Shown: one piece after another, positions 1-64,000 of the stretch
How the letters are laid out: every line of letters starts with the position of its first letter
How positions within the stretch are numbered: position 1 is the first letter of the stretch
Virus record (IMG/VR): IMGVR_UViG_3300009408_000003
Location: 56,328-120,327 of that record
From: a virus
Reading direction: 5' to 3' (one strand)
DNA: 64,000 nucleotides
Position numbers and translations under genes: made by a program
The notes under the pieces: generated by a model
Seen by the model: only the letters and a program-made list of their open reading frames with translations
Told to the model about the DNA's origin: nothing
Database searches by the model: none

Positions 1-3000
1 CAACTGTAACAGAATTTGGATTAATTCCTATTGTTTCTAAACTAATACCAAAAAATGCGCCAGTAAGTGTACCCTCTATTTTAGCATCTATTGATACCTC
101 GTGATTACTATAATTATCTGATATTAAAACTAAATCATCTGATACTGGGATTATTCCATTATAAAATGGAGTTGTACCCGCAAGCGATAAATCCGTTTCC
201 GTATTAAGTGTACCATTATATTGGTCATTATTTGCTATTAGTTCAATATCTTCTTGCGTATTTAATATTCCAGTTTTACCAACCGTTGAAGCTTCTAATT
301 CGCTATAATTATCTACATCTATTGAACTTTCTTTATATAGTTCTTTTGCTATTGGTTTTGTATGTTTATATTTGTTACGTTCTAATAAATGAGGTTCAAT
401 CAATAATCCACTAGCAACTTTAGCTCTAGCAGGTATTAATGATTCTAGTGTTGTAAATAAAGTTTGGTCTATATATCGTACTAATTGAATATATTCATAA
501 ATATTTAAATTAAAACGAGTAAAATAATATTTTCTTAATGAATCTAGTTCAGAATAATTATTTTTATAAATATCAGCTGGATTACCAATATAATTATCAA
601 TATTAAATTGTCCTAATGAACGTAATATATTCATATTGATTTCGCGAGTTGGCGAAAAGAATAACCCTAGTTTGTTAGAATCATCAGCGTTATCAAAACT
701 TGTTACATTCGAAGTTGAACCGAAATTTAAATAATTTTCTAATGTTTGCGATTCAAATCTTACTTTATTACTATATCCTATACCAGTTGCAGGAACATTA
801 GCAGTTACAGTTCTTTCATATGATACGTATTGGTATGGATATGAAGTTATTGATGGAAATCCAACTGCAGTAGCAACCGGTTCACCATAAAAGGTATTAA
901 TAGCCACATTTTTAATATTTGGGTCAGCATTTCTATCTTTTGGATATTCAAAATCTAATCTAAATATTAAATCTTCTGTTGATGAAGAAACGTGGTTTCC
1001 ATCTATCGCATCTGGCAATAATGTATGGTTTGTAATTCTTGATTCATCTAATGCTATTGACCATAGTCTAAATTCATCAATTGAACCAGATAATGTTGTA
1101 CCAATTGAAATATTAGTGTCCCATCCCCAACTTTGACTTCCGGTTGGAACAATAAGTGAGCCAGTTCCCTCATTTCTAATACGTTCATTAAATCCTTCTT
1201 TTCCATAAATATCAAATACATAATCGCTACCACTCAATGTACGGTTAACTACAATTTGTGTGTATTCATCATTAAATACTGGAAAATATGTAGTTGATCC
1301 ACTTACGATGTTACCACCACTTCCTGATAAACTTAATTCTACGGATGCTAATGAGCCTGTTCCTGCTAATAATTTTAATGACCAAGCATCACTTGAAACT
1401 AAAGTTTGATCATATCGATATTCGGTATTAATTCGCATTTCTACTGAATTTGGATACTTGTAATCATCTGGAGTTATAATAGAACTTGACTCATATTTTT
1501 TCCACGGAACAATAACTGATGCTGTTTGATCAAAATTAAGAGCTGATGTTCTATCATCAAATGTAAATTTAGTTACACCAGATTGTGTAGGATCTACTGG
1601 CCCACCAAATTCTAATATAGATAGCATTGAAGTTGGAATTCCATAACAGGCCATTGCAGCATGCAAAGCTCGTTTTGTACCTTTATGTTTGTATAAATAT
1701 GGTAAATTGTTTAATAAACGTCTCCAAATTTCTTGCTGACGTTCCTTTCCAGTCATAGCCGAAGCGTTTGTACCATCTTTATTTTTACCGAATGCATATT
1801 CCCAAAGATACTGAGAACGAACCCCCATATCTGCATCCCAACCAAGCGATTCTAACATATGATAAATTAAATCATTGGTAATTCCTTCGGTATTTGAATG
1901 GGTGAGTGTTTTAGATGTAGCAACACCTTTTATATAACTTGAAAGTACGTCAAAGTGTTGTCCTATCATGTGAAAAAACAGAACAAAATCTTGACCGTTT
2001 GGATCATTTAAAATATGTTGTGGTATATTATTTACTAATAAGTTTTTATTATTAGTATCATACAAATCTGCAGAAGATATTATATTATTGTACCATGTTT
2101 GAGTATCTAAATCGGTAGAACCACTTAAAGTGTTTTGTTCAGCACCAGGATATGATAGTGAACCACTTTTAGTATATAATAATTTTTCGAAAGCGTCAAA
2201 ACCTTTTTTAACATTACTAATTTGTTCTTCAACTCTTGCTATTTGGTTAAGTATCGAAATAGAACCACTTGCAAGTGAAGTATCTGTTAATGAATTTAAT
2301 GCAGTTTCATGAAATTCTATTAATTTTACTTTATAAAAGAAATTCTCAGCTCGTTCTGTAGCTGATGAATACTTTACAAAATTATCCCAGCGATATTCAC
2401 TACCACTTATATAATTAATATTTAATTTAGCTAAACTAAATTCGTTGTTACCAACATATTCATTTAATAATTCAGTTGATGTTACTGAACCACTAGCTAC
2501 TAAATCATCAAGTATTTGATATCCAATATCATCACCCATTTCTAAATTAAAATTTGGTGTTAACGAAATACAATCAGTTATTTCTTCATTAATTAATGAT
2601 AATTGATCAATAATAGAAAGAGATTGAATCTTAGATATCCATAACTGCTGATTTGGTTGTATTTTATTTGATAATGGTTCATATAATTTTAAAACTAATG
2701 ATTTTACTTCATTTGTTTTTCGTATTTTGCTAGTTTCTTTGTTTTCTGTATATGTGGAGAATGTTTCAGTATCAATTGCCCATGCTGCAATCAATTTGTT
2801 ATTTCCATCTCCTAAATGAGCATAATGAGTTAAATATTGTGAAGTTTCATTTTTAAATATATTTGTATTAAGTTCAGATTCAAATGCAGATTTAATATCT
2901 TGAATTACTTGAGCACGTTTTAAACGTAAATTACCTTTATCAAATAAAATAGTAATTTTTTCTTCTTTTCCACTTGTTAATTTATCACCTTCTGCATTAA

Positions 3001-4456
3001 ATGGAATTAAAATTAAATCAAATGATATTTTATCTGTATTTTTATTTACAGTTTTTTTAGATATTTTTAATATATTTTCTATCGATAACGTAATTGCGCC
3101 AGTTTCGCTTCCTTTTGTTATAAAAAACTCTTTATCATGTTTTGTTACATAAATTTCTATGTAATTTGTATTAATTGATTGCCAACTAATTTTAAAATGC
3201 TCTTTAAACCCTTTAAAATCTGCACCTTTAATATTGTATGGATAATTTATTTTAGTAATATCAGGCCCGTCTAAATATGTTTTATTTACTACATTAATAT
3301 GTACTCGTTTAAGTGGGCCACTACCAAATGCAGTAGATACTGGTTGTAAATATAATGTATATTGGCCTATACCGTTTCTGAAATCAGCTGATTTTAATCG
3401 TATTATTCCATTTGGGTCTAATGTACGTGTGGTTGTTCCAAGTGTATATAATACTAATTGTGAATTATGCGAGTTGTAGACAACATTTAATGGATTTGCT
3501 GAAGATATGTTGTATTCTAAATTATCATTTTCTACCTCAACGTCTGGTGTATTTATACTATCGGTTGCAGCTATTTTATTAGCTATTACAATAATTCGAG
3601 TTAAGCCAGGTAATAATTCTTTTCTAAAATCATTTGATAATTGAGTTGGATTAGCATCGTTTGGATTATAAATTTTATAATTAACCGAATGTGTAAAGTT
3701 TGAAATACCAGATTTTTCAAATTGAATCCATGCTATATCTGCATTATTATAATTATTAACGGTTATTGTAGTTGGAATATCATCTTCTACAAATGCAGTA
3801 CTTCCATCAGAAGTTATATATTTAATAATGTTATTTTCACTTACATCACCAACTATTTCAACTTTGTATTCTGTTTTGGTACTAGTTGCATTATCAGGCG
3901 GTCTAATTACATTATTAGTTATATCGAATTTTAAATTAAGGTTAGTAACTGATGAGTTTGATAAATCAACTTCTAATGGTTTCCATTCATTATTAACTAA
4001 TTTTGCTAATTCAATTATATAAATTTTAAATCCTGCAGAATTAATTTTGGTTTTTGAAGTAACTTTATATTGTACATTATCAGTATTATCGCTTTGGCCT
4101 GCTTTAAATATTTTTGTTTCTAATAATTCTTTAGCATTAAAGGTTAGTGTCCATGGACAATGAAATTGTGTTACTTTATCATCTATTATAATTCCAGTAT
4201 TAGTTGGTATTGATGTTAGATGTATATAAACTGTGTTTTCAATTATAACATTCGTACTAGTATCAACTGGTATTGGTTTGAATTTACAAGAACCATCATC
4301 AATTGTAGCTAATGAATTATAATTTATTGCTTTTGAATTAGTGCATCCTCGTACTAAATTAATCGTATTGTCGCCACTATCGGTATTACTACCGCCACCG
4401 CCACCGCCACCATTATTTAAATAAAAATCTGCATTTATGAATTTATCAACTGACAT
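1..4456 (-). CDS. Large baseplate wedge/virion structural protein (>1484 aa, 3' end beyond the left edge)
   Basis: ATG at 4456; same frame open at every spot checked (4382, 1682, 2). Reads MSVDKF..GGGGGG..GCTNSKAINYNSLATIDDGSC, later IWRRLLNNLPYLYKHKGTKRALHAAMACYGIP. Absent from the ORF track (no stop in window). Confidence 0.85.
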   Translation of the reverse strand, partial: MSVDKFINADFYLNNGGGGGGGSNTDSGDNTINLVRGCTNSKAINYNSLATIDDGSCKFKPIPVDTSTNVIIENTVYIHLTSIPTNTGIIIDDKVTQFHCPWTLTFNAKELLETKIFKAGQSDNTDNVQYKVTSKTKINSAGFKIYIIELAKLVNNEWKPLEVDLSNSSVTNLNLKFDITNNVIRPPDNATSTKTEYKVEIVGDVSENNIIKYITSDGSTAFVEDDIPTTITVNNYNNADIAWIQFEKSGISNFTHSVNYKIYNPNDANPTQLSNDFRKELLPGLTRIIVIANKIAATDSINTPDVEVENDNLEYNISSANPLNVVYNSHNSQLVLYTLGTTTRTLDPNGIIRLKSADFRNGIGQYTLYLQPVSTAFGSGPLKRVHINVVNKTYLDGPDITKINYPYNIKGADFKGFKEHFKISWQSINTNYIEIYVTKHDKEFFITKGSETGAITLSIENILKISKKTVNKNTDKISFDLILIPFNAEGDKLTSGKEEKITILFDKGNLRLKRAQVIQDIKSAFESELNTNIFKNETSQYLTHYAHLGDGNNKLIAAWAIDTETFSTYTENKETSKIRKTNEVKSLVLKLYEPLSNKIQPNQQLWISKIQSLSIIDQLSLINEEITDCISLTPNFNLEMGDDIGYQILDDLVASGSVTSTELLNEYVGNNEFSLAKLNINYISGSEYRWDNFVKYSSATERAENFFYKVKLIEFHETALNSLTDTSLASGSISILNQIARVEEQISNVKKGFDAFEKLLYTKSGSLSYPGAEQNTLSGSTDLDTQTWYNNIISSADLYDTNNKNLLVNNIPQHILNDPNGQDFVLFFHMIGQHFDVLSSYIKGVATSKTLTHSNTEGITNDLIYHMLESLGWDADMGVRSQYLWEYAFGKNKDGTNASAMTGKERQQEIWRRLLNNLPYLYKHKGTKRALHAAMACYGIPTSMLSILEFGGPVDPTQSGVTKFTFDDRTSALNFDQTASVIVPWKKYESSSIITPDDYKYPNSVEMRINTEYRYDQTLVSSDAWSLKLLAGTGSLASVELSLSGSGGNIVSGSTTYFPVFNDEYTQIVVNRTLSGSDYVFDIYGKEGFNERIRNEGTGSLIVPTGSQSWGWDTNISIGTTLSGSIDEFRLWSIALDESRITNHTLLPDAIDGNHVSSSTEDLIFRLDFEYPKDRNADPNIKNVAINTFYGEPVATAVGFPSITSYPYQYVSYERTVTANVPATGIGYSNKVRFESQTLENYLNFGSTSNVTSFDNADDSNKLGLFFSPTREINMNILRSLGQFNIDNYIGNPADIYKNNYSELDSLRKYYFTRFNLNIYEYIQLVRYIDQTLFTTLESLIPARAKVASGLLIEPHLLERNKYKHTKPIAKELYKESSIDVDNYSELEASTVGKTGILNTQEDIELIANNDQYNGTLNTETDLSLAGTTPFYNGIIPVSDDLVLISDNYSNHEVSIDAKIEGTLTGAFFGISLETIGINPNSVTV

Positions 4457-4497
4457 AAATTATTCTAACTGTTTTTCTTACTATAAATATTAGTATT

Positions 4498-6096
4498 TTA
4501 AATATTAAGATTATTACCAGAAATAGTTACAATAGGACTACTTCCACCATGTAATAATTCACCTTCCGAATATGTAGTGACAGTTGGGTCAATAAGAGGA
4601 ACTGGATTATAAATACATTTACCAGCTTTACCGTAATTTAATGCGTTACGGTCACTGCATATAGGAAGATCCACTTGAATTTTTGCGTATTCTCTAACAT
4701 CGCCAGTAATTTTAAAATATTTTGATGGATTATATGATATTGTTGTTGACTGATATTCGTTACCATGCCAATTATGTAATCCAGTTTTATTCGTATATTG
4801 AATTACACCAGTGGTCGACCATACATAAAATGTTTTAAATGTGCTAGTTTTATTTTGAGAATTATCTGAAATTACGCAGCTTCCGTCATCAATTGTGGCT
4901 AATGGGTTATAATTAGTAGCTGCAGGATTTGTGCAACCACGTACATCTGTATTTGTAATTACTTCTATATCTGAACCGTTATCCTCATTTAGATAAGTAC
5001 AACTTCCGTCATCCTTAATAGCTAATGCATTGTAGTTTAATGCGTGAGGATCAGTACAACCACTAATAACAGCAGCAACACTTTCGGGTATTGTTGTTTC
5101 ATAATTAGAATCTTCAGTAGTAGTTTTTAAAATTTTACTTATAGGATCAAATGTTATTTGATCCTCTTTAGATAATACGCTATCCTTAATGATTGTTCGT
5201 TGATATAAATAAAAATCAATAATAGTTTGTAATGTAGTTACCGCAGTTGTTTTAATAGTATCTATTGATAACTCGACTGATGGTTCAGTTGATATTGAAT
5301 TACCATATATTAAAGAATTAATATCATATACTTTATTTTCCACAAAATAGTTCATTGCTTCGACATATTTTGTTTTTATTTGTTCTAAAAATGCATCAAA
5401 ATTGGGTATTTTAAATTCATCTTTTAATAACTTAATATATTCTTTACCTTCAACTGTAATCCCTTTTATTTTTAAGAAGTTTTCAACAACTCGATGAATA
5501 TCAACATTATCAATAAATTGTTTGACAAACGATATTGTATCATCTCTAAATTCTCCATTATCTGTATATACTTTGTATCGTTCTGCTAAATCTGTTAATA
5601 CTTCATCATCACCATTTTTAACTGGTAATACTCTAATTTCTGTACGTGATGGTGATATTTCATGTATCCATAATTTATCAAATTTACGGTTTTCTGAGCC
5701 AACTCGTCTATTTAATAGAGTTATTTGTGTTTTGAAAATACCATTAGTATAACCGGCTTCATTTATCAATTTTTCAGTATCTACCATATACTGACGAGCT
5801 TCGTTTGTTTTAGTAGTATCTGGATTATTATTAATTAAAAAATACTTAGAAATATTAGCATCATCTAAATAAATATAGCGAACTAGCATATTAGTATCGC
5901 CTTGTGGTAGTTGATTATTATTAGAATCATATAGAATAAATTCAATAACATCAGTTTTTCCATGACGAAACCATTGTGTACCATCTAGCCCAAATAAAGA
6001 TTTACTAAAATCTCTTTCGAAAATTTTTCTATCTTTAGAAGTTATAGCGAATCCTTTATTTCCTATTATATCTTTAAATTGATTTATATTGCTCAT
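4498..6096 (-). CDS. Virion structural protein with GCTD..NYN..A..DDGSC cysteine repeats
   Basis: 532 aa; 2 full and 1 partial repeat; within baseplate module. Confidence 0.7.
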   Translation of the reverse strand: MSNINQFKDIIGNKGFAITSKDRKIFERDFSKSLFGLDGTQWFRHGKTDVIEFILYDSNNNQLPQGDTNMLVRYIYLDDANISKYFLINNNPDTTKTNEARQYMVDTEKLINEAGYTNGIFKTQITLLNRRVGSENRKFDKLWIHEISPSRTEIRVLPVKNGDDEVLTDLAERYKVYTDNGEFRDDTISFVKQFIDNVDIHRVVENFLKIKGITVEGKEYIKLLKDEFKIPNFDAFLEQIKTKYVEAMNYFVENKVYDINSLIYGNSISTEPSVELSIDTIKTTAVTTLQTIIDFYLYQRTIIKDSVLSKEDQITFDPISKILKTTTEDSNYETTIPESVAAVISGCTDPHALNYNALAIKDDGSCTYLNEDNGSDIEVITNTDVRGCTNPAATNYNPLATIDDGSCVISDNSQNKTSTFKTFYVWSTTGVIQYTNKTGLHNWHGNEYQSTTISYNPSKYFKITGDVREYAKIQVDLPICSDRNALNYGKAGKCIYNPVPLIDPTVTTYSEGELLHGGSSPIVTISGNNLNI

Positions 6097-6102
6097 AATT
6101 TA

Positions 6103-7377
6103 TTAATTTCCACTACCGCCTTTACGTAATTTTCGCCACATTCTAGCTTTTATTGCGAATGTATCGCCTAACGAGGTTGTTACTGATATTGTATCATCAA
6201 AATTTTTACCCCTACCTTTTGGACTATTTATATTACGGATTTTAGTAAAATTAGCAGTTACTTTTCCTGCCACTTTTCCAACTCTAGGGTCTATACTCAA
6301 TGAAGTTGGGCCACCTATCCATGGTGAATTATGTCCGCCCGTATCTACTGCATAACTAAATGTAATTGTTATGCTTTGGTCTGATTTTAAATTATAAAAA
6401 TCAATTACATTACCATTAGGCCATATGTGGAATGTTCTCCAACTTTCAAATTTTAAAACATTACCATTTAATAATTCTTTAGGTTTTGTAATATTTGATT
6501 CTGGTATTTTCCAACCAACATTTGTAGTTTGACGGAACGAACCAGGTGGGCCCGTTAATATTAAAGCAGCAGCAGCCGCTTCATCTTTAGATTGTATTGT
6601 TTGTAATAATTCAGTTTGTGTTAACTGTAAATTTTTCACTACTGTTTCTAAATCTTTTAATTGTTGTTGCAACACTTCTTTTTGAGCTTGTAATCCTCTT
6701 ACTTGTGCTTCTAGCGAAACTCGTTCAATTGCTTCTTCTATTCCTTTTGTTAATGCAGTTTGAAAATCTGATAATAACGATGAATATCTATCATTAGATG
6801 CTTGTGTTTCATTATTCGCAACTGATGTTAAAATTTTTTCGGAATCTACTGTTTGGTTTAATGTTTCAATTTGACTTTTTAATTGATCTATTAAACTCAA
6901 TGTCTTATTCAGAGCTTCAGTTTGCTTTGCTAATTCATCAATTTTTATACCAAGTTCTTTAACTTTTGCATCATATTTTGATTTAGCAATAGTTTCTAAT
7001 TTTTCTGTTGGTGGAGTTTTAATAAGTTCATCTACTATTACATCAACCGCTTTTGTTAATTCATCCTCAATATAAATTGGTTTTTCAATATTACCAACTG
7101 TGCCGCCTTTTGTCGTATTAAGTGTGAATCCATTTTTATTTACTTTACTTTTGGAAATACCAATTTTTTCATTTTTAGTAGAATCACCTGCATATAAAGT
7201 AGATACATTTTCAGTTATACTAGTAGTTACTTGAATATTATTTAAATCAGTCCAACCTAAATAATCTCGTATCATTTCTTTATACGTTTCAGTATATTGA
7301 TCTGACGCTAGAATTATAGCAACACCCTGCTGCATTATTTCTGAATTTTCATATTTAGTTTTAAAATCTATATTCAT
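6103..7377 (-). CDS. Coiled-coil virion structural protein
   Basis: 424 aa, long heptad-rich centre; module context. Confidence 0.6.
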   Translation of the reverse strand: MNIDFKTKYENSEIMQQGVAIILASDQYTETYKEMIRDYLGWTDLNNIQVTTSITENVSTLYAGDSTKNEKIGISKSKVNKNGFTLNTTKGGTVGNIEKPIYIEDELTKAVDVIVDELIKTPPTEKLETIAKSKYDAKVKELGIKIDELAKQTEALNKTLSLIDQLKSQIETLNQTVDSEKILTSVANNETQASNDRYSSLLSDFQTALTKGIEEAIERVSLEAQVRGLQAQKEVLQQQLKDLETVVKNLQLTQTELLQTIQSKDEAAAAALILTGPPGSFRQTTNVGWKIPESNITKPKELLNGNVLKFESWRTFHIWPNGNVIDFYNLKSDQSITITFSYAVDTGGHNSPWIGGPTSLSIDPRVGKVAGKVTANFTKIRNINSPKGRGKNFDDTISVTTSLGDTFAIKARMWRKLRKGGSGN

Positions 7378-8435
7378 TATGTTTCGACAGTAAATGTTAA
7401 ATTATCATCTGTAAAATATTCAATGATTCCGTTACGTTCTGTTTTTATTTCTATATAATAACTTCTATTAGTATTCCAACTTTTTAAATTTAAATTAAAA
7501 TAATTACCATTTTCATCACAGCTTACTTTACTATATTCTCCAAATGGTATTACAATTTCATTTGTAATTGCATCTCTAATTTGATAATAAGTAGTAATTG
7601 GTAAAAATTTTATATCATTATATGAATATAAATTTGTATAAGTTTTTAATGGATATTTTTCTCTACCGAAAACTCGTATTATAGGCGTACTATTAACTTT
7701 ATATACTTTTTTTAATCGTCTAAATGTTACTTTAATAATATCTGCAGTTAATTCTGTTAATGAACCGGTTATAAATGAACTATCATCCCAACCAACTCTT
7801 ATTTTTGGTTGATATATTGTATTTGTATCTTTACTAAAATATTTTAATGTACCGTAATCATTATTATCTGCTTCTTTAGTATCACTAAGTTTTAATATCC
7901 AACCTTCATTTGGTATTGAACCGGATAACCAAGCATTTATTGGGACTATTACATCTAATGCTAAATCAACTGATTCATATTCAAATGATTGACTAGCTGA
8001 ATAAGTGGTATACCATGTACCACCACTCCCAATAATCGAACCAGTTGTATTAAGAGCATAACTTCCACTTAACCAGTTTACGTTAGTTTTTCGAGAATCC
8101 CAAGTTGAATTTTCAGTACTAATTTCATCAAACTTTGTACCGGTACCCATATCCCAAGACTGTGAAATTGGATGTGCAAAAATAGTGTAAGTTGTTGGAA
8201 CTTCGCTACTTTCATCTTCTGTAATAATTAATTCAGCTGATGTTAGAATGACACCTTCATTAGTAATTGAACTTGATATTTGATTTGTATCAAATTTAAT
8301 TAATGAATGCGCTATTTCTTCAAGTCCACCAACATATGTTTTGGAAATTTCCAATATTTCATCACGACCGGTATTTTGATTTGGTTGTAATGAATATAGT
8401 GTTGTGTCTTTACTTGCGGTATAAAATCTATACAT
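7377..8435 (-). CDS. Virion structural protein, DNRLRE/CBM96-like beta domain
   Basis: 352 aa; SKDTTLYS..NTGRDEILEI..SLIKFD..SAELII and Trp-spaced motif. Confidence 0.55.
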   Translation of the reverse strand: MYRFYTASKDTTLYSLQPNQNTGRDEILEISKTYVGGLEEIAHSLIKFDTNQISSSITNEGVILTSAELIITEDESSEVPTTYTIFAHPISQSWDMGTGTKFDEISTENSTWDSRKTNVNWLSGSYALNTTGSIIGSGGTWYTTYSASQSFEYESVDLALDVIVPINAWLSGSIPNEGWILKLSDTKEADNNDYGTLKYFSKDTNTIYQPKIRVGWDDSSFITGSLTELTADIIKVTFRRLKKVYKVNSTPIIRVFGREKYPLKTYTNLYSYNDIKFLPITTYYQIRDAITNEIVIPFGEYSKVSCDENGNYFNLNLKSWNTNRSYYIEIKTERNGIIEYFTDDNLTFTVET

Positions 8436-10300
8436 TATAATACCTTTCCTTTAATATCTGTGTTAGGGTATTTCAATTCAAATATGCTGGGGTCTAAACT
8501 TGGAAATACCATTTTTCCTTTAGTTGCATCTTCTATATTATATGAAATTCTTGAATATAATCCTAAACATTTATTATTTATATCACACTTAGGAACACTT
8601 TGAACCCCCTCAACTCCTGCTACAATTAGTTCTAATTCGCTAATATTTATTGGCATATTAAATGACCATTTATCTATATCAAAATAATTTGTGATTGCAT
8701 CGATACATTTTACTAATACTTCACGTTTATTATATCCACCGTACACTCGTATTTCAAAATCAACTCCTATATTAATTATAAATCCATCTATAAGATTAAC
8801 GCCATCTGTAAGCATTCTAAATTCATTTAGATAGGTTTTAACGTTTTCCTTTACTGCTTGATTTAAAGTTGATAATTTTTTATCTGAATCATATCCTAAT
8901 ATATACGCATTAATTGCAAATGAACGGTTATCAACTTTACCATACGGTGCCACAAAAGCTTTTGCAACTCCACCATATTTTGGTGGCAATGATAAAATTC
9001 TAACTTGATAATCCTTTTGAGTTACCGCTCTATTTTGTGAACCGAAATTTGCAAGTGCATTTTCTCTAATTTCATCAATAGTTTCTTCGCCTCTACCACC
9101 TGTTGCAGGTTCTTCATTTTCAACTGCTACTGAAGCTTTCATTTGATTATATAACCCTAATTGAGCAGGTGTAAACGCAATTGAATCTTCATCAAATTCT
9201 ATACTTTGTACTCTCGTTAAATCGCCTTTAGCTACATTAGATTCAACTCCGCCACCTATAACATATGAAACTGTAAGAGTTGTGTTTGATGGCGCTTGAC
9301 CATAAGTTCTAGTTTTTAAAAAATTCGCAGGATCAAATGATTCGCCTAATCTATCGATTGAAGAAGCTAATCCTAATCCAACATTTTTAAAATTCGGTAT
9401 CAATGTTTCATCAGCAGATGTTGAATTACCACCACCAAAAACTAATGAAGTTGTATTATCTGGATTTATCCTTGTTGTAAATCTTCGAGATGTTTTAATT
9501 AATTTTAATATATTAGGTACAGTATCTTTATATTTAGCTAAATTATCATCAGTTTGTTCTGTGGTTGGATAATCTACATATATCATTTCTTGAGCTAAAT
9601 AAGGTACTTCATACCATTTATTACCGTTTGAATCTCTGACATCATAAATTTGAATAACATTAGTATCACTCAAACTTATTTCAGAATATTGTTTTGGAGC
9701 AGTAAATGTTTGGTCTATGAATTTAAGTGTACCAGAAATTGCTTTTATTTTTTTCTTAACTAAATAAAATACTGGTTCATTTGTTATACCATCTTTTTCA
9801 TGTACTGAAATTTCTCTGGCATCTTCAACCGCAAAATCTAATAATTCAGTTGTTCTAAATAATGCATTTGTAGTTGTTGATTCAACTAGCATTCCTTCTT
9901 TAATTCGTAAATAATAACGTGAATCTGGAGTATTATTTACTCCACTTCCTACAGCCGGTACTAACTGATATACAGATATTTCTACTAATGCAGGTGTTGT
10001 TACCTTTGTCTTATATCCAAGATATGTAGCTAATCCAAGCACATTACTTTTATCTTCCGCATATAACATAAATGACTCTTTTAATGAATCATCAATATAA
10101 TATGAAAGAACATCACCAATATAGGATGCCATTTCAATAAACATCATACCTGGTGATGCCTCGTTAAAATCAGAATATGTTTTTGGAAAATATACCTTTG
10201 CATATTCAATTAAATTATTACGAAAACTTGTAAAATCTTTATTAAGATAATTTATATCTCTGTTTTGATTACGTTTTTTAGTTATACTATTTAATGCCAT
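8435..10300 (-). CDS. Baseplate wedge subunit (T4 gp6 / baseplate J-like)
   Basis: 621 aa; YLNKDFTSFR..YSDFNEASPGMMFIEMASYIGDVLSYY and QNRAVTQKDY motifs. Confidence 0.9.
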   Translation of the reverse strand: MALNSITKKRNQNRDINYLNKDFTSFRNNLIEYAKVYFPKTYSDFNEASPGMMFIEMASYIGDVLSYYIDDSLKESFMLYAEDKSNVLGLATYLGYKTKVTTPALVEISVYQLVPAVGSGVNNTPDSRYYLRIKEGMLVESTTTNALFRTTELLDFAVEDAREISVHEKDGITNEPVFYLVKKKIKAISGTLKFIDQTFTAPKQYSEISLSDTNVIQIYDVRDSNGNKWYEVPYLAQEMIYVDYPTTEQTDDNLAKYKDTVPNILKLIKTSRRFTTRINPDNTTSLVFGGGNSTSADETLIPNFKNVGLGLASSIDRLGESFDPANFLKTRTYGQAPSNTTLTVSYVIGGGVESNVAKGDLTRVQSIEFDEDSIAFTPAQLGLYNQMKASVAVENEEPATGGRGEETIDEIRENALANFGSQNRAVTQKDYQVRILSLPPKYGGVAKAFVAPYGKVDNRSFAINAYILGYDSDKKLSTLNQAVKENVKTYLNEFRMLTDGVNLIDGFIINIGVDFEIRVYGGYNKREVLVKCIDAITNYFDIDKWSFNMPINISELELIVAGVEGVQSVPKCDINNKCLGLYSRISYNIEDATKGKMVFPSLDPSIFELKYPNTDIKGKVL

Positions 10301-10302
10301 TT

Positions 10303-10734
10303 TTATCCTTGTATTGCGAATGTTATTTCTTGCGTACTTAGCTCACTACCTACTGTAAATTTTAGATTCATGTTAGCTATATGTTTATCTTTCATTTCAT
10401 CAGTCATTTGTACATCAATTTCTTTAATATTAATATAAGGTAGCCAAAAGCCAACATTTTTTATTATTGCATCCTCCAATTCAGTTTCAAATTCACTTGT
10501 CATTTGTTCGAACAATAATTCTCTTAATCCTATACCGAATTCAGGTTGCATGATTCGTTCACCCTTATTAGTTAATAATAGATTTAATAAATTGGCTTTA
10601 GCTTGATCGAACGAAGTAAATGCTTGTTCAAAATAGCCAGTTGGGCCGTTTCTAACTGGCAAAATGATACCATACGCATAATCGTTAAATTTTACTGTAT
10701 CTTTTACTACCTTTTTACCAATTATATATGCCAT
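10303..10734 (-). CDS. Baseplate wedge subunit, gp25/GPW-like
   Basis: 143 aa; NLLNLLLTNKGERIMQPEFGIGLRELLFE. Confidence 0.9.
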   Translation of the reverse strand: MAYIIGKKVVKDTVKFNDYAYGIILPVRNGPTGYFEQAFTSFDQAKANLLNLLLTNKGERIMQPEFGIGLRELLFEQMTSEFETELEDAIIKNVGFWLPYINIKEIDVQMTDEMKDKHIANMNLKFTVGSELSTQEITFAIQG

Positions 10735-10740
10735 TATTTT

Positions 10741-11331
10741 TTATTTTCTAGTTTTAAACTTGCTAACAAGTTCTGAATTATCTCTATTTAATATTCTATC
10801 CAATCCAGCCAATCCAGTTTTTACCCCTAATCCTTGCTTAGAAACTTTGTTCGGTGTTGAATATCCACCGTATCCCATTTTAGCGGCCATTTGTGCTTTT
10901 ATTCCATCTGCACCCGCAGCACCGATATTACTATCAAATGAAACTGTTTTATTCATATCTTTGAAACTTTCATCTAATTGTGCAGTTTGGTTATACTCTG
11001 CCGGTATTCCTCTTGAACTGAATGGTTTTGTATTATTTAAAATTTCATTCAACATTGGATTTTTACTTAATCTTTTTAATGATGCAGATTCTGCAGGTTT
11101 AGTTTTAGAATGACTTTTATCTAATATAGAATTAGCAAGAGTAAATGGATCAATATCATCAGATAATTCTGTATTTGAACTAACCTCATTTTCATAAATA
11201 GGTTTCTTTCTACTAATTTTATATTCCTTTAATTCTTTGCAAACTCCCTCTTTAACTAATTTAGGTAAGCGTCGCGCCAGTTCTCGTTCAACTATTAAAC
11301 GAATAACTGTTACTAATTTTTTTGAATTCAT
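10741..11331 (-). CDS. Hypothetical phage protein
   Basis: 196-aa ORF, tight packing. Confidence 0.7.
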   Translation of the reverse strand: MNSKKLVTVIRLIVERELARRLPKLVKEGVCKELKEYKISRKKPIYENEVSSNTELSDDIDPFTLANSILDKSHSKTKPAESASLKRLSKNPMLNEILNNTKPFSSRGIPAEYNQTAQLDESFKDMNKTVSFDSNIGAAGADGIKAQMAAKMGYGGYSTPNKVSKQGLGVKTGLAGLDRILNRDNSELVSKFKTRK

Positions 11332-11430
11332 ATTGTTAAGTTGTTATTCTTATTATAAATATGTGGTTTATTATTTTTGATATTTTATTTAAACTAAACA
11401 AAAACGATTTGATATATAAGTTTAATTGTG

Positions 11431-12000
11431 TTAAGATTCTGCCGGTATCGTATATGCTGTCCATTCTAAAAAGCCTGGAGCTATAGCGGGTGGTACACTA
11501 GGATATAATGATATAGTGTTATACATTCCTTCAATAGTTGTTAAGTGTAATGTTATTCCTGCTATTAATTGATCTAAATAAATTTCGCTATCTGTTATTG
11601 GAGTTTGAGTACCCATATTCGGAAATTTACCTGGATTAGTAACTAATGCAGAAGTAGTTGATATATTTTGGAATGAACCTACTGCAGGAATTACAGGTGT
11701 TGGAAATGTGTTTAAAGTAGCACCAGTCCAATATCCTATTATACCGTTACCAATACCATTTATTATAGTATATAATCCGTTTTTCTTTTGTAATGCAAGT
11801 GTATGAGCTAATATTATTTGTGATTCCATTAAATCGGTATTACCTTTTTGAATACTCACATTATTTATTATTTGAAATCCGCGTTTTATTAACATATCAT
11901 ATTCTGTTACCAGTTTTTTTGCATAATCTTGATAAGAATTTATACCTTGCTGGTTATTCATGTATGATAACATATTAGATTTAAATATTTTAAATGACAT
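11431..12000 (-). CDS. Hypothetical structural-module protein
   Basis: 189-aa ORF abutting the hub/spike gene. Confidence 0.65.
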   Translation of the reverse strand: MSFKIFKSNMLSYMNNQQGINSYQDYAKKLVTEYDMLIKRGFQIINNVSIQKGNTDLMESQIILAHTLALQKKNGLYTIINGIGNGIIGYWTGATLNTFPTPVIPAVGSFQNISTTSALVTNPGKFPNMGTQTPITDSEIYLDQLIAGITLHLTTIEGMYNTISLYPSVPPAIAPGFLEWTAYTIPAES

Positions 12001-13254
12001 TTATTCGGTATAATTTAATGTTGATAATACTGTATCTAACTTTGATTGAAGTTTTTTAAAATCTGCCGTATTTGTTGGCCCGACAGATGTTGGCCCACTA
12101 GGAGTTGGATATACTTGTTTTACGATTAAATCTATTAAATCAGATAATATTTTTCGTAAGGTTTCGCCTCGTGCTAACGGTTCTGCATCTTTTTCTGTAT
12201 TTAAATATATTTTTCCTTTGCCACCTAGTATAAATGTGTTAAAATCATTTGTAGTTAATTTAACATCACCGTTAAAATCTAGCAAAGCTCCTGCGTTACC
12301 ATTATCGATTGACATTGTACCATCTGAAATAAATCCCCAGTTACCTTTTGAATAAAAAATCATTTCAGCAGCTTTTGATGAAAAAATAATACGTTCAGAA
12401 TTAATTAATATTTGATCTTGACCAGTTAATTCAGATGGATAATTTGTAAAATGTTTAGGTTTTGTTTTAAAATTGGTATTACCGCCATCATCAATAGTAC
12501 CTGGCTGGAATGCTAATTTGTAATTATTAGATACTAATGCTATTGTTGAACCATCGCGATTAATATCTTCTTCAGTAACATCACCACTTTTTAATTTGTT
12601 TAATGAAAACGAATTTTGTTTATTTCGTATTAAAATAGTTGGCGAATATTTATTATCAGAATTATTATATCCACTAAATCGAATTGATTGACCAAATCTA
12701 CTTTGAATTAGTTTATCTCCCTCATATAGTTTTAATCGGTTGGTTTGGGTTTCACTAAAATATTTTCCTATCTTAGCATCTCTATCGCTTTTGCCACTTG
12801 TATTAGTAATACCAGTTTGGGAAGAAGTATTATAATCATTAGCTCTAGTTGTACTTGGTTCGACTTCTTCAAACGTATCTTTTTCAAAATTTTCGATAGC
12901 ATTACCAATATTAATATCACCTTTATTAATTCGTTTATAATATACAATGCTACCAATTTTAATTAGTTCTACAGTCTCCCCAACTAAAGGTATATCTAAA
13001 TTTAATTGGTCATATGGTGGATATACCGATAAATTAGTATTAGATACTGTTTGAATATCTAATGCTCTAATAATGCATGAGCCAACATCATACGTATCTT
13101 TCCCTGTAGAAAATATTTTTAGTTTAGAATCAGTTAATCGACTATTTGTACTATCTAATATTGGTTCAATTACGATACCAACTTTAGCATGAGTAGGTAA
13201 TCTATATTTATTTGTATGATCAGTATGTTGTGACCTGCTTGTTCTATTCGACAT
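12001..13254 (-). CDS. Baseplate hub/central spike (gp5/Gp138-like)
   Basis: 417 aa; PLVGETVELI, YEGDKLIQSRFGQSIRFS, QILINSERIIFSSK. Confidence 0.7.
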   Translation of the reverse strand: MSNRTSRSQHTDHTNKYRLPTHAKVGIVIEPILDSTNSRLTDSKLKIFSTGKDTYDVGSCIIRALDIQTVSNTNLSVYPPYDQLNLDIPLVGETVELIKIGSIVYYKRINKGDINIGNAIENFEKDTFEEVEPSTTRANDYNTSSQTGITNTSGKSDRDAKIGKYFSETQTNRLKLYEGDKLIQSRFGQSIRFSGYNNSDNKYSPTILIRNKQNSFSLNKLKSGDVTEEDINRDGSTIALVSNNYKLAFQPGTIDDGGNTNFKTKPKHFTNYPSELTGQDQILINSERIIFSSKAAEMIFYSKGNWGFISDGTMSIDNGNAGALLDFNGDVKLTTNDFNTFILGGKGKIYLNTEKDAEPLARGETLRKILSDLIDLIVKQVYPTPSGPTSVGPTNTADFKKLQSKLDTVLSTLNYTE

Positions 13255-13255
13255 A

Positions 13256-13666
13256 CTATTTTTTTAATTTTTTAGTAATTTTTTTAGCATTAGATTCTAA
13301 ATCTTCTATTTTTGTTTCTGTATTGGATTTAGCTGATGTTATTGTTTGTTCTAGCTCATCTAATAATTGAAGTTTTTCTTTATCGGTTAATACCGAATTA
13401 TCATCACCAGCTTTATTTTCAGCTGAAATAAGTTTTTGAGCAATACTAGCTAGTTTTATTAACGCATCATCATTTTTTACAGAAGTTTCTACTAAATCTT
13501 TAATAACCGGCCCAAGCATTGCCATATCGCCAGCATGACGTATGAGTTTTCGCATGTCCGCTATTAATTCGGAAATTCTCTTTTTTTTGTTTTGTTGATT
13601 ATCATATATATTTTTAAATAATTCTGATAGATTTTTTCCTGGAAATAATTTAAATTCTGAGCTCAT
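13256..13666 (-). CDS. Hypothetical phage protein
   Basis: 136-aa helical ORF. Confidence 0.7.
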   Translation of the reverse strand: MSSEFKLFPGKNLSELFKNIYDNQQNKKKRISELIADMRKLIRHAGDMAMLGPVIKDLVETSVKNDDALIKLASIAQKLISAENKAGDDNSVLTDKEKLQLLDELEQTITSAKSNTETKIEDLESNAKKITKKLKK

Positions 13667-13704
13667 AATATTAATACATTAATTTACTAATAAATATAAG
13701 AAAC

Positions 13705-13731
13705 AAAAAAACCCAACGTATGTTGGGTTTT
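13705..13731 (-). terminator. Intrinsic terminator
   Basis: AAAACCCAAC-GTAT-GTTGGGTTTT hairpin with T tract. Confidence 0.75.
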
Positions 13732-13834
13732 GAGGAATATACTCTCAATCACTTTGAATTACGATTGAGGTTTGTAATCCTTTAATTAAAAGAACTCTTT
13801 AATATATGTATGCAATATTTAAAAAAATATACTG

Positions 13835-14572
13835 TTATTCTTTATTATTCCAAAATGATTTATCTTCATTTTTAAAATCGCCAGTTTCTAAATATTCATT
13901 TAGCATTCTATGTTGATACGTTTTCATTACATTAACTACCTTTGTAATATAGTGAGTTTTGCAATCAGTCATTTCTCTGATTAATAAGTATAAATGTTTT
14001 TTATTAAAATTTTCAATATAATCACTCCTACGAAATAATTCAAGAATAGCATCTGCTATTTGAATATCTCTACGTTTAGTAAATACTTTTGTTAAATGGG
14101 TGTCCCAATATTTTAGCATTATAGTTTTAAACTCCTTAAATTCAGTTCCTTCAACCGTTTCATAATGGTTATCTGATGGATTCCATGTTTCAGGCATTAC
14201 AGACAACAATGAGTTTTGTTTCCACCGTTTGTAATTATCGTTATTTAGGAATATAAGATAATTTTTAGCTACAATTGTAAAATATGAAAATGCCCTACCA
14301 CGACCCTCTTGAAACATATGTAATTTTTCTACCATGTGAGACACTACTTCTTGTTGTACCGTAGTTTTTGGAACATCAAAATAAGAAAATTTAAATGTGT
14401 TCATGACATTTTCTGCCATTTTTTCAAACGGATATTTTATTCGTTCTTGATAAATTTTACTTCTAATTTTAGGGTCTGTGCATTTATTGTATTCTATAAT
14501 TGCATCTTGTGCTGGTGTACCAAAGTACATTTTTGATTTTTTACGTCTTTTTTTCTTTCGTTTGATATTCAT
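13835..14572 (-). CDS. Putative phage sigma-factor-like protein
   Basis: 245 aa; region-2-like EVVSHMVEKLHMFQEGRGRAFSYFTIVAKNYLI. Confidence 0.55.
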   Translation of the reverse strand: MNIKRKKKRRKKSKMYFGTPAQDAIIEYNKCTDPKIRSKIYQERIKYPFEKMAENVMNTFKFSYFDVPKTTVQQEVVSHMVEKLHMFQEGRGRAFSYFTIVAKNYLIFLNNDNYKRWKQNSLLSVMPETWNPSDNHYETVEGTEFKEFKTIMLKYWDTHLTKVFTKRRDIQIADAILELFRRSDYIENFNKKHLYLLIREMTDCKTHYITKVVNVMKTYQHRMLNEYLETGDFKNEDKSFWNNKE

Positions 14573-14574
14573 AT

Positions 14575-14838
14575 TTAAAATTTCTTATCTAAATCAGTTA
14601 TGGCTTGTTTAATATCTTTAAACGCGGCACCGACTTCATCATCTGATTCAAATGATTTATTAATATCGGCTTTAGTCATGACTTGTAATGCTGCGGTAAT
14701 ATAAGATTTCATATTAGTTACAGTAGTTATTACTAAATCTTCAAGTGATTCAGTTTGTCTTAATAAATTTAAAATTACAAATGCAGCAATTAAATTTATT
14801 GCTACACTAATTCCTAATAATATATATATTATATGCAT
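14575..14838 (-). CDS. Small membrane-anchored protein
   Basis: 87 aa, N-terminal TM helix. Confidence 0.65.
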   Translation of the reverse strand: MHIIYILLGISVAINLIAAFVILNLLRQTESLEDLVITTVTNMKSYITAALQVMTKADINKSFESDDEVGAAFKDIKQAITDLDKKF

Positions 14839-14907
14839 AAGTTAATGATTATATTGGTTATAAATAAGTATCGCGATACTTAAATGGTGAGTGATTATAT
14901 TTTTTTA

Positions 14908-15516
14908 TTATAATTCTAGTGAATAGCCACTAAATTTTGTTAAATATTTGGTAAGTGGTGTTCCATATTTATCTTTAGGATTTTTACCATTTCTAAAAAA
15001 TCGTTTCACATTACCTTGTCCAGCTAAATGAGCTGCAGCTAATATACCACTTTCAGTTATAACAGTATTATTAATAACTAAACCATTATATTTTTTGATA
15101 TATCTACGTAAACGTCTTTTATTATATCGTAATAATTTTAACATTAATTTTTCTTGTAATTTTGGTGAATTTAAAAAATAAGTAGTAGAACCTTTATATC
15201 TTAAAGTTCTAAGAGTTGATTTACCAAATTGATATTTTCCTAAATATCCAAGTGTATTAACTCTTTTATAATTATTACCACTTTCTGTGAATCCTAATTT
15301 AGTTAAAAAATCATTTTGAGTGTGTAAAATTAATTTTTTGTTAACTAATACTATTTTTTCGGTATTTGTATTAATTACTGTAATTGGTATTGTAGATATG
15401 GTATGTACGATTACATTTTTTGAATTATTATGTATTTTGTTTACCTTATAAGGTAACATAAATGAACATAATAACATTGGTAAAAGTACAACTAATTTAT
15501 AATATTTCATATACAT
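14908..15516 (-). CDS. Lysozyme-like peptidoglycan hydrolase with signal peptide
   Basis: GFTESGNNYKRVNTLGYLGKYQFG and ILAAAHLAG motifs. Confidence 0.7.
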   Translation of the reverse strand: MYMKYYKLVVLLPMLLCSFMLPYKVNKIHNNSKNVIVHTISTIPITVINTNTEKIVLVNKKLILHTQNDFLTKLGFTESGNNYKRVNTLGYLGKYQFGKSTLRTLRYKGSTTYFLNSPKLQEKLMLKLLRYNKRRLRRYIKKYNGLVINNTVITESGILAAAHLAGQGNVKRFFRNGKNPKDKYGTPLTKYLTKFSGYSLEL

Positions 15517-15532
15517 ATTGATTAATTATACA

Positions 15533-15565
15533 ACAAATATACAAAAAATATTTTATATATCCTAA
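15533..15565 (-). promoter_or_regulatory. Bacteroidota-type promoter (TTAGGA-N~18-TAnnTTT[G/A]); representative of ~20 copies
   Basis: Copies near 16957, 22303, 29192, 30144, 36939, 39482, 40468, 42190, 48910, 49326, 49640, 51223, 51793, 56289, 57607, 61315, 63045, 63478. Confidence 0.8.
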
Positions 15566-15579
15566 TAAAAGTATAAAAT

Positions 15580-15822
15580 TTATGCAATACCCCCTTTACC
15601 GGTCAATGGAAAATTATTAGTTAATTTAGATTCATTTTTTATTAATTTGTTATATGCTGATACCTTTTCCGTTATAGTTATCTCTAAATCTTCTTCACTC
15701 AAAATATCATTATCAATTAGAAGTTGTACTAACGCTAAAATTAATATTTTTTGTTGTGTCATCCTAGTATTTAAATCTTGCATTATTTGCAATATGTCAT
15801 CATCATTTATTTTTTTATTCAT
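15580..15822 (-). CDS. Hypothetical protein
   Basis: 80-aa ORF. Confidence 0.65.
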   Translation of the reverse strand: MNKKINDDDILQIMQDLNTRMTQQKILILALVQLLIDNDILSEEDLEITITEKVSAYNKLIKNESKLTNNFPLTGKGGIA

Positions 15823-15834
15823 ATCATTTATTTT

Positions 15835-16050
15835 TTAATAAAGAGTAGTGAAATCCATTTTTTGTTTAATAAGTCCAAATGAGTTATCAACAGTACTTTG
15901 TTGATATCCAATTGATAATGCTAATCGCTTACAAGCTATTTTAAATTCGGTTATATCCATGTCATCTGGTATTTCTAATTCTACTTTTTTAATTTCTCTG
16001 TTATGTTTGATAAATTTCTTATCTGTATATTCGAAAATTAGTTTTGCCAT
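15835..16050 (-). CDS. Hypothetical protein
   Basis: 71-aa ORF. Confidence 0.65.
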   Translation of the reverse strand: MAKLIFEYTDKKFIKHNREIKKVELEIPDDMDITEFKIACKRLALSIGYQQSTVDNSFGLIKQKMDFTTLY

Positions 16051-16053
16051 AAT

Positions 16054-16671
16054 TTAAATTATTTTGCATCCGATTTTTAATAATGGTATTGCTTTTTTGT
16101 ACTTCATAAATTCAGTACTATTATCTGGTAGTTGTATCATTACACGTTCGTTTCTTCCATATTTTTTAGGAACTGTTATTGTTGTTGAAAATTTCCGAGT
16201 TGGATTACACATTAAAATTCCGTTTAAATGATCAATTTCATGCTGTACACAAACACATTCTAATAATCCTCTATCAGCAAAAAATTCTTTTGATGTTTTC
16301 CATTTTTCTGCAGAACTAGTTGGTTTAAACGTTAATACTCCTAAATTGTCGCATTCTATTTTTACAGTTTGGGCACGAACCGTTTTTACTGACTTTTTCA
16401 TAGATCTAGTATCTGATAAACATTGTTCTGCATATACAACGGTTTCCTTTGAATATTCTATAATTTTTGGATTAATTAATACTATTGGTTCAATAACATT
16501 AATTATGCATGCGCGTGTCTGTAATCCTAATTGATTAGCAGCCAATCCAATTCCACCATGTTTTGTTACTTCAGTAGTAAGTATTAGCGAGATTTCTTCA
16601 ACTTCTTTAGCTGATAAGGGTTGCGGTAACAATGATTGTTTTAAAAATTTGGTATCTTTAATTATTTTCAT
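16054..16671 (-). CDS. def: Peptide deformylase
   Basis: GIGLAANQLG, EQCLS (EGCLS-type) and QHEIDHLNG motifs. Confidence 0.92.
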   Translation of the reverse strand: MKIIKDTKFLKQSLLPQPLSAKEVEEISLILTTEVTKHGGIGLAANQLGLQTRACIINVIEPIVLINPKIIEYSKETVVYAEQCLSDTRSMKKSVKTVRAQTVKIECDNLGVLTFKPTSSAEKWKTSKEFFADRGLLECVCVQHEIDHLNGILMCNPTRKFSTTITVPKKYGRNERVMIQLPDNSTEFMKYKKAIPLLKIGCKII

Positions 16672-16772
16672 TTAGTTTGTTATTATTTTCTGAAATTTAT
16701 TTTTTGTAGATGTGGTTATAAACTAATTCTTTAAATTAATATTAGTTATATAGTTATTATTTTTTATGAAAA

Positions 16773-16928
16773 TTAATCATGCGCATTGTAGCGTCTATAT
16801 TCTTCATCATCTATTAATTGTTGCAGTTTTTGTATTTTAAATTTATCATCAAGTGTTAATACTGATTTTGATTTAAGATACAATATTTTAGATTCTATTG
16901 TTTTTCGTGATAATCTGTGTGATTTCAT
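16773..16928 (-). pseudogene. Small ORF broken by one extra A in an A6 run
   Basis: MKSHRLSR then frameshifted KTIESKILYLKSK..RRYNAHD*. Confidence 0.45.
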
Positions 16929-16989
16929 AACTATATTGTATTATATTATAATCTTTATAAAGATACAAAAAAAAACTGAGAGATCCTAA

Positions 16990-18378
16990 TTAATTTGTTA
17001 GAAAGTTTAATCTTTCTATTTCATTTTTAATTTTGATGTTCCATTCGTTCCATTTTATATTTTTTAGCATCCATTGTCTATAATAGGGTGGTATCTTCCT
17101 AATTTCAGTATTTTTATAACGTCCAAATGTCATATATATTTTTTCAATATTACCATCTTCATCTACTATTTTTCCTAAATCTGCCCCATTTTCTAAATGT
17201 AATCCGATCTCATGCATTGGTAAATCTGTTATTTGCATTCCATTACTACCATATAATTGCCATTTTTCATTCTTATCAGCATAGTATAAATCTTCAACTT
17301 TACCGAATCTTTTTAATGATCCTACAAAATCTACAATTAATGCATTTACTTTAGTTGGATATATACGTGTTGCTCTGCCAACAAACTGATACCACCATGA
17401 AATCGAGTTTGTTGGTCTTCCCGTAATAATACAATCTAGTTGCGGATAATCAAACCCAACAGTTAACACATTTACTTGTACTACAACTCGTAAGCGGTGT
17501 GATTTAAATTCTTCTATGATACGATTTCTATCTTTTTTTGGTGTACCACCATGCACAACTGCCGCATGCGGAATTTCACCAGCAAGTTCAGTAGCCTGTT
17601 TAATGGTTGGTACTGCAATTAAAATAGATTTTCTATCATATAATTCTGCTACCTTTTTTACTATTTTTTGATGTATATTTTGATTTTCATATACGTTTTC
17701 AATAGATTTAGATGTATAATCTGAACGGGCTGAATTATACACTAATTTTCCAGTATCAAATTCATATGATTGGTATTGTAATTTACTCCAATACTTTAAT
17801 CGTACAATATCTTGGATTTGCGCAACATATAATATATGTTTAAAAAATTGGCCGTTTTTACTCCAATTTGTTAACATAACTAATTTAGAATATGGTATAC
17901 CATCTTTGCCCATATTTGTTTGTAATTTTAATGGGGTTGCCGTAAATCCTAATATATGAGTTACACCCACACCTTCTATAAATCGTCTTAATAATCCATC
18001 TGAATTTCTCGGGTAACGATCACATTCGTCAATAATAACTTTAGTAACTCCTAATTTTTTAATGTCTTGCGCTACTGATATTAATGAGCCTAATGTACCA
18101 TAAGTAACAGCACCAATTTCTTTTTCTCGCATCGATGCAGAATAAATACATGCTGTACCACCTAAGGTTGTAAACTTTTCATAATTTTGTTCGAGCAATT
18201 CTTTTGAAGGTTGGATAACTAATACTTTATCATTAATACCTTTTGCAATAAAGGCGATAGCAATAGATTTACCAAATGCAGTAGGAGCAACAATAATTGA
18301 AGGGGCAAATTTAGGAGTATTAAAAAATTCGATTCCCATTTGTACAACTGGTATTTGATTAGGCCGTAATGTTATCAT
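16990..18378 (-). CDS. SF2 DEAD/DEAH helicase (UvsW/YejH-like)
   Basis: APTAFGKS, IIDECD, GFTATP, VLTVGFD, QFVGRATR motifs. Confidence 0.92.
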   Translation of the reverse strand: MITLRPNQIPVVQMGIEFFNTPKFAPSIIVAPTAFGKSIAIAFIAKGINDKVLVIQPSKELLEQNYEKFTTLGGTACIYSASMREKEIGAVTYGTLGSLISVAQDIKKLGVTKVIIDECDRYPRNSDGLLRRFIEGVGVTHILGFTATPLKLQTNMGKDGIPYSKLVMLTNWSKNGQFFKHILYVAQIQDIVRLKYWSKLQYQSYEFDTGKLVYNSARSDYTSKSIENVYENQNIHQKIVKKVAELYDRKSILIAVPTIKQATELAGEIPHAAVVHGGTPKKDRNRIIEEFKSHRLRVVVQVNVLTVGFDYPQLDCIITGRPTNSISWWYQFVGRATRIYPTKVNALIVDFVGSLKRFGKVEDLYYADKNEKWQLYGSNGMQITDLPMHEIGLHLENGADLGKIVDEDGNIEKIYMTFGRYKNTEIRKIPPYYRQWMLKNIKWNEWNIKIKNEIERLNFLTN

Positions 18379-18608
18379 TATAAATTATATTTGTCTTTCC
18401 ACATTTTTTTAAAGATAGTACCAACTCCTATTCGCAAATAAACTGCAGTTTTAGGAATTCCAACCATTTTTATACGAGGATTAATCATTGAATCTATTAA
18501 ATTATCGATATTTTTATTTTTAAAAACTTTCATTCTAATTTTTGAATTTTTTCGTGTAGTATTTTTAAATACCACTACTAATTCTGTTTTTGGATATGTT
18601 CCTCCCAT
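18378..18608 (-). CDS. Hypothetical protein
   Basis: 76-aa ORF. Confidence 0.6.
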   Translation of the reverse strand: MGGTYPKTELVVVFKNTTRKNSKIRMKVFKNKNIDNLIDSMINPRIKMVGIPKTAVYLRIGVGTIFKKMWKDKYNL

Positions 18609-18630
18609 TTTAAAAATTTAGATAATATGA

Positions 18631-19794
18631 TTAATATGTTTTACTTGTAAAATTGGTCGGATATTTAGTACGATATCCATCTAATATTGCTTGTGTTCCG
18701 CCTTGAGTATTCATCCAAAACTTAACTGCCTTTGGATCGTTAACCCAACGTTCAATTTTATTCCAATCAAACCATGGATGATGATAATATGATGCACCAT
18801 TATAAGAATTTCGCCAACCACCTTTTTCATATTGCAATTTATCAAGTTTTACAATAGAGTCATCAGTTGTTTTTGACTTGTCTGAAACAGTATCAGCTAT
18901 AATTGTTTCAGGCTCAGTTACTTCAATATCGTTTATATTAGTAACTAGTTCAGAACCACCATATAACGGCTTAGGTTTACTTATTTTTTTTTTATGTTGG
19001 GTATTTTCATCTACCTTTAAAGCGGTGTTAAATGCAACAATAAGAACTACAGCAAGTGGATCAAATACAAATATAATGATAAGTGTTAACCAATTTACAA
19101 TTGTATTCATTTTCCATCCTAATGCCTTCGCCAAAAAACGTAAAGGCCCAACTTCTGCTGAAATAGTTTCGGCACTTTTTATGTGTAATATTTTATTATC
19201 TAATGAAGTTAATGAATCATTCATAACTTCAATTTTATTATTTATATTGTTTCGTTGACGTTTTGTATCTGTTAATTCAGCGGTCAATACTCTACGTGTA
19301 TTTACAGAAGTTGTTGTAATAATTTTGCCAGTTTCTTTATCTTTATACTGAATTACATTATTAGAAAGACCTTTTGCATAATTATTAATAGTTGCAGCTA
19401 ATTGCTTTTTTTCAGATATGTATTCTGTTAATTGAGTTTTGTATCTTAATTTTTTTCGTTCTACCAGTTCAATTTTCGCTTTTGATACATCTAATTTATC
19501 TGCGGTTGTTTGATATGCAGATGTTAAATATCCGTATATACCAGCTGATGTAATTATCATCAATACAAAAATAGCAATAGTTAAATATATGCGTAAAATT
19601 TTATTTATTTGATTCCAATAATTATATAGAAAACTTGCACCAATTAATTTAGCTATTTCAAGCGAACTAGCCATTATTAAGACTGATATGGTAGCGCCAG
19701 CAAATAATTTTGATAATCCGTTTACCGAAAAAAATGCCGAATTAAATGCGACAAACAATGCAGCTAACCCTAATAATATAGTTCTGAATTTCAT
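18631..19794 (-). CDS. Multi-pass membrane protein with coiled coil
   Basis: 387 aa; 3 N-terminal TM helices, coiled coil, C-terminal TM (IFVFDPLAV). Confidence 0.75.
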   Translation of the reverse strand: MKFRTILLGLAALFVAFNSAFFSVNGLSKLFAGATISVLIMASSLEIAKLIGASFLYNYWNQINKILRIYLTIAIFVLMIITSAGIYGYLTSAYQTTADKLDVSKAKIELVERKKLRYKTQLTEYISEKKQLAATINNYAKGLSNNVIQYKDKETGKIITTTSVNTRRVLTAELTDTKRQRNNINNKIEVMNDSLTSLDNKILHIKSAETISAEVGPLRFLAKALGWKMNTIVNWLTLIIIFVFDPLAVVLIVAFNTALKVDENTQHKKKISKPKPLYGGSELVTNINDIEVTEPETIIADTVSDKSKTTDDSIVKLDKLQYEKGGWRNSYNGASYYHHPWFDWNKIERWVNDPKAVKFWMNTQGGTQAILDGYRTKYPTNFTSKTY

Positions 19795-19973
19795 TATGAA
19801 ATACTTACGAGCTCTCCAATTTTATTTAAACCATTAATAGCATCTCGTAAATACTGTTTGGCTTCGACTGGGCTTGCTTGTTTAGTTCCGTCAATCATAT
19901 AATTAACTAGTTTAATTCTACCTTCAACTTGCGTTAATAATTCATCAATTTTTAATTTGTATGCGTCTTTCAT
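19794..19973 (-). CDS. Hypothetical protein (likely start MKDAYK at 19973, not 20009)
   Basis: Longer track start overlaps the ATATTTATA motif and terminator. Confidence 0.55.
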   Translation of the reverse strand: MKDAYKLKIDELLTQVEGRIKLVNYMIDGTKQASPVEAKQYLRDAINGLNKIGELVSIS

Positions 19974-20007
19974 TATAAAATATTTTATATATATAAATAT
20001 AAGAAAC

Positions 20008-20043
20008 AAAAAAAGAGGATATTTTTTTCAAAAATCCTCTTTT
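20008..20043 (-). terminator. Intrinsic terminator after hsp20
   Basis: AAAAGAGGAT..ATCCTCTTTT stem with T tract. Confidence 0.65.
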
Positions 20044-20068
20044 ATAATATTATAATCTTAAAAATATA

Positions 20069-20461
20069 TTATTCTGTAATTTCAATATTTTTAATTGGAA
20101 TCGTTTTTTCTTTTAATTTTTTAATTTTGATTTCTAGGATTCCATGTTTAAGACTTGCTGTGATACTATCTGCATCAAGGACTCTACCAAGAGTAAATGA
20201 ATACCCGAAGCTTTGTGATAACGGATTTGATTTTTTCTTTGTATCAAGTGTTACTATTTTTAATTTAGTCTTTTCATTTGTGATTTTAATATCATCAAGT
20301 GATAATCCTAAAGCATTAATAGATAAAATGATAGTTCCATCTTTTTTATTAGTTACATCATATGTATCGAGTTTTGATGAGGTTGTTTCAGTTGATTTTG
20401 AGTATTGCGTAAATAATGGTTCAAAATCTGCTATTTTTGTTGTTGGGAATACATTAAACAT
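20069..20461 (-). CDS. Small heat-shock protein (Hsp20/alpha-crystallin)
   Basis: 130 aa; FTLGRVLDADSITASLKHGILEIKI. Confidence 0.85.
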   Translation of the reverse strand: MFNVFPTTKIADFEPLFTQYSKSTETTSSKLDTYDVTNKKDGTIILSINALGLSLDDIKITNEKTKLKIVTLDTKKKSNPLSQSFGYSFTLGRVLDADSITASLKHGILEIKIKKLKEKTIPIKNIEITE

Positions 20462-20513
20462 TTGTTTTTCGTTTTTAATTATTATTTATAATTCAATAAG
20501 TGTACCAATAAAC

Positions 20514-20553
20514 ATTTACTGACATTAATGTCAGTAAATATGACAATATGTCA
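20514..20553. promoter_or_regulatory. Palindromic operator-like sites upstream of hsp20
   Basis: 26-bp perfect palindrome ATTTACTGACATTAATGTCAGTAAAT (20514-20539) then TGACA-ATA-TGTCA. Confidence 0.5.
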
Positions 20554-20572
20554 GTTTATTAGTAAATTTAAG

Positions 20573-21226
20573 TTAAAATGGAGTATTAAGCCATTCTCTG
20601 CGTTCTTGTCTACATGACATATTATCTGCCCAATGTAAAATATATGGAAGCTCAGTTTTTAATGTCATATCTTTATTAAATGAAATGAAGTATTTTTTAG
20701 TTGCTTCGTCATATAATCCATCGGTACATTTTATACCAATCATCTCCCTTTCAGTATATTTAATTCCATACTGATTTAATAGCCAAAATGCGCGGTCTGG
20801 CACATCCATAAATTGTAGTTTACCGTTTACATTAAACAGTTTACCTTGATTTTTTCTATGCCATTCTGATTGATTTGCTATGTAATATGGTTGTTTTCCA
20901 TCACCGAGTTTTCCTAAATCGTGGTGAAATGCTGCGAAAAATAATTCATCGTCAGTAAAATCTACCTTTATAGTTTCTTCAAATACTTTTTTAATTTTAT
21001 ATGCGTTTTTTACCACATTCATAACATGATCAATATATCCTCCAATATATGATGAATGGAAGTGTTCAAATCCGGATGCGGGAGCAACTGCAAGTTCAGT
21101 ACCTAATTCATTTTCTGAATACATATGTAATAGTTTTTCTAATCGTTCTCCTGTGAATATCTTAGATAGCATTCCTATAAAGTTGTTGTAGTTTGCTTGT
21201 AATTCTTCTGGTGTATAAGTTTTCAT
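20573..21226 (-). CDS. HD-domain phosphohydrolase
   Basis: H..YIGGYIDHV, FHHDLGKLG, LHWAD. Confidence 0.85.
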   Translation of the reverse strand: MKTYTPEELQANYNNFIGMLSKIFTGERLEKLLHMYSENELGTELAVAPASGFEHFHSSYIGGYIDHVMNVVKNAYKIKKVFEETIKVDFTDDELFFAAFHHDLGKLGDGKQPYYIANQSEWHRKNQGKLFNVNGKLQFMDVPDRAFWLLNQYGIKYTEREMIGIKCTDGLYDEATKKYFISFNKDMTLKTELPYILHWADNMSCRQERREWLNTPF

Positions 21227-21262
21227 TTTTGTTTTTAAAATTAATAATATTTTTTAATTAGA

Positions 21263-21583
21263 TTAAAATTTTTCATATATATTTCTTTTTGTTAATGCTC
21301 GGTATAATACTTCTGTTTCTTCTTCGGATTCGGTGTGCCCTAATCCATTCATACCATCTAGTTCTACTACATATTCACCTTTTGATAATCCTAGTTCCTC
21401 CCATTCATCATTTGCTGATGATATCAACTGTGGTGCTTCATCATCTGGATTATCTTTCGGTAATGGTAATATCCAATAGTAAAAAGTTGTATCTGATATA
21501 GTATCTTCTATTTTTTCCCAACCTTGTGTTTCAAACATGACATCAGTTATCGGAGTTTCATTAATTTCAATTGGCGGTTGCAT
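21263..21583 (-). CDS. Hypothetical acidic protein
   Basis: 106-aa ORF. Confidence 0.65.
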   Translation of the reverse strand: MQPPIEINETPITDVMFETQGWEKIEDTISDTTFYYWILPLPKDNPDDEAPQLISSANDEWEELGLSKGEYVVELDGMNGLGHTESEEETEVLYRALTKRNIYEKF

Positions 21584-21599
21584 ATTTATTATTTTTTAT

Positions 21600-21800
21600 T
21601 TAAGATTTGAGTTCAGCGTACAATCTAACGTTTCTTGAACGAACATATATTTTCTTATCAGGTTAGTCAGCTAATTCTGTCATTCCTTTTTTTGTTAATC
21701 GTAATATTGCTAACTTGGTTTTATTAAAAATTAATGGACGAAATGAAGAATTCATCGCTAAATCGCCAGTATTTGATAAAATAAATTCGTGTGTTTTCAT
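21600..21800 (-). pseudogene. Degraded small ORF (frameshift plus internal TAA)
   Basis: MKTHEF / LSNTGDLAMNSSFRP..ELAD*PDKKIYV.. Confidence 0.35.
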
Positions 21801-22279
21801 TATAATAATACTTTTAATATTGAATTCCATGTTGGGTATTCATTCCATTTATTATTTTCATAATCCCACCCAAACGATAATAATTTACCAGTAAACTCAT
21901 CAGCTCCATTAGCTAATCTATCATCAATCAAATAATCACCCATTAATAAATCTTTTCTATGTGTAATTATTAGTTTTTTGTGAAATAACTTTTTAAAATA
22001 TGCTTCTATCCAATATCGTTTATCAGTATTTGATTCTGGGTTACCCCATGGTGCTGATGTTAATATGAATATATCATATTTATTACTTTCACTTAATTTT
22101 TTTATTGATTCAATAGCACCTTTAATTGGTGGTGGAAATCGAAAAATTCCTGGAATATGGTCTGGATTTTCTTTGTATTTATTAGCAATGTTTAAATGTT
22201 CACTAAACCATGCATCCATTGCAGATTTAGTATCTACAATTACGCCATCCATATCAATATATAATATTTTTTTCGTCAT
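21800..22279 (-). CDS. 5'(3')-deoxyribonucleotidase (NT5C, HAD family)
   Basis: YIDMDGVIVD, LTSAPWGNP, DYLIDDR. Confidence 0.9.
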   Translation of the reverse strand: MTKKILYIDMDGVIVDTKSAMDAWFSEHLNIANKYKENPDHIPGIFRFPPPIKGAIESIKKLSESNKYDIFILTSAPWGNPESNTDKRYWIEAYFKKLFHKKLIITHRKDLLMGDYLIDDRLANGADEFTGKLLSFGWDYENNKWNEYPTWNSILKVLL

Positions 22280-22335
22280 ATGTTATATCTCTTACTTAAT
22301 ATGCTAAGATACAAAAAATAATTAAGATTTCCTAA

Positions 22336-22770
22336 TTAATTGTTGTTTTTTTTAAAAAAATGTGATAAATGATTTTTTTTGATTGCATCCCATTCTTTTT
22401 TATTAATTTTTAGTTTAAGTTTTTTAGATAGTTGCCAACCAATTTCCCATGCATTAAGTTCTTTTAAGAAATGACCTAATTGATATTTTTCATAATTACT
22501 ATTAATATCTAATAATTTATATGAGTTAATTCCAGTATTTGTAGTCGACTGTAATGATTTTCCAATTTCGAATAGTAAAACAATTAATCCGTTATGTTCT
22601 AAATCATAATTATAATGAATAATTATTTCTCGTTGAAAAAAACCTGTAAATATAGTATCAGTGCCTAGTAGTACTCGGATTCCTCTATGTCTGAAAATGT
22701 AATCGGAAACCTTTTTAAATTTTTTAGGAAATACTCTTTTACTTATTTTATTATATTTAATCATTATCAA
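22336..22770 (-). CDS. Hypothetical protein, metallopeptidase-like with degenerate HExxH
   Basis: LLFEIGKS at the HExxH position; ELNAWEIG downstream. Confidence 0.45.
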   Translation of the reverse strand: MIMIKYNKISKRVFPKKFKKVSDYIFRHRGIRVLLGTDTIFTGFFQREIIIHYNYDLEHNGLIVLLFEIGKSLQSTTNTGINSYKLLDINSNYEKYQLGHFLKELNAWEIGWQLSKKLKLKINKKEWDAIKKNHLSHFFKKNNN

Positions 22771-22925
22771 TTACAAATTTAATATTAAATATCTCTTTTA
22801 TTTTTCTAAAATGTTTAACTCCATTATAACTCATCTTATTATATTTAGGTATATACCTAATTATGCTACCTTTTCGTTTAACTTCAAGTTTAGTGCTTCT
22901 TATCAAAAATAAAAAGCCAACGCTC

Positions 22926-23219
22926 TTAGTCTATCATTTTCATTGAACGTTCGGTATTATTACCAATCACATTAATTTGAACTTCCATTTTATCAGCAAT
23001 CAAATTAAACAGTTCAACAATATTCCTATTATCTTCTTTTTGTTTTTGCAATTTATCTTCTTCGGATTTAGGGTGTCCTTCGGTTCTGTTTAATTTTCCA
23101 TTCAGTTTTTCAGTTAATCCAGCAAGTTCCTTTAATTGCACGCACTTGTGGTCTAACCTTTCAAACGCTTGTATAAGTGTTTGTCTTTCTTGTACTTCTG
23201 TCATTGATTTACTTTCCAT
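22926..23219 (-). CDS. Hypothetical coiled-coil protein
   Basis: 97-aa ORF. Confidence 0.6.
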   Translation of the reverse strand: MESKSMTEVQERQTLIQAFERLDHKCVQLKELAGLTEKLNGKLNRTEGHPKSEEDKLQKQKEDNRNIVELFNLIADKMEVQINVIGNNTERSMKMID

Positions 23220-23309
23220 TTTATTTATATTTAATTTTATAGGTACTCTAAGTTTTCCCTTTCTCTTTTTTATTTTTTTTAATTAGTGCTTAAATTAAAA
23301 TTTGTAGTT

Positions 23310-23567
23310 CTAAACACGCACAGTTCTTATACTTGTACGATGCTGCGTAAAACATATTGTGTTTGGTTCGTCATTACAATAGCAAACAGAACAATGAACT
23401 GCTCCGTATATACCTTTCGCTTTTACAACTGTGTTTCTGCTTTCATACTTTGTTTTTACATTTTCCATAATTTTAAGTTTTAATGTTTGTACTAGCAAAG
23501 GTACGTAAACTAATTGAAAGTACCAAATAGAGTACAAAGATATTTTTGCCATCGCCCACAAAAACAA
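23310..23567 (-). CDS. Hypothetical protein (true start may be internal MENVK)
   Basis: ORF track; CSVCYC motif. Confidence 0.4.
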   Translation of the reverse strand: MFLWAMAKISLYSIWYFQLVYVPLLVQTLKLKIMENVKTKYESRNTVVKAKGIYGAVHCSVCYCNDEPNTICFTQHRTSIRTVRV

Positions 23568-23630
23568 TAGATAACACTAAGTGAACCACATTAAAACCAT
23601 GGTTTATTATTTCCGTTGTAAGTAATTATG

Positions 23631-23960
23631 CTATTTAATATTGTACTTTGGGTGTTTACACGGTTTCATCGTACAGTCTAATGCTACACGTTCATTACCT
23701 CCACACTCGCAAATCGCCACTTCGCTATGTTCACATTCACATAAAGGTTGTAAGGTATTATTATATATTCGTATTGGCTTATTACATCTCATACACCAAT
23801 TCGCTTCGCTACTACCAACTCCAAATAAAATTAATGCTTGGGTTAAGTCTTTTAATCCAATTACTGTCTTTGCAGTCCCCCCTTGTACAGATATTAGTAT
23901 TTCACCTTTATCTCTTCCCATTTCAATAAGGCAATCGTTTTCTTTACATTCGTATTTCAT
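23631..23960 (-). CDS. Cys-rich hypothetical protein
   Basis: 109 aa with CMRC, CECEH, CECGG. Confidence 0.6.
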   Translation of the reverse strand: MKYECKENDCLIEMGRDKGEILISVQGGTAKTVIGLKDLTQALILFGVGSSEANWCMRCNKPIRIYNNTLQPLCECEHSEVAICECGGNERVALDCTMKPCKHPKYNIK

Positions 23961-23983
23961 AATTATATATTTAAGTTAATAAT

Positions 23984-24012
23984 TCGCACTAATCTTATTT
24001 TGTTAAGTTGGC
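23984..24012 (-). repeat. attC-like dispersed repeat half-site (YAAC-N9/10-TAWGATTAGYRC); representative
   Basis: Similar copies at 24357-24384, 26115-26143, 26714-26742, 60463-60491. Confidence 0.6.
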
Positions 24013-24021
24013 AACAATAGC

Positions 24022-24330
24022 CTACTTGTAACTATCTTCAATCGCATTTACTGCATTTATAAAGTCTGTTTTATCAATTATACCCATTTCATACATTTGT
24101 ATTTTTTGGTATATTTCAATTCCTTTGCAATAAGAATATTTTGTTTCTAATGGTAAGTTATTCTTTTCAAAAGCCGTAGGCATACTATTGCCAACACTGG
24201 CTATAATTAATACCTTGTTTTCGTCTTTATTTGCAAAGTCCTGTGAAACTTTTTCGTAGTCAAAATCGTGATTATTTATCAACCCTTTATCATTTAGTTC
24301 TAACAAAAATCTTATTAATATTTCTTCCAT
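24022..24330 (-). CDS. Hypothetical protein
   Basis: 102-aa ORF. Confidence 0.6.
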   Translation of the reverse strand: MEEILIRFLLELNDKGLINNHDFDYEKVSQDFANKDENKVLIIASVGNSMPTAFEKNNLPLETKYSYCKGIEIYQKIQMYEMGIIDKTDFINAVNAIEDSYK

Positions 24331-24416
24331 TTTTATTAAGTTTAATTATTAATTCACAGTACTAATCATAACCTCTTACGTTGCAAAACATATTATTGCT
24401 TTTCATTTTTTTGCAT

Positions 24417-24677
24417 CTATTGTGCCATCCCATTGTATCTGTTTTCAAAATTGTACTTTTTTGTATTATTAATGTATTCAAAGACTTGGTCTTTAGTAGA
24501 TTTCATTATAGTTCCTTTTCTCTTTTCAATATCAGCAAAGGCTTCTGCAAATTCCATATTAATACTTTTAGTTCCCCTTATATCTTCCAATACATCTACA
24601 AGTTTTTTTAACTGCAAACTTACAATTCCGCCATTGAAAAGTATTTTTTCGATTCTGTTTTTAATATGAGTTGTCAT
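24417..24677 (-). CDS. Hypothetical protein
   Basis: 86-aa ORF downstream of a TTTG/TAnnTTTG promoter. Confidence 0.6.
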   Translation of the reverse strand: MTTHIKNRIEKILFNGGIVSLQLKKLVDVLEDIRGTKSINMEFAEAFADIEKRKGTIMKSTKDQVFEYINNTKKYNFENRYNGMAQ

Positions 24678-25140
24678 AATTTATATGTTTTAATTAATTA
24701 ATACTCAAATGTAAACATAAATTTACTAACTACCAAATAAATATTGAAGTTTTTTTTAATTATTTTACCGTGCAGTATAAAAATAATGCCTTAAATAGTT
24801 GTATATTAAACATTTGTAGTCTTATTTAAAATCATTATAAATATAAAAATTAGTATTTTATAAATGACATTATTATTATACTATCAGTTATGTGCAATTT
24901 AAAAAATTATTTATTATTTCTTTAATCATCTTTTATATATTTATTTAATTAAAAAACTCTTTGCCCAAATTTCAGTTATAGGATATTTTTTTAACAACTA
25001 GAGTACTAGGTTTACGTTCTATAATATATTTTACAATAAACACAACTGCTGATACAGTTTATAATAATTGGAGAGTAACAGCTTCAGTTACCATGCTTAT
25101 ATCCCACTTACTTATTATTGTTTATCTTCAATCAAAGAGT

Positions 25141-25335
25141 TTAATTTTTAGAATCTTTTTCAATTATTTTCTTCCAAAAATCAGGATAATCTTCTGGTAG
25201 ATAATTCATTTCAGTGAAAGACATACAATCTTCTTTATCATTGTCAGGTAAATCAAATCCATCTTCTGTTTCTTCTAAAATATATCCTAATTTAGGACTT
25301 CTTGGGTATGTTTTAATAAGTTTATATTTTCTCAT
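25141..25335 (-). CDS. Hypothetical protein
   Basis: 64 aa; MRKYKLIKTYPRSPKLG. Confidence 0.6.
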   Translation of the reverse strand: MRKYKLIKTYPRSPKLGYILEETEDGFDLPDNDKEDCMSFTEMNYLPEDYPDFWKKIIEKDSKN

Positions 25336-25339
25336 TACT

Positions 25340-25684
25340 TCAAATTATTTTTTTGCACCATTTTTCTTTAGCACTTCTATATAATATACTTAATTGTGTT
25401 TTATCTTCTCCTGCATTATTTATAAATATAGGGGTAATAGTTGGTTTTAGTATTTTATCATATAAATATTTTATTCCTAAAAATATATAATAAAATATAA
25501 CTGTTAATATAGCTAATATACATATTATAATAGAAAAAATTATAATTCCTGTAATTAAAAATAAAAAAGATAATAAATATAAATTATATGTATTTTCCTT
25601 AAATACAGGAAATAGTGTACTTAGTATCATATATCCAAATAATGTAGCTGAAAGAGAAATTAATACAAAAAAAAGATGCATCAT
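25340..25684 (-). CDS. Hypothetical membrane protein
   Basis: 114 aa, 2 TM helices. Confidence 0.6.
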   Translation of the reverse strand: MMHLFFVLISLSATLFGYMILSTLFPVFKENTYNLYLLSFLFLITGIIIFSIIICILAILTVIFYYIFLGIKYLYDKILKPTITPIFINNAGEDKTQLSILYRSAKEKWCKKII

Positions 25685-25776
25685 TTTTTTTCTTTAATTC
25701 TTCTTGCGTCATAATATTTTTAGTTTTATTTTATTCGTAAAATTACATTGTCATGTCCGCATCTGTTGACGGTCAT

Positions 25777-26082
25777 TTAATGATTGATGTTAAACATTAT
25801 GTTATATATTTCAATAGCATCTTCTATCTTAATCCAATTATTACTTTTAAACATTTTGTATAAATCATCATTTTTGACAAACATTGTTTTTATCCATTCT
25901 TCAAAGTTAGGCATTTCTTTACACCTAAACGTCACTTCGTTACTACCATCATCGTTTAAACCTAATGCTTTAATTACGCTATCTAAATCAATTAATAGTT
26001 GCTCTCTAACATCTACTTGTGCTCCACGCATTTCAAGTATAGAATTATAACCATACTTTTCTGCAAATTCTTCTTTTGTCAT
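25777..26082 (-). CDS. Hypothetical protein
   Basis: 101-aa ORF. Confidence 0.6.
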   Translation of the reverse strand: MTKEEFAEKYGYNSILEMRGAQVDVREQLLIDLDSVIKALGLNDDGSNEVTFRCKEMPNFEEWIKTMFVKNDDLYKMFKSNNWIKIEDAIEIYNIMFNINH

Positions 26083-26150
26083 TTTATTTATATTTAAAAA
26101 TTATTATTATCTAACCGTACTATGATTAACCAAATACGTTGACAATAATA

Positions 26151-26501
26151 CTACATAATTTCAAAAATAAAAGTTTTGTTCCCATTACCTTTTTCTTCAA
26201 CATAATAAAAAGAACCTGTTTTTTCAATATCTCTAAACCTTTTATTTGTTATACGTTTAGTTTTTATATTTATTTTATCCATTGCTTTTTTATGATTTTC
26301 TCCCCTTACAAATTGTTTGTCTCCCAATTTCCATTTAATAGACTTTGTAATTGAAAAGAATCTTTCACTTAAATCTTCATCACTATTAAAGTGATATATT
26401 AATCTCATTCCCTTAATTTTCCAAGTTCCACCACGTTCAGTTATTTTTTCTGCGTGTTTCACTAATGCTTTTGTATTTGTATGTGTTTTTTTATATTCCA
26501 T
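26151..26501 (-). CDS. Hypothetical protein
   Basis: 116-aa ORF. Confidence 0.6.
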   Translation of the reverse strand: MEYKKTHTNTKALVKHAEKITERGGTWKIKGMRLIYHFNSDEDLSERFFSITKSIKWKLGDKQFVRGENHKKAMDKINIKTKRITNKRFRDIEKTGSFYYVEEKGNGNKTFIFEIM

Positions 26502-26793
26502 TATTTCAAATTTAGTTTAGTTCGTTAATTAGTCATACTATGGGTAACGACGTATAAAAAAATTCCTTTTTAATTGTGCTTTTGTGTAACATTATCGTTT
26601 TGCTTTTAATTACATATCAAATATATAACATATGTATCATATATACAACATAAATAGTAAAAAGTTTTATTTTTATTTAAAAATAATTAATCCACCACTA
26701 TTTTTTTATTAACTCGCTAATCATATACGTTTACAGTTGGGACGTAATATGCTAGCTGAAATTTACAAATGAAAGTTTAATCTTTCAAACTAC

Positions 26794-26923
26794 ACCCAAC
26801 AACATATATAATTTATAGGCAATAAGGTTATTATTCAATATTTATTTCTATTTATTAAAGTAGGCTCTTAATTCAAAATTTCTATATGTTAATGTCTACA
26901 AAATCATATACAAGCCGTTAGCA
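26794..26923 (+). repeat. Full attC-like site (ACCCAAC..ATATA..TATAC..GTTAGCA)
   Basis: AAC inverse core and GTTRRRY-like core bracketing ~130 nt. Confidence 0.55.
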
Positions 26924-26969
26924 TTAATTAGTAAGTGTTATTTAGGTCACACAAACCTTATATATTTCG

Positions 26970-27158
26970 TTAGACACAATTATTTTCTTCTAAGAATGTA
27001 TCAATTTCCTCTATATCTATCCAATCAGTGCCACTACCCTCGTTATCTTTGTTGAACCAATACATAAATGGAATTAACAGTTCACGCTGTTGACTAACCA
27101 TAGATATATCAAACGTCTTTATTAGCATCTTCTGCCCATAATGCATTAGAAGTTTCAT
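26970..27158 (-). CDS. Hypothetical protein
   Basis: 62-aa ORF. Confidence 0.45.
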   Translation of the reverse strand: MKLLMHYGQKMLIKTFDISMVSQQRELLIPFMYWFNKDNEGSGTDWIDIEEIDTFLEENNCV

Positions 27159-27299
27159 CTTTAAATTTTTGTCTTAAATTTTCTTGTTCTTTACTCATAA
27201 TATCTGTTTTAAATTAATACGCGCAAAACAATAATGCTTAAATTCTTTAATGTTCTATAATTCGTTTCCATAATCAAAAATAAAAGTCTTTGCGCTTCT

Positions 27300-27983
27300 T
27301 TAAATTTCTATAATATTACCATTACTGCTTAATTTTCCAAATTCATTATCTGTAACAATACTTCCATTACTAAATATAGTATCTGAATTTGATAATTTTA
27401 GTAATCCAGAATTTGTAACTCCTTTACAATTATGAATATGGCCAAAACAATGTAATTTTGGATTTACTTTATTTATTCTTTTTCTTAATGCACTACACCC
27501 ACACATTTCAATATTATGATACCTGTCTATACTTATATCTAATATCCCTTTTGGCGGCGTATGTGTTATAACTATATCTGTATCTAAATCTATATGTTCC
27601 CATATTTTAGCTATTTTACTTCTATTTTTCATAAAAGACCAATCACCAAAAGTAGGCACAAAAGGAGAACCAAATATTTTTAATCCTAAAACTTCAATAG
27701 TCTCATTTTCTAAATAAATAATTCCATTATCTTTAAAATCTTTTTTAGTTATAACGTTTTTATAAATTGCTGTATCGTGATTTCCAGCTACAAATATTTT
27801 ATATTTTATATTTAATTTAGAAAACCAATAGATAAAATTCATTATTTCTTGATAGCTCATTTCTAAATTTTTAGGATTACTACAATCTCCAGAAAAAATT
27901 ACAATATCTATATTTTCAGGTACTATTAATAATTCGTGGTAAGTATGGGAATCCCCAATATGCCATAGTTTTTTTATCATCAC
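27300..27983 (-). CDS. Calcineurin-like metallophosphoesterase
   Basis: GDSH, SGD, AGNHD, THTPP, FGHIH motifs. Confidence 0.92.
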   Translation of the reverse strand: MMIKKLWHIGDSHTYHELLIVPENIDIVIFSGDCSNPKNLEMSYQEIMNFIYWFSKLNIKYKIFVAGNHDTAIYKNVITKKDFKDNGIIYLENETIEVLGLKIFGSPFVPTFGDWSFMKNRSKIAKIWEHIDLDTDIVITHTPPKGILDISIDRYHNIEMCGCSALRKRINKVNPKLHCFGHIHNCKGVTNSGLLKLSNSDTIFSNGSIVTDNEFGKLSSNGNIIEI

Positions 27984-28339
27984 TTTTTTATTTTTATGAA
28001 ATATTTTAAGGCTTTATTTATTTCTTTTACAATTCCTTGTATCAGGCTAAGATGGAGTAACTTCCCAAAAGTGTTTTCCATCAATATCTTCTCTATATCA
28101 TTTTCTCTTACACATTGTTTCGTAGGCAACTTCACTTCGTTACTACCAGCAACGGTTATAGTTAATTTTTTAACTAACTTTAATTCTTCAATTATAGCTT
28201 GTCCAATTCTATAACTATCATTTTTTGCATTTGTTTCAATAAAATGCATTGCTCTTGTAATAATTTTGTTTTTTATTTCTTGTGTCATAATATTTTGTTT
28301 ACGTTTATATAAGCTAATACTTATTTTTGAATTTACCAA
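27980..28339 (-). CDS. Hypothetical protein
   Basis: ORF track; likely start at internal MTQEIK. Confidence 0.55.
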   Translation of the reverse strand: MVNSKISISLYKRKQNIMTQEIKNKIITRAMHFIETNAKNDSYRIGQAIIEELKLVKKLTITVAGSNEVKLPTKQCVRENDIEKILMENTFGKLLHLSLIQGIVKEINKALKYFIKIKK

Positions 28340-28442
28340 ATAAATTAGTATTAAATTATACCTGATGAGGTATGATTAGTAGTAATACATACTTAATTAT
28401 ACCCGTTAGGTGTTTAAACAGATTTCCAAATTTTTCTCATTT

Positions 28443-28640
28443 TTAAATTGTTTCTACGTTAGTCCAAGCAGCTATATAAATTTTATTTCCATTTTCATCT
28501 TTACCATTGCAATGCATTCCATCAACTCTAAATATTGTAATTATATCGCCGTTTTTTAAACCGACTGAACCAGGCGGAGTTTTTATGCTTTCATCAACTA
28601 TTTTTACTTTAGTTCCGTAGTTAACATTATATGCTTTCAT
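28443..28640 (-). CDS. Small SH3-like hypothetical protein
   Basis: 65 aa, beta-rich. Confidence 0.55.
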   Translation of the reverse strand: MKAYNVNYGTKVKIVDESIKTPPGSVGLKNGDIITIFRVDGMHCNGKDENGNKIYIAAWTNVETI

Positions 28641-28681
28641 AATTTATATTTTATTTTTAATGTTACATATTTAATTAATGT

Positions 28682-29167
28682 TTACACATCAAAATGTATT
28701 GATTTATGGGCCTTGAATAAATCAATCATATTACTACCTTCAACTTTTTGTTTATCCCATAACTCTTCAAACATTTTTTCATCTGGGAATCCAGTCGGAA
28801 ATGCTTTCATAGTAAAATCTTCCCAAGAAATGTTTCGCTTATTATGTGATTTTGCCCAATATTGCAGGTAAAGAATATAAACCATACATTTACCTACGTT
28901 TCCATTTAAAAACATAAGAATAAATAGTTGTACTTTTTTTTCAATAATAATAGTAAACGTATTTTTTATTCTACTTTCAATAGCTGATAGAACCCAACTT
29001 TTTTTCTTTACTTCTTCATACACTCCATCTATATTTTTAGGTGGTATAAGTGTTAAAGAAATCATTATATCTGTTTGCTCTTTAGTCATTAGATGTTTTG
29101 GTAATTTACCAAAAGGGTCTAATAATGTTTTTTCTAGTGAATTAGGTTTTAACTCTGATATTGTCAT
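28682..29167 (-). CDS. Hypothetical protein
   Basis: 161-aa ORF after promoter 29192. Confidence 0.7.
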   Translation of the reverse strand: MTISELKPNSLEKTLLDPFGKLPKHLMTKEQTDIMISLTLIPPKNIDGVYEEVKKKSWVLSAIESRIKNTFTIIIEKKVQLFILMFLNGNVGKCMVYILYLQYWAKSHNKRNISWEDFTMKAFPTGFPDEKMFEELWDKQKVEGSNMIDLFKAHKSIHFDV

Positions 29168-29433
29168 TTTCTTTTATGTTTTAAAATTTAATCAAATATA
29201 CAAAAAAAATTGAGATATCCTATTAAAATCTCATTTTTTTGAAATAATTTAATTATTTACATTTACATCTTTTCAAACAATTATTCCAATATAATGTACC
29301 ACATTTTTTACAAGGTACAATATCATCTTGCATTGTTTCTTTAAATTCTTTCATAGTTTTAAAATCAAACCATTCAAATTCAGACTGTAAAAATTTCTCT
29401 TTATCTTTTGTAACTATATTCATTTGTATTGTA

Positions 29434-29640
29434 TTAATCGTTATGCCAATGTGTTATTCCTGTTTTTTTAGCATAATAATACCAAGTATTATGATCACTT
29501 ACCATACTATAACCTAAATCAATCGTAATATTATATTCATTCGCCGGAATTCCAGTTTCATCAAATTTTAAATAATCATCTTTTAAAATAAAAACTGGCG
29601 ATATAGTTAATTTACTAAGATTATTATTAACTGTTTGCAT
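29434..29640 (-). CDS. Hypothetical protein
   Basis: 68-aa ORF. Confidence 0.45.
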   Translation of the reverse strand: MQTVNNNLSKLTISPVFILKDDYLKFDETGIPANEYNITIDLGYSMVSDHNTWYYYAKKTGITHWHND

Positions 29641-29776
29641 TGCATCGGTAGGTAATCCATGATGAGATATTTTTAATTAACTACCATTTAATGTAACAAA
29701 GGTTGCTCCAGAATGTCTTGTTTTTTTATGTTTAAATATTTGCTTAAAATTTTCCATTACTTTATTAATTATGTTA

Positions 29777-29983
29777 TTATTTTAATTTATTTAGTTTCTT
29801 CCTTAATTCAAAAAGTGAATCACTAGTTAGCAACTTTGCTCTAAGTTTTAGTTCTTTTGAACGTAACTTACTTGCATTAATATAATCTTCAGCTTTGATA
29901 AATCTTTCTTTTTCTCCTACTATTTGATTTAGTTCTAACACACATAATAACTGAGATGCTACTGTTTTTAATACTGTTTCCAT
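29777..29983 (-). CDS. Hypothetical protein
   Basis: 68-aa ORF. Confidence 0.5.
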   Translation of the reverse strand: METVLKTVASQLLCVLELNQIVGEKERFIKAEDYINASKLRSKELKLRAKLLTSDSLFELRKKLNKLK

Positions 29984-30211
29984 ATTGTAATTATATAATT
30001 TATTTTTTTAAAATGTTACTTACTATAAATGTATCACAAAAGTTCTGATAACCATTTGTATTTATTCCGTCAATTTCTATATTATCTATTTTTGTATAAT
30101 CCATAATAATTTAATTTAAGTTATATTTCTTTATTATAGTTAATCAAATATACGAAAAAAAAGTGAGAAATCCTAATTATATCCCACTTTTTTTATTTTT
30201 TTTTAAATTAA

Positions 30212-31144
30212 TTATTGGTATTCATAAAGTATTTTTAAAAGCTCACTTAGTGCTTCGTGTCTATGATTATCCTTTAAACTAACTGTAAATACATATTTAG
30301 ATTCTTTCAATTTAGCTATTTCATGAATTGCTGAATCATTGTTATATTTTAAATCAATTTGATAATAATCGCCAGTTAGTATCATAGTTGAGTTTTTACC
30401 CAATCTACTAATAGCCATTCCTAACTGTTGTTTAGTTAAATTTTGAAATTCATCTACGATTACAATCGCGTTATCAAAAGTTCTACCTCTAAAATGCGAT
30501 AGTGAAACTAACTCTATATTTTCATCGCTTTCCATTTTTGCCAAAATTGCTGGTTTATTATAAACCTTTCTCATGTTTGAACGAATAGGAACTAACCATG
30601 GCTCCATTTTTTCATTTAGTGATCCTGGTAAATATCCGTTATCTTCGTTTGATACCGTAGGTCTAGTTATAATTATTTTATTTACATTTCGTTGGAAGAA
30701 CTGATCTAGTGCAACTTGAACTGCTAAAAGTGTATTATGGTGAATTATTTTATTAGTAGTTTGGTATAAATGAGTTTTGTTATTAATTTCAAAATCAAAT
30801 ACTTTTTCGTTAGGTTGAATTTCTAAATTAGTAATTGTTGATTTTATTCCATTTGACTTAATTAAAGAATCATTTATTTTTAAATCATTTACTGATTTAC
30901 AATGTATTGTATCATAACAAATTTTATGATTTAATGCAGTTCTAAAAACTTCATTGCTAGTAGTTATTTTACATATATCATCATGTTTAAAAATAATTCC
31001 GTTTATGTTTGTCCATTTATTTTTTTCGTCTTGTATTTGAATATTAGTTTTTTGAAAGTATTCTTTATTTTCTTCAAATTTAATATTTTCATATTTTTTA
31101 ATCGCATCAAATAAATTACCAATTTCAATAGTTACTTTTTTCAT
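30212..31144 (-). CDS. phoH: Split PhoH, C-terminal gene: IntC (aa 1-137, ends HHN) + PhoH C-extein (173 aa, starts Thr)
   Basis: ..KVFDFEINNKTHLYQTTNKIIHHN|TLLAVQVAL; then ITRPTV, GYLPGSLNEKMEPW, RGRTF, IVDEFQN, LTGD. Confidence 0.92.
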   Translation of the reverse strand: MKKVTIEIGNLFDAIKKYENIKFEENKEYFQKTNIQIQDEKNKWTNINGIIFKHDDICKITTSNEVFRTALNHKICYDTIHCKSVNDLKINDSLIKSNGIKSTITNLEIQPNEKVFDFEINNKTHLYQTTNKIIHHNTLLAVQVALDQFFQRNVNKIIITRPTVSNEDNGYLPGSLNEKMEPWLVPIRSNMRKVYNKPAILAKMESDENIELVSLSHFRGRTFDNAIVIVDEFQNLTKQQLGMAISRLGKNSTMILTGDYYQIDLKYNNDSAIHEIAKLKESKYVFTVSLKDNHRHEALSELLKILYEYQ

Positions 31145-31214
31145 ATTTTTTGTATAAATTTGAATTTAATAAATTTTTCAATTTCGGATTAGCTAATTAT
31201 ATTTTAGTTTTTAT

Positions 31215-31466
31215 TTATCCGATTTTTGCTGTGTTTTTGACTTTATTAAGGTAGTTGTTTTGAACCAAAAATTCATAAAATTTATCATCTATTTTAATAT
31301 CAATTTCAGATTCATATGTAATACATTTACCACTACCTGCTTTACCAGTTATAAAAGTATATGGATGTGTTAATATTTTAGCCTTTGCTAATTTTTGTTC
31401 TTCTGATAATGTGATAGTAAATTTTACTTTGCTTTTAGGAGGTTGTTTTTTAATATTTTCCTTCAT
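31215..31466 (-). CDS. phoH: Split PhoH, N-terminal gene: PhoH N-extein (aa 1-47, Walker A) + IntN (36 aa, starts Cys)
   Basis: LSEEQKLAK..FITGKAGSGK|CITYESEI. Confidence 0.9.
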   Translation of the reverse strand: MKENIKKQPPKSKVKFTITLSEEQKLAKAKILTHPYTFITGKAGSGKCITYESEIDIKIDDKFYEFLVQNNYLNKVKNTAKIG

Positions 31467-31506
31467 ATTAGTTTAATTAAAATGATTAAAATTAGATTAG
31501 TGTGTA

Positions 31507-31863
31507 CTATTTTTGTAATGAAGTATTGTAGATTGTGCTAGTTTCACTACTATGCTGTTTATTTTTTATTTTTATTATGTTTGCGCATTGTTCATAGTTT
31601 TCAATACTTTTAAAATAATTTAAACAATGGATTAATACTTCATCATAATTATTTTTTTCTATAATTACAACCGATGATACATTGGGATGCACTAATAATA
31701 TTATTTCAGATAAATTTTCATCTATTGCGGTATCAATAGCTTTAACTATTTGAGTAAATACATTATTACCACATGATTTTATAAAATTACTAACACGTGG
31801 TTTATTGGTTGGATCTAAATATTTTCGCCAACCTACTCTTGAATATATATTTCTATTTATCAT
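31507..31863 (-). CDS. Hypothetical protein
   Basis: 118 aa; C-terminal FKSIENYEQCANI. Confidence 0.65.
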   Translation of the reverse strand: MINRNIYSRVGWRKYLDPTNKPRVSNFIKSCGNNVFTQIVKAIDTAIDENLSEIILLVHPNVSSVVIIEKNNYDEVLIHCLNYFKSIENYEQCANIIKIKNKQHSSETSTIYNTSLQK

Positions 31864-31919
31864 ACGATTATAAATATTAAAAATTATAAATAGTAATTAA
31901 ATTAATTGTGATATTTGTC

Positions 31920-32753
31920 TTAATTTGCTTGTTCAAGTAGTACCCATTTTTTTCCAGTCCACTTATATAAGTTGCCAGTAGTATCAACTTGTCTAACTTC
32001 ATCAACATAAGTACCACCGCTATCAAATGGAAAATATGTTCTTAATATTGATTTAAACTTTATTATATTGCTACTGATACTAACTGATGCATCATTTGAA
32101 TTTTTTACTGAAGTAATTGCAGTAGGTTCTGGTGTTGCAGTTTTAGGATTTCCGAGTACTAAATCTGAACTTACTTTATTCAAATCAAGATTTTTCAATT
32201 CTTCTGAATGATCAAATCCAAGTTTACTAGTGGTTTCCACCAACCATCCACCAAAGGTAGAAACTGGTCTAAGTTTATCATCTGAACTTACTATCCAATT
32301 AATATGTTTTATAACAGATTCTTTATCATTTATCGTGTTTACCACACTAACTTCTGCATATTCTTCGGGTATTTTAAATTTAGGTAAATTCCAATATCTT
32401 GATAATTTAAAAAAGTCAATTTCAGCTATAGTTACATTATTTCTATTAAAAAACGGTTGATTTTGTTGAACAGCTTTATATAAGTCTCGCAAAAGAGCAC
32501 TAGAAATCCAATCTTCAAATTTAGTTTTTTGTTCATCAATATAAAATCTAATGATAAATCTAAACGAAATTGTTGGATTGGTTTTTAGTGTACCTAATTT
32601 TAAATCATCTAATGGTACATTAATAAATTTTATAAAATTTTTGGGATATTTTCCAGTAAATTTAATTGAATCATTATCTGCTGTATAAGAATTTTCGACA
32701 GCAATATTTTCTGGATATTTATCTCGTAATTCGTTTAATCCTTTATATTTCAT
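31920..32753 (-). CDS. Hypothetical protein
   Basis: 277-aa ORF preceded by ATATTTATA. Confidence 0.7.
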   Translation of the reverse strand: MKYKGLNELRDKYPENIAVENSYTADNDSIKFTGKYPKNFIKFINVPLDDLKLGTLKTNPTISFRFIIRFYIDEQKTKFEDWISSALLRDLYKAVQQNQPFFNRNNVTIAEIDFFKLSRYWNLPKFKIPEEYAEVSVVNTINDKESVIKHINWIVSSDDKLRPVSTFGGWLVETTSKLGFDHSEELKNLDLNKVSSDLVLGNPKTATPEPTAITSVKNSNDASVSISSNIIKFKSILRTYFPFDSGGTYVDEVRQVDTTGNLYKWTGKKWVLLEQAN

Positions 32754-32798
32754 ATATATAAATATGAAAGAAAAACAATTATTGCTGTTAGGAATAAT

Positions 32799-33005
32799 TT
32801 AAATATCCTCGTATTCAGGTTCTTTTATTTCATTACAAAAATAATATACTCCAGTTTTACCAGTTTTAAATGCTGATTCACACCCCAAGTATTTTTTCAT
32901 AGCATCGAGATTAGTAATTTGTTCAATTGGAGCTATTGCATGTATTAAGTATGGAGTTTTATTTATATATTGGATCGGTCTATAACGATTTATAAAAATT
33001 TTCAT
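32799..33005 (-). CDS. Hypothetical protein
   Basis: 68-aa ORF. Confidence 0.6.
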   Translation of the reverse strand: MKIFINRYRPIQYINKTPYLIHAIAPIEQITNLDAMKKYLGCESAFKTGKTGVYYFCNEIKEPEYEDI

Positions 33006-33025
33006 AATTTAAAAAAGATGTTTAT

Positions 33026-33268
33026 TTAATTCATTCCGGCTATAGAATACACGTGTCTACGTAACTCTAAACCTGGATATTTTTTATTATAGTGTATATC
33101 TAATACTATATTTTTACATACTACATCAAAATCTATTGGTATATTACGTATCGATGAAACTTCTTTATAAAAATCAATAATGTAAGTTTTTAATTTATCG
33201 GTTATTTTTATCCCATATTTATCAGCCCAATAATCAATAATATTATTATATTCGAAATCGTATGTCAT
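33026..33268 (-). CDS. Hypothetical protein
   Basis: 80-aa ORF. Confidence 0.6.
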   Translation of the reverse strand: MTYDFEYNNIIDYWADKYGIKITDKLKTYIIDFYKEVSSIRNIPIDFDVVCKNIVLDIHYNKKYPGLELRRHVYSIAGMN

Positions 33269-33504
33269 TACATAAATTTTTTAAATGGATGTGTTTTCCG
33301 TTCTATTTCCTTTTTTATTTCGGCGAGTTCTTTTGGACTATGTGGTTTACACCACGTATCCCATTCGATTGATGCCAAATAAGATTTCCAAGCTCCTTTA
33401 TAAATATTGTAAAATTTATCTTCAGCAATTTCTTGTGGAGTTCTACTACCTTTATAATTAGCATCACGCTCTAATTCATCAATATCAATATAATTATAAC
33501 TCAT
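33268..33504 (-). CDS. Hypothetical protein
   Basis: 78-aa ORF. Confidence 0.6.
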   Translation of the reverse strand: MSYNYIDIDELERDANYKGSRTPQEIAEDKFYNIYKGAWKSYLASIEWDTWCKPHSPKELAEIKKEIERKTHPFKKFM

Positions 33505-33677
33505 TATATATTATTGTAACGTCTTTTATCAAACCATAAACTTCTCTTTGTTCGGCTTATACCGGTCAATTTAGACATTTTTTGATTTAATCTTTCTCGT
33601 GTATCTACTATATTTTTATCTTGTATATACATAATTTTTTGGTTTAATTATTTATTTATTAAATAAAGGTACAAAAT

Positions 33678-33699
33678 AAAAGTGAGAATTCTCACTTTT
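33678..33699 (-). terminator. Palindromic terminator-like site after the Ro60 gene
   Basis: AAAAGTGAGAATTCTCACTTTT. Confidence 0.55.
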
Positions 33700-33705
33700 A
33701 TTTAA

Positions 33706-35325
33706 TTATATTTCGATGGTTTCTATTTCCTTAATTAATTTAGTATAACCTTTAGAGTTAATTTCAATTATATCAAATATTCTTTCAGACCATCCAGCAA
33801 TTTGAGTAACGTTTAATGCTCTATTAAAGACTGATTTTCCACCGGTTGCTCGTATGTTTACTGAAACAGTATTACATTTAGGGTTTATTAATTTAAATTT
33901 TTTAAACAATGATTGAAATGTTCCTAATCCTGCTCTTGATGAATAATCCCATCTACCTTCACCACCATGTCCAATAACCATATCAGAAAATATAACTAAA
34001 TTATCAACTTTAGTTTTATTTTTAATAACGTCACGCAAGAAGTAATACAACCCATTTTCAGTTGCTCCACCACAATTTCTACCCATTTTAAATGAATCTC
34101 TATTATGTTCTAATAATCCTTTTGTTCTATCCATTGGTACTAATATTAATCTATCGCCAAATAATCCAACATATACATTTTTTTGAGAATATGCTAACAT
34201 TGAACCAAATAGGTTTCCAATCATTGCAGTTGTAGTTTTTGAAAATGCTGATACCTTACTTGAACCGCCACCATCACCACGTACTGAACCGGAGTGGTCA
34301 ATTAATACTGCAGTATTACCTTCTAACATTGGAATATTTTCAACTGAATATTCTAAAGCTGTTTCTAGTCCTTTCAATATTTTAGTTTTAAGTTCATCCA
34401 TGTTTGGTATTGTATCGCCTTCAAACACAATTTTACTTTTGTTATATTTAGAAACCCCAACCTTTTCAATTTCAGTATATGCCGATGCAAATCTGAATGG
34501 TAATAATTTTGATTTTAATACCTTTCTTTTGTTAGTTAATTGAGATACTGCTTCATCAACTTTATTTGGAGCTAATGTTAAAATGTTTCTTAGATTTCTA
34601 ACTAAATTCATCATAGGCATACCTTGTACATTTTCAATCACATTTGTAATTGCTTCTTTTTTGGTTTCCTTAACATCTTTTCCGGTTTCTTTAGCTGTTT
34701 TACCAGCTTTAGTCATTTCTTTTTCAAAGATTTTAGATGAATATAATCCGTCTAAAGATTCGCCATTCATTAATCTTTTGTATGCTTCCGCATTAACTTG
34801 TGTACCTTTTGGGTGCATTAAGTTAACTAAATCAACTAAAGAAATTTCTTTCTTCTCCATTTTGTATTTATCAATTAAATATGGATCTAATGATTCCAAT
34901 TTTAATTTGAATCCTCGTTTAATTGAATTAGCAATTTTTGTACTTCCTTTTGAGAAATAATAAGCTAAGATTTCACTCATATCATCTGGTCTTTGTGCGA
35001 TTTTTTTATAAAATCTTGAAGCATATGATTTTCCGGATAATCTTGGTGCTAATTCTCCTGATAACAAGTGAGTAACAGAACGCATGTGTGAATCATGTCT
35101 TAAATACAATGCAAATTTAGCAACAAATTTTTCATCAACCTTTTTTATTGCTTCTTTAATTCTATTTACAATTTCATTTTCACTTTCGTAATATGAACGT
35201 TGTAAAAAGGTAGTTAAACAAGTTGCTAACAAATCTTCTTTTGCAGTTAGTTTATAAGCTTTTTCACCCATTTCATTTATAGTAGTTGGTACTACTTTTG
35301 GTTTTCTTTTGTTAAATTTTGACAT
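33706..35325 (-). CDS. rsr: Ro60/TROVE-domain RNA-binding protein with C-terminal vWA domain
   Basis: 539 aa; INEMGEKAY, FALYLRHDSHMRS, QRPDD, LLPFRF, MIDAS-like LIDHSGSV, IFSD, GWSERIF. Confidence 0.93.
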   Translation of the reverse strand: MSKFNKRKPKVVPTTINEMGEKAYKLTAKEDLLATCLTTFLQRSYYESENEIVNRIKEAIKKVDEKFVAKFALYLRHDSHMRSVTHLLSGELAPRLSGKSYASRFYKKIAQRPDDMSEILAYYFSKGSTKIANSIKRGFKLKLESLDPYLIDKYKMEKKEISLVDLVNLMHPKGTQVNAEAYKRLMNGESLDGLYSSKIFEKEMTKAGKTAKETGKDVKETKKEAITNVIENVQGMPMMNLVRNLRNILTLAPNKVDEAVSQLTNKRKVLKSKLLPFRFASAYTEIEKVGVSKYNKSKIVFEGDTIPNMDELKTKILKGLETALEYSVENIPMLEGNTAVLIDHSGSVRGDGGGSSKVSAFSKTTTAMIGNLFGSMLAYSQKNVYVGLFGDRLILVPMDRTKGLLEHNRDSFKMGRNCGGATENGLYYFLRDVIKNKTKVDNLVIFSDMVIGHGGEGRWDYSSRAGLGTFQSLFKKFKLINPKCNTVSVNIRATGGKSVFNRALNVTQIAGWSERIFDIIEINSKGYTKLIKEIETIEI

Positions 35326-35343
35326 AATTTTTATTGTTTTAAA

Positions 35344-35713
35344 TTAGTAATTTCTTTGTTTTTGTAATTTGTTTAACCAGTCTAATTCCTTAGCCGTTAA
35401 TAATCGATAAAATCGTTTACCATTACTTTCATATCCATTGTTAAATAATGAAACGAATTCTTCGGGTGTATATGTTCCATGACAATAATATAATCCATTA
35501 AGAATTACAATAGGGGTTGAAGTTGAATTAAACTGTTTTTGTAATTTTAATTTACCTACTGCATCTATAACACCAATATGCGATTCGCTTCTCTAACCAA
35601 AATGCATCATTACCTTCGTGGATAATATCTACATTTTCATTTTCTGAATTTAATTGGGTTACAAATTTTCCAATTAAACTCCTTATATCGTTTACTGTTA
35701 TAATTTGTCTCAT
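35344..35713 (-). pseudogene. Frameshifted hypothetical ORF directly upstream of Ro60
   Basis: MRQIITVND..AFWL then second frame ESHIGVIDAVGK..KQRNY*. Confidence 0.5.
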
Positions 35714-36216
35714 AATGTTAATAATTTTTCGATGTAATCGAACATTACTTCATATTCTTTGACATATATTTTATTTTTTAAATTTGGAAATTCACTTTTA
35801 TATTTTTTATACATTGATGAATTTGTCATTAATGAATACAATACATTTGATATTACATCACATAATTTCACATATATTGCTAATTTATTTTGTGATAAAT
35901 TTAAAAAATAATTATCATTATGACGTTCTTTTCTATTTTTTCCCTTTTCATCCGTACACGCATAGATTAAATCCGCAACGGGAACACCAGCAATATTTCG
36001 TATATCATTATAAGTTACACGAGCATCTTCAATTAAATCATGCCCCCAAGCTCCCATTTCAGTAATCTGTACTTCTACTTTACTAGATAACAGATGTTTC
36101 CATTTTATTGATTGAGCAGTTACCATTTTTAGATGAAATGAATATGGTAAAGCTGTATCATATTTTTGGTTGCAGACAATATCATGCTGTTTAATACAAT
36201 AATTTTTAAAATCCAT
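35710..36216 (-). CDS. HD-domain (p)ppGpp hydrolase-like protein (SAH/MESH1-type)
   Basis: YDTALPYSFHL, GHDLIEDARVT, VKLCDVISN. Confidence 0.8.
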   Translation of the reverse strand: MDFKNYCIKQHDIVCNQKYDTALPYSFHLKMVTAQSIKWKHLLSSKVEVQITEMGAWGHDLIEDARVTYNDIRNIAGVPVADLIYACTDEKGKNRKERHNDNYFLNLSQNKLAIYVKLCDVISNVLYSLMTNSSMYKKYKSEFPNLKNKIYVKEYEVMFDYIEKLLTL

Positions 36217-36580
36217 AATAATATTTTTTTTTATTTTATGATTATAATATCTAAAACGTATGCAATAAACAAGGTATAGATGCTATTGATATCAATTGAA
36301 TAATTAAACCTGAAACTAAATATACCGAATCTTCATTAATCCAAAATTTAATATTAGTTAAACAGATAAAAATATACAATATTCCCACAAAAGGAAGATT
36401 CCATAAAATCAATTTAATTTTTTTCATTATTTATAAAATTAAAAATATATTATTATCCGTTTACAAACGTTTCCAATTTAGGTATAATTTCGTTTCTAAT
36501 CTTGATTTTTGAATAAACTTAAATGTGTATTTTAGTGAATCATCAGTAGTTTTATAAGTGTATTCCATAATTTCTATTTT

Positions 36581-36898
36581 TTAATATGAACTAGATGGCC
36601 TTATTTGATTTTCTAAGAATGTAGTACTTTCAAATTCATCATCACTATGATTTGTTAATGAATGAAAATATTCAGATAATTCATTAGCCAAACCAACTAG
36701 TTTTGAATCGTCTCTCCAATTTTGGATAGTACAGTCATTCATAATTCTTCCTAGCATACCACCACCTAAATAATTTTGATATGCGGTCATCAAACCACCT
36801 TCATATTTTCCATTATCTATTGTATCAAGTGCAATTTCAATTCCACCTCCTCTATGTGAATAATCTAATCTTTCAGTTATTTTTTCAAAATCTCTCAT
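36581..36898 (-). CDS. Hypothetical protein
   Basis: 105 aa; AYQNYLGGGMLG. Confidence 0.7.
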   Translation of the reverse strand: MRDFEKITERLDYSHRGGGIEIALDTIDNGKYEGGLMTAYQNYLGGGMLGRIMNDCTIQNWRDDSKLVGLANELSEYFHSLTNHSDDEFESTTFLENQIRPSSSY

Positions 36899-37130
36899 AA
36901 TTTAAAATTTTAATGTTTATGTTTTAATAATTTATACTGTAAATATACAAAATATATTTCATATATCCTAATTTATTTGCATAAAAAAAAGGGACTAAAA
37001 TTAACTAAAATTTTAATCCCCTATAGTTTAAACGATAATATCCGGCTTTTTAGAATTATCATGATTATTCATCATAATTTTCACGTATTCGGTTTTATTA
37101 GATACTGGCTTTAATTATCGTTTATTTATT

Positions 37131-37188
37131 ATAAGGGAAAAATTGATATGAGAATATATTAATTTAATTTCAATACTTACCACTTATT
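37131..37188 (-). ncRNA. Degenerate minimal member of the Y-like stem family
   Basis: 5' AATAAGTGGTAAG / 3' TTTTTCCCTTAT, lacks TACTTCG. Confidence 0.35.
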
Positions 37189-37197
37189 ATATTATTG

Positions 37198-37325
37198 GTA
37201 AGGGAATATTTAAAAGAGTGTCATTGTTTAAAAACGCAGGGTCGAATCTGCTACCTTTTATTTTGAATATAAATGCTCTACTATGAGCTAATTTTTACGA
37301 AGTACCTCTGTTTATTACCACTTGC
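37198..37325 (-). ncRNA. Y-like RNA A: conserved stem enclosing a tRNA-like core with UCA anticodon
   Basis: CAAGTGGTAA..AGAGGTACTTCG-[TAAAAAT, D arm GCTC/GAGC, TTTAT-ATTCAAA-ATAAA, imperfect T arm, GTTTTTA]-ACACTCT..TTCCCTTA. Confidence 0.65.
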
Positions 37326-37384
37326 CGATATTTTAAAGAACGTTTTTGTTTCTTAATTCATATTGAATAGAAAAACATTTTTTG

Positions 37385-37458
37385 TATTCCGAGTAGGACT
37401 TGAACCTACGACCACCAAGGTATAAGCTTGGGACTCTGACCAACTGAGTTATCGGAAT
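37385..37458 (-). tRNA. tRNA-Ile(TAT)
   Basis: Cloverleaf; CCAAG-CTTATAC-CTTGG. Confidence 0.9.
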
Positions 37459-37662
37459 AGTTATGAAGAGTCATTGTGGCAAGAGAACCGAGACTCTTCA
37501 TTGTTTGTTATAGATTATTTTTTGTTGTTACTTGGATAAACCTATTTTCTTAAAAATTCCATAGTTTAGACGAAGTCAAACTTTAACCTTATTATGTCTG
37601 ATTTCAATTGTTTTGAATGAGCAATACTGGATACATAATCATCCATAGCGTAAAAACAACTC

Positions 37663-37740
37663 TGGTAGCGAGAGCAGGATTCGAACCTGCGTCGTTCAGC
37701 TTATGAGACTGAGCTGGGGCCATCTCCAGTCTATCTCGCG
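37663..37740 (-). tRNA. tRNA-Met(CAT), initiator-like
   Basis: Mismatched 1:72 pair, CT-CAT-AA loop, encoded CCA. Confidence 0.9.
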
Positions 37741-37869
37741 ATTTATTTTTTAAAAAATTAAACATTGTTGTAAACTACGTTAGTAGTATCAGGAATATTT
37801 TCACTGGGTTTCCTGTTTTTATGCCAGATTTATTTTTTATAATTTCATACTGAAGTATGATTTTTTAAA

Positions 37870-37941
37870 AATAAGAGAAATTTGTAATGAGTGTTTTTTT
37901 CATTTAGACAATCGAAGTAACTCATTTACTTACTACTTATT
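37870..37941 (-). ncRNA. Y-like RNA B: minimal stem-only member
   Basis: AATAAG-TAGTAAGTAA-ATGAGT-TACTTCG..ACTCAT-TAC-AAATTTCT-CTTATT. Confidence 0.65.
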
Positions 37942-37953
37942 TATATTTTATTG

Positions 37954-38026
37954 AGCTTTTAATGAGATTTGAACTCATGATCTCGTTCTTACCAAAAACG
38001 TGTTCTACCTGCTGAACTATAAAAGC
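37954..38026 (-). tRNA. tRNA-Thr(GGT)
   Basis: CGTTT-TTGGTAA-GAACG. Confidence 0.9.
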
Positions 38027-38032
38027 AATTTA

Positions 38033-38144
38033 AGAGTTTACTAGAGGCTATTGGGGGCTATCAGCGGAGAATATTTTCCTCTGTTAATTCAGATTCCCAA
38101 TCTTAATTTCCGTCTAATCTAGCCTTTTACGCTTGATAAACTCT
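38033..38144 (-). ncRNA. Unidentified structured RNA (~112 nt)
   Basis: Nested stems AGAGTTTA/TAAACTCT, AGGCTA/TAGCCT, TTGGG/CCCAA. Confidence 0.5.
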
Positions 38145-38248
38145 GTATTAAATTATAATCATGATTGTTCGGTCACAGTATGTTCTTCTAAAACTAATAC
38201 CCCCTCTGTATTTTGATTATCTTTACAGATATTTTAAATAAATTTTTG

Positions 38249-38323
38249 TACTCCAGATGGGGTTCGAACCCATAAAATTTAGTTTCTAAAACTAAAATGT
38301 CTAGCCATTTGCATCACCGGAGC
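38249..38323 (-). tRNA. tRNA-Leu(TAG), short variable loop
   Basis: TTAGT-TTTAGAA-ACTAA; no long variable arm. Confidence 0.85.
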
Positions 38324-38334
38324 ATATAAAATAA

Positions 38335-39420
38335 AATGCTGAGATTACACATTTTCTGTTAATACTTTTGTTTTCGTACCGCCAAACTGCTAAGTTTTTT
38401 GTTAAAAACGTATCCACTCATAACTTATGAGTTTATCAACATTACCGCCTTTTTTAAAGAGTGGCATTTCTCTTATCATAATAGAACTACTCGATTTTTG
38501 TTTTTCTCCCAACCTTTAGAGCTGTTAGTGGTCGCTAAACCATTAGATGCAAACTCTAATCAATTATCATCCACCTTGCGAGTTTCAGATAAACTACATT
38601 CCCGAATGGGTGTAGTATTAGGTAATTTGTTTTCTATTATTGTTAGGGTCTTTACGTTTTATCAATTTAATGATGGGATGTATAGGGTTTGAACCTATGA
38701 CACCTTGTGTTTAAAAACAAGTGCTCTACCAACTGAGCTAACTTCCCTAAAGTTAATTTTTCACTTCGATGTGCCCTAACGGTTGTTTCATACTCTTTTG
38801 AAGTACAAAATGCAACACACCAACTGTGTTTCAGATTACCAATCCTACTGTACGGTACTTCTAGTCTACACCGGAAAACAATAATGTTCCTTTCAACTAT
38901 AATACTGATTAATTGCTCTAATACTGGCGGTACTTGAACTCAAAATCTACAACTTATTCTGTTTTGGTTTTATTGAGGTAGTATCTTATAAGATAGGTAC
39001 TAACCTATTTGAACTCACCGAACGGCTCTGTTCTTATCCTTTCCTAAGGGTCTTACTTTAATTCAATTTCCTAAAAAATTGAAAACTTTCAATTTACTCC
39101 ATATTCACCATCGGTAATTAATGATGCCCCGTATAGGTTTACGGTTGAAATGTTGCTTGTTTAAACAAACCTAGTTATAGGCGGGTAGATGTGAATTTCT
39201 ATCCCTTTCGATATCTCACGATACCATATTTTTGTCTTAACCGAAGTTAAAGTAGGATGTTAAGCCACCCTTGTATCTTTATTAATGCAGTATATTCATT
39301 ATTTCTTATGTAAGTACCAATGTATAAATAATTATTTGACAATTACATGAGGTTTCAATGTTTATGTCGGATATGTACCATTATAATGATACATAATTAA
39401 CATTATTAAATAAATGACTT
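38335..39420 (-). ncRNA. Giant structured RNA, GOLLD-like, with embedded tRNA (5' boundary uncertain)
   Basis: No sense-strand ORF, many helices, UUCG/GCAA/GAAA loops, AGAG-AAATGCCA-CTCT..AAAAAAGGC pseudoknot at 38445-38476; family call from remembered motifs, not searched. Confidence 0.65.
38674..38747 (-). tRNA. Atypical tRNA with Val-like body and 8-nt anticodon loop (TTTTAAAC)
   Basis: GGGAAGTTAGCTCAGTTGGTAGAGC..CTTGT-TTTTAAAC-ACAAG..GGTTCAAACC..CATCCCA. Confidence 0.75.
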
Positions 39421-39549
39421 TAATAATACATTAATGTTTTTCAATATTTTAATGAACGTATTTTTTTAATAGTTTTGTGTTACAAAGATACGAAAAAATA
39501 TTTAAATATCCTAATTTTTTCTTAGTTTTTTTTAATTATTTTTAAAGTA

Positions 39550-39738
39550 TTAAATTCTACTTTTCAAAGTTGTTATCTCTGCTTCAATTCGTCTAATATC
39601 TCTATCAGATAATTTTATCATATTAGTACCATGTTTTTCTGGTTTTGTTTTACGTTTCAATTGTGACTGTAAACGTTTTAACGCTGACAATCTTCGTTCA
39701 GTTACTAATACGGTATGTGATACTTTTCGTTTATTCAT
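39550..39738 (-). CDS. Small basic hypothetical protein
   Basis: 62 aa. Confidence 0.6.
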   Translation of the reverse strand: MNKRKVSHTVLVTERRLSALKRLQSQLKRKTKPEKHGTNMIKLSDRDIRRIEAEITTLKSRI

Positions 39739-39742
39739 AATG

Positions 39743-39931
39743 TTATAAATTATTGTTTAATTTATTTTTTGGATGTTTATACATAATAAATATAATAATT
39801 GGTATTATAATAAGGAATGGTTCATTATATATTAATGAAACAATTCCACAACTTGAAAGTGTTGATAATATAATTAAAAATATTTTTTGTAATAGTGTAA
39901 ATGATTTAAAATGCTTTATAATGTTATTCAT
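39743..39931 (-). CDS. Small membrane protein
   Basis: 62 aa, 2 TM. Confidence 0.5.
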   Translation of the reverse strand: MNNIIKHFKSFTLLQKIFLIILSTLSSCGIVSLIYNEPFLIIIPIIIFIMYKHPKNKLNNNL

Positions 39932-39977
39932 TAATTTTTTATAAAAACTTGGGTTGATAAAAATTTTTTAGCAATTG

Positions 39978-40051
39978 AGGAATCGGCAGGATTCGAACCT
40001 GCGAACATCTGGGTTGCAACCAGTTCCCTTAAACCACTCGAGCACAATTCC
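39978..40051 (-). tRNA. tRNA-Cys(GCA)
   Basis: CTGG-TTGCAAC-CCAG, U73. Confidence 0.92.
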
Positions 40052-40057
40052 ATAAAA

Positions 40058-40150
40058 AAATAGTAATATTTTTAGCTCCATTGGTCTCTGCACGTTACCA
40101 CAGATTTACTCGTTCGAGGCAGACTTTGTACCAAGTATTGATTACTATTT
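40058..40150 (-). ncRNA. Unidentified structured RNA 1
   Basis: AATAGTAAT/ATTACTATT, TTGGT/ACCAA, TCTGC/GCAGA, CTCG/CGAG. Confidence 0.55.
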
Positions 40151-40153
40151 TTT

Positions 40154-40289
40154 AAAATATATAAAGTTTGTGTCACTAATCACAACTACGTACTTATAGG
40201 TTTATATTATTTTATGTGGTATTTACCCACCCGCAAGTTGTACGTTACCCTACTCGAATAGTGTTTTTGTTTATGACTCTATATATTTT
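40154..40289 (-). ncRNA. Unidentified structured RNA 2
   Basis: AAAATATATAGAG/CTTTATATATTTT, ACGTAC/GTACGT, GTGG/CCAC. Confidence 0.5.
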
Positions 40290-40296
40290 AATTAAT

Positions 40297-40391
40297 ACAT
40301 AACATAAAAGAATACCTTAATTTCTTTTTTATGATTTATTTCCGTGATGTTTTCTCACCTTGTCTGAGCTAGGATTTTTATAATGTTATGT
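40297..40391 (-). ncRNA. Unidentified structured RNA 3
   Basis: ACATAACAT/ATGTTATGT closing stem directly after promoter 40468. Confidence 0.4.
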
Positions 40392-40511
40392 AAAAAATAA
40401 GATTGTTCTGTTTATATCTATTTGAACTATTATTGATGTCTATCTTATTTTTCTTTTTTTTATTTACATAAAGATACGAAAAAATATTTACATATCCTAA
40501 TTTTATTTCAA

Positions 40512-40970
40512 TTATTTTACTTTTAATTTTAAATTAATTATTGATGCCCACGCAAAATCATCTGTTGGTATAAACTCAATATCTGATTTAGATAAACTAT
40601 ACCAGCATAAATCACAATTCCATAACGTATTAATTATACCCTTTTTAAATTTCTTTAAATTTTTAGGATATACTTTAGGAACATTACATTTTAATATAGG
40701 AGGCAAATATTTATTAGCCATTTTATTCTGATGCTGTAACCATTTTTTATGACAGTCACTAGTTATATCATCAGTACTACTAGTGTTGCCACCCCAACTA
40801 TATGAATTTTTTAATTTAGCATCAAGTAATTCACATTTTTTAGTATCCGATTTTGATAATTTAACAATATTGTTAGATAATATCATATCAGTTGATAATG
40901 TTGGTAAATATTTAAAAAGTATATATTCACCAACATATATTCCTAATTGATAGTCAAGATTTTTGCTCAT
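40512..40970 (-). CDS. Hypothetical protein
   Basis: 152-aa ORF. Confidence 0.7.
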   Translation of the reverse strand: MSKNLDYQLGIYVGEYILFKYLPTLSTDMILSNNIVKLSKSDTKKCELLDAKLKNSYSWGGNTSSTDDITSDCHKKWLQHQNKMANKYLPPILKCNVPKVYPKNLKKFKKGIINTLWNCDLCWYSLSKSDIEFIPTDDFAWASIINLKLKVK

Positions 40971-40994
40971 TTATGTTTTTTTATAAATTTAATA

Positions 40995-41504
40995 TTAATC
41001 AAAGAATAAAAAGTCTTTCCATTCTTCTGGAATTTCAAAATTTACTTTTTTCATTAATAATAAATAATGAGGTTTTTTTGGTTGAGGATGTGGTTTTCCA
41101 TATTCTTCGATATCCAAATCGGCTTTTTCACCGTTACAAGTTTTACATGCAGTAACCAAATTTTCCCATGTATTTTGGCCACCTTTTGATTGTGGAATAA
41201 CATGGTCTAATGTTAGGGTTCTTCGATTAGAACTACCACAATATACACATTCGTAATTATCTCTTTTGTAAATATTTTCTCTGTTTAAAGAAACTTTGTT
41301 ATGTACATTTACATAATTATTTACTTTGATAATTGATGGCTTTTTAATATCAAGATCTTTATTTACTAATCCAAAACTTACTGGATGTTCAGCTATGATT
41401 TGCGCATTACCTTTATAAAAAATAACGAATGCACGTTCTGCAGAAATTATACTTCTTGCCATATAGCTGTTATCTACTACAAGACATTTTCTAAAATTAC
41501 TCAT
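40995..41504 (-). CDS. HNH endonuclease (McrA-like)
   Basis: RDNYECVYCG..TLDHVIPQSKGG..WENLVTACKTCN. Confidence 0.92.
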   Translation of the reverse strand: MSNFRKCLVVDNSYMARSIISAERAFVIFYKGNAQIIAEHPVSFGLVNKDLDIKKPSIIKVNNYVNVHNKVSLNRENIYKRDNYECVYCGSSNRRTLTLDHVIPQSKGGQNTWENLVTACKTCNGEKADLDIEEYGKPHPQPKKPHYLLLMKKVNFEIPEEWKDFLFFD

Positions 41505-41529
41505 GATTTTTTATTTTTAGGTTATACAT

Positions 41530-41724
41530 TTATTTTGTTTTGTACTGTGTTTTTCTGTTGTACTTCCAGGTTTTATACATTCTACGTTCTGATGGCCATT
41601 TACCAGTTTTTAATATTGCAATTTTTTCGCAATACCTATTGTCTTTCCAATTATATCGAATAAGTTTATATTCTCGATTATTTGTAATATGCTTTGTACC
41701 AGAACGACTAAAATTTATACTCAT
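41530..41724 (-). CDS. Small basic hypothetical protein
   Basis: 64 aa; RMYKTWKYNRKTQYK. Confidence 0.6.
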   Translation of the reverse strand: MSINFSRSGTKHITNNREYKLIRYNWKDNRYCEKIAILKTGKWPSERRMYKTWKYNRKTQYKTK

Positions 41725-41791
41725 TTGCTATAGATTTAGGTTAGCAAATCTACAAGTTATCAAATAATTTTTTCATTTTTTTAAAATTTAG

Positions 41792-41863
41792 CACGGGAGG
41801 AGAATTACGATATCTCGACACCTAGTTTTGGAGACTAGTGCTCTGCCTCTGAGCTACACCCGC
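41792..41863 (-). tRNA. tRNA-Trp(CCA), atypical T loop
   Basis: CTAGT-CTCCAAA-ACTAG. Confidence 0.88.
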
Positions 41864-41867
41864 TTGT

Positions 41868-42103
41868 TTATTTAAACCATACTGACGATTCTTCAAAATC
41901 ATCATCCTTAAAAGTTTTATATGTTAATCCCTCTTTTTTTAAAATTTTACCAACTGATGATTCTATGTAAACTCCAAATACTTTACCATTATATCCTTCT
42001 TTAGCTGATTTTTTTATTCCTTAAAAATTTGTTTAGCTTTATCTTTACTTTCTATTATGGTTTTATTATTTTTTATACTTACTAGTTTATCGTTCCAATT
42101 CAT
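41868..42103 (-). pseudogene. Frameshifted small ORF
   Basis: MNWNDKLV..KQIF / GIKKSAKEGYNGK..VWFK*. Confidence 0.5.
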
Positions 42104-42246
42104 AATTTTATTTAATAACGCCAAGTATCAGTTACATAACATAAAATAAGTTTGTTCATACTACTATTGTTTTTAAGATATATTACATAGTAAATATACA
42201 AAAAAAAAATTAATATATCCTAATAAAAATTAAGATATTTTTTTTG

Positions 42247-42319
42247 AATTCCCGATGGGAGTCGAACCCACAACCGTAAGTTTAGAAAACTTATGCTCTT
42301 CCAGTTGAGCTACGGGAAC
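42247..42319 (-). tRNA. tRNA-Arg(TCT)
   Basis: TAAGT-TTTCTAA-ACTTA. Confidence 0.92.
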
Positions 42320-42324
42320 AGATA

Positions 42325-42478
42325 CCCAAATTACGTTTTGGGTAAGCACGTGAAATATTTAATTCCTAGAACTAAAAATTTCAGCAGGCAACTAAGCTGC
42401 TAATTTTAAGTTGCTATTTATTGCGATATTAATCTCTTTTTACTCACTACTTTAATGTCAAACACCAGAGCCTGACCC
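42325..42478 (-). ncRNA. ssrA: tmRNA coding piece (permuted two-piece gene); tag AINSNLKLAA* at 42424-42392
   Basis: 5' GGGTCAG + CTGG..TTTGAC D-loop-like; tag ends LAA; stop enclosed by AAAATT-AGCAG/CTGCT-GA-AATTTT helix; 3' end uncertain. Confidence 0.88.
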
Positions 42479-42955
42479 AATTACTATTTCAAAAAATTCA
42501 AACAGTTCCGATTCACTCATATTATTCTTTGTCAAATTCACGGTAACACTTGTAAATTGTATGTTATCTAATGAATATGGTTTGGAACTATATATTCTAT
42601 CTAAAGATACCTTACGATTATTTGATATGGAATTGTAATGTAATTCATGTGGTAATACCAACCCTATATTTGTATATACGCGTTTACCACCTTGTTTTTT
42701 CCAAACATCAAGCAATTGTAATTCTGTAGTCTCATTGGTAGAATGAGTTTTTCTTCTACGAGTTCGTCTTTTAAATTCTTTCATAGAAGATAATAAAAAC
42801 TGTTCTTCGGTAATAAGAGTTGGCTGTGTATTTCCTGTAAACCAATTTTCTTTACCAATAGTTTTAAGTCGTTTTAGTTGTAGAGGTGATTTTCCAGAAC
42901 AACTTAATGAACAATAAAATTTGGTGCTACCGTTTCTAATTTTACGATTAATCGT
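42458..42955 (-). pseudogene. Degenerate HNH-like homing endonuclease inside the tmRNA intervening segment
   Basis: Frame of track ORF 42458-42784 is open upstream (INRKIRNGSTKFYCSLSCSG) without ATG; SLDRIYSSKPYSLDNIQF..VNLTKN resembles SLDRIDSSKGY..NIQ..N. Confidence 0.7.
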
Positions 42956-42970
42956 AAAATAAAAAATTAG

Positions 42971-43033
42971 TGGATCAGTCGGGAGTTGAACCCGAGTCCA
43001 TCAAAACGTTTATAAACATCAATGATTAAAAAT
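42971..43033 (-). ncRNA. ssrA: tmRNA acceptor piece (permuted two-piece gene)
   Basis: GGAC-TCGGG-TTCAACT-CCCGA-CTGATCC-A; pairs with GGGTCAG including G3.U70. Confidence 0.88.
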
Positions 43034-43035
43034 CG

Positions 43036-43120
43036 TGCTCCTAGCAGGATTTGAACCTGCATCCTCGAATTAAGGAATAGTTTTTGAAACTATCGTGTTT
43101 ACCAATTTCACCATAGAAGC
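43036..43120 (-). tRNA. tRNA-Leu(CAA)
   Basis: ATAGT-TTCAAAA-ACTAT, long variable arm. Confidence 0.92.
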
Positions 43121-43222
43121 AATTAAAATATAATGTCAATCCCCCCTAATTTAGATTGAGCGTATCTCCTGCCCATTATATTATGATATTTTTAATTTAA
43201 TTCAGATTATCAACTGAATTTG

Positions 43223-43308
43223 TACCTCCGACAGGATTTGAACCTGCACACCCATTTCTGAATAATAGGGCTTAAACCTACTGTGTCTACCAATTCCACC
43301 ACGGAGGC
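43223..43308 (-). tRNA. tRNA-Leu(TAA)
   Basis: GTAGG-TTTAAGC-CCTAT, long variable arm. Confidence 0.92.
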
Positions 43309-43412
43309 GTTTACACTCTACCTTTTTTAAATCCAATAGGTAGAGTATCTTCTTTTTTTGTTTTTCTCATCATTTAAGTACTTCTGAAGAAGTACAGAAA
43401 AACAAACTTTCA

Positions 43413-43488
43413 GGGTGAAAGACCGGACTCGAACCGGCGACCTTCTGAATCACAATCAGACGTTCTAGCCAACTGAACTACAATCACC
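43413..43488 (-). tRNA. tRNA-His(GTG)
   Basis: TCTGA-TTGTGAT-TCAGA, G-1/C73. Confidence 0.92.
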
Positions 43489-43491
43489 ATA

Positions 43492-43566
43492 TGGTGGCGA
43501 TAAGTGGATTTGAACCACCGACTTATTCCGTATGAAAGAATTGTTCTACCCCTGAACTATATCGCC
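43492..43566 (-). tRNA. tRNA-Met(CAT) elongator (or Ile2)
   Basis: ATTCT-TTCATAC-GGAAT, encoded CCA. Confidence 0.9.
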
Positions 43567-43587
43567 TAGAGTATGGTAGTGTGTACA

Positions 43588-43896
43588 TCACTTACGGTTA
43601 CCATACGTTTTACCCGTTTTTTTCTTTTTATTTATGGTTCTTTCATATACTTCATCACTAGTATACATCCAATTCATGTTTAATTGTGCTTCACCAATTA
43701 ATAATTTCCATAAACCTATTTTAGATACTTCGGTATACCTAAAAATATAAATGAGCCAAATTAATGGTACTTTTAAATAATATCTGTATCTCCAAATCTG
43801 TTCAAGTTTGTTACAATTTTGAAATCGTTTTTTTCTGCTTAAATATTGATTAATTAATATAATCAATATCAATATTAAACTTATAATTAAAATCAT
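43588..43896 (-). CDS. Hypothetical membrane protein
   Basis: 102 aa, N-terminal TM. Confidence 0.6.
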   Translation of the reverse strand: MILIISLILILIILINQYLSRKKRFQNCNKLEQIWRYRYYLKVPLIWLIYIFRYTEVSKIGLWKLLIGEAQLNMNWMYTSDEVYERTINKKKKTGKTYGNRK

Positions 43897-44089
43897 ATTT
43901 TTGTTTTTGTTTTTAGTATTAATTTATTTATTTCTAATAAAGAGTCATCAGAAATTTCGTTTTGTAACTTAGTTACTATTAATTTATATATAATAGTATT
44001 ACGTTGTAACTCCAATAGTTTCATAACTTCTTTTGTAGTATATTTTTTCATAATATAACTATTTTTTAAAAATTAATATTTATTTATTG

Positions 44090-44178
44090 CGGAAAAAAAG
44101 AGAATCGAACTCTCACCGGGGGTTATTCCGGACTTGTTTAGCAGACAAGCTCAACAAACCAATATTTGACTTCTTTCC
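44090..44178 (-). tRNA. tRNA-Ser(GCT)
   Basis: CTTGT-CTGCTAA-ACAAG, long arm, G73. Confidence 0.92.
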
Positions 44179-44183
44179 AAATT

Positions 44184-44370
44184 TTATTTTAATATTCTAC
44201 CAAGTCGAAATCCTTTTGGGATTTCATTACCCTTGTAGATTTTTTTACTTATTCTTTCATTTGTAATTCAACACGTACCGTATTGATAATTTTTATATCC
44301 AGTTCCATTGTCTTTATTGGGTTCACTTATTTTCTTTTTGTTTCCTCGGTATGATGGTTATCTGTCCAGT
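44184..44370 (-). pseudogene. Homing-endonuclease C-terminal remnant 1 (NUMOD3-like)
   Basis: HHTEE/KKKISEPNK..YQYGTC*ITNERISKKIYKGNEIPKGFRLGRILK*. Confidence 0.65.
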
Positions 44371-44498
44371 TAATCAATCTTAATTGGTATTCGGCCACCA
44401 ATATAAAAATTTATTATTTTTTAAATTAGTGGTTTTGCACAAAAAAATATAATTCGTCTTTCATGCATTAAATATGAAAAATATATTTTAAGTAAAAG

Positions 44499-44573
44499 AG
44501 CGGGTAGTAAGATTTGAACTCACGACATTTAACTTGGAAGGCTAACGTTCTGACCGGACTGAACTATACCCGC
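44499..44573 (-). tRNA. tRNA-Gly(TCC)
   Basis: TTAGC-CTTCCAA-GTTAA. Confidence 0.9.
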
Positions 44574-44580
44574 ATTTTTG

Positions 44581-44653
44581 TATTCACGGTGGGCTACGAT
44601 CCCACTACCTCTACTATATCAGAGTAGTACTCTACCAATTGAGCTACGTGAAT
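44581..44653 (-). tRNA. tRNA-Ile(GAT)
   Basis: CTACT-CTGATAT-AGTAG. Confidence 0.9.
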
Positions 44654-44686
44654 GTTTTATAATAAAAAAAATATCCGTTAATATAG

Positions 44687-44759
44687 AACACCCGGTGAGA
44701 TTCGAACTCACACTCTTTTGGGTCGTAACCAAAGGCTTTTCCATTTAAGCTACGGATGT
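44687..44759 (-). tRNA. tRNA-Arg(ACG)
   Basis: TTTGG-TTACGAC-CCAAA. Confidence 0.92.
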
Positions 44760-44771
44760 ATATTTTTATTG

Positions 44772-44845
44772 CGGTTTGAGTGGGACTCGAACCCACAAAT
44801 CTTCTGTTTAACAGACAGGTGCTTTACCAATTTAGCTACCAAACC
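44772..44845 (-). tRNA. tRNA-Asn(GTT)
   Basis: CCTGT-CTGTTAA-ACAGA. Confidence 0.92.
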
Positions 44846-44931
44846 AGTTTAGAATGGTTGGAACTGAAATATCAACTTAGCAACAGTGTCTTAACAGGAG
44901 CTATTATTAATTTTCGTTACATTCTAAAGTG

Positions 44932-45004
44932 TGGATGAATAGGGAATCGAACCCTAATCTTTGGTGCTTCAAACCAACGCCTTGACCTACTTGGCAATTC
45001 ATCC
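44932..45004 (-). tRNA. tRNA-Phe(GAA)
   Basis: TTGGT-TTGAAGC-ACCAA. Confidence 0.9.
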
Positions 45005-45050
45005 TAGTTTGGGTTTTTACTGAAACCGCGAGAAAACAGTACTATTTTTT

Positions 45051-45284
45051 CTATTGGTGATACGGAATATATCTACCAAATTCATCTTTTCTAAGAGATT
45101 GTTTTTCTACACGAAATTTCCACTCTTTAAATCTTGATAATGATGATTTAAGTTTTGCTTGTTTTGTTGCAACCTCAAATGATTTTTCAAGACTTGGTTC
45201 TGTTGTTTCAATAAAATAATAGGGAGCTTGAACGTTAGTCTGACTAACAGGAACTACTCTCCAAATTCTTAATTGTTTTTTCAT
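45051..45284 (-). CDS. Hypothetical protein
   Basis: 77-aa ORF. Confidence 0.65.
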   Translation of the reverse strand: MKKQLRIWRVVPVSQTNVQAPYYFIETTEPSLEKSFEVATKQAKLKSSLSRFKEWKFRVEKQSLRKDEFGRYIPYHQ

Positions 45285-45329
45285 AAATTATCTGATGATA
45301 ATTTACGAACTGTTTAAAATGTTTTCCAT

Positions 45330-45557
45330 TTATTTTCTATATGAACTTGGTACATCCCAATAACATCTATAATCAAATATATTATATGAAGCATATATTT
45401 TTTTATATGAATTACCGTTTGACAAATATTTATTAAACCTACGTACAGCTTTATTTGCTAAACGTTTACTTTTTTTTGTTCCGTTAGGCCCTCGTGAATA
45501 ATCATTTAGCCAAGGATTCTTACTTCTGCTTCTACTCATAATTAGTACCAAAGCCAT
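45330..45557 (-). CDS. Small basic protein (likely start MSRSRSK)
   Basis: KRLANKAVRR..YKKIYASYNIFDY. Confidence 0.6.
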   Translation of the reverse strand: MALVLIMSRSRSKNPWLNDYSRGPNGTKKSKRLANKAVRRFNKYLSNGNSYKKIYASYNIFDYRCYWDVPSSYRK

Positions 45558-45772
45558 GTGGCATTGTGTTTATGACTAGTGTTACCAAACTCTAAAAAAT
45601 CTAAGTCATATCCTAGTATAACTTTATGAAGTGAACTTTTAGTTTTAGTTTTATTGGTTTTGCTAATTAGTTTACAATACCAAGTTGGAGCGGTTCTACG
45701 ATTCATACTGCCAGGTATTTGTTTTCTGATTTGTGCTTCAGTCCATGCCCAGCGTTTTTTTCGTTGTTTCAT
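45542..45772 (-). CDS. Small basic protein
   Basis: 76-aa ORF. Confidence 0.6.
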   Translation of the reverse strand: MKQRKKRWAWTEAQIRKQIPGSMNRRTAPTWYCKLISKTNKTKTKSSLHKVILGYDLDFLEFGNTSHKHNATWLWY

Positions 45773-45848
45773 TGTTTTGATATTTTTTATTAATACTTAA
45801 AACATAGCGAATTTAAATTTGTTCATAATTAATTATTTTTGATTTTTG

Positions 45849-45922
45849 TAACGCCGACGGGCTACGATCCCGCAATCTCCAGGTTGAAAGCCTGACGAGT
45901 TACCCAATTACTCTACAGCGTC
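45849..45922 (-). tRNA. tRNA-Glu(TTC)
   Basis: TCAGG-CTTTCAA-CCTGG. Confidence 0.9.
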
Positions 45923-46145
45923 ATTTTGTTAATAAATATTAAAAATATAAGTAAACCTTCGTTTCTCACATTTATTTTTAGCTTTCCATGAGGGACTCTA
46001 ATCCTATATTTAATTCTATCAATTATATCAACTAAATTGACCATATTTAATGGTATTAAAGAATTATTTCCCAGTATATTATTGATGTCGTACATCTTTA
46101 AACGTTGCAGATATACAGTTTCTCAATACACAGAATATTTTGCAG

Positions 46146-46216
46146 TGGGCCAGGTAGGGATCGAACCTACTCGCTAGAATTTTACAGATTCGGCCGTTAC
46201 CTTAACTGTCAGACCC
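46146..46216 (-). tRNA. tRNA-Tyr(GTA), short variable loop
   Basis: CGAAT-CTGTAAA-ATTCT; no long arm. Confidence 0.8.
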
Positions 46217-46285
46217 ATAATCATTGTTTCGGGTACAATGAAAAAAACCTTTATATAATTCATACCAACGGTATAAATTTAAAAA

Positions 46286-46427
46286 ATTAAGAGAAAGATT
46301 AGGTGAGTATTATTGTTTGTTTTCAATTTTCAAGATTGATACCTTAACCATTTGACTTATTTCCCCAACGGGAAATATCGGACTCGAACCGATAAATACG
46401 AAGTAACTCATTCTATTACTACTTAAT
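46286..46427 (-). ncRNA. Y-like RNA C: conserved stem enclosing a circularly permuted tRNA-Ser(UGA)
   Basis: ATTAAG..ATGAGT-TACTTCG-[ATCGG-TTCGAGT-CCGAT; ATTTCCC-GTTG-GGGAAAT; D arm; TCAAT-CTTGAAA-ATTGA]-ACTCAC..TTTCT-CTTAAT. Confidence 0.8.
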
Positions 46428-46560
46428 TATTTTTTCATTTTTCTACCAAGTCGAAATCCTTTTGGGATTTCATCGCCTCGATATATTTTTTTACTTATTG
46501 TTTCGTTTGTAATCCAACAAGTACCAAATTGAGAATTGTTAATATCAATTTGTTTACTTT
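46427..46560 (-). pseudogene. Homing-endonuclease C-terminal remnant 2
   Basis: NSQFGTCWITNETISKKIYRGDEIPKGFRLGRKMKK*. Confidence 0.65.
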
Positions 46561-46580
46561 TCTTTATCTTTTTATCTATT

Positions 46581-46823
46581 TTACTCATATCCATTTTCTT
46601 TAGTAATTACTGATTCTTTTGGTGTTATTGAACCAATATTTTTAGAGTCATAATTATCAGTAAATGGTTTCGTTACTGAATCAAAATCTTCCCAAACACT
46701 ATGTCCATTTCTAATTCATTCTACAAGATACTCTTTATACGGATTTTGATAGATATTTTTTTCTCTTCCTGCTGTATCCCTTTCTATTAGAAAGTCTCTC
46801 CTTATTTGTTCATACTTATTCAT
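46581..46823 (-). pseudogene. 80-codon ORF with one in-frame TGA (46718-46716)
   Basis: MNKYEQIRRDFLIERDTAGR..EYLVE*IRNGHSVWEDFD..VITKENGYE*. Confidence 0.6.
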
Positions 46824-46849
46824 TTGTTTTGTATAAAACTAATTAAAAG

Positions 46850-46922
46850 CGGCGTACATGGGGGTCGAACCCACAATCCTCGCAGTGACAGTGCGATATG
46901 TTACCAACAACACCTCTACGCC
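46850..46922 (-). tRNA. tRNA-Asp(GTC)
   Basis: TCGCA-CTGTCAC-TGCGA, G73. Confidence 0.92.
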
Positions 46923-46934
46923 AAATTAAATAAA

Positions 46935-47083
46935 ATTCAAGAGAAAGATTAAGAGAGTATGATTGTTTTAAAATCTCGCCATACACTTTATATTATTAGT
47001 GGTGAGAATTGATATCGAACCAACATTTAACATTTATGAATTGGGAGTTTCCGAAGTAACTCTTACTTATTAGTACTTAATTC
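46935..47083 (-). ncRNA. Y-like RNA D: conserved stem enclosing a T-arm and an acceptor-like hairpin
   Basis: AATTAAG..AAGAGT-TACTTCG..GTTGG-TTCGATA-TCAAT, TCTCACCA/TGGCGAGA..ACTCTC..TTTCT-CTTGAATT. Confidence 0.7.
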
Positions 47084-47090
47084 TATTTAG

Positions 47091-47164
47091 TACCGCAGGT
47101 GAGATTCGAACTCACGATATTCAGTATGTAAAACTGATGCCTTAAACCACTTAGCTACCGCGGC
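47091..47164 (-). tRNA. tRNA-Val(TAC)
   Basis: TCAGT-TTTACAT-ACTGA. Confidence 0.92.
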
Positions 47165-47203
47165 ATATACTGGTTTTTTCTGTGTCAGTATATCACAGTA
47201 TCG

Positions 47204-47276
47204 AGCGAATGACGGGACTCGAACCCGCAACAACCAGATTGGAAGTCTGGAACTCAGCCAATTGAGCTTCATTCGC
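47204..47276 (-). tRNA. tRNA-Gly(TCC), second copy
   Basis: CCAGA-CTTCCAA-TCTGG. Confidence 0.92.
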
Positions 47277-47301
47277 AGTTAATATAATTTTATTATTATT
47301 G

Positions 47302-47375
47302 TTCCTCCGGCCGGCCTCGAACCGACAACATACTGATTAAGAGTCAGTTACTCTACCTACTTGAGCTACGAAGGA
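47302..47375 (-). tRNA. tRNA-Lys(CTT)
   Basis: ACTGA-CTCTTAA-TCAGT. Confidence 0.92.
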
Positions 47376-47386
47376 ATAATCTTTTG

Positions 47387-47470
47387 CTTCTTACATAGGA
47401 CTCGAACCTATACACCGAATTAACGGCATTCCCATTCGGGAATTGCGTTTACCACTTTCGCCAGTAAGAA
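47387..47470 (-). tRNA. Class II tRNA-like RNA with the anticodon loop collapsed to a tetraloop
   Basis: Leu-type D arm and variable arm; ATTCCC-GAAT-GGGAAT. Confidence 0.7.
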
Positions 47471-47568
47471 AACTATTTATTATATTCCGTCAAAAATAAA
47501 ATACATAGATCGAATATTAATTATATAATTATTGACGTAATTACAATTTAATATGCCAATTTTGATTG

Positions 47569-47641
47569 TGTCTCCGGTGAGACTCGAACTCACGGTCTAT
47601 CGATTAAAAGTCGATGGCTTTACCAACTAAGCTACGAAGAC
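47569..47641 (-). tRNA. tRNA-Lys(TTT)
   Basis: ATCGA-CTTTTAA-TCGAT. Confidence 0.92.
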
Positions 47642-47764
47642 TTTCGATGTATATTATCAAGTTACCATTTTCATATATCCTAAAAAATGTTATACTACCT
47701 CATACATCTAAGGTACGGTATATAATGTTGCAACATTGTAAAATCCTAATCCAAAACTCTTTAG

Positions 47765-47837
47765 AGCTTCCTACCGGGATCGAACCGATGACATTTTCAT
47801 TACAAGTGAAACGCTCTACCAACTGAGCTAAGGAAGC
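47765..47837 (-). tRNA. tRNA-Thr(TGT)
   Basis: TTTCA-CTTGTAA-TGAAA. Confidence 0.92.
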
Positions 47838-47873
47838 AATTTTAATTTTCTTAAAAAAATTACCATCATGTTG

Positions 47874-47969
47874 TCAGAGTAAAGGGATTCGAACCCTTGG
47901 AGGACAACCTCTTGAAGTCCTCACTGGTTTCCAAGACCAGCCATTTTAGCCAAACTCATGCATACTCTG
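47874..47969 (-). tRNA. tRNA(TGG) with very long variable arm (Pro anticodon, class II body)
   Basis: CTGGT-CTTGGAA-ACCAG; GAGGAC/GTCCTC arm; C1-G72, A73, A37. Confidence 0.8.
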
Positions 47970-47979
47970 TTATTAAAAG

Positions 47980-48061
47980 TCTAGGTGGTGAGGTTCGAAC
48001 TCACGTAAAAATACTCCTGTTCCCAAAACAGGCGGGTTCATCCATCTGCCCGAGCACCTAG
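47980..48061 (-). tRNA. tRNA-Pro(TGG)
   Basis: CCTGT-TTTGGGA-ACAGG, C1-G72, G37. Confidence 0.88.
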
Positions 48062-48098
48062 TTTTATAAAATTATTATAAAGTTTATAATTTTTTTAT

Positions 48099-48165
48099 TT
48101 ACAATAATATTCTACCAAATCGAAATCCTGTTGGGATTTCATTACCTTTGTAGGTTTTTTTATTT
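48099..48165 (-). pseudogene. Homing-endonuclease C-terminal remnant 3
   Basis: INKKTYKGNEIPTGFRFGRILL*. Confidence 0.55.
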
Positions 48166-48191
48166 ATGAAAAAATTATATTTTAAATATAG

Positions 48192-48263
48192 TTAGCCCAC
48201 CAAGAGTCGAACTCGGATTACAAGGATCAAAACCTTGTGTAATAACCACTATACCATAGGCCA
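48192..48263 (-). tRNA. tRNA-Gln(TTG)
   Basis: CAAGG-TTTTGAT-CCTTG. Confidence 0.9.
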
Positions 48264-48601
48264 ATTTTTAGTCTTTCCTAACGTCAAACACACGTCCAAT
48301 TTTACTCACGTGGAAGAAACCACGTTAAAGAACCTCTACTTACCTGTCTATGTTATACAAGCGTTGTAAGTACACCGAGTTACAGGATGATAATTTATAC
48401 TCACTATTATATGTTTATCTGCAGTTACATATAATATCCATCCTTGGATAACATCTTTAATATTTTTTATCAAGTACCGACTACCACAATTACGGAAATT
48501 CTCCAGCTCCATGCTGGTGGTTTTTGTTTGGGTACGGATTAAACTATTGATAACCCCAATAATGTTGTGAAAACAAGTTAAAAAACTTATTAACATCAAA
48601 G

Positions 48602-48689
48602 CAGAAGGAGTGGGACTCGAACCCACACGACTGTTACATCAAACTGTTTTCAGGACAGCTACCCTTAGACCGACTTGGTTTACCCTTCT
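48602..48689 (-). tRNA. tRNA-Ser(TGA)
   Basis: CTGT-CCTGAAA-ACAG, long arm, G73. Confidence 0.9.
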
Positions 48690-48819
48690 AAATTACCTAC
48701 CTTATTTTTGGTTTATAATAAGGTAGGATTTTTGTTTTTAATTTCTGTTTTTCTATTTCAATATGTCAAAGAACAATTATACTTTTACATACATTTATAA
48801 TTTATAAACATATGAGAAG

Positions 48820-48897
48820 TGGAGAATATCAGATTCGAACTGATGTGTGTCATACTTTGCAAGAGTATCGCTTACTGCCTGACTGAGCTAATCCCCC
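48820..48897 (-). tRNA. tRNA-Ala(TGC)
   Basis: ATACT-CTTGCAA-AGTAT, G3.U70. Confidence 0.92.
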
Positions 48898-48997
48898 AAA
48901 TTTTACTTGGTAAAGATATGAATAATATTTCAATTATCCAAACTTTTTTTAATCTTTTTTTATTTTAATTCGTAAAAGTATCGAATTGTGTTAAACT

Positions 48998-49029
48998 AAA
49001 AAATCCAATTTCTTTTGGAAACTGGACTT
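48998..49029 (-). terminator. Intrinsic terminator after the 51-aa ORF
   Basis: AAGTCCAGTTTC-CAAAA-GAAATTGGATTT-TTTT. Confidence 0.7.
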
Positions 49030-49060
49030 AAATTATATATGATATGCAATTAATTGCACA

Positions 49061-49216
49061 TCATGTTTTATTTCCAGTTATGTTTATTCGCATTGATAAT
49101 CTATCATAATTAGTCGGTATGCCCTCAACACTAAACGCACACATTGCATTACTAATCGATGTCCACAGCGTATGTAGCTGTTTCAATAAATTCTGAATAT
49201 TTGCGATTATTTTCAT
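49061..49216 (-). CDS. 51-aa ORF, possible leader peptide (not in track)
   Basis: MKIIANIQNLLKQLHTLWTSISNAMCAFSVEGIPTNYDRLSMRINITGNKT*. Confidence 0.5.
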   Translation of the reverse strand: MKIIANIQNLLKQLHTLWTSISNAMCAFSVEGIPTNYDRLSMRINITGNKT

Positions 49217-49691
49217 TTGTTTTGTTTTTACTTGATATATGTGTTATCAATTATTTATATATATATAGAAAAAATAAAAACATAAAGTTTTTTTACTATT
49301 TTTTTCTATTCTTATTTTTTGTCTTACAAAGATACGATAATTATTTTAAGTTTCCTAATATTAAATGTTAAAAAAATGTTAAAATTATATTAATCTAACT
49401 TTGTTATATCATCTAGTTAATTTATCGGTTACGAATAATTTTGGTTACATCTTTATGTACTCCACTTGGTGTAGTTACCGTTGCCCATCTGATTACTCCT
49501 TTGATACCTTTTTTGAATAGTAAACGTAAATCGGATTCTTCAAAATCTTTACTTAGTCTACTTCCGTCTGCATATTGAATAAATAAGTTATACATAATGT
49601 TTAATTGTTTAAAGGTTTAATTTATCATTTTTTACAGCTGTAAATATACGAATAAATAATGGTTAATCCTAATATGTATGTAACTATTTTA

Positions 49692-49740
49692 TAGTGAACT
49701 ACCCATCCACGTAAAAAGCGATGAATGGGTTTTACGCTCA
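49692..49740 (+). mobile_element. Orphan IS200/IS605-like end hairpin
   Basis: TAGTGAACTACCCATCCAC..GCGATGAATGGGTTTTA; resembles IS605-type ends from memory; no tnpA/tnpB nearby. Confidence 0.35.
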
Positions 49741-49954
49741 TTCTATAAATATTAAAAAAATGTCAAAGAAGTGATTTAGAATAATTTAAGTTTATAATAT
49801 TAGTATCATGTAAACGTTGTTTTATCTATTGCTGTATCCTTTATTATATTGTTTGATAGTTTATACTTCAAATTAAAATGAGTTCAATACCCCCCCTCTA
49901 TGAGAGGTATTATACTTTAATTTAATAGGAAGTTTCGTTTCGATTTTAAAAATA

Positions 49955-50155
49955 TTATTTTATTTCTTTTAATGATGGGCCATGCATTGTTTGGTTCAAA
50001 ATTCTGTTTTTCATAGTTGACCAATCTTGAATTTCAATAATATATTTAAATTGTATAATTTGAAAATCTTTATCTTCTCCAATACACTCATAAGTTTTAT
50101 TCCTAAATTTAAATTGGTATTGGTTATGGTTAGAATACTCAAAAAATTTGTGCAT
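49955..50155 (-). CDS. Hypothetical protein
   Basis: 66-aa ORF. Confidence 0.55.
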   Translation of the reverse strand: MHKFFEYSNHNQYQFKFRNKTYECIGEDKDFQIIQFKYIIEIQDWSTMKNRILNQTMHGPSLKEIK

Positions 50156-50161
50156 TATTTA

Positions 50162-50509
50162 TTATTTAAAAAAAGCACGTGCAATTACTATACCAAATAT
50201 AAACCCAGAATCATACCAACCTCCGTTATTACTAATTGCATAAATCGCTATATTATGATAAAATAAACTTAATATCCATGCTACCGGTAATATAAATCCG
50301 TGCCATACCCCACCCCAAAATCCGTAAACATGATTAATACTAGGATCAACTTGAATTCCTACGTTGGATGCACAACTTACTAATAATACTAATAATATTG
50401 CTAAAATAGCTATTCTATATTTTTTCATTTTTTGTTTTTTATATATTTGTTGATAAATGTAGTATATTATTTCCACATTAAATTTTGTATATTTAAATCG
50501 CCTCCCCAA
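50162..50509 (-). CDS. Small membrane lipoprotein (likely start MKKYRIAIL)
   Basis: Lipobox LVSC; YGFWGGVWHG..NNGGWYDSGF. Confidence 0.7.
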   Translation of the reverse strand: MGRRFKYTKFNVEIIYYIYQQIYKKQKMKKYRIAILAILLVLLVSCASNVGIQVDPSINHVYGFWGGVWHGFILPVAWILSLFYHNIAIYAISNNGGWYDSGFIFGIVIARAFFK

Positions 50510-50543
50510 TGTTCTATTAATAATTCTCCAAGCATTCCCATAA

Positions 50544-50789
50544 TTATTTATTTAAATTAATTCTGTTCGCAAACCAATTATCAAAATTTTTATCAAACAA
50601 TGATTCTATTGAATTTTTGTTTTTTCCAATAGCTATATTTTTCTGGGTATTAATAACCCATAATCCAGCATCAAACGCTACTTGTCGAATTTCAGGTAAT
50701 GTCATTAATGTTAGTTTTCGAATTGGTTCATTTGGGTTTATTTCGCCTGATTCTACCAGTTCTTCATATTTTGTTTTACTATCACTCAT
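50544..50789 (-). CDS. Hypothetical protein
   Basis: 81-aa ORF. Confidence 0.6.
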   Translation of the reverse strand: MSDSKTKYEELVESGEINPNEPIRKLTLMTLPEIRQVAFDAGLWVINTQKNIAIGKNKNSIESLFDKNFDNWFANRINLNK

Positions 50790-50982
50790 ACTGCTTTTAT
50801 TATTTTAGTTTTGTATTATTATTCTATATGCTATTTGATATATTTCAATTTTAAAATCGTTACTGTAATATAAATATAAACCTAAATATTTCTTAGCAAA
50901 ATTATTAACTTCATTGCGCAATCCATATGCTGATGCTTCAGTTAAAATTTCTTCTATTTGTTGTAAGGTATTCATTATTTTT

Positions 50983-51234
50983 TTATAATAAAAATGGTTC
51001 TGTATAGTGATACATTACATCTTCTGCAATCCAAGTTCGTAAACATATTCTGAACCCACTGTCTGATTTAAGTTCTACATGAGTAGTGTTTATCCACACT
51101 ACGGTCATTGCACTTCCATCATCAATACCAAGAGTTTCAGACAATCCATATATTGTAACTGTTTGTCCAGTTGTACTGTATATATCTTTTATTTTACGTC
51201 TCATTATAATTATTTTTACATAGTAAATATACAA
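50983..51234 (-). CDS. Hypothetical protein (likely start MRRKIK)
   Basis: ORF track; follows promoter 51223. Confidence 0.55.
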   Translation of the reverse strand: MYIYYVKIIIMRRKIKDIYSTTGQTVTIYGLSETLGIDDGSAMTVVWINTTHVELKSDSGFRICLRTWIAEDVMYHYTEPFLL

Positions 51235-51277
51235 AAAATAATTGATATATCCTAATTAAAGTTTATTTATTTTATAT

Positions 51278-51319
51278 AAAAACCCCGCCAGACGAGGATA
51301 TGGTTCGTGGCGGGGGGTT
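51278..51319 (-). terminator. Intrinsic terminator
   Basis: CCCCGCCA/TGGCGGGG stem with T tract. Confidence 0.75.
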
Positions 51320-51399
51320 CAGACTGAACTTTTGTTTCTAGGAAGACTGGCAATAATTATCCTCTGTTATTTGAGAAGAATACTCAAACTATACTATAT

Positions 51400-51703
51400 T
51401 TATTTTACATCTTTTCGAATAAGTAATTCTACTCGCCTTGCAATACCAAAAACATCTTTCTTAGCTCTCATACTATCTTTTCCTTTAGATTCAAATGTAA
51501 TGCGGTTAGGATTAATGCCCATATCAATTAGAAATGTTTTTAATGCTTGAGTTCTTCGTTCTGATAATTTTTGGTTATATACGTCAGAAGTAGATTTTGT
51601 AGCAGATGCATATCCTATAATTATTATTCGTTTATCTTTATCTATATCAAGTGCATGATATTAGAGATAATATCATTAATAAAAGTAAAATTATTTTTTT
51701 CAT
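51400..51703 (-). pseudogene. OmpA-family lipoprotein with internal deletion/frameshift (not in track)
   Basis: MKKIILLLLMILSLISCT* joined out of frame to IIIIGYASATKSTSDVYNQKLSERRTQAL..GIARRVELL. Confidence 0.75.
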
Positions 51704-51840
51704 TTTGCTATTTTTCATTAATACTGCGTATAAATCTCCCCCCGCAGCAATTAGGGATTACTGCTTAAAATTGTTTATATTATTTTTGTTATACAAATAT
51801 ACGAAAAATATTTGATATATCCTAATTTTTTTTTGATTTT

Positions 51841-52878
51841 TTAATTGTTTAATGGAGCAACAATAGTATCATGGGACATATAATCATTCAATTTAATATC
51901 AAATAATTTAGAATATATTCCATCTTGTATTGTAACTGTTGGTAAGTTAAAAGGACTACGAGTAATTTGTTTTTTTGCTTGTTCAATATGATTAGAATAT
52001 AAATGGGTATCTCCCAAATTACCAATGAGTTCAACTGGTATCATGTTAACTTCATCTGCCAACATTAATAATAATAATCCATAAGATGCAATATTAAATG
52101 GTAATCCTAAAAATGTATCGCAACTTCGTTGATTCCACATTAAAGAAATTTCTCGTTTTGGAATACCTTCTTTATCAATTTGACGCTCTATTCTATCATG
52201 ATTTAATCCTAATTCACTCTTACCCAATTTTTTATATTTATTTCTTAATATATTATATCGTTCTGAATATTCTAATTCTCTTGTATAAACTTGAAATCCA
52301 TAGTGACAAGGTGGCAATAGCATATTGTGAAGTTCGCCGACATTCCATGCATTGACCATCATTCTACGCGAATCTGGATTAGTTTTTAAGGTATAAATTA
52401 AGTTTTGAATTTGATCTATTCCAGGCGTTACTTTATTAACTGTTTTTAAAATATTATTATATTCGGTTCGTTCACCCCACCTTCTCCATTGTGCACCATA
52501 AATTGGGCCTAATGTAAACATTGTATCATGAAACTTATGATTTTTTGTTTTAACTTTTTCTTTTATTTCTTTTAAACTGTATGGTGATGAGCACGTAGTT
52601 TTATAATGTTTATACCAATCGCCATCCCAAATTTTAACATTGCTTCTCCACAAATCTCGTATGTCAGTACTACCACTTAAAAACCAAAGTAATTCTAAAA
52701 CTATAACTTTAAAGGGCATCTTTTTTGTTGTTAATAATGGAAATCCATCTTTCATGTTATGTCGTATTTGTCTACCAAATACGGAAATAGTTCCTGTATC
52801 AGTTCTATCTTTTTTTATTGTACCGTTATCGATAATATCTTTTAAAAGTTTTTGATATTGTGTATCTAATTTGTTCAT
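51841..52878 (-). CDS. thyA: Thymidylate synthase
   Basis: DRTDTGT, FPLLTTKK, LGPIYGAQWR, LLPPCH, NQRSCDTFLGLPFN. Confidence 0.97.
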   Translation of the reverse strand: MNKLDTQYQKLLKDIIDNGTIKKDRTDTGTISVFGRQIRHNMKDGFPLLTTKKMPFKVIVLELLWFLSGSTDIRDLWRSNVKIWDGDWYKHYKTTCSSPYSLKEIKEKVKTKNHKFHDTMFTLGPIYGAQWRRWGERTEYNNILKTVNKVTPGIDQIQNLIYTLKTNPDSRRMMVNAWNVGELHNMLLPPCHYGFQVYTRELEYSERYNILRNKYKKLGKSELGLNHDRIERQIDKEGIPKREISLMWNQRSCDTFLGLPFNIASYGLLLLMLADEVNMIPVELIGNLGDTHLYSNHIEQAKKQITRSPFNLPTVTIQDGIYSKLFDIKLNDYMSHDTIVAPLNN

Positions 52879-52961
52879 ATTTACTTAGGAAAATTTAATG
52901 TATTTTTTATTTCTAATAAAGATGCAAACCCCCACTGCAGTTAAAGAGAGAATTTTAATTG

Positions 52962-53186
52962 TTATTCCCAGATTATAGCTTCTTCTATTTTTTTAAATTT
53001 ATTAAATTCATCAATCGATACTTTACATTTGCCTGTATGTATAATATTATTTGTATCATAATTATTTATATTAATAAGAACAAATTTATATTTAACCCCA
53101 TAAAAATCAGTAGTAGTATTTAATATTTTGCACGTTGCTATATTTGGTTTGTATCTTTGCAAAAATTTTAACATTAATTTATTCAT
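52962..53186 (-). CDS. Hypothetical protein
   Basis: 74-aa ORF. Confidence 0.55.
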   Translation of the reverse strand: MNKLMLKFLQRYKPNIATCKILNTTTDFYGVKYKFVLININNYDTNNIIHTGKCKVSIDEFNKFKKIEEAIIWE

Positions 53187-53192
53187 AGTATT

Positions 53193-53504
53193 TTATTTAC
53201 AAGTTGTAGTAAAAATAGGAGTGCGTTTCCAATTACCGTATATTTTATTACTACATAAAATATTCTTAATGAATTTTTTGCATTCTTCTGCAGTTTTCCA
53301 AGTTGTATAACTATTGTATGACACACACATACCACCTTCAAGATGTGTAATATATTTCCAATAATTAAAAAAATATAGAAAACGTTTTTTATATTTAATA
53401 GTATAATATTTATCGCCTTGTTTACCATATCTATCAAAGAATACATTTTGTACAATTACATATTTTATTTTTTTATCCATTTTTAATAGGTTATAAAGAT
53501 TCAT
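53193..53504 (-). CDS. Hypothetical protein
   Basis: 103-aa ORF. Confidence 0.6.
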   Translation of the reverse strand: MNLYNLLKMDKKIKYVIVQNVFFDRYGKQGDKYYTIKYKKRFLYFFNYWKYITHLEGGMCVSYNSYTTWKTAEECKKFIKNILCSNKIYGNWKRTPIFTTTCK

Positions 53505-53751
53505 TTAAAATATATTCTCCACTTTTAAGTTTGGCTTCCGTTTCACGTTTAGTTTCAGCTAAAAAACTATTACGATATTTTCCAGTCGTTCTACTGTAAT
53601 CCCAATTACAACCTAGTTGTGTTTTACCTGTTCTTGGTATAAATACAATTGTACTATCATATGATTGAAATCTAATTCCGTCATTGCTTCGTATAATAAA
53701 TTGATTTGGTACACTATTACCTCTTGATGATATCATGTTTTCTACTTTCAT
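53491..53751 (-). CDS. Hypothetical phage protein
   Basis: 86 aa; NQFII..FQSYDS..WDYSRTTGKYRN. Confidence 0.7.
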   Translation of the reverse strand: MKVENMISSRGNSVPNQFIIRSNDGIRFQSYDSTIVFIPRTGKTQLGCNWDYSRTTGKYRNSFLAETKRETEAKLKSGEYILNESL

Positions 53752-53782
53752 TACTTTTAAATTTTAAAATTATTATTCTTTT

Positions 53783-54586
53783 TTATTTCCAAATTATAGT
53801 TGGACAACTTTTATTATATAAACTTTTTATCATAGAAACAGTCATTTGAATTATTCTCCAAATTACTGTACTGAACATTTTGATATATTTCCATATTACT
53901 ATTATTGCTTTATGAAACCAACTATTTGGTAAAAAGTTAATACTAACTGTACCTATACCATATCCAATACCTACTGACAATATTGCTATCAGTATGAATA
54001 TAACTACATATTTCATAAAATGTGTAAATTCATCCCAAGTAAATAAGTGGAGAAATATATACAATACACTTCCTGACAAATATAAAAATAATAGTACAAT
54101 TAAACATGCTAGTATTATACCAACTTTTCCATATATAACTTTATCTATCTTAGTTTGTATTTTTAAAGAACGTTTTCTTTTTTTATTTTGTAATTGAACT
54201 AGATATGTTCTATAACTATTAAAAATTTTATTAGTTATTTTATATGAATTAGCTAAAACCCATCTATACTTTTTATAATATTTTGATAAATACAAGTTAT
54301 AATATTCTTCATCTGTTTTTGCATTATTAATTTTTTCTAGTATTAATGCAATATGTTTTTCTGCAGAACGTTGATCCATAGCATCAATATAGGTTTCTAT
54401 TAACTTTGCTATTGGAGTTACCAACTTAATTAAAATAATAAACGGTAAGATAATAATACTTCCAATATATTGCCAATAATAAGGACACGCCGTTTTATAA
54501 TAAGTAGGAGCATATATTCCCCACATCCATTTGAAGAATTTTACGTGTAATGAATCCTTAGTTAAATTCCATAATTTTTTAGACAT
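53783..54586 (-). CDS. Hypothetical membrane protein
   Basis: 267 aa, several TM helices. Confidence 0.7.
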   Translation of the reverse strand: MSKKLWNLTKDSLHVKFFKWMWGIYAPTYYKTACPYYWQYIGSIIILPFIILIKLVTPIAKLIETYIDAMDQRSAEKHIALILEKINNAKTDEEYYNLYLSKYYKKYRWVLANSYKITNKIFNSYRTYLVQLQNKKRKRSLKIQTKIDKVIYGKVGIILACLIVLLFLYLSGSVLYIFLHLFTWDEFTHFMKYVVIFILIAILSVGIGYGIGTVSINFLPNSWFHKAIIVIWKYIKMFSTVIWRIIQMTVSMIKSLYNKSCPTIIWK

Positions 54587-54602
54587 AATGTTTTGTTTTT
54601 AA

Positions 54603-54914
54603 TTAGTGTTTAGTTGTTGTTTTTAATTGTGTAATTTCTTTTTTCATTTTATCAAATCCAATTTTCTGTAAATGATATATTAATCCCAGTATTGCAATTG
54701 TCGTATCTGGTGGAGTATCCTCCATGATTACATTTAAACAAACTTTAATTTCATTTTTTGTTAATTTATAACCAGTTTTATATAAATCATAAGCAATATC
54801 AAATCCTTTAGATGTAATATTATATCCACCGCCTGCAATCAGTCCAAATTCTGTTAACATTCCTAAGTAGAATATAGTTAGTAATGATGCGTATTCTTTG
54901 TTTGTTAATTCCAT
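54603..54914 (-). CDS. Hypothetical protein
   Basis: 103-aa ORF. Confidence 0.65.
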   Translation of the reverse strand: MELTNKEYASLLTIFYLGMLTEFGLIAGGGYNITSKGFDIAYDLYKTGYKLTKNEIKVCLNVIMEDTPPDTTIAILGLIYHLQKIGFDKMKKEITQLKTTTKH

Positions 54915-55214
54915 TTTTTATTTTTGTTTCACAAATCTGTTCTAATCTTGCGACTCTAATTGCAACTCGCATAGAACCAAATTTAAGTTCTTTAATAGTT
55001 TTATATATTGTTGTGTAAAACTCAATATGTTTTTTTATTTCTTCTGGTATGCTAAATTAGTATTAGTTATAAGCATATCCCATGCTTGCTCATCAAATTC
55101 CTTTATATGGTCTAATACATACTCTTGAAATATATCAGTACCTGATTCATCGTATTCTGATTTTCTCATTAAATCAACCATTTCTACTTTACTGTCCCAA
55201 TCCATTATTTTATC

Positions 55215-55508
55215 TTAATTTGTTTTTGATTTATCTAATACATTTACTAAATACCAATTACGTATTCTTTGTAATGTTGCTCTATCATCATCAGTATATT
55301 CTTTTGTTCGTATCACTCTGCGTAATAACGATAATGTTGCAGTATCGTGTAATTTTATGGATGAAAGTTTAGTTCCCCATTTATCTAATAAGTTTCGAAT
55401 AAAATTTTCTTGTGCCCATGATAACTCATAATAATAAATAACATTATCCAACAACCCAGTCGTAACATCGTAGTATTTATCTAATCGTTTTATAGTTGGC
55501 TTTTGCAT
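55215..55508 (-). CDS. Hypothetical protein
   Basis: 97-aa ORF. Confidence 0.6.
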   Translation of the reverse strand: MQKPTIKRLDKYYDVTTGLLDNVIYYYELSWAQENFIRNLLDKWGTKLSSIKLHDTATLSLLRRVIRTKEYTDDDRATLQRIRNWYLVNVLDKSKTN

Positions 55509-55532
55509 ACTGATTATTTCTTAATAGTTGAA

Positions 55533-56003
55533 TTATATATGGGTTAACTTAAATCTAAGTTTATGTTCTTTTGTTCCATACGGTGCTTCATTTATTACAC
55601 GTGTATAAGAGGTATACATAATTAATATTGTACCATGCTCACTTTTATCTGGCACTTTATAAACAAAAGAATCTGTCATACCATCAAAATGGCCAGAACG
55701 TAATGTAATTACAAATTTTTCAATAGTTTCAAATATTTTTGGGTCAACCGTAGTACCGTTTTTATTCGATAAATACACATCTATTGATGACCCACCACTA
55801 AATGATTCAGAACGCACCCATATTTTAAATTTTGGAGATTTACCATATTTAAATTTAACAAATTGTCTAATCATTTTAGACGCTTGAATACGATTAATTC
55901 CTATATTATTTACTTCGCCATTTTTATTTAAATTAACTGTTGGATTAATTAAAAAATTATATCCATAATATTGTACTTTAGCTGGTGTTGGATTTTTCAT
56001 CAT
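55533..56003 (-). CDS. Hypothetical protein, LPD29-like
   Basis: FKIWVRSESFSGGSSIDV..FDGMTD. Confidence 0.55.
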   Translation of the reverse strand: MMKNPTPAKVQYYGYNFLINPTVNLNKNGEVNNIGINRIQASKMIRQFVKFKYGKSPKFKIWVRSESFSGGSSIDVYLSNKNGTTVDPKIFETIEKFVITLRSGHFDGMTDSFVYKVPDKSEHGTILIMYTSYTRVINEAPYGTKEHKLRFKLTHI

Positions 56004-56234
56004 TTATATAGTGGGAATTGTTATTACTTTTGGAAATACTAATTCTTCTACCTTTATATTTACCTTTAATTTACTCCATAATTTTAAAATATCATCATGT
56101 TTATATCCATCGTTTTCTAATATTTTATAAAAAGTTTTTCTAATTTGTAACGATAATACGCCGGTGATAGTACAATCTAATCTATCATTTTTTTTAATAG
56201 AGTCATACAAAAAATTTAATTTATATATTTTCAT
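56004..56234 (-). CDS. Hypothetical protein
   Basis: 76-aa ORF. Confidence 0.55.
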   Translation of the reverse strand: MKIYKLNFLYDSIKKNDRLDCTITGVLSLQIRKTFYKILENDGYKHDDILKLWSKLKVNIKVEELVFPKVITIPTI

Positions 56235-56385
56235 GAAAAATGCTATTTTTTAATAAAAATTTATTGAACCTTTTATTAATTATTATATACAAATATACAA
56301 AAAAAATATGATAAATCCTAATCTTTAACTATTTATTTTTATCAATGAATTTAAATTATATATTTTCATATTAATTTCGTGTAAA

Positions 56386-56640
56386 TTACCATTGTATTTC
56401 AGACCCCATTCCCAATGCCATTAATTCTTTATTAGTTTTAATTCTGCCTGTATCGATTAATCTATTAGCTATTATTAAATCAATAGTCATAATAGCTTTT
56501 TCAATATTAACATATTTTTTATTTAGCATCATTTTCATTTTTTTTGTAGTATATGTAACTACAACCATATCTGGAAAATTTGGTAATACGGGCGAAGATG
56601 ATAAATACACTCCTTTATATTTTGTTGGTTTATGCAGCAT
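56386..56640 (-). CDS. Hypothetical protein
   Basis: 84-aa ORF. Confidence 0.6.
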   Translation of the reverse strand: MLHKPTKYKGVYLSSSPVLPNFPDMVVVTYTTKKMKMMLNKKYVNIEKAIMTIDLIIANRLIDTGRIKTNKELMALGMGSEIQW

Positions 56641-56675
56641 TTTTTTTATTTATATAATGATTAAATGACATAATA

Positions 56676-56969
56676 TTATTCTTGTGGGGTTTTATATAAC
56701 CATACGTATCTTAAATTATTAAGATAGTTAGAGTCTAGTGGTCGTTTATAACAGTTTTCACTTAATATAATTTTTATAAATCGCACAATATCTTTATATT
56801 CCCAACATCGGCCTTCTTTGATTAATCTATTGGTCGATGATGACATATTATTAATACGACTTAATAATAGCGGGTTACCATTTAAATCTCTTGGTAATGT
56901 TTTCGAAAGGTTACTCCTTAATACAGTTGTAAGAAACTTACGTTGTTTATCTGTTAATATAGTTTTCAT
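56676..56969 (-). CDS. Hypothetical protein
   Basis: 97-aa ORF. Confidence 0.55.
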   Translation of the reverse strand: MKTILTDKQRKFLTTVLRSNLSKTLPRDLNGNPLLLSRINNMSSSTNRLIKEGRCWEYKDIVRFIKIILSENCYKRPLDSNYLNNLRYVWLYKTPQE

Positions 56970-57226
56970 TATTTTTCAGTATGTTTCCAACCTAATTTTA
57001 AATCTCTTATGTGAGTAAGAGCTGAAGTGTAATTTTTATAATTCTTCCAATCATCATTACAATTATAAACAACTCTGACACATTTATATTCTATGGTGGG
57101 TTCTGAGTCAGAAGCGAAATCAGGTATCTCTTTTATGAGTCCGTTCTCCCATTCAGCTTCTCCATAATGTTCAGGTTGATAATGTACTTTTTGTCCTATT
57201 TTTAAGACTGATGCTTCTTTAATCAT
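56969..57226 (-). CDS. Hypothetical SH3-like protein
   Basis: 85 aa; LKIGQKVHYQP..WENG..VRVVYNC. Confidence 0.65.
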   Translation of the reverse strand: MIKEASVLKIGQKVHYQPEHYGEAEWENGLIKEIPDFASDSEPTIEYKCVRVVYNCNDDWKNYKNYTSALTHIRDLKLGWKHTEK

Positions 57227-57327
57227 CTTTTAATAATTTTAATGTTTCTTTAATTGTAATACAATATAGTTAAACTTATTTATAAAACCAAATAAAAAAC
57301 TAATTATTTTTTAATCTTAGATTTTAT

Positions 57328-57579
57328 TTAAAACTTATTAATCTCTACTATTTTTATTTCGCAATTTAGATATTCTTTAAGTCCCTCTATTGTTCTACCT
57401 CGTAAACCTATTAATAATCCAGGCCTGCGTAAATGTACAGTTAATAGATTTTTATTTTCATTAAAATCTAGTTTACATACCCCCATTTCGTAAGTAGAAG
57501 CTACATTTTCTTGAGCAGGTATCGAATAACATCCATCAAAAAAAATTTCAAATAAAGATTTAATTCTTTTTGCTTTCAT
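57328..57579 (-). CDS. Stand-alone KH-domain protein (ribosomal protein S3 KH-like)
   Basis: LTVHLRRPGLLIGLRGRTIEGLKEYL (GxxG KH loop). Confidence 0.75.
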   Translation of the reverse strand: MKAKRIKSLFEIFFDGCYSIPAQENVASTYEMGVCKLDFNENKNLLTVHLRRPGLLIGLRGRTIEGLKEYLNCEIKIVEINKF

Positions 57580-57679
57580 AAATTTAATTAGTTTAATTAT
57601 TATATTGCAAATATACTAAAATGGTTTGAGTTATCCTAATTTTGTTGGAATTAATTATAGAAGTTCTCTGTATATAACA

Positions 57680-58411
57680 TTAGAGTACTCTTTTACAAGC
57701 AATTTTATAATATTTAGAAAGATTTTCCATCATAATAAAATTTCTATTGAGATTTTTTGCACCAAGACCAGTTGTTCCACTTCCGCATGCGTTATCTAAT
57801 ATCAAATCTCCCTCGTTAGTATATGTTTTAATCATGTACTCAATTAAAGCTAATGGTTTTTGTGTTGGATGCAAACAACTTTTTTGTTTATCACTAGCGA
57901 ATGTTATTACACTTCTAGGATATCTATCAGTTTCGCCACCGCCACTTATTTCTCGTTTCATAGTGCCGTATATCTCTGTATTATTTTGAGTCTTAATATA
58001 TTTTGTGTAACTATTTATTGGTTTATGACCAAATGTTTTTTGAGGATTATAGGTAGGTAATTTTTTGTAAAATACCAAAATATTTTCATGAGCTTTCATT
58101 GGCATTTTCTTTGCATTTAAATGACCTGTAGCTTGAGTTTTTTCCCAAATCCATTCATATCTCAAAAGTTTTAAATTACTTGCTCCGAGTACTTTATCAA
58201 ATGGTGTTTGTGAAAACAAAACTATTGCGCCATTATTTTTAATTATCCTTTCGTACTCGTTCCATAATTTAGGTAAATCGATTATACTATCCCATTTACA
58301 TTTTGTAGTACCGTATGGTAAATCACTAAAAATCATATCAATACTTTTATCTTCAATAAATGCTGGTATTAATTCAAGACAATCCCCGTTATATATTTTA
58401 TTTATTTTCAT
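57680..58411 (-). CDS. N4/N6 DNA methyltransferase (beta class)
   Basis: SDLPYG, HPTQKPLAL, LDNACGSGTT. Confidence 0.93.
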   Translation of the reverse strand: MKINKIYNGDCLELIPAFIEDKSIDMIFSDLPYGTTKCKWDSIIDLPKLWNEYERIIKNNGAIVLFSQTPFDKVLGASNLKLLRYEWIWEKTQATGHLNAKKMPMKAHENILVFYKKLPTYNPQKTFGHKPINSYTKYIKTQNNTEIYGTMKREISGGGETDRYPRSVITFASDKQKSCLHPTQKPLALIEYMIKTYTNEGDLILDNACGSGTTGLGAKNLNRNFIMMENLSKYYKIACKRVL

Positions 58412-58832
58412 TATTTAGTTCAACACGGATTTGCATAATTAATTGTCCAAGATGATTATGTCCTTTGTTAGTTTTAAGAGATACCCCCCAAAATGCATCA
58501 CCCCAATAATTACCTTCTTGTATATGTTCATCATGAGTATTCAGAAGTTTTGTTTTGCATGGTTCTTGATTAAACTTTTGTCTAATGTATTCTTCCATTA
58601 TTAGTAACTTTTTAATTTCCCAATTATTTATAAGTTGTATAGTTCTACCTGCTTTTTTAACTTGCGAAGCAGAGTTCATTCTATCAGCACAAAAGGCTTT
58701 CCAATTTATATCATCATTTTTTGCAGACATATAAGCATGTTCAACTGTTGGATAAACTATATTATTTAATTTTATTTTTACAAAAGCAAAGTTACTCAAC
58801 CATCTGTTGCCTTCTCGAAAATTACATATCAT
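58398..58832 (-). CDS. NADAR (YbiA-like) protein
   Basis: WLSNF..YPTVEHAYMSAK..GNYWGDAFWG..NHLGQLIMQIR. Confidence 0.9.
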   Translation of the reverse strand: MICNFREGNRWLSNFAFVKIKLNNIVYPTVEHAYMSAKNDDINWKAFCADRMNSASQVKKAGRTIQLINNWEIKKLLIMEEYIRQKFNQEPCKTKLLNTHDEHIQEGNYWGDAFWGVSLKTNKGHNHLGQLIMQIRVELNNENK

Positions 58833-58836
58833 ATTT

Positions 58837-59019
58837 TTATTTAAATTTTTTCTTTAATATTTGATTTGCTTCATCTGAATTTTTCGCTGAAAACGCACCG
58901 GATATTTCTTGTACAAAAGGACTGTTAATTGCTTCTGAAATATCTCCATTATCGAAGTATCTTTTAAGGTGTAATGAGCCATTTATATGCCTGTATCCCC
59001 ACCATAATAATTTTGTCAT
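58837..59019 (-). CDS. Hypothetical protein
   Basis: 60 aa; WWGYRHINGSLHLKRYF. Confidence 0.6.
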   Translation of the reverse strand: MTKLLWWGYRHINGSLHLKRYFDNGDISEAINSPFVQEISGAFSAKNSDEANQILKKKFK

Positions 59020-59248
59020 AATTTTTATTTATTTATTCTCTATATGTTTACAATTACAAGTAATTTACTAATATCATTTTTTTTAATTGGGCTTAGCTTT
59101 ATTGTTCGCACCAAACGGTTTCTTTTTTAAAGTATTTAATTGAGTTAATACTTCAATAATTTCAGTATCATCACCATAGGCCATTAAAGCTTCTTGTATT
59201 AGGTTTATTTGTTTTTTATTCATTTTATTTTTAAATTTAGTATTTAAT

Positions 59249-60412
59249 TTATCCTTTTAAAACAGCTAATGGTTTCAATTCTACAAATATTTCAACTAAG
59301 TCTTTTTGATTTTCCATTACAGTATCAATATCCTTATAAGCACTTGGTGCTTCATCTAGTTGTTGTTTAGTTTCAATGTTATGTATAATTCCACTCATTA
59401 ACTTTTGTTCTTTCTTTAAATCTAATTCTCTGATAGCTTGCTTTCTTCCCATCTTTCTTCCTGCTCCGTGAGAACACGATTTAAATGATTCATTGTTTCC
59501 TAAACCTTTTACAATATAAGATTTAGTGCCTTGTGATCCTGGAACTATTCCTAATTCATTTTTATAAGCTCTTGTAGCTCCTTTTCTATGTACTAAAACA
59601 TTTCTGTTAAAATGATTTTCCCATGCAACAAAGTTATGAGATTCATTTATGATATCGCATTCGAACGAAGTTTCCATAACGGTATTAAACGCTTCTTTCA
59701 TTTTATCAAGCATCAAGAATCTATTTTGTTTCGCAAACTCAACACAATAATTCATTTCTTTAAAGTAGTTATTAGCATAATCTGTATTTAATGGTAAGAA
59801 TGCTAATTCTAAATTTTTAGTTACACTAGAAAAATAAGTTTCATTTAATTTAATTGCAACATCGTTATAATACTTAGCTGTCTTATATCCTAGATTTCTC
59901 GAACCAGAATGTATCATTATCCATATATGACCATCAGAACCTTTTTGTATTTCAATGAAGTGGTTACCACCACCTAAAGTTCCTATTTGCACTTTGGCTT
60001 TATCATAATTTTGGTTAATTATTTCAAATTCATCATTTGGTCTTTCAGGCATAAACCCAGTATAACTTTGGTCTTTTTCGTGCCAGTTAAAACCGACAGG
60101 AATTAATTCTTTAGCCTTTTCTACTATTTTTTGTAATTCTTCTTTTGATATATCGGTTAAGTTGGTCTTAACAGCACACATCCCGCAACCTATATCTACC
60201 CCTACTGCGTTAGGAACAACAACTCCCTTAGTCGCTAAGACAGCTCCGATTGGCATTCCATACCCTTGATGCGAATCAGGCATAATAGAAATGTGTTTAA
60301 AAGCAAAAGGTAAGTTTGCTAGATTTTTAGCTTGTTCTAAAGCGCCATCTTCAATATCATCTAACCATAATTTGATTGGTAATTTTTCTGTTGTAACATA
60401 TTTTTTAGCCAT
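59249..60412 (-). CDS. rtcB: RtcB RNA 3'-phosphate ligase
   Basis: MPDSHQGYG, VGVDIGCG, GTLGGGNHF, IHSGSR, HRKGAT, SCSHGAGR, YKDI. Confidence 0.97.
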   Translation of the reverse strand: MAKKYVTTEKLPIKLWLDDIEDGALEQAKNLANLPFAFKHISIMPDSHQGYGMPIGAVLATKGVVVPNAVGVDIGCGMCAVKTNLTDISKEELQKIVEKAKELIPVGFNWHEKDQSYTGFMPERPNDEFEIINQNYDKAKVQIGTLGGGNHFIEIQKGSDGHIWIMIHSGSRNLGYKTAKYYNDVAIKLNETYFSSVTKNLELAFLPLNTDYANNYFKEMNYCVEFAKQNRFLMLDKMKEAFNTVMETSFECDIINESHNFVAWENHFNRNVLVHRKGATRAYKNELGIVPGSQGTKSYIVKGLGNNESFKSCSHGAGRKMGRKQAIRELDLKKEQKLMSGIIHNIETKQQLDEAPSAYKDIDTVMENQKDLVEIFVELKPLAVLKG

Positions 60413-60484
60413 CGCTTTTTATTTTTTATAATTTGTTAATATATTAAATTCTTATTTCTATTCCGCACTAATCTTAACCGCTTA

Positions 60485-60697
60485 TGTTACCCACTTTTAA
60501 AAACAATCACGGGTTAACATACTCTAGTAGTTGGTTTTTAAGGTTTTCAGCTTCTTCCATTACTTTTTCCTTACTCCACATTTCTAGTGTATCCCAACTA
60601 TGTGCAGTATCAAAACCAACTACCCAACCAAAATCCATAAAACTTTTTCTAGTTAACCAAGTGTTTTCATCTTAATTGTTTTTAAAAGTGGGTAACA
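60485..60697. repeat. 23-bp perfect inverted repeats flanking a 167-bp gene fragment
   Basis: TGTTACCCACTTTTAAAAACAAT (60485-60507) and its reverse complement (60675-60697). Confidence 0.85.
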
Positions 60698-60906
60698 ATA
60701 CATATAAAAAATATCTATTTAGTTACTCCACCAAGTTATTATTGTGTTTATTTAATTCAGTTATTAATCGTTAATTTTAGCATATTTCTGATATTATCGC
60801 AATATGTTTGAATGCGAATGATAAGTTTGCTAAATATTTAGCTTGTTGTACCGCGTCATCCTCACTTTGGTTTAACCATAATTTGATTGGTATTTTTTTT
60901 GTTAGG

Positions 60907-61290
60907 TTAATATTTTAATGCTGCTGAATAAATTAAGTTCCACACATCGATATGAAAATGAAATGCATTTAGTACAACAAAAAATAAAATGAGTACTGAT
61001 ATCACACTATTAATGAAAACAACATATTTATTATTATTTGGTACAAATCCAAGAAAAATTAATACTAAGAACGAAACCCAGTTAAAAGTAAAGAGGCCTA
61101 TAAATATCCATAGTAAATATAATAGTAATAAAAATGAGACAGTCTTTTGATTGTCTGAATATGCTTTGAGTGATTTTCCTCTTACATTTTTAAATCTCAT
61201 TAGAGCTGCATGCATATTATCTAAATTAAAGATAAATGAGAATTTCCATAAAATTGGTGCTATAGCAACCAAATAATATAAGTATTTCAT
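60907..61290 (-). CDS. Hypothetical membrane protein
   Basis: 127 aa, 3-4 TM. Confidence 0.7.
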   Translation of the reverse strand: MKYLYYLVAIAPILWKFSFIFNLDNMHAALMRFKNVRGKSLKAYSDNQKTVSFLLLLYLLWIFIGLFTFNWVSFLVLIFLGFVPNNNKYVVFINSVISVLILFFVVLNAFHFHIDVWNLIYSAALKY

Positions 61291-61538
61291 ATTGTTTTGT
61301 TTTTTAATTAATATTCAAATATACAAAATATATTTTACATATCCAAATAAAAAGTTTGTTTTATAATTAATCGGCCCTTGCGGCCACTATTACATAAGTA
61401 AGTGTTCTGTTATTCGGACTTTGCACTTCTCTGTTTGGGATTTCATTCCATACATTAGTAAACAATAATTGTTGCAAGACTTGTTACTTCTTTTAAAAAT
61501 GCTTAAATACCCCCCCCATATTATTAAATTTTTACTCA

Positions 61539-61799
61539 TTATGATTTTTTTAAAAAGTTAGGTAATTTATTATAGCATTCCTTTGGAGTAAGTTGTCGAC
61601 CTTTATTTTTATTTCTTAATATTAACGGATTATCTACTTGATAATTCATCATTTTAAGAAAATCGGTATACTCACGTTCAGTCAGTATTTGTTGCCCTTC
61701 TTTTCTAACATATTTATTGTAGAAGTAAACTGGTGAATTTTTACATTTTTGAAGTTCTTCTTTATCTGCAGAAGATAATTGCGTCTTGTGGTTTTTCAT
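61539..61799 (-). CDS. Hypothetical protein
   Basis: 86 aa; KCKNSPVYFYNKYV. Confidence 0.55.
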   Translation of the reverse strand: MKNHKTQLSSADKEELQKCKNSPVYFYNKYVRKEGQQILTEREYTDFLKMMNYQVDNPLILRNKNKGRQLTPKECYNKLPNFLKKS

Positions 61800-62371
61800 A
61801 TTTTTAATCTTTAATATTAATGCTATCTATAAACCTTTATAAAGGGGGCATCGTTCAACAAACGGCCGTTTAGACTATCAAATTGTTAAAAATATTTTGA
61901 TTTACTTTTTAACCAACTTCTAGTTTAGGGTGTTTTTTTAATTATACTATTTAAACTGTTCAGTAAGTTCTACCGGTAACTTAGTATGTACCATTAGTCA
62001 ATCACCTATATTTTTAAGTAATAATTCTTTTTGATTATTATGTAATTGGTCAATACTAGTTTGCAAATAATCTATATAGATTTCTAAATCTGCGATTAGT
62101 TGGGTTGTTGTATTATTGTTAATATAGTTTTTTCGATTAGGTCTTTTCATTTGATTTAGAATTTATGTTATTTACAAATCCTCGAAGTTACAGGCTGGGC
62201 AAGCATTAATAGTTGTCTCAGTATTGAATAACTTAACGTATATCTTTTATTGTCACAATAACTTGTAATCTTCACTAATATATTTTGTTCTTTTTAACCA
62301 ACTTTCATAATTTTAATTATTTAATATGGCTTGTTGTCTAATTCCGAATTCTCTTGTTAATCCATTATGTT

Positions 62372-62617
62372 TTATAAAACTGTAATGCTCACAAACTTTT
62401 GCCATTCTTTCTGCATTGAACTCTCTTCGTCTACCGGATTCATTCGCGAAACATTTGCCAATTCCTTTAAACTTTCAGTTTTATTGACAATATCATATTT
62501 TATTAATTCTCTGGCAGTACTTCCATCGATATCTTTTGTTCGCTCTAGAGCTGTAATTAACTTTCGTACATCTTTTTTATACTCAAATACGCGACTGCAT
62601 TCCTCTATTTTATTCAT
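62372..62617 (-). CDS. Hypothetical protein
   Basis: 81-aa ORF. Confidence 0.5.
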   Translation of the reverse strand: MNKIEECSRVFEYKKDVRKLITALERTKDIDGSTARELIKYDIVNKTESLKELANVSRMNPVDEESSMQKEWQKFVSITVL

Positions 62618-62684
62618 TTTATTATTATTATTATTTCCACATACTATATACTGAAAGGATGTAGTACTTGTATTGGGGGGGGGT

Positions 62685-62718
62685 GCATTGCGTACTTGCT
62701 CATGTGCAAATGCGTTCG
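62685..62718. repeat. 12-bp tandem repeat (GCAAATGCGTTC, ~2.7 copies) beside a G9 run
   Basis: Direct reading; coordinates approximate. Confidence 0.75.
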
Positions 62719-62912
62719 CAAATGCGTTCGCAAATGCGATTTTAATATACTATATTGTAATACTGTTACAACCACTATATGTTTTTCTATAGTTCCAAAA
62801 AGCTGCCTCGATATAAAAATCGATACTAGCCCTTTCAAAAAAAAAAGTTTTTCTGCTAGTTACAAGAAACCTCAAGGGCCATTCCGCACGGTGCAGGCCG
62901 CACTCCGGTATT

Positions 62913-62993
62913 TATTTCAGAAAACCGCCATTACTGCTTTTATTTCAGAAAACCGGAATTACTGCTTTTATTTCAGAAAACCGGAATTACTGC
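62913..62993. repeat. 28-bp tandem repeat x3
   Basis: TATTTCAGAAAACCG(GA/CC)ATTACTGCTTT starting 62913, 62941, 62969. Confidence 0.9.
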
Positions 62994-63261
62994 AATATTG
63001 CTAACCTTTCAAAAATACTGCTAATCAGTAAACCCTTTTACATTGTAAATATACAACAAAATGCTGAGAAGTCCTAATATATTTTAATGTTTTTTTGCAT
63101 GTGGGAGTGTGTTATATACTATATGCACTGTTTTGTTTTTGTGTACCGTTGTTTTTATGATTTGGGATTACGCAATATATAATCTTATATAGCATGACAG
63201 CTTGTCATAACAGTTATATTGTAGCGATTGCAATTGCTATAGATTTTATCTATATTGCAAA

Positions 63262-63399
63262 CATGACAAACTGTCACGCGCTCATGGTGTTATCGAGTGC
63301 TTCTGTCGATACTTTTTACCATGACAAACTGTCACGCGCACATGGTGTTATCGAGTGCTTCTGTCGATACTTTTTACCATGACAAACTGTCACGCGCAC
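63262..63399. repeat. 58-bp tandem repeat x2.4 containing TGACA-AAC-TGTCA
   Basis: Units start at 63262, 63320, 63378. Confidence 0.9.
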
Positions 63400-63743
63400 T
63401 GCTAGCCGTTATTGCACAAATTTGAAAAAGCCGCACAGCTAGCCACTAATACTGCTAGCAGTAAATCTTTTTACATTGTAAATATACAACAAAATGCTGA
63501 GAAACCCTAATTTATTTTAATGTTTTTTAGCGCGTAATTTATATGAAGTTATCTACTGATCTACTGTTGAAGCTTATACTAGGTAGTTATATATTACTAT
63601 ATAGTATGTGTACTGTTTTTATTTTGTGTACCGTGAATTTGTTGTGTGTATTATAAGTTTGTAATACCTTCATGAAGATGATACATACCAGTACGTACTA
63701 GATATTTGTTTATATTTAGTTTAAGCAAATTACTAATATTTTT

Positions 63744-64000
63744 TTAATTATTCAAACTCATTTTATGAATGTTTATTGCATATTCTAATGTTGCTTTAAT
63801 CATATTGAATTTATTAGTGCCTCTTTTTGTTTCAATTATTTCATCACTATCTAAAAACTTTTTCCATTCCTTAATCGTTCTTTGTTCACAACCATATTTA
63901 ATATGATTATCAGTTAAAGTTAATTTATAGATTAATTCAAGTGTTAGCACTTTTCTAGTACATATTGCTTCACCAGAAACCTTAGCTTCGCCATAAACCC
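63744..64000 (-). CDS. C-terminus of a hexapeptide-repeat (left-handed beta-helix) protein, 5' end beyond the right edge
   Basis: Frame open to the edge: VYGEAKVSGEAIC.. Confidence 0.65.
   Translation of the reverse strand, partial: VYGEAKVSGEAICTRKVLTLELIYKLTLTDNHIKYGCEQRTIKEWKKFLDSDEIIETKRGTNKFNMIKATLEYAINIHKMSLNN

Follow-up and report, generated by a model that had tools for sequence, protein, structure and literature searches.

Inteins with a short first fragment (IntN) are rare and have rarely been characterised, and reviews name five of them: AceL-TerL, GOS-TerL, VidaL, PolB16 OarG, and the engineered consensus Cat-TerL. Short first fragments are prized since they are accessible by peptide synthesis for protein labelling. 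AceL-TerL, GOS-TerL, and Cat-TerL (PDB 6dsl) belong to the terminase large subunit, and the TerL inteins are split after alpha1, at site S2 (PMC13014065); the IntN of GOS-TerL can be shortened from 37 to 27 aa (PMC11766414). A preliminary description of the DNA analysed here held that natural inteins of this kind are known mainly from phage terminases. The TerL cases do exist, but VidaL and PolB16 OarG are known as well and take the list beyond terminases (PMC10189870, PMC13014065). VidaL (PDB 6vgv/6vgw) is a natural, atypically split, Cys-dependent intein with a 16-aa IntN that is split after beta2, at site S1 (PMC13014065).

Fractured genes are a second relevant system. In these, a Vsr-like or GIY-YIG endonuclease gene lies between the halves of a split intein, and Dassa et al. 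2009 report 26 loci together with a model in which the endonuclease gene can also be lost (step III, locus gp41-7; PMC2677866). Novikova et al. 2016 list PhoH itself among the intein hosts (21 inteins, in Actinobacteria and Deinococcus-Thermus) and describe the P-loop as a site of repeated intein insertion in many ATPases (PMC4760082).

The locus described here lies in a stretch of 64,000 nt (the window) taken from a 120-kb IMG/VR virus record that is ~71% complete. Its phoH is, very probably, a fractured gene whose two products are joined by a class-1, atypically split intein located after the Walker-A lysine (GKAGSGK|T), and from sequence and structural models we infer that the joining would occur by protein trans-splicing. 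An atypically split intein in PhoH had been proposed in the preliminary description, and the precise insertion, the catalytic residues, the predicted HINT fold, the signs of selection, the modelled docking, and the independent assemblies all agree with that proposal. Its view of PhoH as an unusual host has to be given up, as bacterial PhoH inteins were already on record. The tables of PMC4760082 cover bacterial and archaeal genomes, whereas the intein in the window is split and phage-borne; no split PhoH intein was found in the literature searched. With regard to fractured genes, two relatives of the window (L085 and L086) show the complete arrangement, and the window itself is in a post-loss state. 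PMC2677866 mentions neither PhoH nor Walker motifs nor P-loops. In the window, the break lies near the N-terminus of the intein.

Anatomy of a phoH locus in two pieces

Translation of the minus strand at 30212-31466 yields two ORFs of 83 and 310 aa, which we call the N-ORF and the C-ORF (Table 1). The two-ORF structure is present as it was first described, and translation of 31215..31466 confirmed that the Walker A motif of the upstream gene is directly followed by the intein-like block A. The PhoH part of the N-ORF has ...THPYTFITGKAGSGK as its last residues, after which 36 further residues, starting CITYESEIDIKI, lead to the stop. The C-ORF starts MKKVTIEIGNLFDAI, reads ...THLYQTTNKIIHHN up to residue 137, and continues onward as TLLAVQVALDQFF...; its first 137 residues, the candidate second intein fragment (IntC), terminate in ...VFDFEINNKTHLYQTTNKIIHHN.

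Table 1. Features of the two-part phoH locus, in window coordinates
Feature	Position	Strand	Description
N-ORF	31215..31466	(-)	83 aa; ...FITGKAGSGK, then CITYESEI...AKIG, then stop
N-extein, PhoH residues 1-47	31326..31466	(-)	Ends with the first part of Walker A (GKAGSGK)
Putative IntN core, 26 aa	31248..31325	(-)	Predicted beta1-beta2 hairpin and family-specific helix; Cys1 is codon 31325-31323
Putative IntN tail, 10 aa, and TAA stop	31215..31247	(-)	NKVKNTAKIG; non-conserved
Gap, 70 nt	31145..31214	(-)	Between N-ORF stop and C-ORF ATG; all three frames closed; last ~66 nt a putative endonuclease 3' remnant
C-ORF	30212..31144	(-)	310 aa; IntC residues 1-137, then TLLAVQVAL...
Putative IntC, 137 aa	30734..31144	(-)	Predicted beta3 and alpha1, blocks B/F/G; His73; Asp117, His125; His135-His136-Asn137
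C-extein, PhoH residues 48-220, and stop	30212..30733	(-)	Thr+1, codon 30733-30731, would complete Walker A (GK|T)

The frames of the two ORFs differ (31466-31144 = 322), and over just 14 nt the sequence TAAATAAAAACTAA at 31217-31204 closes all three frames, in every case with TAA. The earlier argument that a single frameshift cannot join the halves therefore stands. Read-through, frameshifting, and an alternative genetic code were rejected on the same two grounds and on account of the ~1.1 kb that lies between the halves in relatives.

The Pfam PhoH family (PF02562) is matched by the C-ORF at E = 1.6e-42 (profile positions 33-203) and, weakly, by the N-ORF at E = 0.15 (positions 6-34), so that the two ORFs together match the PhoH profile end to end; PHROG 170 (E = 4.1e-52) gives the same picture. 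Joining the exteins gives the Walker A motif of a PhoH-like ATPase (GKAGSGKT), and a Walker B motif (VIVDEF) is present. The N-extein aligns with the N-termini of uninterrupted PhoH homologues, and for the C-extein, identity to uninterrupted phage PhoH reaches 81%.

When the C-ORF was used as a query against viral contigs, 80 loci were recovered. An uninterrupted PhoH that reads GKAGSGK-TLLAVQ across the window's break point is found in 78 of them, in frames of ~211-253 codons from stop to stop (most 220-230); the remaining two comprise one locus with a split allele and one that was unreadable. The extra residues in the window thus sit exactly at the Walker A GK|T. The preliminary description had predicted that removing the intein would restore GSGK|T and a 220-aa PhoH, and by sequence comparison this is borne out: with the 36 + 137 residues taken away, 47 + 173 = 220 aa are left, which is the length of uninterrupted homologues and has the same junction as theirs. 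Neither a second PhoH nor a second copy of the same intein family was found in the 120-kb record. As the record is ~71% complete, an intact phoH could lie in the remainder of the genome, which counts against the splicing reading.

No recognisable Shine-Dalgarno sequence lies upstream of either half, and promoter matches were not above chance (15 sites found against 13.3 expected), both of which count against the splicing reading; around the gap, a scan for promoters and terminators likewise gave no match above chance. At its start (window 31200-31217), the gap reads GATAAATA, one base off the T4 late-promoter consensus TATAAATA. If this phage uses T4-type late promoters, the IntC half could have a late promoter of its own. 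Additionally, a 118-aa ORF just upstream of the N-half (window 31507-31863) is conserved and syntenic in L005 (1238-1594) and L087 (2836-3192), making the phoH neighbourhood common to intein-bearing relatives.

Intein identity and the position of the break

The residue directly after GKAGSGK is Cys48, which corresponds to Cys1 of the intein, and in all the N-half candidates and contiguous relatives listed, GK is likewise followed by a Cys. A phmmer search with the 137-aa IntC against 1.84 billion representatives returned 116 matches at E <= 1e-3, with 57 of these at E <= 1e-10. In an alignment of 23 IntC sequences, K53, H73, H135, H136, and N137 are invariant, and F12, D117, H125, Y127, and N131 are at least 90% conserved. 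Among these, H73 is the block B His, D117 and H125 are the block F Asp and His, and block G supplies the His-Asn of class-1 inteins. The block F/G residues and the ...HHN ending followed by Thr+1 that had been claimed earlier (D117, H125, H135, H136, N137, Thr138) are all present and conserved. For the block B-like TALNH the outcome is mixed: His73 is invariant in this set and in a larger set of 41 sequences, but the family reads AxxH, and the Thr of the canonical TxxH is not conserved, a point against the splicing reading. The +1 residue, Thr138 in the window, is T or S across the family, with one Cys. Thr at +1 is a weaker nucleophile than Cys or Ser, and this too counts against the splicing reading.

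Searches with single sequences were weak: the best phmmer match in the PDB was BIL 2lwy at E = 0.036, and Pfam Intein_splicing matched the window's own protein at E = 0.29. Clear intein matches came only from the family profile, whose best match among solved inteins was VidaL 6vgv (2.9e-8), with gp41-1 (3.1e-7), CatC 6dsl_B (3e-6), PolB16 (5.8e-4), and DnaE, RadA, and DnaB inteins also matched. Seven members of the family match Pfam Intein_splicing at E <= 1e-5 on their own. We also generated an AlphaFold2 model of IntC (pLDDT 94.8, pTM 0.84), and all 42 Foldseek matches to it at E <= 0.001 are inteins or BIL (bacterial intein-like) domains. By the family profile and the predicted structure, the extra residues are a class-1 intein with a predicted HINT fold.

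The IntN and IntC pieces lie on separate ORFs. The 36 aa first reported for IntN are indeed what the ORF encodes, but the working core is probably ~26 aa, going by where the relatives end and by the modelled contacts, and the last 10 aa would be a tail. In L085, L086, and L087, IntN is 26-27 aa long and ends ...FLIENKYI; across the wider family in viral contigs it is mostly 26-28 aa. The final residues of the window's IntN (NKVKNTAKIG) are absent from relatives and make no confident contact in the model of the complex, and they are there because the stop codon of the relatives has been lost in the window. This new tail was counted against the splicing reading.

The complex was modelled from N-ORF residues 36-83 and IntC in three runs, giving an ipSAE of 0.88 against 0.00 for the best control; among 80 solved complexes 58 reach the same mark, and among 110 mismatched pairs 2 do. 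At least 90% of contacts are common to the runs, and the partner pLDDT is at least 67. Since split-intein complexes have already been solved, this pass may reflect likeness to them and not binding by the window's copy; as such, the model supports association of the halves into one HINT domain and does not show binding. All modelled contacts of IntC fall within N-ORF residues 46-74, and none is confident beyond residue 74. IntN residues 53-58 are paired with residues 3-8 and 33-38 of IntC, IntN residues 63-67 pack on the IntC helix at residues 13-18, and the Cys48 region contacts IntC residues 72-74, 113-117, and 135-137, which are the catalytic blocks. Taken together, the predicted contacts agree with a HINT domain that has been completed.

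In ~16 of the 116 relatives the 137-aa piece is internal, i.e., the intein is contiguous, and those examined read GxxGxGK, then Cys, then ~35 residues, and then the IntC-like piece. The model of one contiguous relative, L095 (mean pLDDT 86.9), has beta1, beta2 (12-18), a helix (19-27), a loop with pLDDT below 50 (30-37), a strand (40-46), a further helix (47-58), and the rest of the HINT domain, and the break in the window falls at the equivalent of the disordered loop 30-37. From DSSP of the IntC and L095 models, the modelled contacts, and the register in which the profile aligns to VidaL and CatC, we infer a split at S1, following beta2 as it does in VidaL and PolB16, although past an added helix.

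Among solved inteins, VidaL is the closest to the IntC family in sequence, and Foldseek superposes it on the IntC model with an rmsd of 1.9 A over 104 columns. Identity is nevertheless ~18%, the +1 residue in the window is Thr, and the host gene is PhoH, and the core reaches 26 aa where VidaL has 16 because a helix follows beta2 before the break. The window intein is thus related to VidaL without being a VidaL member in the close sense. With the TerL inteins (25/104 and 37/115 aa) it has in common a natural short IntN, an origin in phage-like metagenomic DNA, and the profile match to CatC, and its 36 aa against a 26-aa core resemble the trimming of GOS-TerL. In contrast to the TerL inteins, alpha1 would belong to IntC in the window, judging from the same model DSSP, modelled contacts, and alignment register.

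Relatives with the same split and the gap between the halves

The preliminary description suggested looking for inteins at the same PhoH site in phage genomes, and four independently assembled contigs proved to have the same split: L085, L086 (the L005 contig), L087, and L088. Their IntC is 68-74% identical. In L085 and L086, a 26-aa IntN is followed by a 357-aa ORF and then by IntC, with ~1.1 kb between the halves, and in L087 and L088, which come from separate metagenomes, the gap between the halves is 28 bp. Across the whole family the distance between the halves is bimodal: they are ~1.06-1.25 kb apart where an ORF, on either strand, intervenes and 28-113 bp apart where none does.

No homing-endonuclease gene separates the halves in the window, which has only the 70-nt gap there in place of the intervening gene of a fractured gene. 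Immediately before the IntC ATG, 66 nt can be aligned with the 3'-terminal 66 nt of the ORF in both L086 and L085. Positional alignment scores are 24 (L086) and 20 (L085), the corresponding backgrounds lie at -4.7 and -3.9 (sd 6), and no background window reaches the scores (0/2100 for L086, 0/1588 for L085). Local alignment of the gap to the whole endonuclease region was unconvincing, with a score of 40 where shuffled sequences reached up to 42 and no match for L085, but the positional result is clear. It makes the gap a homologue of the 3' end of the L086/L085 ORF and the window a deletion derivative. The 28-bp gap of L087 does not align with that of the window (score -1), which suggests a separate deletion event.

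As for the nature of the intervening gene, a profile of 13 intervening ORFs reaches Vsr endonucleases over the catalytic motifs, weakly (E = 0.03). Pfam gave nothing at E <= 0.05 for the intervening ORFs of L005/L086 and L001 (chance-level matches at 0.077 and 0.3), and PHROGs matched the intervening ORFs to unknown-function families only. By these comparisons, a gene for a putative Vsr-like homing endonuclease has been deleted from the window, its 3' end surviving in the gap, and the 10-aa IntN tail arose with this deletion. The earlier statement that the 70-bp gap holds no endonuclease is right in that no gene is there, but the gap was not empty originally, as the ~66-nt remnant indicates. 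Free-standing intervening ORFs of 300-490 aa, on either strand and with a common C-terminal motif, were seen at L085:639-1712 and L086:2431-3504 and in L089, L092, L094, L097, L101, L106-L110, and L115; in L098 and L105 the intervening ORFs have N-termini that by eye are GIY-YIG-like.

Pairwise dN/dS was calculated among the window, L085, L086, and L087. Values are 0.09-0.25 for IntC, 0.08-0.39 for the 26-aa IntN, and 0.08-0.24 for the exteins (N-extein against relatives, 0.09-0.24); for the window against its relatives they are 0.20-0.39 in the intein pieces and 0.11-0.24 in the exteins. With values so alike, both intein pieces are under purifying selection that is about as strong as on PhoH. 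Synonymous divergence in the same pairs is lower in IntC (0.37-0.84) than in the C-extein (1.1-1.9), which we take as a sign that the intein spread among phoH alleles that had already diverged. In a tree of 66 C-exteins, the four intein-bearing alleles and 17 empty alleles form one well-supported clade of 21 rows; three state changes are needed, and the starred branches force at least two. The intein-bearing alleles (window 30215-30733; L005, L085, and L087) sit on long end branches of 0.21-0.31 against a median of 0.055, for which sparse sampling, co-conversion of the flanks during homing, and altered constraint are possible causes.

Predicted trans-splicing, other readings, and the wider Walker A family

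Under trans-splicing, the upstream gene would yield PhoH(1-47) fused to IntN (26-aa core and 10-aa tail), and the downstream gene the 137-aa IntC fused to PhoH(48-220). After translation, the IntN hairpin would insert beside the first strand of IntC and the IntN helix would pack on IntC helix 8-19, completing the HINT domain. An N-S acyl shift at Cys1, transfer of the N-extein to the hydroxyl of Thr+1, and cyclisation of Asn137 with release of the intein would then follow, and an O-N shift would leave a 220-aa PhoH with an intact P-loop. With its endonuclease lost, the element would no longer be mobile, and it would persist because PhoH could not be made without splicing.

The locus could instead be a decaying relic, in which an intein with its endonuclease invaded phoH, deletion of the endonuclease damaged the element, and the ORFs are non-functional leftovers. 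The deleted endonuclease gene, the shifted IntN stop with its 10 added residues, the long end branches, and the standing of PhoH as an accessory phage gene would all suit such decay. Against this, neither ORF is disrupted, their starts agree with those of homologues, no catalytic position has been lost, the window's own dN/dS values indicate constraint on intein pieces and exteins alike, and the added tail lies outside the modelled interface, so we consider a relic unlikely.

We give still less credence, and regard as very unlikely, that the halves associate through their intein pieces without splicing, or only cleave, to give a two-chain PhoH or an IntC-PhoH(48-220) protein with a use of its own. 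The complex model does speak for association only, and Thr+1 and the non-canonical block B could slow the chemistry. Nevertheless, more than 100 clusters in many host genes have kept Cys1, H73, D117, H125, H136, N137, and a hydroxyl or thiol at +1, a conservation for which dimerisation by itself gives no reason, and an intein left inside the P-loop should block ATP binding. An assembly or sequencing artefact hiding a gene with a contiguous mini-intein is scarcely credible: contiguous members of the family do exist, but the halves are in different frames with all three closed within 14 nt, the gap is a homologue of the endonuclease gene's 3' end, and in L085/L086 that gene sets the halves ~1.1 kb apart, and L087 and L088, from separate metagenomes, are likewise split.

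Read as a trans-splicing intein, the element in the window is a well-supported further case, on sequence and model evidence, of the short-IntN split inteins, and it adds to them a Cys1/Thr+1 example with a 26-aa core. It is also a clean example of the last step in the fractured-gene model. phoH is a widely used marker gene for phage diversity. It can evidently be encoded in two pieces, and an annotator would call such a gene truncated or miss it.

The locus also points to more than 100 sequence clusters in natural split, contiguous, endonuclease-bearing, and endonuclease-free states. IntC matches 116 clusters in all, and most members are split. Judged by the C-exteins downstream of HHN|T/S, the hosts are P-loop ATPases of many kinds, from at least ten families, and wherever the N-side was readable, the junction follows the Walker-A lysine. 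In a Pfam tally of hosts on 108 representatives, AAA_2/ClpB-type proteins were counted 19 times, AAA_5 15, Helicase_C 11, ResIII 10, AAA 9, RecA 8, PhoH 3, DnaB_C 2, and the clamp loader 2-3 (DNA_pol3_delta2 2, Gp44_lid 1), with ABC_tran, the ClpX zinc finger, SNF2, and Mg chelatase at 1 each. PhoH is a minor host of the family.

A broader reading, which we hold tentatively and with slightly more doubt than confidence, is that the window intein belongs to an abundant, mostly split clade of natural short-IntN inteins, with an IntN of ~26 aa, that home to the Walker A GK|T/S of at least ten ATPase families. Members of such a clade may have a beta-hairpin and a clasp helix, a break in the disordered loop before beta3/alpha1, and Cys1 with Thr or Ser at +1, and their hosts may comprise ClpB/ClpA, ClpX, AAA, RecA, SF2 helicases, DnaB, the clamp loader, ABC, MoxR-like proteins, and PhoH. 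No description of such a clade or family was found in the literature searched. If it is real, it would provide a ready-made set of candidate orthogonal inteins amenable to peptide synthesis and a natural series on the origin of split inteins by endonuclease invasion and loss.

Two further loci are recorded here as side observations. In a ClpX member (L091:2416-2820), the N-half ORF ends 12 intein residues after GK (CTAYETKIRVRM), and a 160-aa ORF (2944-3426) precedes IntC; this N-half could be a shorter IntN or a damaged copy. The unannotated 462-kb uncultured phage LR756500.1 (L001:1291-2364, L117:127-1029) has a different split intein in a PIN-PhoH gene, located three residues earlier in Walker A (GKAG|TGKT). 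Its N-half reads ...LTGKAG, then CLYPDEKIKIY and a short tail, a 430-aa ORF (L001:51-1343) that resembles the intervening ORF of L005 lies between the halves, and the end of its IntC, ...YDFEVLHENHRYWGGDGISSHN, by eye closely resembles that of VidaL.

What the first reader, a model, noticed from the sequence alone, without database searches (positions are those of the whole stretch)
37131..47083. A family of candidate Y RNAs: one conserved stem, interchangeable tRNA-like cargo, upstream of Ro60
Four elements (A 37198-37325, B 37870-37941, C 46286-46427, D 46935-47083; weaker one at 37131) share 5' AAG-TRG-TAA..(T/A)GAG-KTACTTCG and 3' ACTC(A/T)..TTYCYCTT. They show compensatory changes (TGAGT/ACTCA vs AGAGT/ACTCT; AATAAG/CTTATT vs ATTAAG/CTTAAT). 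Cargo differs: none (B), whole tRNA in normal order (A), whole permuted tRNA (C), T arm plus hairpin (D) (seen). Bacterial Y RNAs lie near and co-oriented with the Ro60 gene and join a Ro-binding stem to a tRNA-mimic module (established). This stem does not match the canonical YrlA Ro-binding motif, so it may be an undescribed Y RNA class or a modular tRNA-decoy carrier (inference).
Basis: partly seen in the sequence, partly recalled or inferred. Interest (0 to 1): 0.88.

Follow-up and report, generated by a model that had tools for sequence, protein, structure and literature searches.

The report
Phage Y RNAs with swappable tRNA cargo
A large phage carries, among its tRNA genes and upstream of its own Ro60 gene, four to five small RNAs that share one conserved folded "handle" but display different tRNA look-alikes; they are most likely a divergent, uncatalogued branch of the Y RNAs that partner Ro60.

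Summary
Elements A (37195-37328), B (37868-37943), C (46284-46429) and D (46934-47083), all on the minus strand, share one scaffold. A decayed copy E (37128-37190) lies next to A.

A covariance model built from 20 cargo-free relatives finds all four elements and 84 members in 34 sources. Pairing holds in 92.7% of cells, with 273 compensatory cells against 82 in shuffles. The 7-nt loop UACUUCG is nearly invariant.

The handle tracks Ro60:
- 24 of 26 motif-bearing IMG/VR contigs encode a Ro60 homolog, against 0 of 7 contigs with chance hits.
- All 59 mapped elements are co-oriented with Ro60, and the nearest lies within 2 kb in 16 of 20 contigs.
- The neighbouring HD gene (9/26) and RtcB (1/19) do not track the handle.

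The 539-aa protein is a true Ro60 by TROVE domain, MIDAS motif and predicted fold.

Rfam's YrlA model misses the window but hits relatives on the same handle below threshold. I therefore read this as a new variant of the phage Ro60/Y-RNA system. Ro60 binding is untested.

This scan has noted the same kind of handle-plus-cargo RNA beside Ro60-like proteins on other phage DNA, with a different handle (ACAGCAA).

The parts
37868..37943 (-). Element B: cargo-free handle RNA (about 76 nt), lying between tRNA-Thr and tRNA-Met
   Evidence: R1 gives 79.9 bits, E=1.7e-13. Exact GAGTTACTTCG core. The fold shows the terminal stem with a bulged U.
37195..37328 (-). Element A: handle RNA carrying a normal-order tRNA-like module (37228-37297, anticodon UCA)
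   Evidence: R1 gives 48.4 bits. Rfam tRNA gives 44.4 bits, and the alignment shows a 7-bp A/U acceptor stem, no G18G19 and a 6-nt T loop. ARAGORN makes no call.
37128..37190 (-). Element E: decayed copy that keeps only the bulged terminal stem (AAGUGGUAA ... UUCCCUU)
   Evidence: R1 gives 24.5 bits, E=0.016, with filters off, and the core is missing. It was not found with default filters at E<=0.01.
46284..46429 (-). Element C: handle RNA carrying a complete circularly permuted tRNA-like module. The order is T arm, a 7-bp acceptor hairpin closed by GUUG, D arm, then anticodon arm (UGA).
   Evidence: R1 gives 57.8 bits. ARAGORN calls anticodon UGA on all 3195 in-silico rotations that gave a call. 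The acceptor stem pairs 7 of 7. There is a weak Rfam tRNA hit of 23.7 bits at 46289-46366.
46934..47083 (-). Element D: handle RNA with a T-arm-like hairpin plus a long imperfect hairpin. The handle is slightly degenerate (AAGUACUAA).
   Evidence: R1 gives 38.8 bits, E=9e-5. Exact core. It sits 6 nt after tRNA-Val and 12 nt before tRNA-Asp.
33706..35325 (-). Ro60 (TROVE + vWA) gene, 539 aa: the presumed protein partner
   Evidence: Pfam TROVE gives 52.5 bits against a cut-off of 23. PHROG 850 'RNA-binding protein' matches residues 1-522, E=1.7e-37. A PDB sequence search hits the Thermus phage phiLo Ro60, E=4e-12. The AF2 model (pLDDT 76) has its top 13 PDB matches all to Ro60/Rsr, TM up to 0.75. 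D343-x-S345-G-S347, T422 and D448 are invariant in 12 homologs.
37331..37343 (-). Promoter-like motif ACGTTCTTTAAAA just upstream of A
   Evidence: Exact match. GTTCNTT lies 13-36 nt (14 of 17 at 13-22 nt) before 17 of 80 family members against a background of 1.6% (p about 1e-14). It marks the first element of tandem clusters. Promoter function is inferred.
36989..37022 (-). Intrinsic-terminator-like hairpin followed by a T run, closing the non-coding RNA unit after A and E
   Evidence: 14-pair stem followed by TTTTTTAT.

Best explanation
A, B, C and D, plus the relic E, are paralogous small non-coding RNAs of a phage Y-RNA family.

Each RNA is closed by the same handle, which has four features:
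- A terminal helix formed by the 5' and 3' ends, carrying a conserved bulged U (AAG-U-RG / CY-CUU).
- An internal loop (URA opposite UU).
- A short variable helix that continues into GAGU/ACUC.
- An almost invariant single-stranded UACUUCG opposite an A-rich strand.

The phage's own Ro60 ring protein most likely binds this handle, as Ro60 binds the bulged stem and the CGA-containing 5' strand of known Y RNAs.

The handle presents a variable module: nothing, a tRNA in normal order, a sealed and circularly permuted tRNA, or tRNA pieces. One Ro60 could therefore assemble a set of particles, each offering a different tRNA look-alike to tRNA-binding enzymes. Candidates include RNase P, the CCA-adding enzyme, modification or repair enzymes, exonucleases, and host anticodon nucleases.

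The likely purpose is quality control, repair or protection of the tRNA pool during infection.

Shown here: the RNA family and its covarying fold, its tight genomic coupling to Ro60, the identity of Ro60, and the cargo anatomy.

Inferred: transcription and processing from the tRNA operons, Ro60 binding, and the role of the cargo.
For: - **Structure.** 92.7% of cells pair. There are 273 compensatory cells against 82 +/- 8 in shuffles and 63 or fewer in slid controls. Helix 1 is 97.9% paired and all 7 of its pairs covary.
- **Conserved unpaired positions.** Bulged U 98%; A14, G26, U28, A29, C30, U32, C33 and G34 100%. This pattern is typical of a protein-binding site.
- **Ro60 coupling.** 24 of 26 contigs found by DNA pattern alone have a Ro60 homolog of 32-81% identity, against 0 of 7 chance-hit contigs. 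All 59 elements are on Ro60's strand and 47 lie upstream. The nearest is within 2 kb in 16 of 20 contigs, and within 4 kb in 12 of 15 contigs of at least 100 kb.
- **Specificity controls.** The neighbouring HD gene occurs in 9 of 26 contigs and RtcB in 1 of 19.
- **Restriction to phage-type DNA.** Of 48 pattern hits in 185,579 prokaryote genomes, only 3 are real. All 3 are multi-copy clusters on metagenome-assembled (MAG) contigs, and 2 of these genomes also encode Ro60.
- **Same pairing in GenBank phages.** It is seen in cr111_1, csAssE-Sib and megaphage LR745206, and weakly in Bacillus phage G, which has three CAGUUACUUC hairpins directly upstream of gp540 Ro60.
- **Bridge to YrlA.** Hits of 27-39 bits fall on T-AS-D cargos on the same handle, and CUUCGAA aligns to ggCgaA.
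- **Precedent.** Bacteria have two or more Y RNAs, one tRNA-like and one a plain hairpin (PMC4201824). The Thermus phage Ro60 binds two upstream Yrl RNAs (PMC12135203).
- **Ro60 identity.**
Against: - No binding, transcript or processing data exist for any member.
- The window has no Rfam YrlA or Y_RNA hit even at E<=10, and the canonical GNCGAAN0-1G motif is absent. Only CG is invariant; CGAA occurs in 13 of 63 members.
- One complete 325-kb phage (G019/L033) carries two handle RNAs but no TROVE protein.
- In some contigs, and for C and D in this window, the elements lie 11-19 kb from Ro60.
- Ro60 genes and handle RNAs both tend to sit in tRNA-rich RNA islands, so part of the proximity could be indirect.
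- Single-sequence folding energies are not better than shuffles (z from -1.5 to +0.1). The case for structure therefore rests on covariation.
Confidence: 0.75

Rival explanations
1. The handle is a maturation or production device for unusual tRNAs. On this view the normal-order and permuted modules are real tRNA genes. RNase P and 3' processing, with CCA addition, release or open them to give working tRNAs; for the permuted ones these would be two-piece. Ro60 would be at most a chaperone.
For: - 15 normal-order cargos are called tRNA by ARAGORN, and one scores up to 72.8 bits with Rfam.
- In normal-order members the handle's invariant G lies at or directly before position 1 of a 7-bp acceptor stem.
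- All 10 correctly parsed complete permuted modules have exact 7-bp acceptor stems. In 6 of 11 (5 parsed, plus L030b read by eye) the loop begins with N-CCA (e.g. G-CCA-AAACA).
- M. smegmatis YrlA, which has a 7-bp stem, is cut by RNase P and receives CCA in vivo (PMC4201824).
- This phage encodes RtcB.
Against: - About 40% of members carry no cargo, yet they keep the handle best.
- Many cargos lack an anticodon arm or an acceptor stem.
- Embedded tRNAs have odd acceptor stems made almost entirely of A-U pairs. A in this window lacks G18G19 and has a 6-nt T loop.
- RtcB is absent from 18 of 19 other family contigs.
- No bulge-helix-bulge motif or splicing endonuclease is known in bacteria (10.1101/312249).
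- This view does not explain the coupling to Ro60.
Confidence: 0.12
2. The handle RNAs work without Ro60. They would bind another protein or act alone, for example as decoys for host tRNA-cleaving defence nucleases. They would sit near Ro60 only because both belong to a phage RNA island of tRNAs, GOLLD and repair genes.
For: A complete 325-kb phage has the RNAs but no TROVE gene. Some elements are 11-19 kb from Ro60. The window's island also holds GOLLD, 31 tRNAs, an HNH endonuclease and an HD hydrolase.
Against: - The handle was found almost only in Ro60-bearing contigs, although tRNA arrays are common in large phages that lack Ro60.
- In many contigs a single element sits 90-260 nt upstream of Ro60.
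- Other neighbouring genes do not co-occur with the handle.
- There is sequence and structure similarity to YrlA, a proven Ro60 ligand.
Confidence: 0.09
3. These are not trans-acting RNAs. They would be cis elements such as terminators or attenuators of the tRNA/Ro60 operons, or DNA-level repeats of a mobile element.
For: The terminal stem is often followed by a T run: 15 of 80 against a background of 10%, p=0.03. Copies occur in tandem.
Against: - The conserved unpaired loops and three covarying helices go far beyond what a terminator needs.
- Strand-specific G-U pairs are tolerated.
- No target-site duplications or transposase association were seen.
- The cargo is tRNA-like, and the copies diverge in a way that preserves RNA pairing.
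Confidence: 0.03

Closest known systems
YrlA / YrlB Y RNAs of bacteria and mycobacteriophages (Rfam RF02553; Chen et al. 2014, PMC4201824; Wang et al. 2018, 10.1101/312249)
   Same: - Encoded beside Ro60 and co-oriented with it.
- 5' and 3' ends pair to close the RNA.
- A conserved CG(A)-containing motif on the 5' strand.
- A tRNA-like module in T arm, closed acceptor stem, D arm order.
- Several paralogs per genome, one tRNA-like and one a plain hairpin.
- Members with a 7-bp acceptor stem look like RNase P substrates.
- Relatives on the same handle give sub-threshold YrlA hits.
   Different: - No window element reaches even E<=10 against RF02553.
- The motif is UACUUCG rather than GNCGAAN0-1G.
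- The handle has an extra outer bulged helix with a conserved U bulge.
- The same handle carries complete tRNAs attached in three ways: at the acceptor end, at the variable-arm position with a real anticodon arm, or at the anticodon-stem position as in YrlA.
- There are up to 7 copies per genome.
Thermus phage phiLo Ro60 with Yrl1/Yrl2 (PMC12135203; PDB 9KOP, 9L5Y)
   Same: A phage-encoded Ro60 with two or more small RNAs directly upstream. These RNAs have a stem-bulge-stem form with a CGAA-type motif, and binding was shown by EMSA and cryo-EM. This is the closest solved relative of the window's Ro60 by sequence and by fold.
   Different: About 20% protein identity. The phiLo RNAs are not described as carrying tRNA modules. 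No shared handle sequence was tested here, because no phiLo sequence was held.
Metazoan and Deinococcus Y RNAs (Rfam RF00019; Stein et al. 2005 as cited in PMC4201824)
   Same: A bulged terminal helix formed by both RNA ends, with a single pyrimidine bulge on the 5' strand. The design is modular, with a Ro-binding stem plus a variable effector loop.
   Different: There is no sequence similarity and no Rfam hit. The bulge is U rather than C. The cargo is tRNA-derived.
Handle-plus-cargo RNAs beside Ro60-like DUF2828 proteins, noted earlier by this scan in other phages (e.g. e1-5642329, e1-5790182; unpublished AI notes)
   Same: Arrays of small RNAs in phage tRNA clusters that share one closing handle, carry swappable tRNA-derived cargo, and are linked to a Ro60-shaped protein.
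   Different: Those handles are a short stem plus ACAGCAA, and the protein is a distant Ro60-like fold. Here the handle is AAGURGUAA...GAGUUACUUCG...ACUC...UUCYCUU, and the protein is a true Pfam TROVE Ro60. The earlier notes were not re-tested here.
Circularly permuted tRNA genes of red algae and one archaeon (Soma et al. 2007, as discussed in 10.1101/312249)
   Same: In element C the 3' half of a tRNA precedes the 5' half, and the acceptor stem is initially closed by a loop.
   Different: Those precursors are cut at a bulge-helix-bulge motif and ligated into a continuous tRNA. No such motif or enzyme is evident here. The junction lies in the variable region and is occupied by the Ro60-type handle.

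Membership tests
Y RNA (functional class: Ro60-bound ncRNA) | Encoded near the Ro60 gene and on the same strand (within 4 kb, as used by Chen et al. 2014) | tested here: met
   A, B and E lie 1.8-2.6 kb upstream of Ro60 on the same strand. C and D lie 11-11.8 kb upstream on the same strand. Family-wide, 59 of 59 elements are co-oriented, and the nearest is within 4 kb in 17 of 20 contigs.
Y RNA (functional class: Ro60-bound ncRNA) | 5' and 3' ends pair into a stem containing a conserved bulged helix, with a variable module at the other end | tested here: met
   Covarying helix 1 with the bulged U conserved in 98% of members. Cargo ranges from about 13 to 120 nt.
Y RNA (functional class: Ro60-bound ncRNA) | Physically bound and stabilised by Ro60 | not testable with these tools
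   Needs EMSA, RIP or a genetic test.
YrlA (Rfam RF02553) | Covariance-model score at or above the gathering score of 69 bits | tested here: not met
   No hit at E<=10 on any window element. Relatives on the same handle score 27-39 bits.
YrlA (Rfam RF02553) | GNCGAAN0-1G motif near the 5' end | tested here: not met
   The family motif is UACUUCG. CG is invariant, A follows in 26 of 63 members, and CGAA occurs in 13 of 63. Infernal aligns CUUCGAA under ggCgaA in L035.
YrlA (Rfam RF02553) | tRNA-like domain in T arm, closed acceptor stem, D arm order, with the Ro-binding stem in place of the anticodon stem | tested here: not met
   In the window, B has no cargo, A is in normal order, C has T-AS-D plus its own anticodon arm, and D has a T arm plus a hairpin. 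The canonical layout does occur on this handle in relatives L005, L008, L015, L018 and L035.
tRNA (Rfam RF00005) | Cloverleaf scoring above 29 bits with canonical D and T loops | tested here: inconclusive
   A scores 44.4 bits but lacks G18G19, has a 6-nt T loop, has an acceptor stem made almost entirely of A-U pairs, and gets no ARAGORN call. C is recognised only after in-silico rotation.
Ro60 / TROVE protein (the partner gene) | TROVE HEAT-repeat ring followed by a vWA domain with a MIDAS motif | tested here: met
   Pfam TROVE gives 52.5 bits against a cut-off of 23. DxSGS...T...D is invariant in 12 homologs. The AF2 model matches 13 Ro60/Rsr structures over about 530-590 columns, TM 0.51-0.75.
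Permuted tRNA genes processed to continuous tRNAs | Bulge-helix-bulge junction cut by a splicing endonuclease and sealed by a ligase | not tested
   No BHB search was run. RtcB is present in this phage but in only 1 of 19 other family contigs.

The most novel reading that the evidence does not exclude
The complete permuted modules have an exact 7-bp acceptor stem and a true anticodon arm. In six relatives they also have an encoded N-CCA immediately after the acceptor 3' strand. The most novel reading is that RNase P opens these modules and the end is trimmed, or CCA is added. The result would be two-piece tRNAs with a free CCA end that can be charged, whose 'variable arm' is the Ro60 handle. 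In other words, Ro60-tagged split tRNAs would either take part in translation or act as aminoacylated decoys during infection.
Probability: 0.1. Interest if true: 0.85.

Novelty: new variant of a known kind. Interest (0 to 1): 0.66.

Why it matters
Y RNAs are thought to work as adaptors, with one end holding Ro60 and the other recruiting an effector. Only a handful have been studied.

This phage family shows the adaptor idea very plainly. One conserved handle carries interchangeable cargo, including whole tRNAs attached in three different geometries and with many different anticodons.

It offers several things:
- A defined candidate Ro60-recognition element (bulged helix plus UACUUCG) that can be mutated.
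- A covariance model that finds members Rfam misses, and shows that some annotated phage "tRNAs" (e.g. tRNA-Tyr and tRNA-Lys of csAssE-Sib) sit inside Y-RNA handles.
- A natural series for testing what the tRNA-like module is for: recruitment of repair or processing enzymes, decoys for anticodon nucleases, or spare tRNAs.

It also links Ro60 biology to the tRNA arms race between large phages and their hosts.

Tried and rejected
- **Rfam.** Searches at gathering and E<=10 thresholds gave no YrlA or Y_RNA on the window elements.
- **Megablast.** The 16-kb region has no match in GenBank phages.
- **R1 with filters off.** This split C and D into half-matches because of their long cargo. Default banded search aligned them full length.
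- **One-mismatch core hits.** Both were set aside as chance: 43722 lies on the opposite (+) strand within the span of ORF 43588-43896 (not inspected), and 58953 lies in a small ORF.
- **Pattern-scan false positives.** Eight IMG/VR hits are chance matches in coding sequence without a 3' partner, and their contigs lack Ro60. 45 of 48 hits in prokaryote genomes are chance.
- **RtcB or the neighbouring HD hydrolase as the real partner.** Rejected, because neither co-occurs with the handle.
- **Single-sequence folding z-scores.** Uninformative in this AT-rich RNA.
- **My first regex parser.** It mis-assigned several 3' ends, and ignored strand. One search corrected this, and the CM coordinates are the ones reported.
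- **A typed comparison with human Y1 RNA.** Not attempted, because no reference sequence was available from a tool.
- **Literature.** Five searches found no description of this handle or of crAss-type Ro60 RNAs. Two reviews (PMC10870794, PMC6047535) are not held.

Full report
**Setting.** The window is the 3' 64 kb of a 120-kb linear virus record. Around the finding, every gene called here is on the minus strand. The region holds:
- a 539-aa ORF at 33706-35325;
- an array of 31 tRNA genes from 37.3 to 48.9 kb;
- a GOLLD RNA at 38336-38823 (152 bits);
- an HNH endonuclease inside the array;
- an RtcB ligase gene at 59249-60412.

The closest GenBank relatives of the 539-aa protein are in crAss-type gut phages: cr111_1 at 56% identity, and csAssE-Sib at 52%, where it is annotated 'Ro sixty-related protein'.

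GAGKTACTTCG occurs exactly four times, all on the minus strand, against 0.5 expected. Read on that strand, each copy sits in the same frame:

5' NNAAG-U-RG-UAA, 5-7 variable nt, GAG(U/G)-UACUUCG, cargo, an A-rich stretch, ACUC, 5-7 variable nt, UU-CY-CUUNN 3'.

A fifth, weaker copy (E, 37128-37190) directly follows A. It keeps only the outer stem.

**It is a real, widespread RNA family with a covarying fold.**
- A pattern built from the two 5' motifs pulled 36 loci out of IMG/VR. About eight of these are chance hits in coding sequence.
- Twenty cargo-free members align cleanly (A1). RNAalifold predicts three helices with compensatory changes in 12 of 15 pairs.
- The covariance model R1, built from that alignment, finds 84 members in 34 sources. 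All four window elements are found as full-length matches.
- On the 81 distinct sequences, 92.7% of cells are paired. There are 273 compensatory cells against 82 +/- 8 in shuffles and at most 63 when the 3' partners are slid.
- The unpaired positions are the most conserved: the bulged U (98%), A14, and UAC(U)UCG (100%, 100%, 100%, 94%, 100%, 100%, 100%). I read this pattern as a protein-binding surface, not just a stable hairpin.
- Single-sequence folding energies are no better than shuffles in this AT-rich RNA. The structural case therefore rests on covariation.

**The handle travels with Ro60.** The pattern scan used no protein information.
- 24 of the 26 true-family contigs encode a homolog of the 539-aa protein, 22 of them strongly, at 32-81% identity.
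- None of seven chance-hit contigs does.
- Mapping 59 elements on 20 contigs, all 59 share Ro60's strand and 47 lie upstream. The nearest lies within 2 kb in 16 contigs, often only 90-260 nt before the start codon. In contigs of 100-430 kb the nearest is within 4 kb in 12 of 15.
- Two other genes in this phage's RNA region do not track the handle: the HD phosphohydrolase between A and Ro60 (9 of 26) and RtcB, about 12 kb beyond the array (1 of 19).
- In 185,579 prokaryote genomes only three of 48 pattern hits are real. All three are multi-copy clusters on MAG contigs, and two of the three genomes also encode Ro60.
- R1 also finds members upstream of Ro60 in cr111_1 (38 bits) and in megaphage LR745206 (50.5 bits, about 400 nt upstream). 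In csAssE-Sib it finds two members, and reading the sequence shows a third.
- Two of the csAssE-Sib members coincide with that record's annotated tRNA-Tyr and tRNA-Lys.
- Bacillus phage G has three weak tandem matches with a CAGUUACUUC core in the gap directly before its TROVE gene gp540.
- Exceptions exist. One complete 325-kb phage has two handle RNAs and no TROVE gene. In two contigs, and for C and D here, the distance to Ro60 is 11-19 kb.

**The protein is a true Ro60.**
- Pfam TROVE scores above its cut-off.
- PHROG 850 matches over residues 1-522.
- The only PDB sequence hits are to the Thermus phage phiLo Ro60.
- Twelve homologs keep an invariant DxSGS...T...D MIDAS motif.
- The AlphaFold model (pLDDT 76) has its 13 best PDB matches all to Ro60/Rsr from phage, frog, human and Deinococcus, aligned over essentially the full length.

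**Cargo in the window.**
- B has about 20 nt between the handle halves.
- A holds a normal-order cloverleaf (Rfam tRNA 44.4 bits) with anticodon UCA. It has an acceptor stem made almost entirely of A-U pairs, no G18G19 and a 6-nt T loop, and ARAGORN does not call it.
- C runs T arm, acceptor 3' strand AUUUCCC, loop GUUG, acceptor 5' strand GGGAAAU, D arm, anticodon arm. After rotation in silico, ARAGORN calls a tRNA with anticodon UGA whatever the junction trimming. The handle therefore occupies the variable-arm position.
- D has a T-arm-like hairpin and a long imperfect hairpin.

**Cargo across the family.**
- About 25 members have no cargo.
- Canonical YrlA-type T-AS-D modules occur without an anticodon arm.
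- 13 modules are complete permuted tRNAs with nine different anticodons.
- About 15 are normal-order tRNAs called by ARAGORN. In these the handle's invariant G lies at or directly before position 1 of the acceptor stem.
- Some normal-order modules have truncated acceptors, in which UUCG pairs with CGAA.
- All 10 correctly parsed complete permuted modules have exact 7-bp acceptor stems. In six of eleven the closing loop starts with N-CCA (five parsed, plus L030b read by eye).

**Relation to known Y RNAs.** Chen et al. 2014 (PMC4201824) defined YrlA by three features:
- proximity to Ro60 and the same orientation;
- a 5' GNCGAAN0-1G motif;
- a T-AS-D tRNA-like domain.

They also showed that bacteria have two or more Y RNAs, one tRNA-like and one a plain hairpin. 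The M. smegmatis YrlA, with a 7-bp acceptor stem, is cut by RNase P and receives CCA.

Wang et al. 2018 (10.1101/312249) showed that the Ro-binding stem of YrlA replaces the anticodon stem.

The Thermus phage study (PMC12135203) showed that a phage Ro60 binds two upstream Yrl RNAs with a CGAA motif.

The window elements do not match RF02553. However, T-AS-D members on the same handle in relatives score 27-39 bits (E down to 3e-5). Infernal places CUUCGAA under YrlA's ggCgaA, and the A-rich ACACU under AaAcU. The family is thus best seen as a divergent sister of YrlA/YrlB with three differences:
- its own handle;
- more paralogs per genome;
- a wider cargo repertoire, including complete tRNAs attached at three different points of the tRNA L-shape.

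**Expression context (inferred).**
- B and D are wedged between tRNA genes, 6-12 nt from their ends. tRNA processing would therefore release them.
- A is preceded by ACGTTCTTTAAAA. That motif lies before 17 of 80 members (14 of the 17 at 13-22 nt from the match start), against a background of 1.6%, and marks the start of tandem clusters.
- A strong terminator-like hairpin follows E.

**Mechanism and rivals.**
- **Best reading (0.75).** These are Y RNAs. Ro60 binds the handle, and the cargo offers tRNA look-alikes to tRNA-recognising proteins, giving a panel of Ro60 particles for tRNA surveillance, repair or decoy functions during infection.
- **tRNA-production device, possibly yielding two-piece CCA-ended tRNAs (0.12).** The 7-bp stems and encoded CCA favour this. 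The many empty or incomplete cargos, the odd acceptor stems and the absence of RtcB in relatives count against it as the general explanation.
- **Ro60-independent RNA sharing an RNA island (0.09).** The specificity of the co-occurrence disfavours this.
- **Cis element or mobile repeat (0.03).** The covariation and conserved loops disfavour this.

**Novelty.** I found no paper or Rfam family describing this handle. Phage Ro60/Y-RNA pairs are already known. This scan has also noted analogous handle-plus-cargo arrays, with a different handle (ACAGCAA), beside Ro60-like DUF2828 proteins in other phages (not re-tested here). I therefore rate this a new variant of a known kind.

Noticed in passing
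window 38336-38823 (-): GOLLD RNA (152.2 bits, just above the gathering score of 150). It has an embedded tRNA-like gene at 38674-38747 that ARAGORN reads with a 4-base anticodon (ttaa). A much stronger GOLLD (288 bits) sits next to handle RNAs in relative L030.
   Followed up: no
window 59249-60412 (-): RtcB RNA ligase gene (Pfam E=3e-106). This recalls the bacterial rsr-yrl-rtcBA association, but RtcB was found in only 1 of 19 other handle-bearing phage contigs.
   Followed up: partly
L008, L030, L035, L039, L060, L063 (e.g. L008:5100-5246): In six complete permuted tRNA modules, and in two YrlA-type modules of L035, the loop closing the 7-bp acceptor stem begins with discriminator + CCA (G-CCA-AAACA and similar). 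This looks as if a free CCA 3' end is meant to be exposed after RNase P cleavage. Window element C has GUUG instead.
   Followed up: partly
L002 (GenBank OR575929.1) 17497-17913: In phage csAssE-Sib there are three handle RNAs directly upstream of the Ro60-related gene. Two of them contain the record's annotated tRNA-Tyr and tRNA-Lys, so these 'tRNAs' are embedded in Y-RNA handles.
   Followed up: partly
L091 (Bacillus phage G, JN638751.1) 4988-5494: Three tandem hairpins with a CAGUUACUUC(G/A) core lie in the 1-kb gap before TROVE gene gp540. They match R1 weakly (25, 23 and 16 bits). A separate sub-threshold YrlA hit (36 bits) lies at 3553-3639. This suggests the UACUUC motif is shared by distant phage Ro60 systems.
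   Followed up: partly
L033 (IMGVR_UViG_3300037424_001372): A 325-kb phage contig rated 100% complete carries two handle RNAs (one empty, one with a tRNA-Pro-like cargo). No TROVE or Ro60 match was found with either the protein or the Pfam query.
   Followed up: partly
window 37331-37343, 39447-39459, 54161-54173 (-): The motif ACGTTC(T/A)TTAAAA recurs at the heads of non-coding RNA clusters, both here and in relatives. It may be a phage promoter element.
   Followed up: partly
window 35710-36216 (-): A 168-aa HD-type metal-dependent phosphohydrolase (PHROG 990, E=9e-23) lies between the Y RNAs and Ro60. It is adjacent to Ro60 only in the closest relatives.
   Followed up: partly
window 47386-47470, 47873-47969, 47979-48061 (-): Odd tRNA calls: one with a 2-base 'anticodon' (aa), and two long tRNA-Pro(UGG) genes of 97 and 83 nt. 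These may carry introns or be degenerate.
   Followed up: no
window 40995-41504 (-) and 27300-27983 (-): An HNH homing-type endonuclease lies inside the tRNA array, and a calcineurin-like phosphoesterase lies downstream of Ro60. Both fit an RNA-repair or mobile-gene-rich island.
   Followed up: no

Follow-up and report, generated by a model that had tools for sequence, protein, structure and literature searches.

The window, i.e. the whole stretch of 64,000 nt analysed here, corresponds to positions 56,328 to 120,327 of the IMG/VR virus record IMGVR_UViG_3300009408_000003. This 120-kb record carries phage genes, and its completeness is estimated at 71% by CheckV. The sole sequencing run that holds the sequence is a hydrothermal vent metagenome, which is the probable source sample. 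Between 37.2 and 48.9 kb of the window, 31 tRNAs are encoded on the (-) strand, and a large non-coding RNA of the GOLLD family (39271-38333) lies on the same strand inside this array. All features of the window described below are on that strand unless stated otherwise. The tract had been described from its letters alone as ORF-free, and indeed its transcribed strand has no ORF of at least 40 aa; the only longer frame is an antisense ORF of 97 aa with a TTG start (38399-38692). The RNA is followed by a 76-nt tRNA-Leu(tag) (38323-38248; ARAGORN, and 47.5 bits in Rfam), which begins 10 nt past the last GOLLD helix. This tRNA has a Leu anticodon, UAG, yet class-I size, a mismatch also present in several of the modules embedded in related GOLLDs. 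Elsewhere in the array, ARAGORN reported an 85-nt tRNA with a 2-nt 'anticodon' (47386-47470) that was not reported by Rfam at gathering score, and no tRNA-Tyr was called.

The neighbouring genes code for a Ro60/TROVE protein, an HD hydrolase, RtcB, an HNH endonuclease and PhoH. The Ro60/TROVE-domain protein (33706-35325; Pfam E 6e-14) and the RtcB RNA ligase (59249-60412; PHROG E 8e-121), together with the tRNA array and the GOLLD, look like an RNA-repair or RNA-quality-control gene set. Using the Ro60/TROVE gene, three related phages were found (L122 to L124), with a Ro60 gene 69-81% identical to that of the window. No GOLLD was detected in them within the region fetched, and the equivalent slot of L123 (6888-7777) harbours a tRNA-Leu, an HNH endonuclease gene and an 87-aa ORF between conserved flanks. 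The slot is thus a variable one, and the GOLLD in it a dispensable cassette. An ORF-free stretch of ~220 nt between two tRNAs (38243-38027) is 70% conserved with L123 (7768-8066). It has no Rfam match and is a candidate for a small structured RNA, with the Ro60/TROVE gene ~3 kb downstream.

Upstream of the GOLLD, we identified a promoter-like bipartite motif, TTAGGA-N18-CGTATCTTTGTA (39514-39481), as a candidate start of the GOLLD/tRNA unit. Its general form, TTAGGA-N17-21-GTATNTTNGTA, occurs four times on the (-) strand for 0.01 expected, and the motif is conserved in L123 (6794-6880), directly upstream of a tRNA. The promoter that the sequence-only reading had placed near 39482 falls inside this repeated and conserved motif, for which we infer that function. 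Written as TTAGGA-N17-21-GTAT(C/A)TTTGTA, the sites are at 39514-39481, 49358-49325, 51825-51792 and 56321-56288, with a fifth variant at 40504-40470; they are intergenic and precede tRNA, ncRNA or gene blocks. The TATCTTTG part resembles the Bacteroidota -7 box. A scan for sigma-70 promoters performed at chance level in this AT-rich window (27 found for 20.9 expected). The repeated bipartite motif is likely to be a phage or host promoter. Based on its repetition and conservation, a transcript start near 39477, with a leader of ~205 nt, is plausible. The window sequence was not found in any run on record as RNA.

Membership in the GOLLD family and the 3' domain

The GOLLD RNAs, collected in Rfam as RF02032, were reportedly described by Weinberg et al. 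in 2009. They are composed of a variable 5' domain and a conserved 3' domain, with a variable linker between them that sometimes contains a tRNA (PMC12286853, PMC12990946, PMC6582537). Two of them have been characterized by cryo-EM, namely env-38 (833 nt, 14-mer, PDB 9MEE) and the S. agalactiae GOLLD (700 nt, 12-mer, PDB 9L0R), and a D-symmetric, RNA-only cage is thus known from members other than that of the window (PMC12286853, PMC12990946).

Using cmscan, RF02032 was found to match the window at 38336-38823 over model positions 1-416, with an E value of 1.2e-40 and a score of 152.2 bits that is only 2 bits above the gathering score of 150 bits. We also searched for ROOL (RF03087), another large phage RNA found near tRNA islands that forms a cage too, but of unrelated fold. 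It has no sequence or structure match in the window, with zero hits at E<=10 in 36900-39700 and none at gathering score across the window. The sequence-only reading had assigned the tract to GOLLD and proposed a search with the Rfam GOLLD and ROOL models; the assignment is borne out by a match above gathering score over the full model, ROOL yielding nothing at E<=10.

To collect relatives, viral contigs were scanned with a 3'-domain motif, which yielded 120 GOLLD loci. Only two of those, L094 and L091, were recovered by nhmmer with the upstream part of the window. In a whole-element nhmmer search, L094 aligned colinearly over 39246-38319 (E 3e-67). A motif common to the window and L091, GAACAGAGCCNNTCGGTGAGTTC, was used to retrieve 24 viral loci, which align to the window over ~39046-38335 with E values from 1e-14 to 1e-39 (nhmmer). 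Rescoring nine relatives (L094 and 8 of the 24 motif loci) with RF02032 gave 161-194 bits, and in all nine the match starts exactly at the end of the 5'-domain alignment. The closest relative found is L094 (IMGVR_UViG_3300035034_001514). It shares with the window the first hairpin, P1, and its pseudoknot, a UUCG hairpin, and a tRNA-like module with an identical anticodon stem, but it is ~885 nt long, its module has a 7-nt loop, AUUAGGA (anticodon UAG), and it is devoid of the window insert at 39094-39055. Two pattern scans for further 5' domains of the L094 type returned L094 and chance matches only. The L094 contig also harbours a tmRNA (1388-1744; Rfam 86.5 bits). Among deposited phages, DNA similarity is limited to the tRNA piece, which is ~79% identical to a tRNA annotated as tRNA-Phe in Staphylococcus phage K-like phages.

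The Rfam alignment gives the conserved half of the RNA in detail. The P13 hairpin with its UUCAAAAG loop (38762-38824) corresponds to model positions 1-60, with a cmscan posterior probability near 1. Within it, the hairpin GUUGGUGUGUUGCAUUUUGUACUUCAAAAGAGUAUGAAACAACC (38824-38781) occupies model positions 1-45, and this is also where the GTGTGTTGCATT..CAAAAG..CAAC hairpin of the sequence-only reading is found. The 3' domain proper (P14-P27; 38333-38657) aligns with model positions 130-416. It includes a long-range pseudoknot between AAUAAUAGAA (38641-38632) and UUCUAUUAUG (38486-38477), the CUCGCAAGG signature loop (38582-38574) and a terminal hairpin (38355-38333) with the loop GUAAUCUCA (loop motif 38348-38340). 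The motifs CTCGCAAGG and GTAATCTCA, noticed earlier from the letters, were located at 38582-38574 and 38348-38340, respectively. An H-type pseudoknot that had been proposed was likewise recovered (38474-38445). Its stem 1, AGAG/CUCU, covaries to GGUC/GACC, AGUG/CACU, GUGG/CCAC and CGUG/CACG in relatives, and its stem 2, GCC/GGC, is a helix annotated in the Rfam model.

Like other RF02032 members, the window element thus combines a full-length model match, a conserved 3' domain with its pseudoknots and characteristic CUCGCAAGG and GUAAUCUCA loops, a P13 hairpin with the UUCAAAAG loop, a variable 5' domain and a location in a phage tRNA array. It differs from them by its greater length (~939 nt), very AT-rich sequence and score barely above cut-off, and by an additional UUCG hairpin that follows P1 and is shared with L094 only, and a private insert of ~40 nt. 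These analyses establish it as a genuine GOLLD, i.e. a new member, ordinary in kind, of a known family of giant phage non-coding RNAs.

The tRNA-like module in the linker

A tRNA nested at 38674-38747 had been noticed from the letters, and both Rfam and ARAGORN detect it, with 59.8 bits for a cut-off of 29 bits in the former (RF00005). It is located in the J13/15 linker, inside a long unpaired stretch of RF02032. All four arms of the cloverleaf (acceptor, D, anticodon and T) are present, the T arm being of normal appearance. Six of the seven positions of the acceptor stem, GGGAAGU/ACAUCCC, are paired, with one A-A mismatch, and the discriminator is A73. The anticodon loop, UUUUAAAC, is 8 nt long, between the stems CUUGU and ACAAG; the window module thus departs from the 7-nt loop in which U33 and a purine at position 37 frame the triplet. 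ARAGORN labels it 'tRNA-?(Stop|Leu)(ttaa)'. No CCA is encoded, which also holds for the majority of the phage's tRNAs. None of the window's other 30 tRNAs is a close paralogue, the best identity being 69% except for 74% with a long, intron-bearing tRNA-Pro.

The presence of a tRNA in the J13/15 linker of GOLLDs is already published (PMC12990946, PMC12286853, PMC6582537), and this linker has been placed inside the cage (PMC12286853). Thus, the tRNA-Phe of a Mycolicibacterium GOLLD (PMC12990946) and the pseudo-tRNA of the M. aubagnense GOLLD (PMC6582537) occupy the same linker position as the window module. The latter differs from such linker tRNAs by its 8-nt loop and by an acceptor stem that is more canonical than those of most embedded modules we examined.

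We next looked at the equivalent site in relatives. A tRNA-like module is present in 19/19 non-redundant viral relatives, versus ~9/84 in a general GOLLD sample. With metagenome contigs included (L125-L147, L091 and L209-L259), 39 of the 41 unique GOLLDs of the subfamily contain a module, and 13 anticodons are represented. In the modules of this subfamily, the body is conserved, the top of the acceptor stem is mismatched (UCGCAAA/UUUGUAU), and CCA is missing. Their bodies are class-I even with Leu or Ser anticodons, and the free tRNAs at those loci are canonical. Unlike the subfamily modules, the window module has a canonical GGG/CCC acceptor top, which makes its processing and charging possible. 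A free tRNA matching the embedded anticodon was found in seven of eight loci compared; in L147, which also carries a manA RNA (5770-5941), the free tRNA is His-GUG and the embedded anticodon is AUG.

The anticodon loops of these modules keep a constant shape. U33 is invariant, its column having zero entropy, and each loop inspected has a purine at position 37, and the other loop positions vary; two loops, including that of the window module, have 8 nt. Nevertheless, the loop differs about six times more often than the rest between near-identical GOLLDs. In six independent close pairs, differences were counted at 17/43 loop positions versus 245/5,019 elsewhere (p 1e-11), and in a larger set of 13 independent close pairs at 18/92 versus 348/11,303 (Fisher p 6e-10). 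In L125/L128 and in L210/L220, the tRNA bodies are identical and five of the seven loop positions differ. These figures should be read with the mosaic nature of the GOLLD family in mind, as whole hairpins are exchanged, and in the larger sample the anticodon-loop window merely ties as the most variable one. In the literature searched, no paper reports such variability in GOLLD modules, and the variability of their anticodon loops is a new observation.

The module might also be freed by RNase P and RNase Z and work as a decoder, as an ochre suppressor (UUA), a quadruplet or +1 frameshift reader (UUAA), or a UUA/UUG reader (UAA). Its canonical cloverleaf, with a score in the mid-range for the tRNAs of this phage, its acceptor stem with 6/7 pairs and A73, and the U33 and purine 37 kept in the loops of relatives are consistent with such a role. 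Classical frameshift suppressor tRNAs also have 8-nt loops. However, 52 of the 66 ORFs of at least 80 aa end with TAA. TAA recoding or read-through is not supported, as the long TAA read-through frames turned out to be adjacent genes with their own ATG starts. No sign of recoding was detected, the large structural genes being intact under table 11, and a class-II tRNA-Leu(UAA) is already present in the array. The Leu and Ser anticodons on class-I bodies, the defective acceptor tops and the missing CCA of the related modules also argue against decoding, and expression of the mycobacterial GOLLD pseudo-tRNA was not detected (PMC6582537). We consider a decoder improbable; it keeps some chance because the acceptor stem of the window module is better than those of its relatives. 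We prefer to interpret the tRNA-like module as cargo or bait carried by the cage, and not as an ordinary decoder, based on its 8-nt loop and on the fact that relatives keep the shape of the loop, with U33 and, in the loops inspected, purine 37, while the anticodon is freely swapped.

The 5' domain and the extent of the RNA

The Rfam GOLLD model spans P13-P27 only, and a variable 5' domain has been described for the family (PMC12286853, PMC12990946), which raised the question of whether 38824-39420 represents that domain. The nhmmer alignments with L094 and the 24 viral loci, together with covariation, delineate a 5' domain at 38825-39271. Homology and covariation begin at P1 (39271-39254), a hairpin of 6 bp with a 6-nt loop. 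This loop, GCUUAA, pairs with UUAAAC near 39163-39158, a hexamer that directly precedes a conserved CAAGC. The pseudoknot is maintained through compensatory changes, with five of six pairs in the window and six of six, two of them wobble, in L094. P1 is followed by the UUCG-capped hairpin TTAACTTCGGTTAA (39250-39237), which is the TTAAC-TTCG-GTTAA element of the sequence-only reading. P1, its loop pseudoknot and this hairpin are common to the window and L094, and the larger subfamily is devoid of the UUCG hairpin. Further parts of the domain are a hairpin at 39225-39210, the window-specific insert of ~40 nt at 39094-39055 and the conserved segment GAACAGAGCCGUUCGGUGAGUUC at 39033-39011.

Covariation was assessed on an alignment (A1) that combines the window and 18 of the retrieved 5' domains, and whose consensus comprises 105 pairs. 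Compensatory changes affect 66 of these, 95.9% of the cells are paired versus 33-39% when the partners are slid, and none of 500 shuffles reached the observed covariation score. Of the 105 pairs, only 65 are compatible with the window itself in this sequence-based MAFFT alignment. A covariance model of the first half of the subfamily 5' domain (R1) did not match the window with default filters; with filters off, it scored 1.3 bits at the right place (39269-39140). Given this failure, the outer ~225 nt (39271-39046) rest chiefly on L094 and on agreement at the level of motifs. Minimum-free-energy z-scores were also considered and set aside as uninformative, thermodynamic folding alone being not significant for the 5' domain (z -1.2) or the leader (z -2.0). 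As judged from homology and covariation, 38825-39271 is the variable GOLLD 5' domain and not a second RNA. The element thus shows the full family architecture, with a 5' domain closed by the P1 loop pseudoknot, P13, the J13/15 linker and the 3' domain.

At the other end, 38333 is the final position of the last helix, AAAAUG...CAUUUU, and 38323 is the first position of the next tRNA. Upstream of 39271, no alignment to any relative was found, and at the equivalent position relatives carry a promoter or an upstream tRNA. The conserved RNA therefore extends over ~939 nt (39271-38333), versus 825-861 nt in the subfamily and ~885 nt in L094. The 5' limit at 39420 and the size of 1.1 kb (1,085 nt) proposed in the sequence-only reading have to be revised, since homology starts at 39271 and the 39272-39420 stretch, at 20% GC, has no relative. 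The added domains that had been invoked to explain the extra length are not what we found. Rather, the excess over relatives (825-885 nt) corresponds to two helix insertions, the UUCG hairpin shared with L094 and the private insert at 39094-39055. The stretch between the RNA and the promoter-like motif (39272-39480) is an AT-rich leader outside of the conserved GOLLD, with a palindromic hairpin at 39395-39372. Its GC content is 19.6%, whereas the RNA body (39271-38333) has 34.6% and the window as a whole 27.9%.

That the element might be a decaying GOLLD relic with no function in this phage is suggested by its borderline Rfam score, its odd anticodon loop, its AT-rich sequence at 34.6% GC and the sister phages lacking it in the region fetched. 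However, every family helix and pseudoknot of the 3' domain can be aligned with high posterior probability, compensatory changes keep the pairing relative to L094 and the subfamily, and the GC content is 15 points above that of the flanking leader, which makes a relic very unlikely. That 38824-39420 might be a separate large RNA, ROOL-like or new, adjoining a short GOLLD would fit the Rfam match at 38336-38823 only, but is hardly credible, as no ROOL or other Rfam family matches there at E<=10, for which reason these candidates were rejected, as the region is colinear with the 5' domains of Rfam-verified GOLLDs, and as the Rfam model stops at P13 in a family with a published variable 5' domain (PMC12286853, PMC12990946).

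Possible roles of the cage and its module

Altogether, it is highly probable that 39271-38333 encodes a GOLLD of this architecture, which would form a cage, be co-transcribed with the array and acquire its 3' end by tRNA processing, the module being a putative cargo or bait. By analogy with the GOLLDs studied by cryo-EM, the RNA would self-assemble into a hollow cage of 12 to 14 subunits. The linker would face the interior of this cage, so that one tRNA-like module per subunit would be displayed inside. The GOLLD is probably co-transcribed with the downstream tRNAs from the 39514-39481 motif, and cleavage by RNase P at the 5' end of the 38323-38248 tRNA could set its 3' end.

A more specific, tentative proposal, which we consider rather unlikely as it stands, is that the anticodon loop is a fast-switching specificity element. 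Each cage might then offer 12 to 14 anticodon-arm baits or protected spare tRNAs, directed at factors that recognize the anticodon loop, host anticodon nucleases for instance. If true, this would fit the presence of genes for an RtcB ligase and a Ro60/TROVE protein in the window phage.

GOLLDs are among the largest bacterial and phage RNAs, and the structure of their cage was solved only in 2025. With the window member, the family now includes a very AT-rich phage from a hydrothermal vent, and exact ends and insertion sites become available for structural work. In one subfamily, a tRNA-like cargo is near-universal, and its anticodon loop has a genuine shape but evolves more quickly than the remainder of the molecule. 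These features suggest that a partner of the cage reads anticodon loops. Such variability of the anticodon loop in a conserved, putative cargo may thus represent a testable handle on the function of GOLLD RNAs.

What the first reader, a model, noticed from the sequence alone, without database searches (positions are those of the whole stretch)
46321..46393. Complete circularly permuted tRNA-Ser(UGA) inside Y-like RNA C
The order is T arm (ATCGG-TTCGAGT-CCGAT), acceptor 3' strand ATTTCCC, discriminator G plus TTG loop, acceptor 5' strand GGGAAAT, D arm, then anticodon arm TCAAT-CTTGAAA-ATTGA; the carrier stem replaces the variable arm (seen). YrlA RNAs have T-AS-D order without an anticodon arm, and permuted tRNA genes in red algae and archaea mature by opening the acceptor loop (established). 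This RNA could be a full tRNA decoy for anticodon nucleases, or mature into a two-piece tRNA-Ser whose long arm is the carrier stem (inference). A normal Ser(TGA) also exists at 48602.
Basis: partly seen in the sequence, partly recalled or inferred. Interest (0 to 1): 0.8.

Follow-up and report, generated by a model that had tools for sequence, protein, structure and literature searches.

The report
Phage Y RNA carrying whole permuted tRNA
A phage small RNA that partners the RNA-surveillance protein Ro60 carries a complete tRNA look-alike, anticodon arm included, wired back to front; the same design recurs in about 30 other large phages with many different anticodons, so it is a real and seemingly undescribed tRNA mimic but not a serine tRNA.

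Summary
On the minus strand, 46393-46323 reads T arm, closed 7-bp acceptor hairpin, D arm, then a 5-bp/7-nt anticodon-type arm, set inside a long bulged stem (about 46428-46281).

It is not chance. A covariance model finds 30 distinct homologues in phage tRNA arrays at 64-97 bits. All four helices covary. The Levitt pair 15:48 is A:U in 17 and G:C in 13, with no exception. U33 and R37 are kept.

Rearranged in silico into normal order, 24 of 24 are called tRNAs by ARAGORN; none is called in native order.

The RNA tracks Ro60. A TROVE gene is present in 24 of 29 records, and in 10 of 10 near-complete ones. It is on the same strand in 25 of 25.

"tRNA-Ser" is not supported. Orthologues carry 13 different anticodons, and their discriminator bases look unrelated to the anticodon. 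Acceptor loops are often stable tetraloops.

Best reading: a YrlA-superfamily Y RNA whose tRNA mimic is permuted at the variable loop instead of the anticodon loop. It probably stays closed and uncharged, acting as anticodon-specific bait. The function is inferred.

Rfam YrlA does not detect it, and I found no description of it in the papers I could search. This scan has noted related tRNA-Y chimeras on other DNA.

The parts
46281..46428 (-). Whole Y-type RNA 'C' (about 148 nt): terminal bulged stem, internal loop, tRNA-like domain, then a U6 run
   Evidence: Duplex of the 5' and 3' flanks has the same pattern in 30 homologues. The outer stem is predicted by RNAalifold with compensatory changes. 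The ends are inferred, not mapped.
46406..46428 (-). 5' strand of the carrier stem. It includes the conserved AAGUAGUAA (46424-46416) and the inner-helix strand UGAGU (46410-46406).
   Evidence: The inner helix covaries across homologues (GAGU/ACUC, AAGU/ACUU, GCGU/ACGC, GACU/AGUC, AACU/AGUU, GCCU/AGGC).
46394..46406 (-). Conserved UUACUUCG (46406-46399) plus a short linker ending at the position-48 equivalent (46394)
   Evidence: UUACUUCG is kept in 28 of 30 homologues and differs at one base in the other two. It matches the YUAY that opens the V region of YrlA (PMC4201824). Base 46394 covaries with base 15.
46377..46393 (-). T arm: 5-bp stem with a UUCGAGU loop
   Evidence: 100% paired in the family; the loop is near-invariant.
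46359..46376 (-). Acceptor stem closed into a hairpin: 7 bp, loop GUUG (46369-46366)
   Evidence: All 7 pairs show changes on both sides in the family.
46340..46358 (-). Positions 8-9 (AA), D arm (3-bp stem, loop with A14, A15, GG) and A26
   Evidence: The GG and A14 of the D loop never change.
46323..46339 (-). Anticodon-type arm: 5-bp stem, 7-nt loop CUUGAAA, triplet UGA at 46332-46330
   Evidence: RNAalifold predicts it independently. It is 99% paired, and all 5 pairs carry double changes. Y32, U33, R37 and A38 are conserved while 34-36 vary.
46287..46322 (-). A/C-rich 3' linker (46322-46309), then the 3' strand of the carrier stem (ACUCA 46308-46304 ... CUCUUAA 46293-46287)
46281..46286 (-). 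Run of six U directly after the terminal stem; possible 3' end
   Evidence: Sequence. A T-run follows the stem in about half of the homologues. The terminator scan did not call it, because the stem has few G-C pairs.
33706..35325 (-). Ro60/TROVE gene, same strand, 11 kb downstream of RNA C
   Evidence: Pfam PF05731, 52.5 bits.
59249..60412 (-). RtcB RNA ligase gene, same strand
   Evidence: Pfam PF01139, 356.6 bits.
48601..48689 (-). Ordinary tRNA-Ser(UGA) of the phage
   Evidence: ARAGORN and Rfam tRNA. Its anticodon arm differs from that of RNA C.

Best explanation
Element C is a phage-encoded Y RNA: a small non-coding partner of the phage's Ro60 protein, belonging to the wider YrlA lineage.

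Its two ends pair into a long bulged stem, the presumed Ro60 handle. From an internal loop of that stem hangs a complete tRNA-shaped domain. The chain enters at the variable loop, runs through the T arm, a 7-bp acceptor stem closed by a 4-nt loop and the D arm, then through a true anticodon stem-loop, and leaves again at the variable loop.

It is thus a tRNA permuted at the variable loop. Published YrlA is the same body permuted at the anticodon loop, and therefore lacks that loop.

Shown here:
- The four helices.
- The tertiary pairs of an L-shaped fold.
- The anticodon-loop signature.
- The linkage to Ro60.

Inferred:
- In this copy the acceptor end stays closed, so the RNA is not charged and does not decode.
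- It works as an anticodon-specific tRNA mimic held on Ro60.
- Most plausibly it is bait or a competitive inhibitor for host factors that read the anticodon loop, such as anticodon nucleases.
- It may also recruit the Ro60, RtcB and exonuclease repair-or-decay machinery to such sites.
For: Structure:
- CM R1 scores the window copy at 91.6 bits and finds 30 distinct homologues at 64-97 bits. The next tier scores 59 bits or less and consists of tandem-tRNA junctions or other Y types.
- On an unfitted MAFFT alignment 94% of cells pair. No shuffle reaches the observed covariation (0 of 500). Sliding the partners drops pairing to 27-51%.
- RNAalifold finds the T, acceptor and anticodon arms and the outer stem on its own.

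Tertiary pairs:
- 15:48 is A:U in 17 and G:C in 13, with no exception.
- 26:44 is A:C in 16 and G:U in 11.
- U8:A14 holds in 28 of 30.

Anticodon loop:
- Y32 in 29 of 30, U33 in 28 of 30, R37 in 30 of 30, A38 in 27 of 30.
- Positions 34-36 change 11, 11 and 9 times on the tree, against 2 each for positions 33 and 37.

tRNA shape: after rearrangement into normal order ARAGORN of 24 as tRNAs, and 0 of 24 in native order.

Ro60 link:
- TROVE is present in 24 of 29 records and in 10 of 10 that are at least 90% complete.
- It is on the same strand in 25 of 25 and within 4 kb in 19 of 25.
- The window encodes TROVE and RtcB.

Closed acceptor: loops of 3-4 nt, or UUCG/GCAA tetraloops on 6-7-bp stems, occur in many copies.

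Against: - No expression, end-mapping or binding data exist.
- The window copy lies 11 kb from Ro60, not beside it.
- The window copy has A8, a weak D stem and a thermodynamically favoured competing hairpin.
- The published Ro60 motif GNCGAAN0-1G is absent from the 5' strand.
- Rfam YrlA (RF02553) gives no hit at this place even at E <= 10.
- Eight of 30 acceptor loops begin N-CCA, and the stem is exactly 7 bp. [quoted passage not shown] Some members may therefore be opened.
- The decoy role is pure inference. No anticodon nuclease was identified, and the anticodon shows no clear relation to the phage's own tRNA set.
Confidence: 0.6

Rival explanations
1. Two-piece or re-joined working tRNA. 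RNase P opens the acceptor loop, the 3' end is trimmed and receives CCA, and the two pieces stay together through the carrier stem (or the linkers are cut and RtcB re-joins them). The product would be a chargeable tRNA that decodes UCA or another codon set by its anticodon.
For: - The acceptor stem is exactly 7 bp and the T stem 5 bp. That is the RNase P determinant which lets M. smegmatis YrlA be cut and CCA-tailed in vivo (PMC4201824; 10.1101/312249).
- Eight of 30 acceptor loops start with N-CCA followed by a 5-7-nt spacer. About 0.5 would be expected by chance.
- The anticodon-loop signature is kept, and the anticodon is conserved within clades: UGA in 4 of 5 members of the window's clade.
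- The phage encodes RtcB.
Against: - The window's loop is only GUUG.
- Sister copies have 6-bp stems capped by UUCG, GCAA or UUUA. Other copies have UUCG or GCAA on 7 bp, which are hallmarks of hairpins meant to stay closed.
- CCA is lost between near-identical relatives (L050 against L013).
- The base in the discriminator position did not appear to track the anticodon. I compared the list by eye with E. coli identity rules from memory and did not tally it.
- Most anticodons duplicate an ordinary tRNA of the same phage.
- No bulge-helix-bulge junction is present, and no splicing endonuclease is known in phages.
- This copy has A8 instead of U8.
Confidence: 0.12
2. Generic Ro60 tether with no anticodon-specific role. 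The tRNA body only recruits an elbow- or acceptor-binding enzyme, as proposed for YrlA. The anticodon arm is a structural leftover of a dimeric-tRNA ancestor, kept for folding.
For: - YrlA works without an anticodon loop (10.1101/312249).
- Some phage relatives replace the arm by a GNRA-capped hairpin (L064, L201) or lack it altogether (L117, L208).
- Triplet positions 34-36 change about as fast as unconstrained loop bases.
- N-CCA plus spacer loops and the tRNA-Leu-like UUACUUCG look like relics of a tRNA dimer.
Against: - A mere spacer would not keep a 7-nt loop with Y32, U33, R37 and A38 in 27-30 of 30 copies.
- The anticodon is kept within clades across much divergence elsewhere: the window and L006 have identical arms but different acceptor stems.
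- One phage carries two copies with the same T and acceptor arms but different anticodon arms (L177). This looks like diversification by anticodon.
Confidence: 0.2
3. Decayed remnant of two adjacent tRNA genes (the 3' half of one and the 5' half of the next) with no function of its own.
For: Tandem tRNA junctions give the same order of elements and are the known false positives of such searches (PMC4201824).
Against: - The acceptor strands are kept complementary through compensatory changes in all 7 pairs.
- The unit is conserved in 30 phages.
- It always sits in the same conserved carrier stem and travels with Ro60.
- Junctions score 59 bits or less, against 91.6 bits for this element.
Confidence: 0.02

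Closest known systems
YrlA (Y RNA-like A; Rfam RF02553; Chen et al. 2014 PMC4201824; structure in Wang et al. 2018, 10.1101/312249)
   Same: - Encoded with Ro60, on the same strand.
- The ends pair into a stem.
- A conserved YUAY (here UUAC) lies before the T arm.
- The order is T arm, closed acceptor stem, D arm.
- The tRNA tertiary pairs are present, including a covarying 15:48.
   Different: - YrlA has no anticodon loop. Its Ro-binding stem continues the anticodon stem.
- Here a full 5-bp/7-nt anticodon arm is present, and the carrier leaves from the variable loop through unpaired linkers.
- The 5' motif GNCGAAN0-1G is replaced by GUAGUAA or GUAGCAAG.
- The Rfam model does not detect this RNA.
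M. smegmatis YrlA
   Same: It has a 7-bp acceptor stem. That RNA is cut by RNase P and CCA-tailed in vivo (PMC4201824), which is a precedent for opening the loop.
   Different: It has no anticodon arm. Whether the phage RNA is cut at all is unknown.
D. radiodurans Yrn1
   Same: It can be drawn with a T arm and a possible 5-bp 'anticodon arm' (PMC4201824).
   Different: - Its loop has 6 nt, not 7.
- It has no full D arm and no V region.
- Its elements run in a different order.
- Its effector is PNPase.
Circularly permuted tRNA genes of Cyanidioschyzon merolae and Thermofilum (Soma 2007; Chan 2011, as cited in 10.1101/312249)
   Same: The 3' half precedes the 5' half, and the acceptor strands are joined by a short loop.
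   Different: - Those break in the anticodon, D or T loops (from my own knowledge).
- They carry a bulge-helix-bulge junction, are circularised, and mature into working tRNAs.
- Here the break is in the variable loop, and the termini form a conserved Ro60-type stem.
Phage Y-like RNAs Yrl1 and Yrl2 of Thermus phage phiLo (PMC12135203)
   Same: They are phage-encoded RNAs next to a phage Ro60, and were shown to bind it.
   Different: No tRNA-like domain is described for them.

Membership tests
YrlA-type Y RNA | Encoded near a Ro60/TROVE gene on the same strand | tested here: met
   Window: TROVE at 33706-35325(-), RNA at 46428-46281(-), 11 kb apart. Relatives: same strand in 25 of 25, within 4 kb in 19 of 25.
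YrlA-type Y RNA | 5' and 3' ends pair into a stem carrying the Ro60 site | tested here: met
   A conserved bulged terminal stem with compensatory changes. Binding itself was not tested.
YrlA-type Y RNA | GNCGAAN0-1G motif near the 5' end | tested here: not met
   The 5' strand reads AAGUAGUAA at that place. Bacterial relatives found with the same downstream motif do carry GGCGAAGG there.
YrlA-type Y RNA | Conserved YUAY opening the V region just before the T arm | tested here: met
   The UUAC of UUACUUCG never changes across the 30 homologues. The same 10-mer plus T arm is found in YrlA-like loci of many bacterial phyla.
YrlA-type Y RNA | T arm, closed acceptor stem, D arm, with tRNA tertiary pairs | tested here: met
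YrlA-type Y RNA | No anticodon loop; the Ro stem continues the anticodon stem | tested here: not met
   A separate anticodon arm lies at 46339-46323, and the carrier joins at the variable loop.
YrlA-type Y RNA | Reaches the Rfam RF02553 gathering score (69 bits) | tested here: not met
   No match at this place even at E <= 10. The best match in the genome is 19 bits, elsewhere.
YrlA-type Y RNA | Binds Ro60 | not testable with these tools
   Needs co-immunoprecipitation or a gel-shift assay.
Functional tRNA-Ser | Cloverleaf with free 5' and 3' acceptor ends, detected as a tRNA | tested here: not met
   ARAGORN finds none. Rfam tRNA gives 23.7 bits against a cut-off of 29, through the 5' half only. 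It is called tRNA-Ser(tga) only after in-silico rearrangement.
Functional tRNA-Ser | Serine identity: a long helical variable arm and G73 conserved with the anticodon | tested here: not met
   The carrier joins through 12- and 14-nt unpaired linkers. Orthologues carry 13 different anticodons. Within the UGA clade the base in the discriminator position varies.
Permuted tRNA gene (matures into a tRNA) | 3' half before 5' half, acceptor strands joined by a short loop | tested here: met
Permuted tRNA gene (matures into a tRNA) | Bulge-helix-bulge junction at the termini and a circular intermediate | tested here: not met
   The termini form a long Y-type stem with single-base bulges and a large internal loop, with no BHB. 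Processing itself cannot be tested here.

The most novel reading that the evidence does not exclude
These RNAs are true permuted tRNA genes of phages. The acceptor loop would be opened by RNase P and given CCA, and the pieces would be held by the carrier stem or re-joined by the phage's RtcB. The result would be chargeable tRNAs whose supply is gated by Ro60. This would be the first permuted or split tRNA system outside algae and archaea.
Probability: 0.08. Interest if true: 0.9.

Novelty: new variant of a known kind. Interest (0 to 1): 0.66.

Why it matters
Y RNAs are the poorly understood partners of Ro60. In bacteria their tRNA-like domain has no known ligand.

This subclass carries a full anticodon arm. 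The loop shape is conserved, but the triplet differs between phages and stays the same within clades. That points to a ligand which reads the anticodon. The long-standing guess that YrlA competes with tRNAs for a nuclease becomes directly testable.

The RNA also looks like a missing link for the proposed origin of YrlA from a tRNA dimer. It has a T arm and acceptor 3' strand, sometimes N-CCA plus a spacer, and then the acceptor 5' strand, D arm and anticodon arm.

It adds a new RNA component to the tRNA-protection toolkits of large phages, alongside tRNA arrays and RtcB.

Tried and rejected
- blastn of 46100-46500 against 50,697 phage records: no match.
- Rfam at gathering score and at E <= 10: only a sub-threshold tRNA half-match. 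YrlA (RF02553) gives no hit.
- Single-sequence folding: uninformative (z = -0.99), and the minimum-energy fold disagrees with the cloverleaf.
- The anticodon arm as a cassette copied from the cognate tRNA of the same phage: rejected. The best match to the same-anticodon tRNA differs at 4-9 of 17 positions.
- The mimic filling a gap in the phage tRNA set: no pattern. By my count from the ARAGORN lists, about 7 anticodons are also present as normal tRNAs and about 4 are absent.
- A remnant of tandem tRNAs: rejected by covariation and by score separation.
- C-type copies in cellular genomes: among the first 100 of the 120 fetched bacterial or archaeal loci carrying the motif, only two contigs with phage features scored high. 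L255 lies in a tRNA array. L295 has the same length as the jumbo-phage record G023. One Chthoniobacteraceae contig was intermediate at 51 bits.
- Promoter and terminator scan: nothing above shuffles.
- The supplement of Chen 2014 and the 2020 Annual Review were not available. I could not check whether any of their 22 phage YrlAs has this arm.

Full report
**What is there.**
- The window is the last 64 kb of a 120-kb IMG/VR virus record with 28% G+C.
- It holds a minus-strand array of 31 tRNA genes and a GOLLD RNA.
- It also encodes a Ro60/TROVE protein at 33706-35325 and an RtcB ligase at 59249-60412, both on the minus strand.
- On the minus strand the finding reads exactly as described:
  - T arm 46393-46377.
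  - Acceptor 3' strand, GUUG loop and acceptor 5' strand, 46376-46359, with 7 perfect pairs.
  - AA, then the D arm 46356-46341, then A26.
  - A 5-bp/7-nt hairpin 46339-46323 with loop CUUGAAA.
- The flanks pair into a long bulged stem (about 46428-46406 with 46308-46287), followed by six U.
- No ORF of 40 aa or more covers the core.

**Is it more than chance?**
- On one sequence alone the case is weak:
  - ARAGORN finds nothing.
  - The Rfam tRNA model gives 23.7 bits through the 5' half only.
  - The fold is no better than shuffles.
  - The minimum-energy fold replaces the D and anticodon arms by another hairpin, -19.6 against -10.7 kcal/mol.
- The comparative evidence decides it.
- Pattern scans of IMG/VR seeded on the conserved 5' motif brought in many phage loci.
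- A covariance model (R1) then separates 30 distinct homologues at 64-97 bits, the window copy scoring 91.6. Everything else scores 59 bits or less, being tandem-tRNA junctions and other Y-type RNAs.
- On a plain MAFFT alignment:
  - 94% of cells pair.
  - 17 of 20 pairs show changes on both sides.
  - No shuffle reaches the observed covariation (0 of 500).
  - Sliding the partners drops pairing to 27-51%.
- RNAalifold predicts the T arm, acceptor hairpin, anticodon-type arm and outer stem on its own.
- The anticodon-type arm is 99% paired, with 6-13 double changes at each of its five pairs.
- Ascertainment caveat. My first parser required this arm. However, among T-arm-first RNAs chosen only by the 5' motif and the T arm, about two thirds have it (my count). 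My rough estimate for chance is a few per cent.

**It is a tRNA shape, not just four hairpins.**
- The base just 5' of the T arm pairs with D-loop base 15 as a Levitt pair: A:U in 17 and G:C in 13, with no exception. The switches fall in several clades.
- Base 26 and the base just 3' of the anticodon arm covary: A:C in 16, G:U in 11.
- U8:A14 holds in 28 of 30.
- The D-loop GG and the T loop never change.
- The chain therefore enters and leaves the tRNA body in the variable loop.
- Rearranged in silico, 24 of 24 are called tRNAs by ARAGORN at default thresholds. None is called in native order.

**The anticodon loop.**
- Y32 is kept in 29 of 30, U33 in 28 of 30, R37 in 30 of 30 and A38 in 27 of 30.
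- The triplet takes 13 values: CAU in 6, UGA in 4, GCA in 3, UAU in 3, and others.
- On a tree built without the loop, positions 34-36 change 11, 11 and 9 times, against 2 for position 33 and 2 for position 37.
- Yet triplets persist within clades. The window, L006, L178 and L196 all have UGA, although their acceptor stems differ.
- One phage (L177) has two copies with identical T and acceptor arms but different anticodon arms.
- The arm is not copied from the cognate tRNA of the same phage.
- Taken together, 'tRNA-Ser' is only a reading of the triplet.

**Acceptor end.**
- Loops are of two kinds.
  - Short caps, including UUCG and GCAA tetraloops. Three members of the window's clade have 6-bp stems.
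  - Longer loops that begin N-CCA followed by 5-7 nt, in 8 of 30 copies.
- The CCA loops are scattered over the tree and are lost between near-identical relatives (L050 against L013).
- I read them as relics of a tRNA-tRNA junction. A 7-bp stem is, however, what lets M. smegmatis YrlA be cut by RNase P and CCA-tailed (PMC4201824).
- The window's GUUG loop favours a closed hairpin.

**Link to Ro60 and to YrlA.**
- TROVE is found in 24 of 29 records that carry the RNA, and in 10 of 10 that are at least 90% complete. The five without it are fragments.
- Wherever both are present they share a strand (25 of 25), and in 19 of 25 they lie within 4 kb.
- UUACUUCG before the T arm is kept in 28 of 30 copies, and its UUAC never changes. 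UUAC corresponds to the YUAY that opens the V region of YrlA (PMC4201824).
- The same 10-mer plus T arm retrieves canonical T-AS-D YrlA-like loci in Bacteroidota, Verrucomicrobiota, Actinomycetota and other phyla. Some of these carry the published GGCGAAGG motif at the place where the phage RNAs read GUAGUAA.
- Published YrlA 'lacks the anticodon loop', and its Ro stem continues the anticodon stem (10.1101/312249).
- Rfam's YrlA model does not see the phage RNA.
- I file it as a new variant within the YrlA lineage, not as a member of RF02553.

**Mechanism.**
- Shown:
  - A conserved, tRNA-shaped, closed-acceptor domain.
  - An anticodon loop under shape selection.
  - Attachment to a conserved bulged stem.
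  - Genetic linkage to Ro60.
- Inferred:
  - Ro60 binds the stem.
  - The domain engages a factor that reads the anticodon loop.
- The most economical candidate is a host tRNA-targeting nuclease, with the RNA acting as bait or inhibitor. Reasons:
  - The phage's tRNA array and RtcB.
  - The same suggestion already made for YrlA (PMC7790460).
  - Triplets that are specific to clades yet diverse between them.
- I put the structural and family statement at about 0.85-0.9. The closed, uncharged mimic is at about 0.6. The specific decoy role is at about 0.3.

**Prior knowledge.**
- Full-text searches found no description of Y RNAs with a complete anticodon arm.
- Earlier notes of this scan report related tRNA-Y chimeras on other DNA, and a Felix O1-type phage with a 'scrambled tRNA' on the same handle. 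I used them as leads only.

Noticed in passing
window 46146-46216 (-): A tRNA-Tyr(GUA)-like gene just downstream of RNA C. Rfam tRNA gives 27.7 bits, under the cut-off of 29, and ARAGORN misses it. The array otherwise has no tRNA-Tyr, so this may be the phage's odd tRNA-Tyr, with a short variable region and a weak D arm.
   Followed up: no
L234, L268, L272 (genome contigs) against window 46408-46399: The 10-mer AGUUACUUCG that precedes the T arm in these Y RNAs is also the 5' half and loop of the long variable arm of bacterial tRNA-Leu(CAA) in three phyla. This hints that the V region of YrlA descends from a class II tRNA.
   Followed up: partly
L177:7535-7630 and L177:11434-11529: One phage contig carries two C-type RNAs flanking its Ro60 gene. 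Their T and acceptor arms are identical, but their anticodon arms differ (CAU and GCA).
   Followed up: partly
L064, L201, L200, L117, L208, L095 (viral contigs): Sister architectures sit on the same handle. In some the anticodon-arm position holds a GNRA-capped hairpin. In some there is no arm, giving the canonical T-AS-D order. Some have only the T arm and acceptor hairpin.
   Followed up: partly
L270:5748-5848 (Chthoniobacteraceae MAG contig): A G+C-rich YrlA-like RNA with a 7-bp hairpin after the D arm and a loop that can be read CUCGUAA. It scores 51 bits with R1, the only intermediate seen outside phage-like contigs.
   Followed up: no
window 37190-37335, 37860-37950, 46925-47090 (-): Three more RNAs share the same handle. 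A carries a whole tRNA-like body in normal order. B carries no cargo. D carries a T arm plus a long imperfect hairpin.
   Followed up: partly
window 33706-35325 (-): The nearest Ro60 proteins among isolated or named phages are in the uncultured gut phage cr111_1 (56% identity) and in csAssE-Sib (52%). The latter is annotated with ring and muzzle structural proteins. This points to a crAss-like relationship or a Bacteroidota host, rather than the T4-like marine phage of earlier notes.
   Followed up: no
L009, L172, L176, L219 (viral contigs): Related phages carry suppressor-type tRNAs with anticodons CUA, UCA and UUA. Two C-type mimics also have the UUA triplet. This may connect to stop-codon recoding.
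   Followed up: no
window 46453-46471 (-): A perfect 7-bp hairpin with a CAAAA loop about 25 nt upstream of the 5' end of RNA C, inside a mechanical 55-aa ORF.
   Followed up: no
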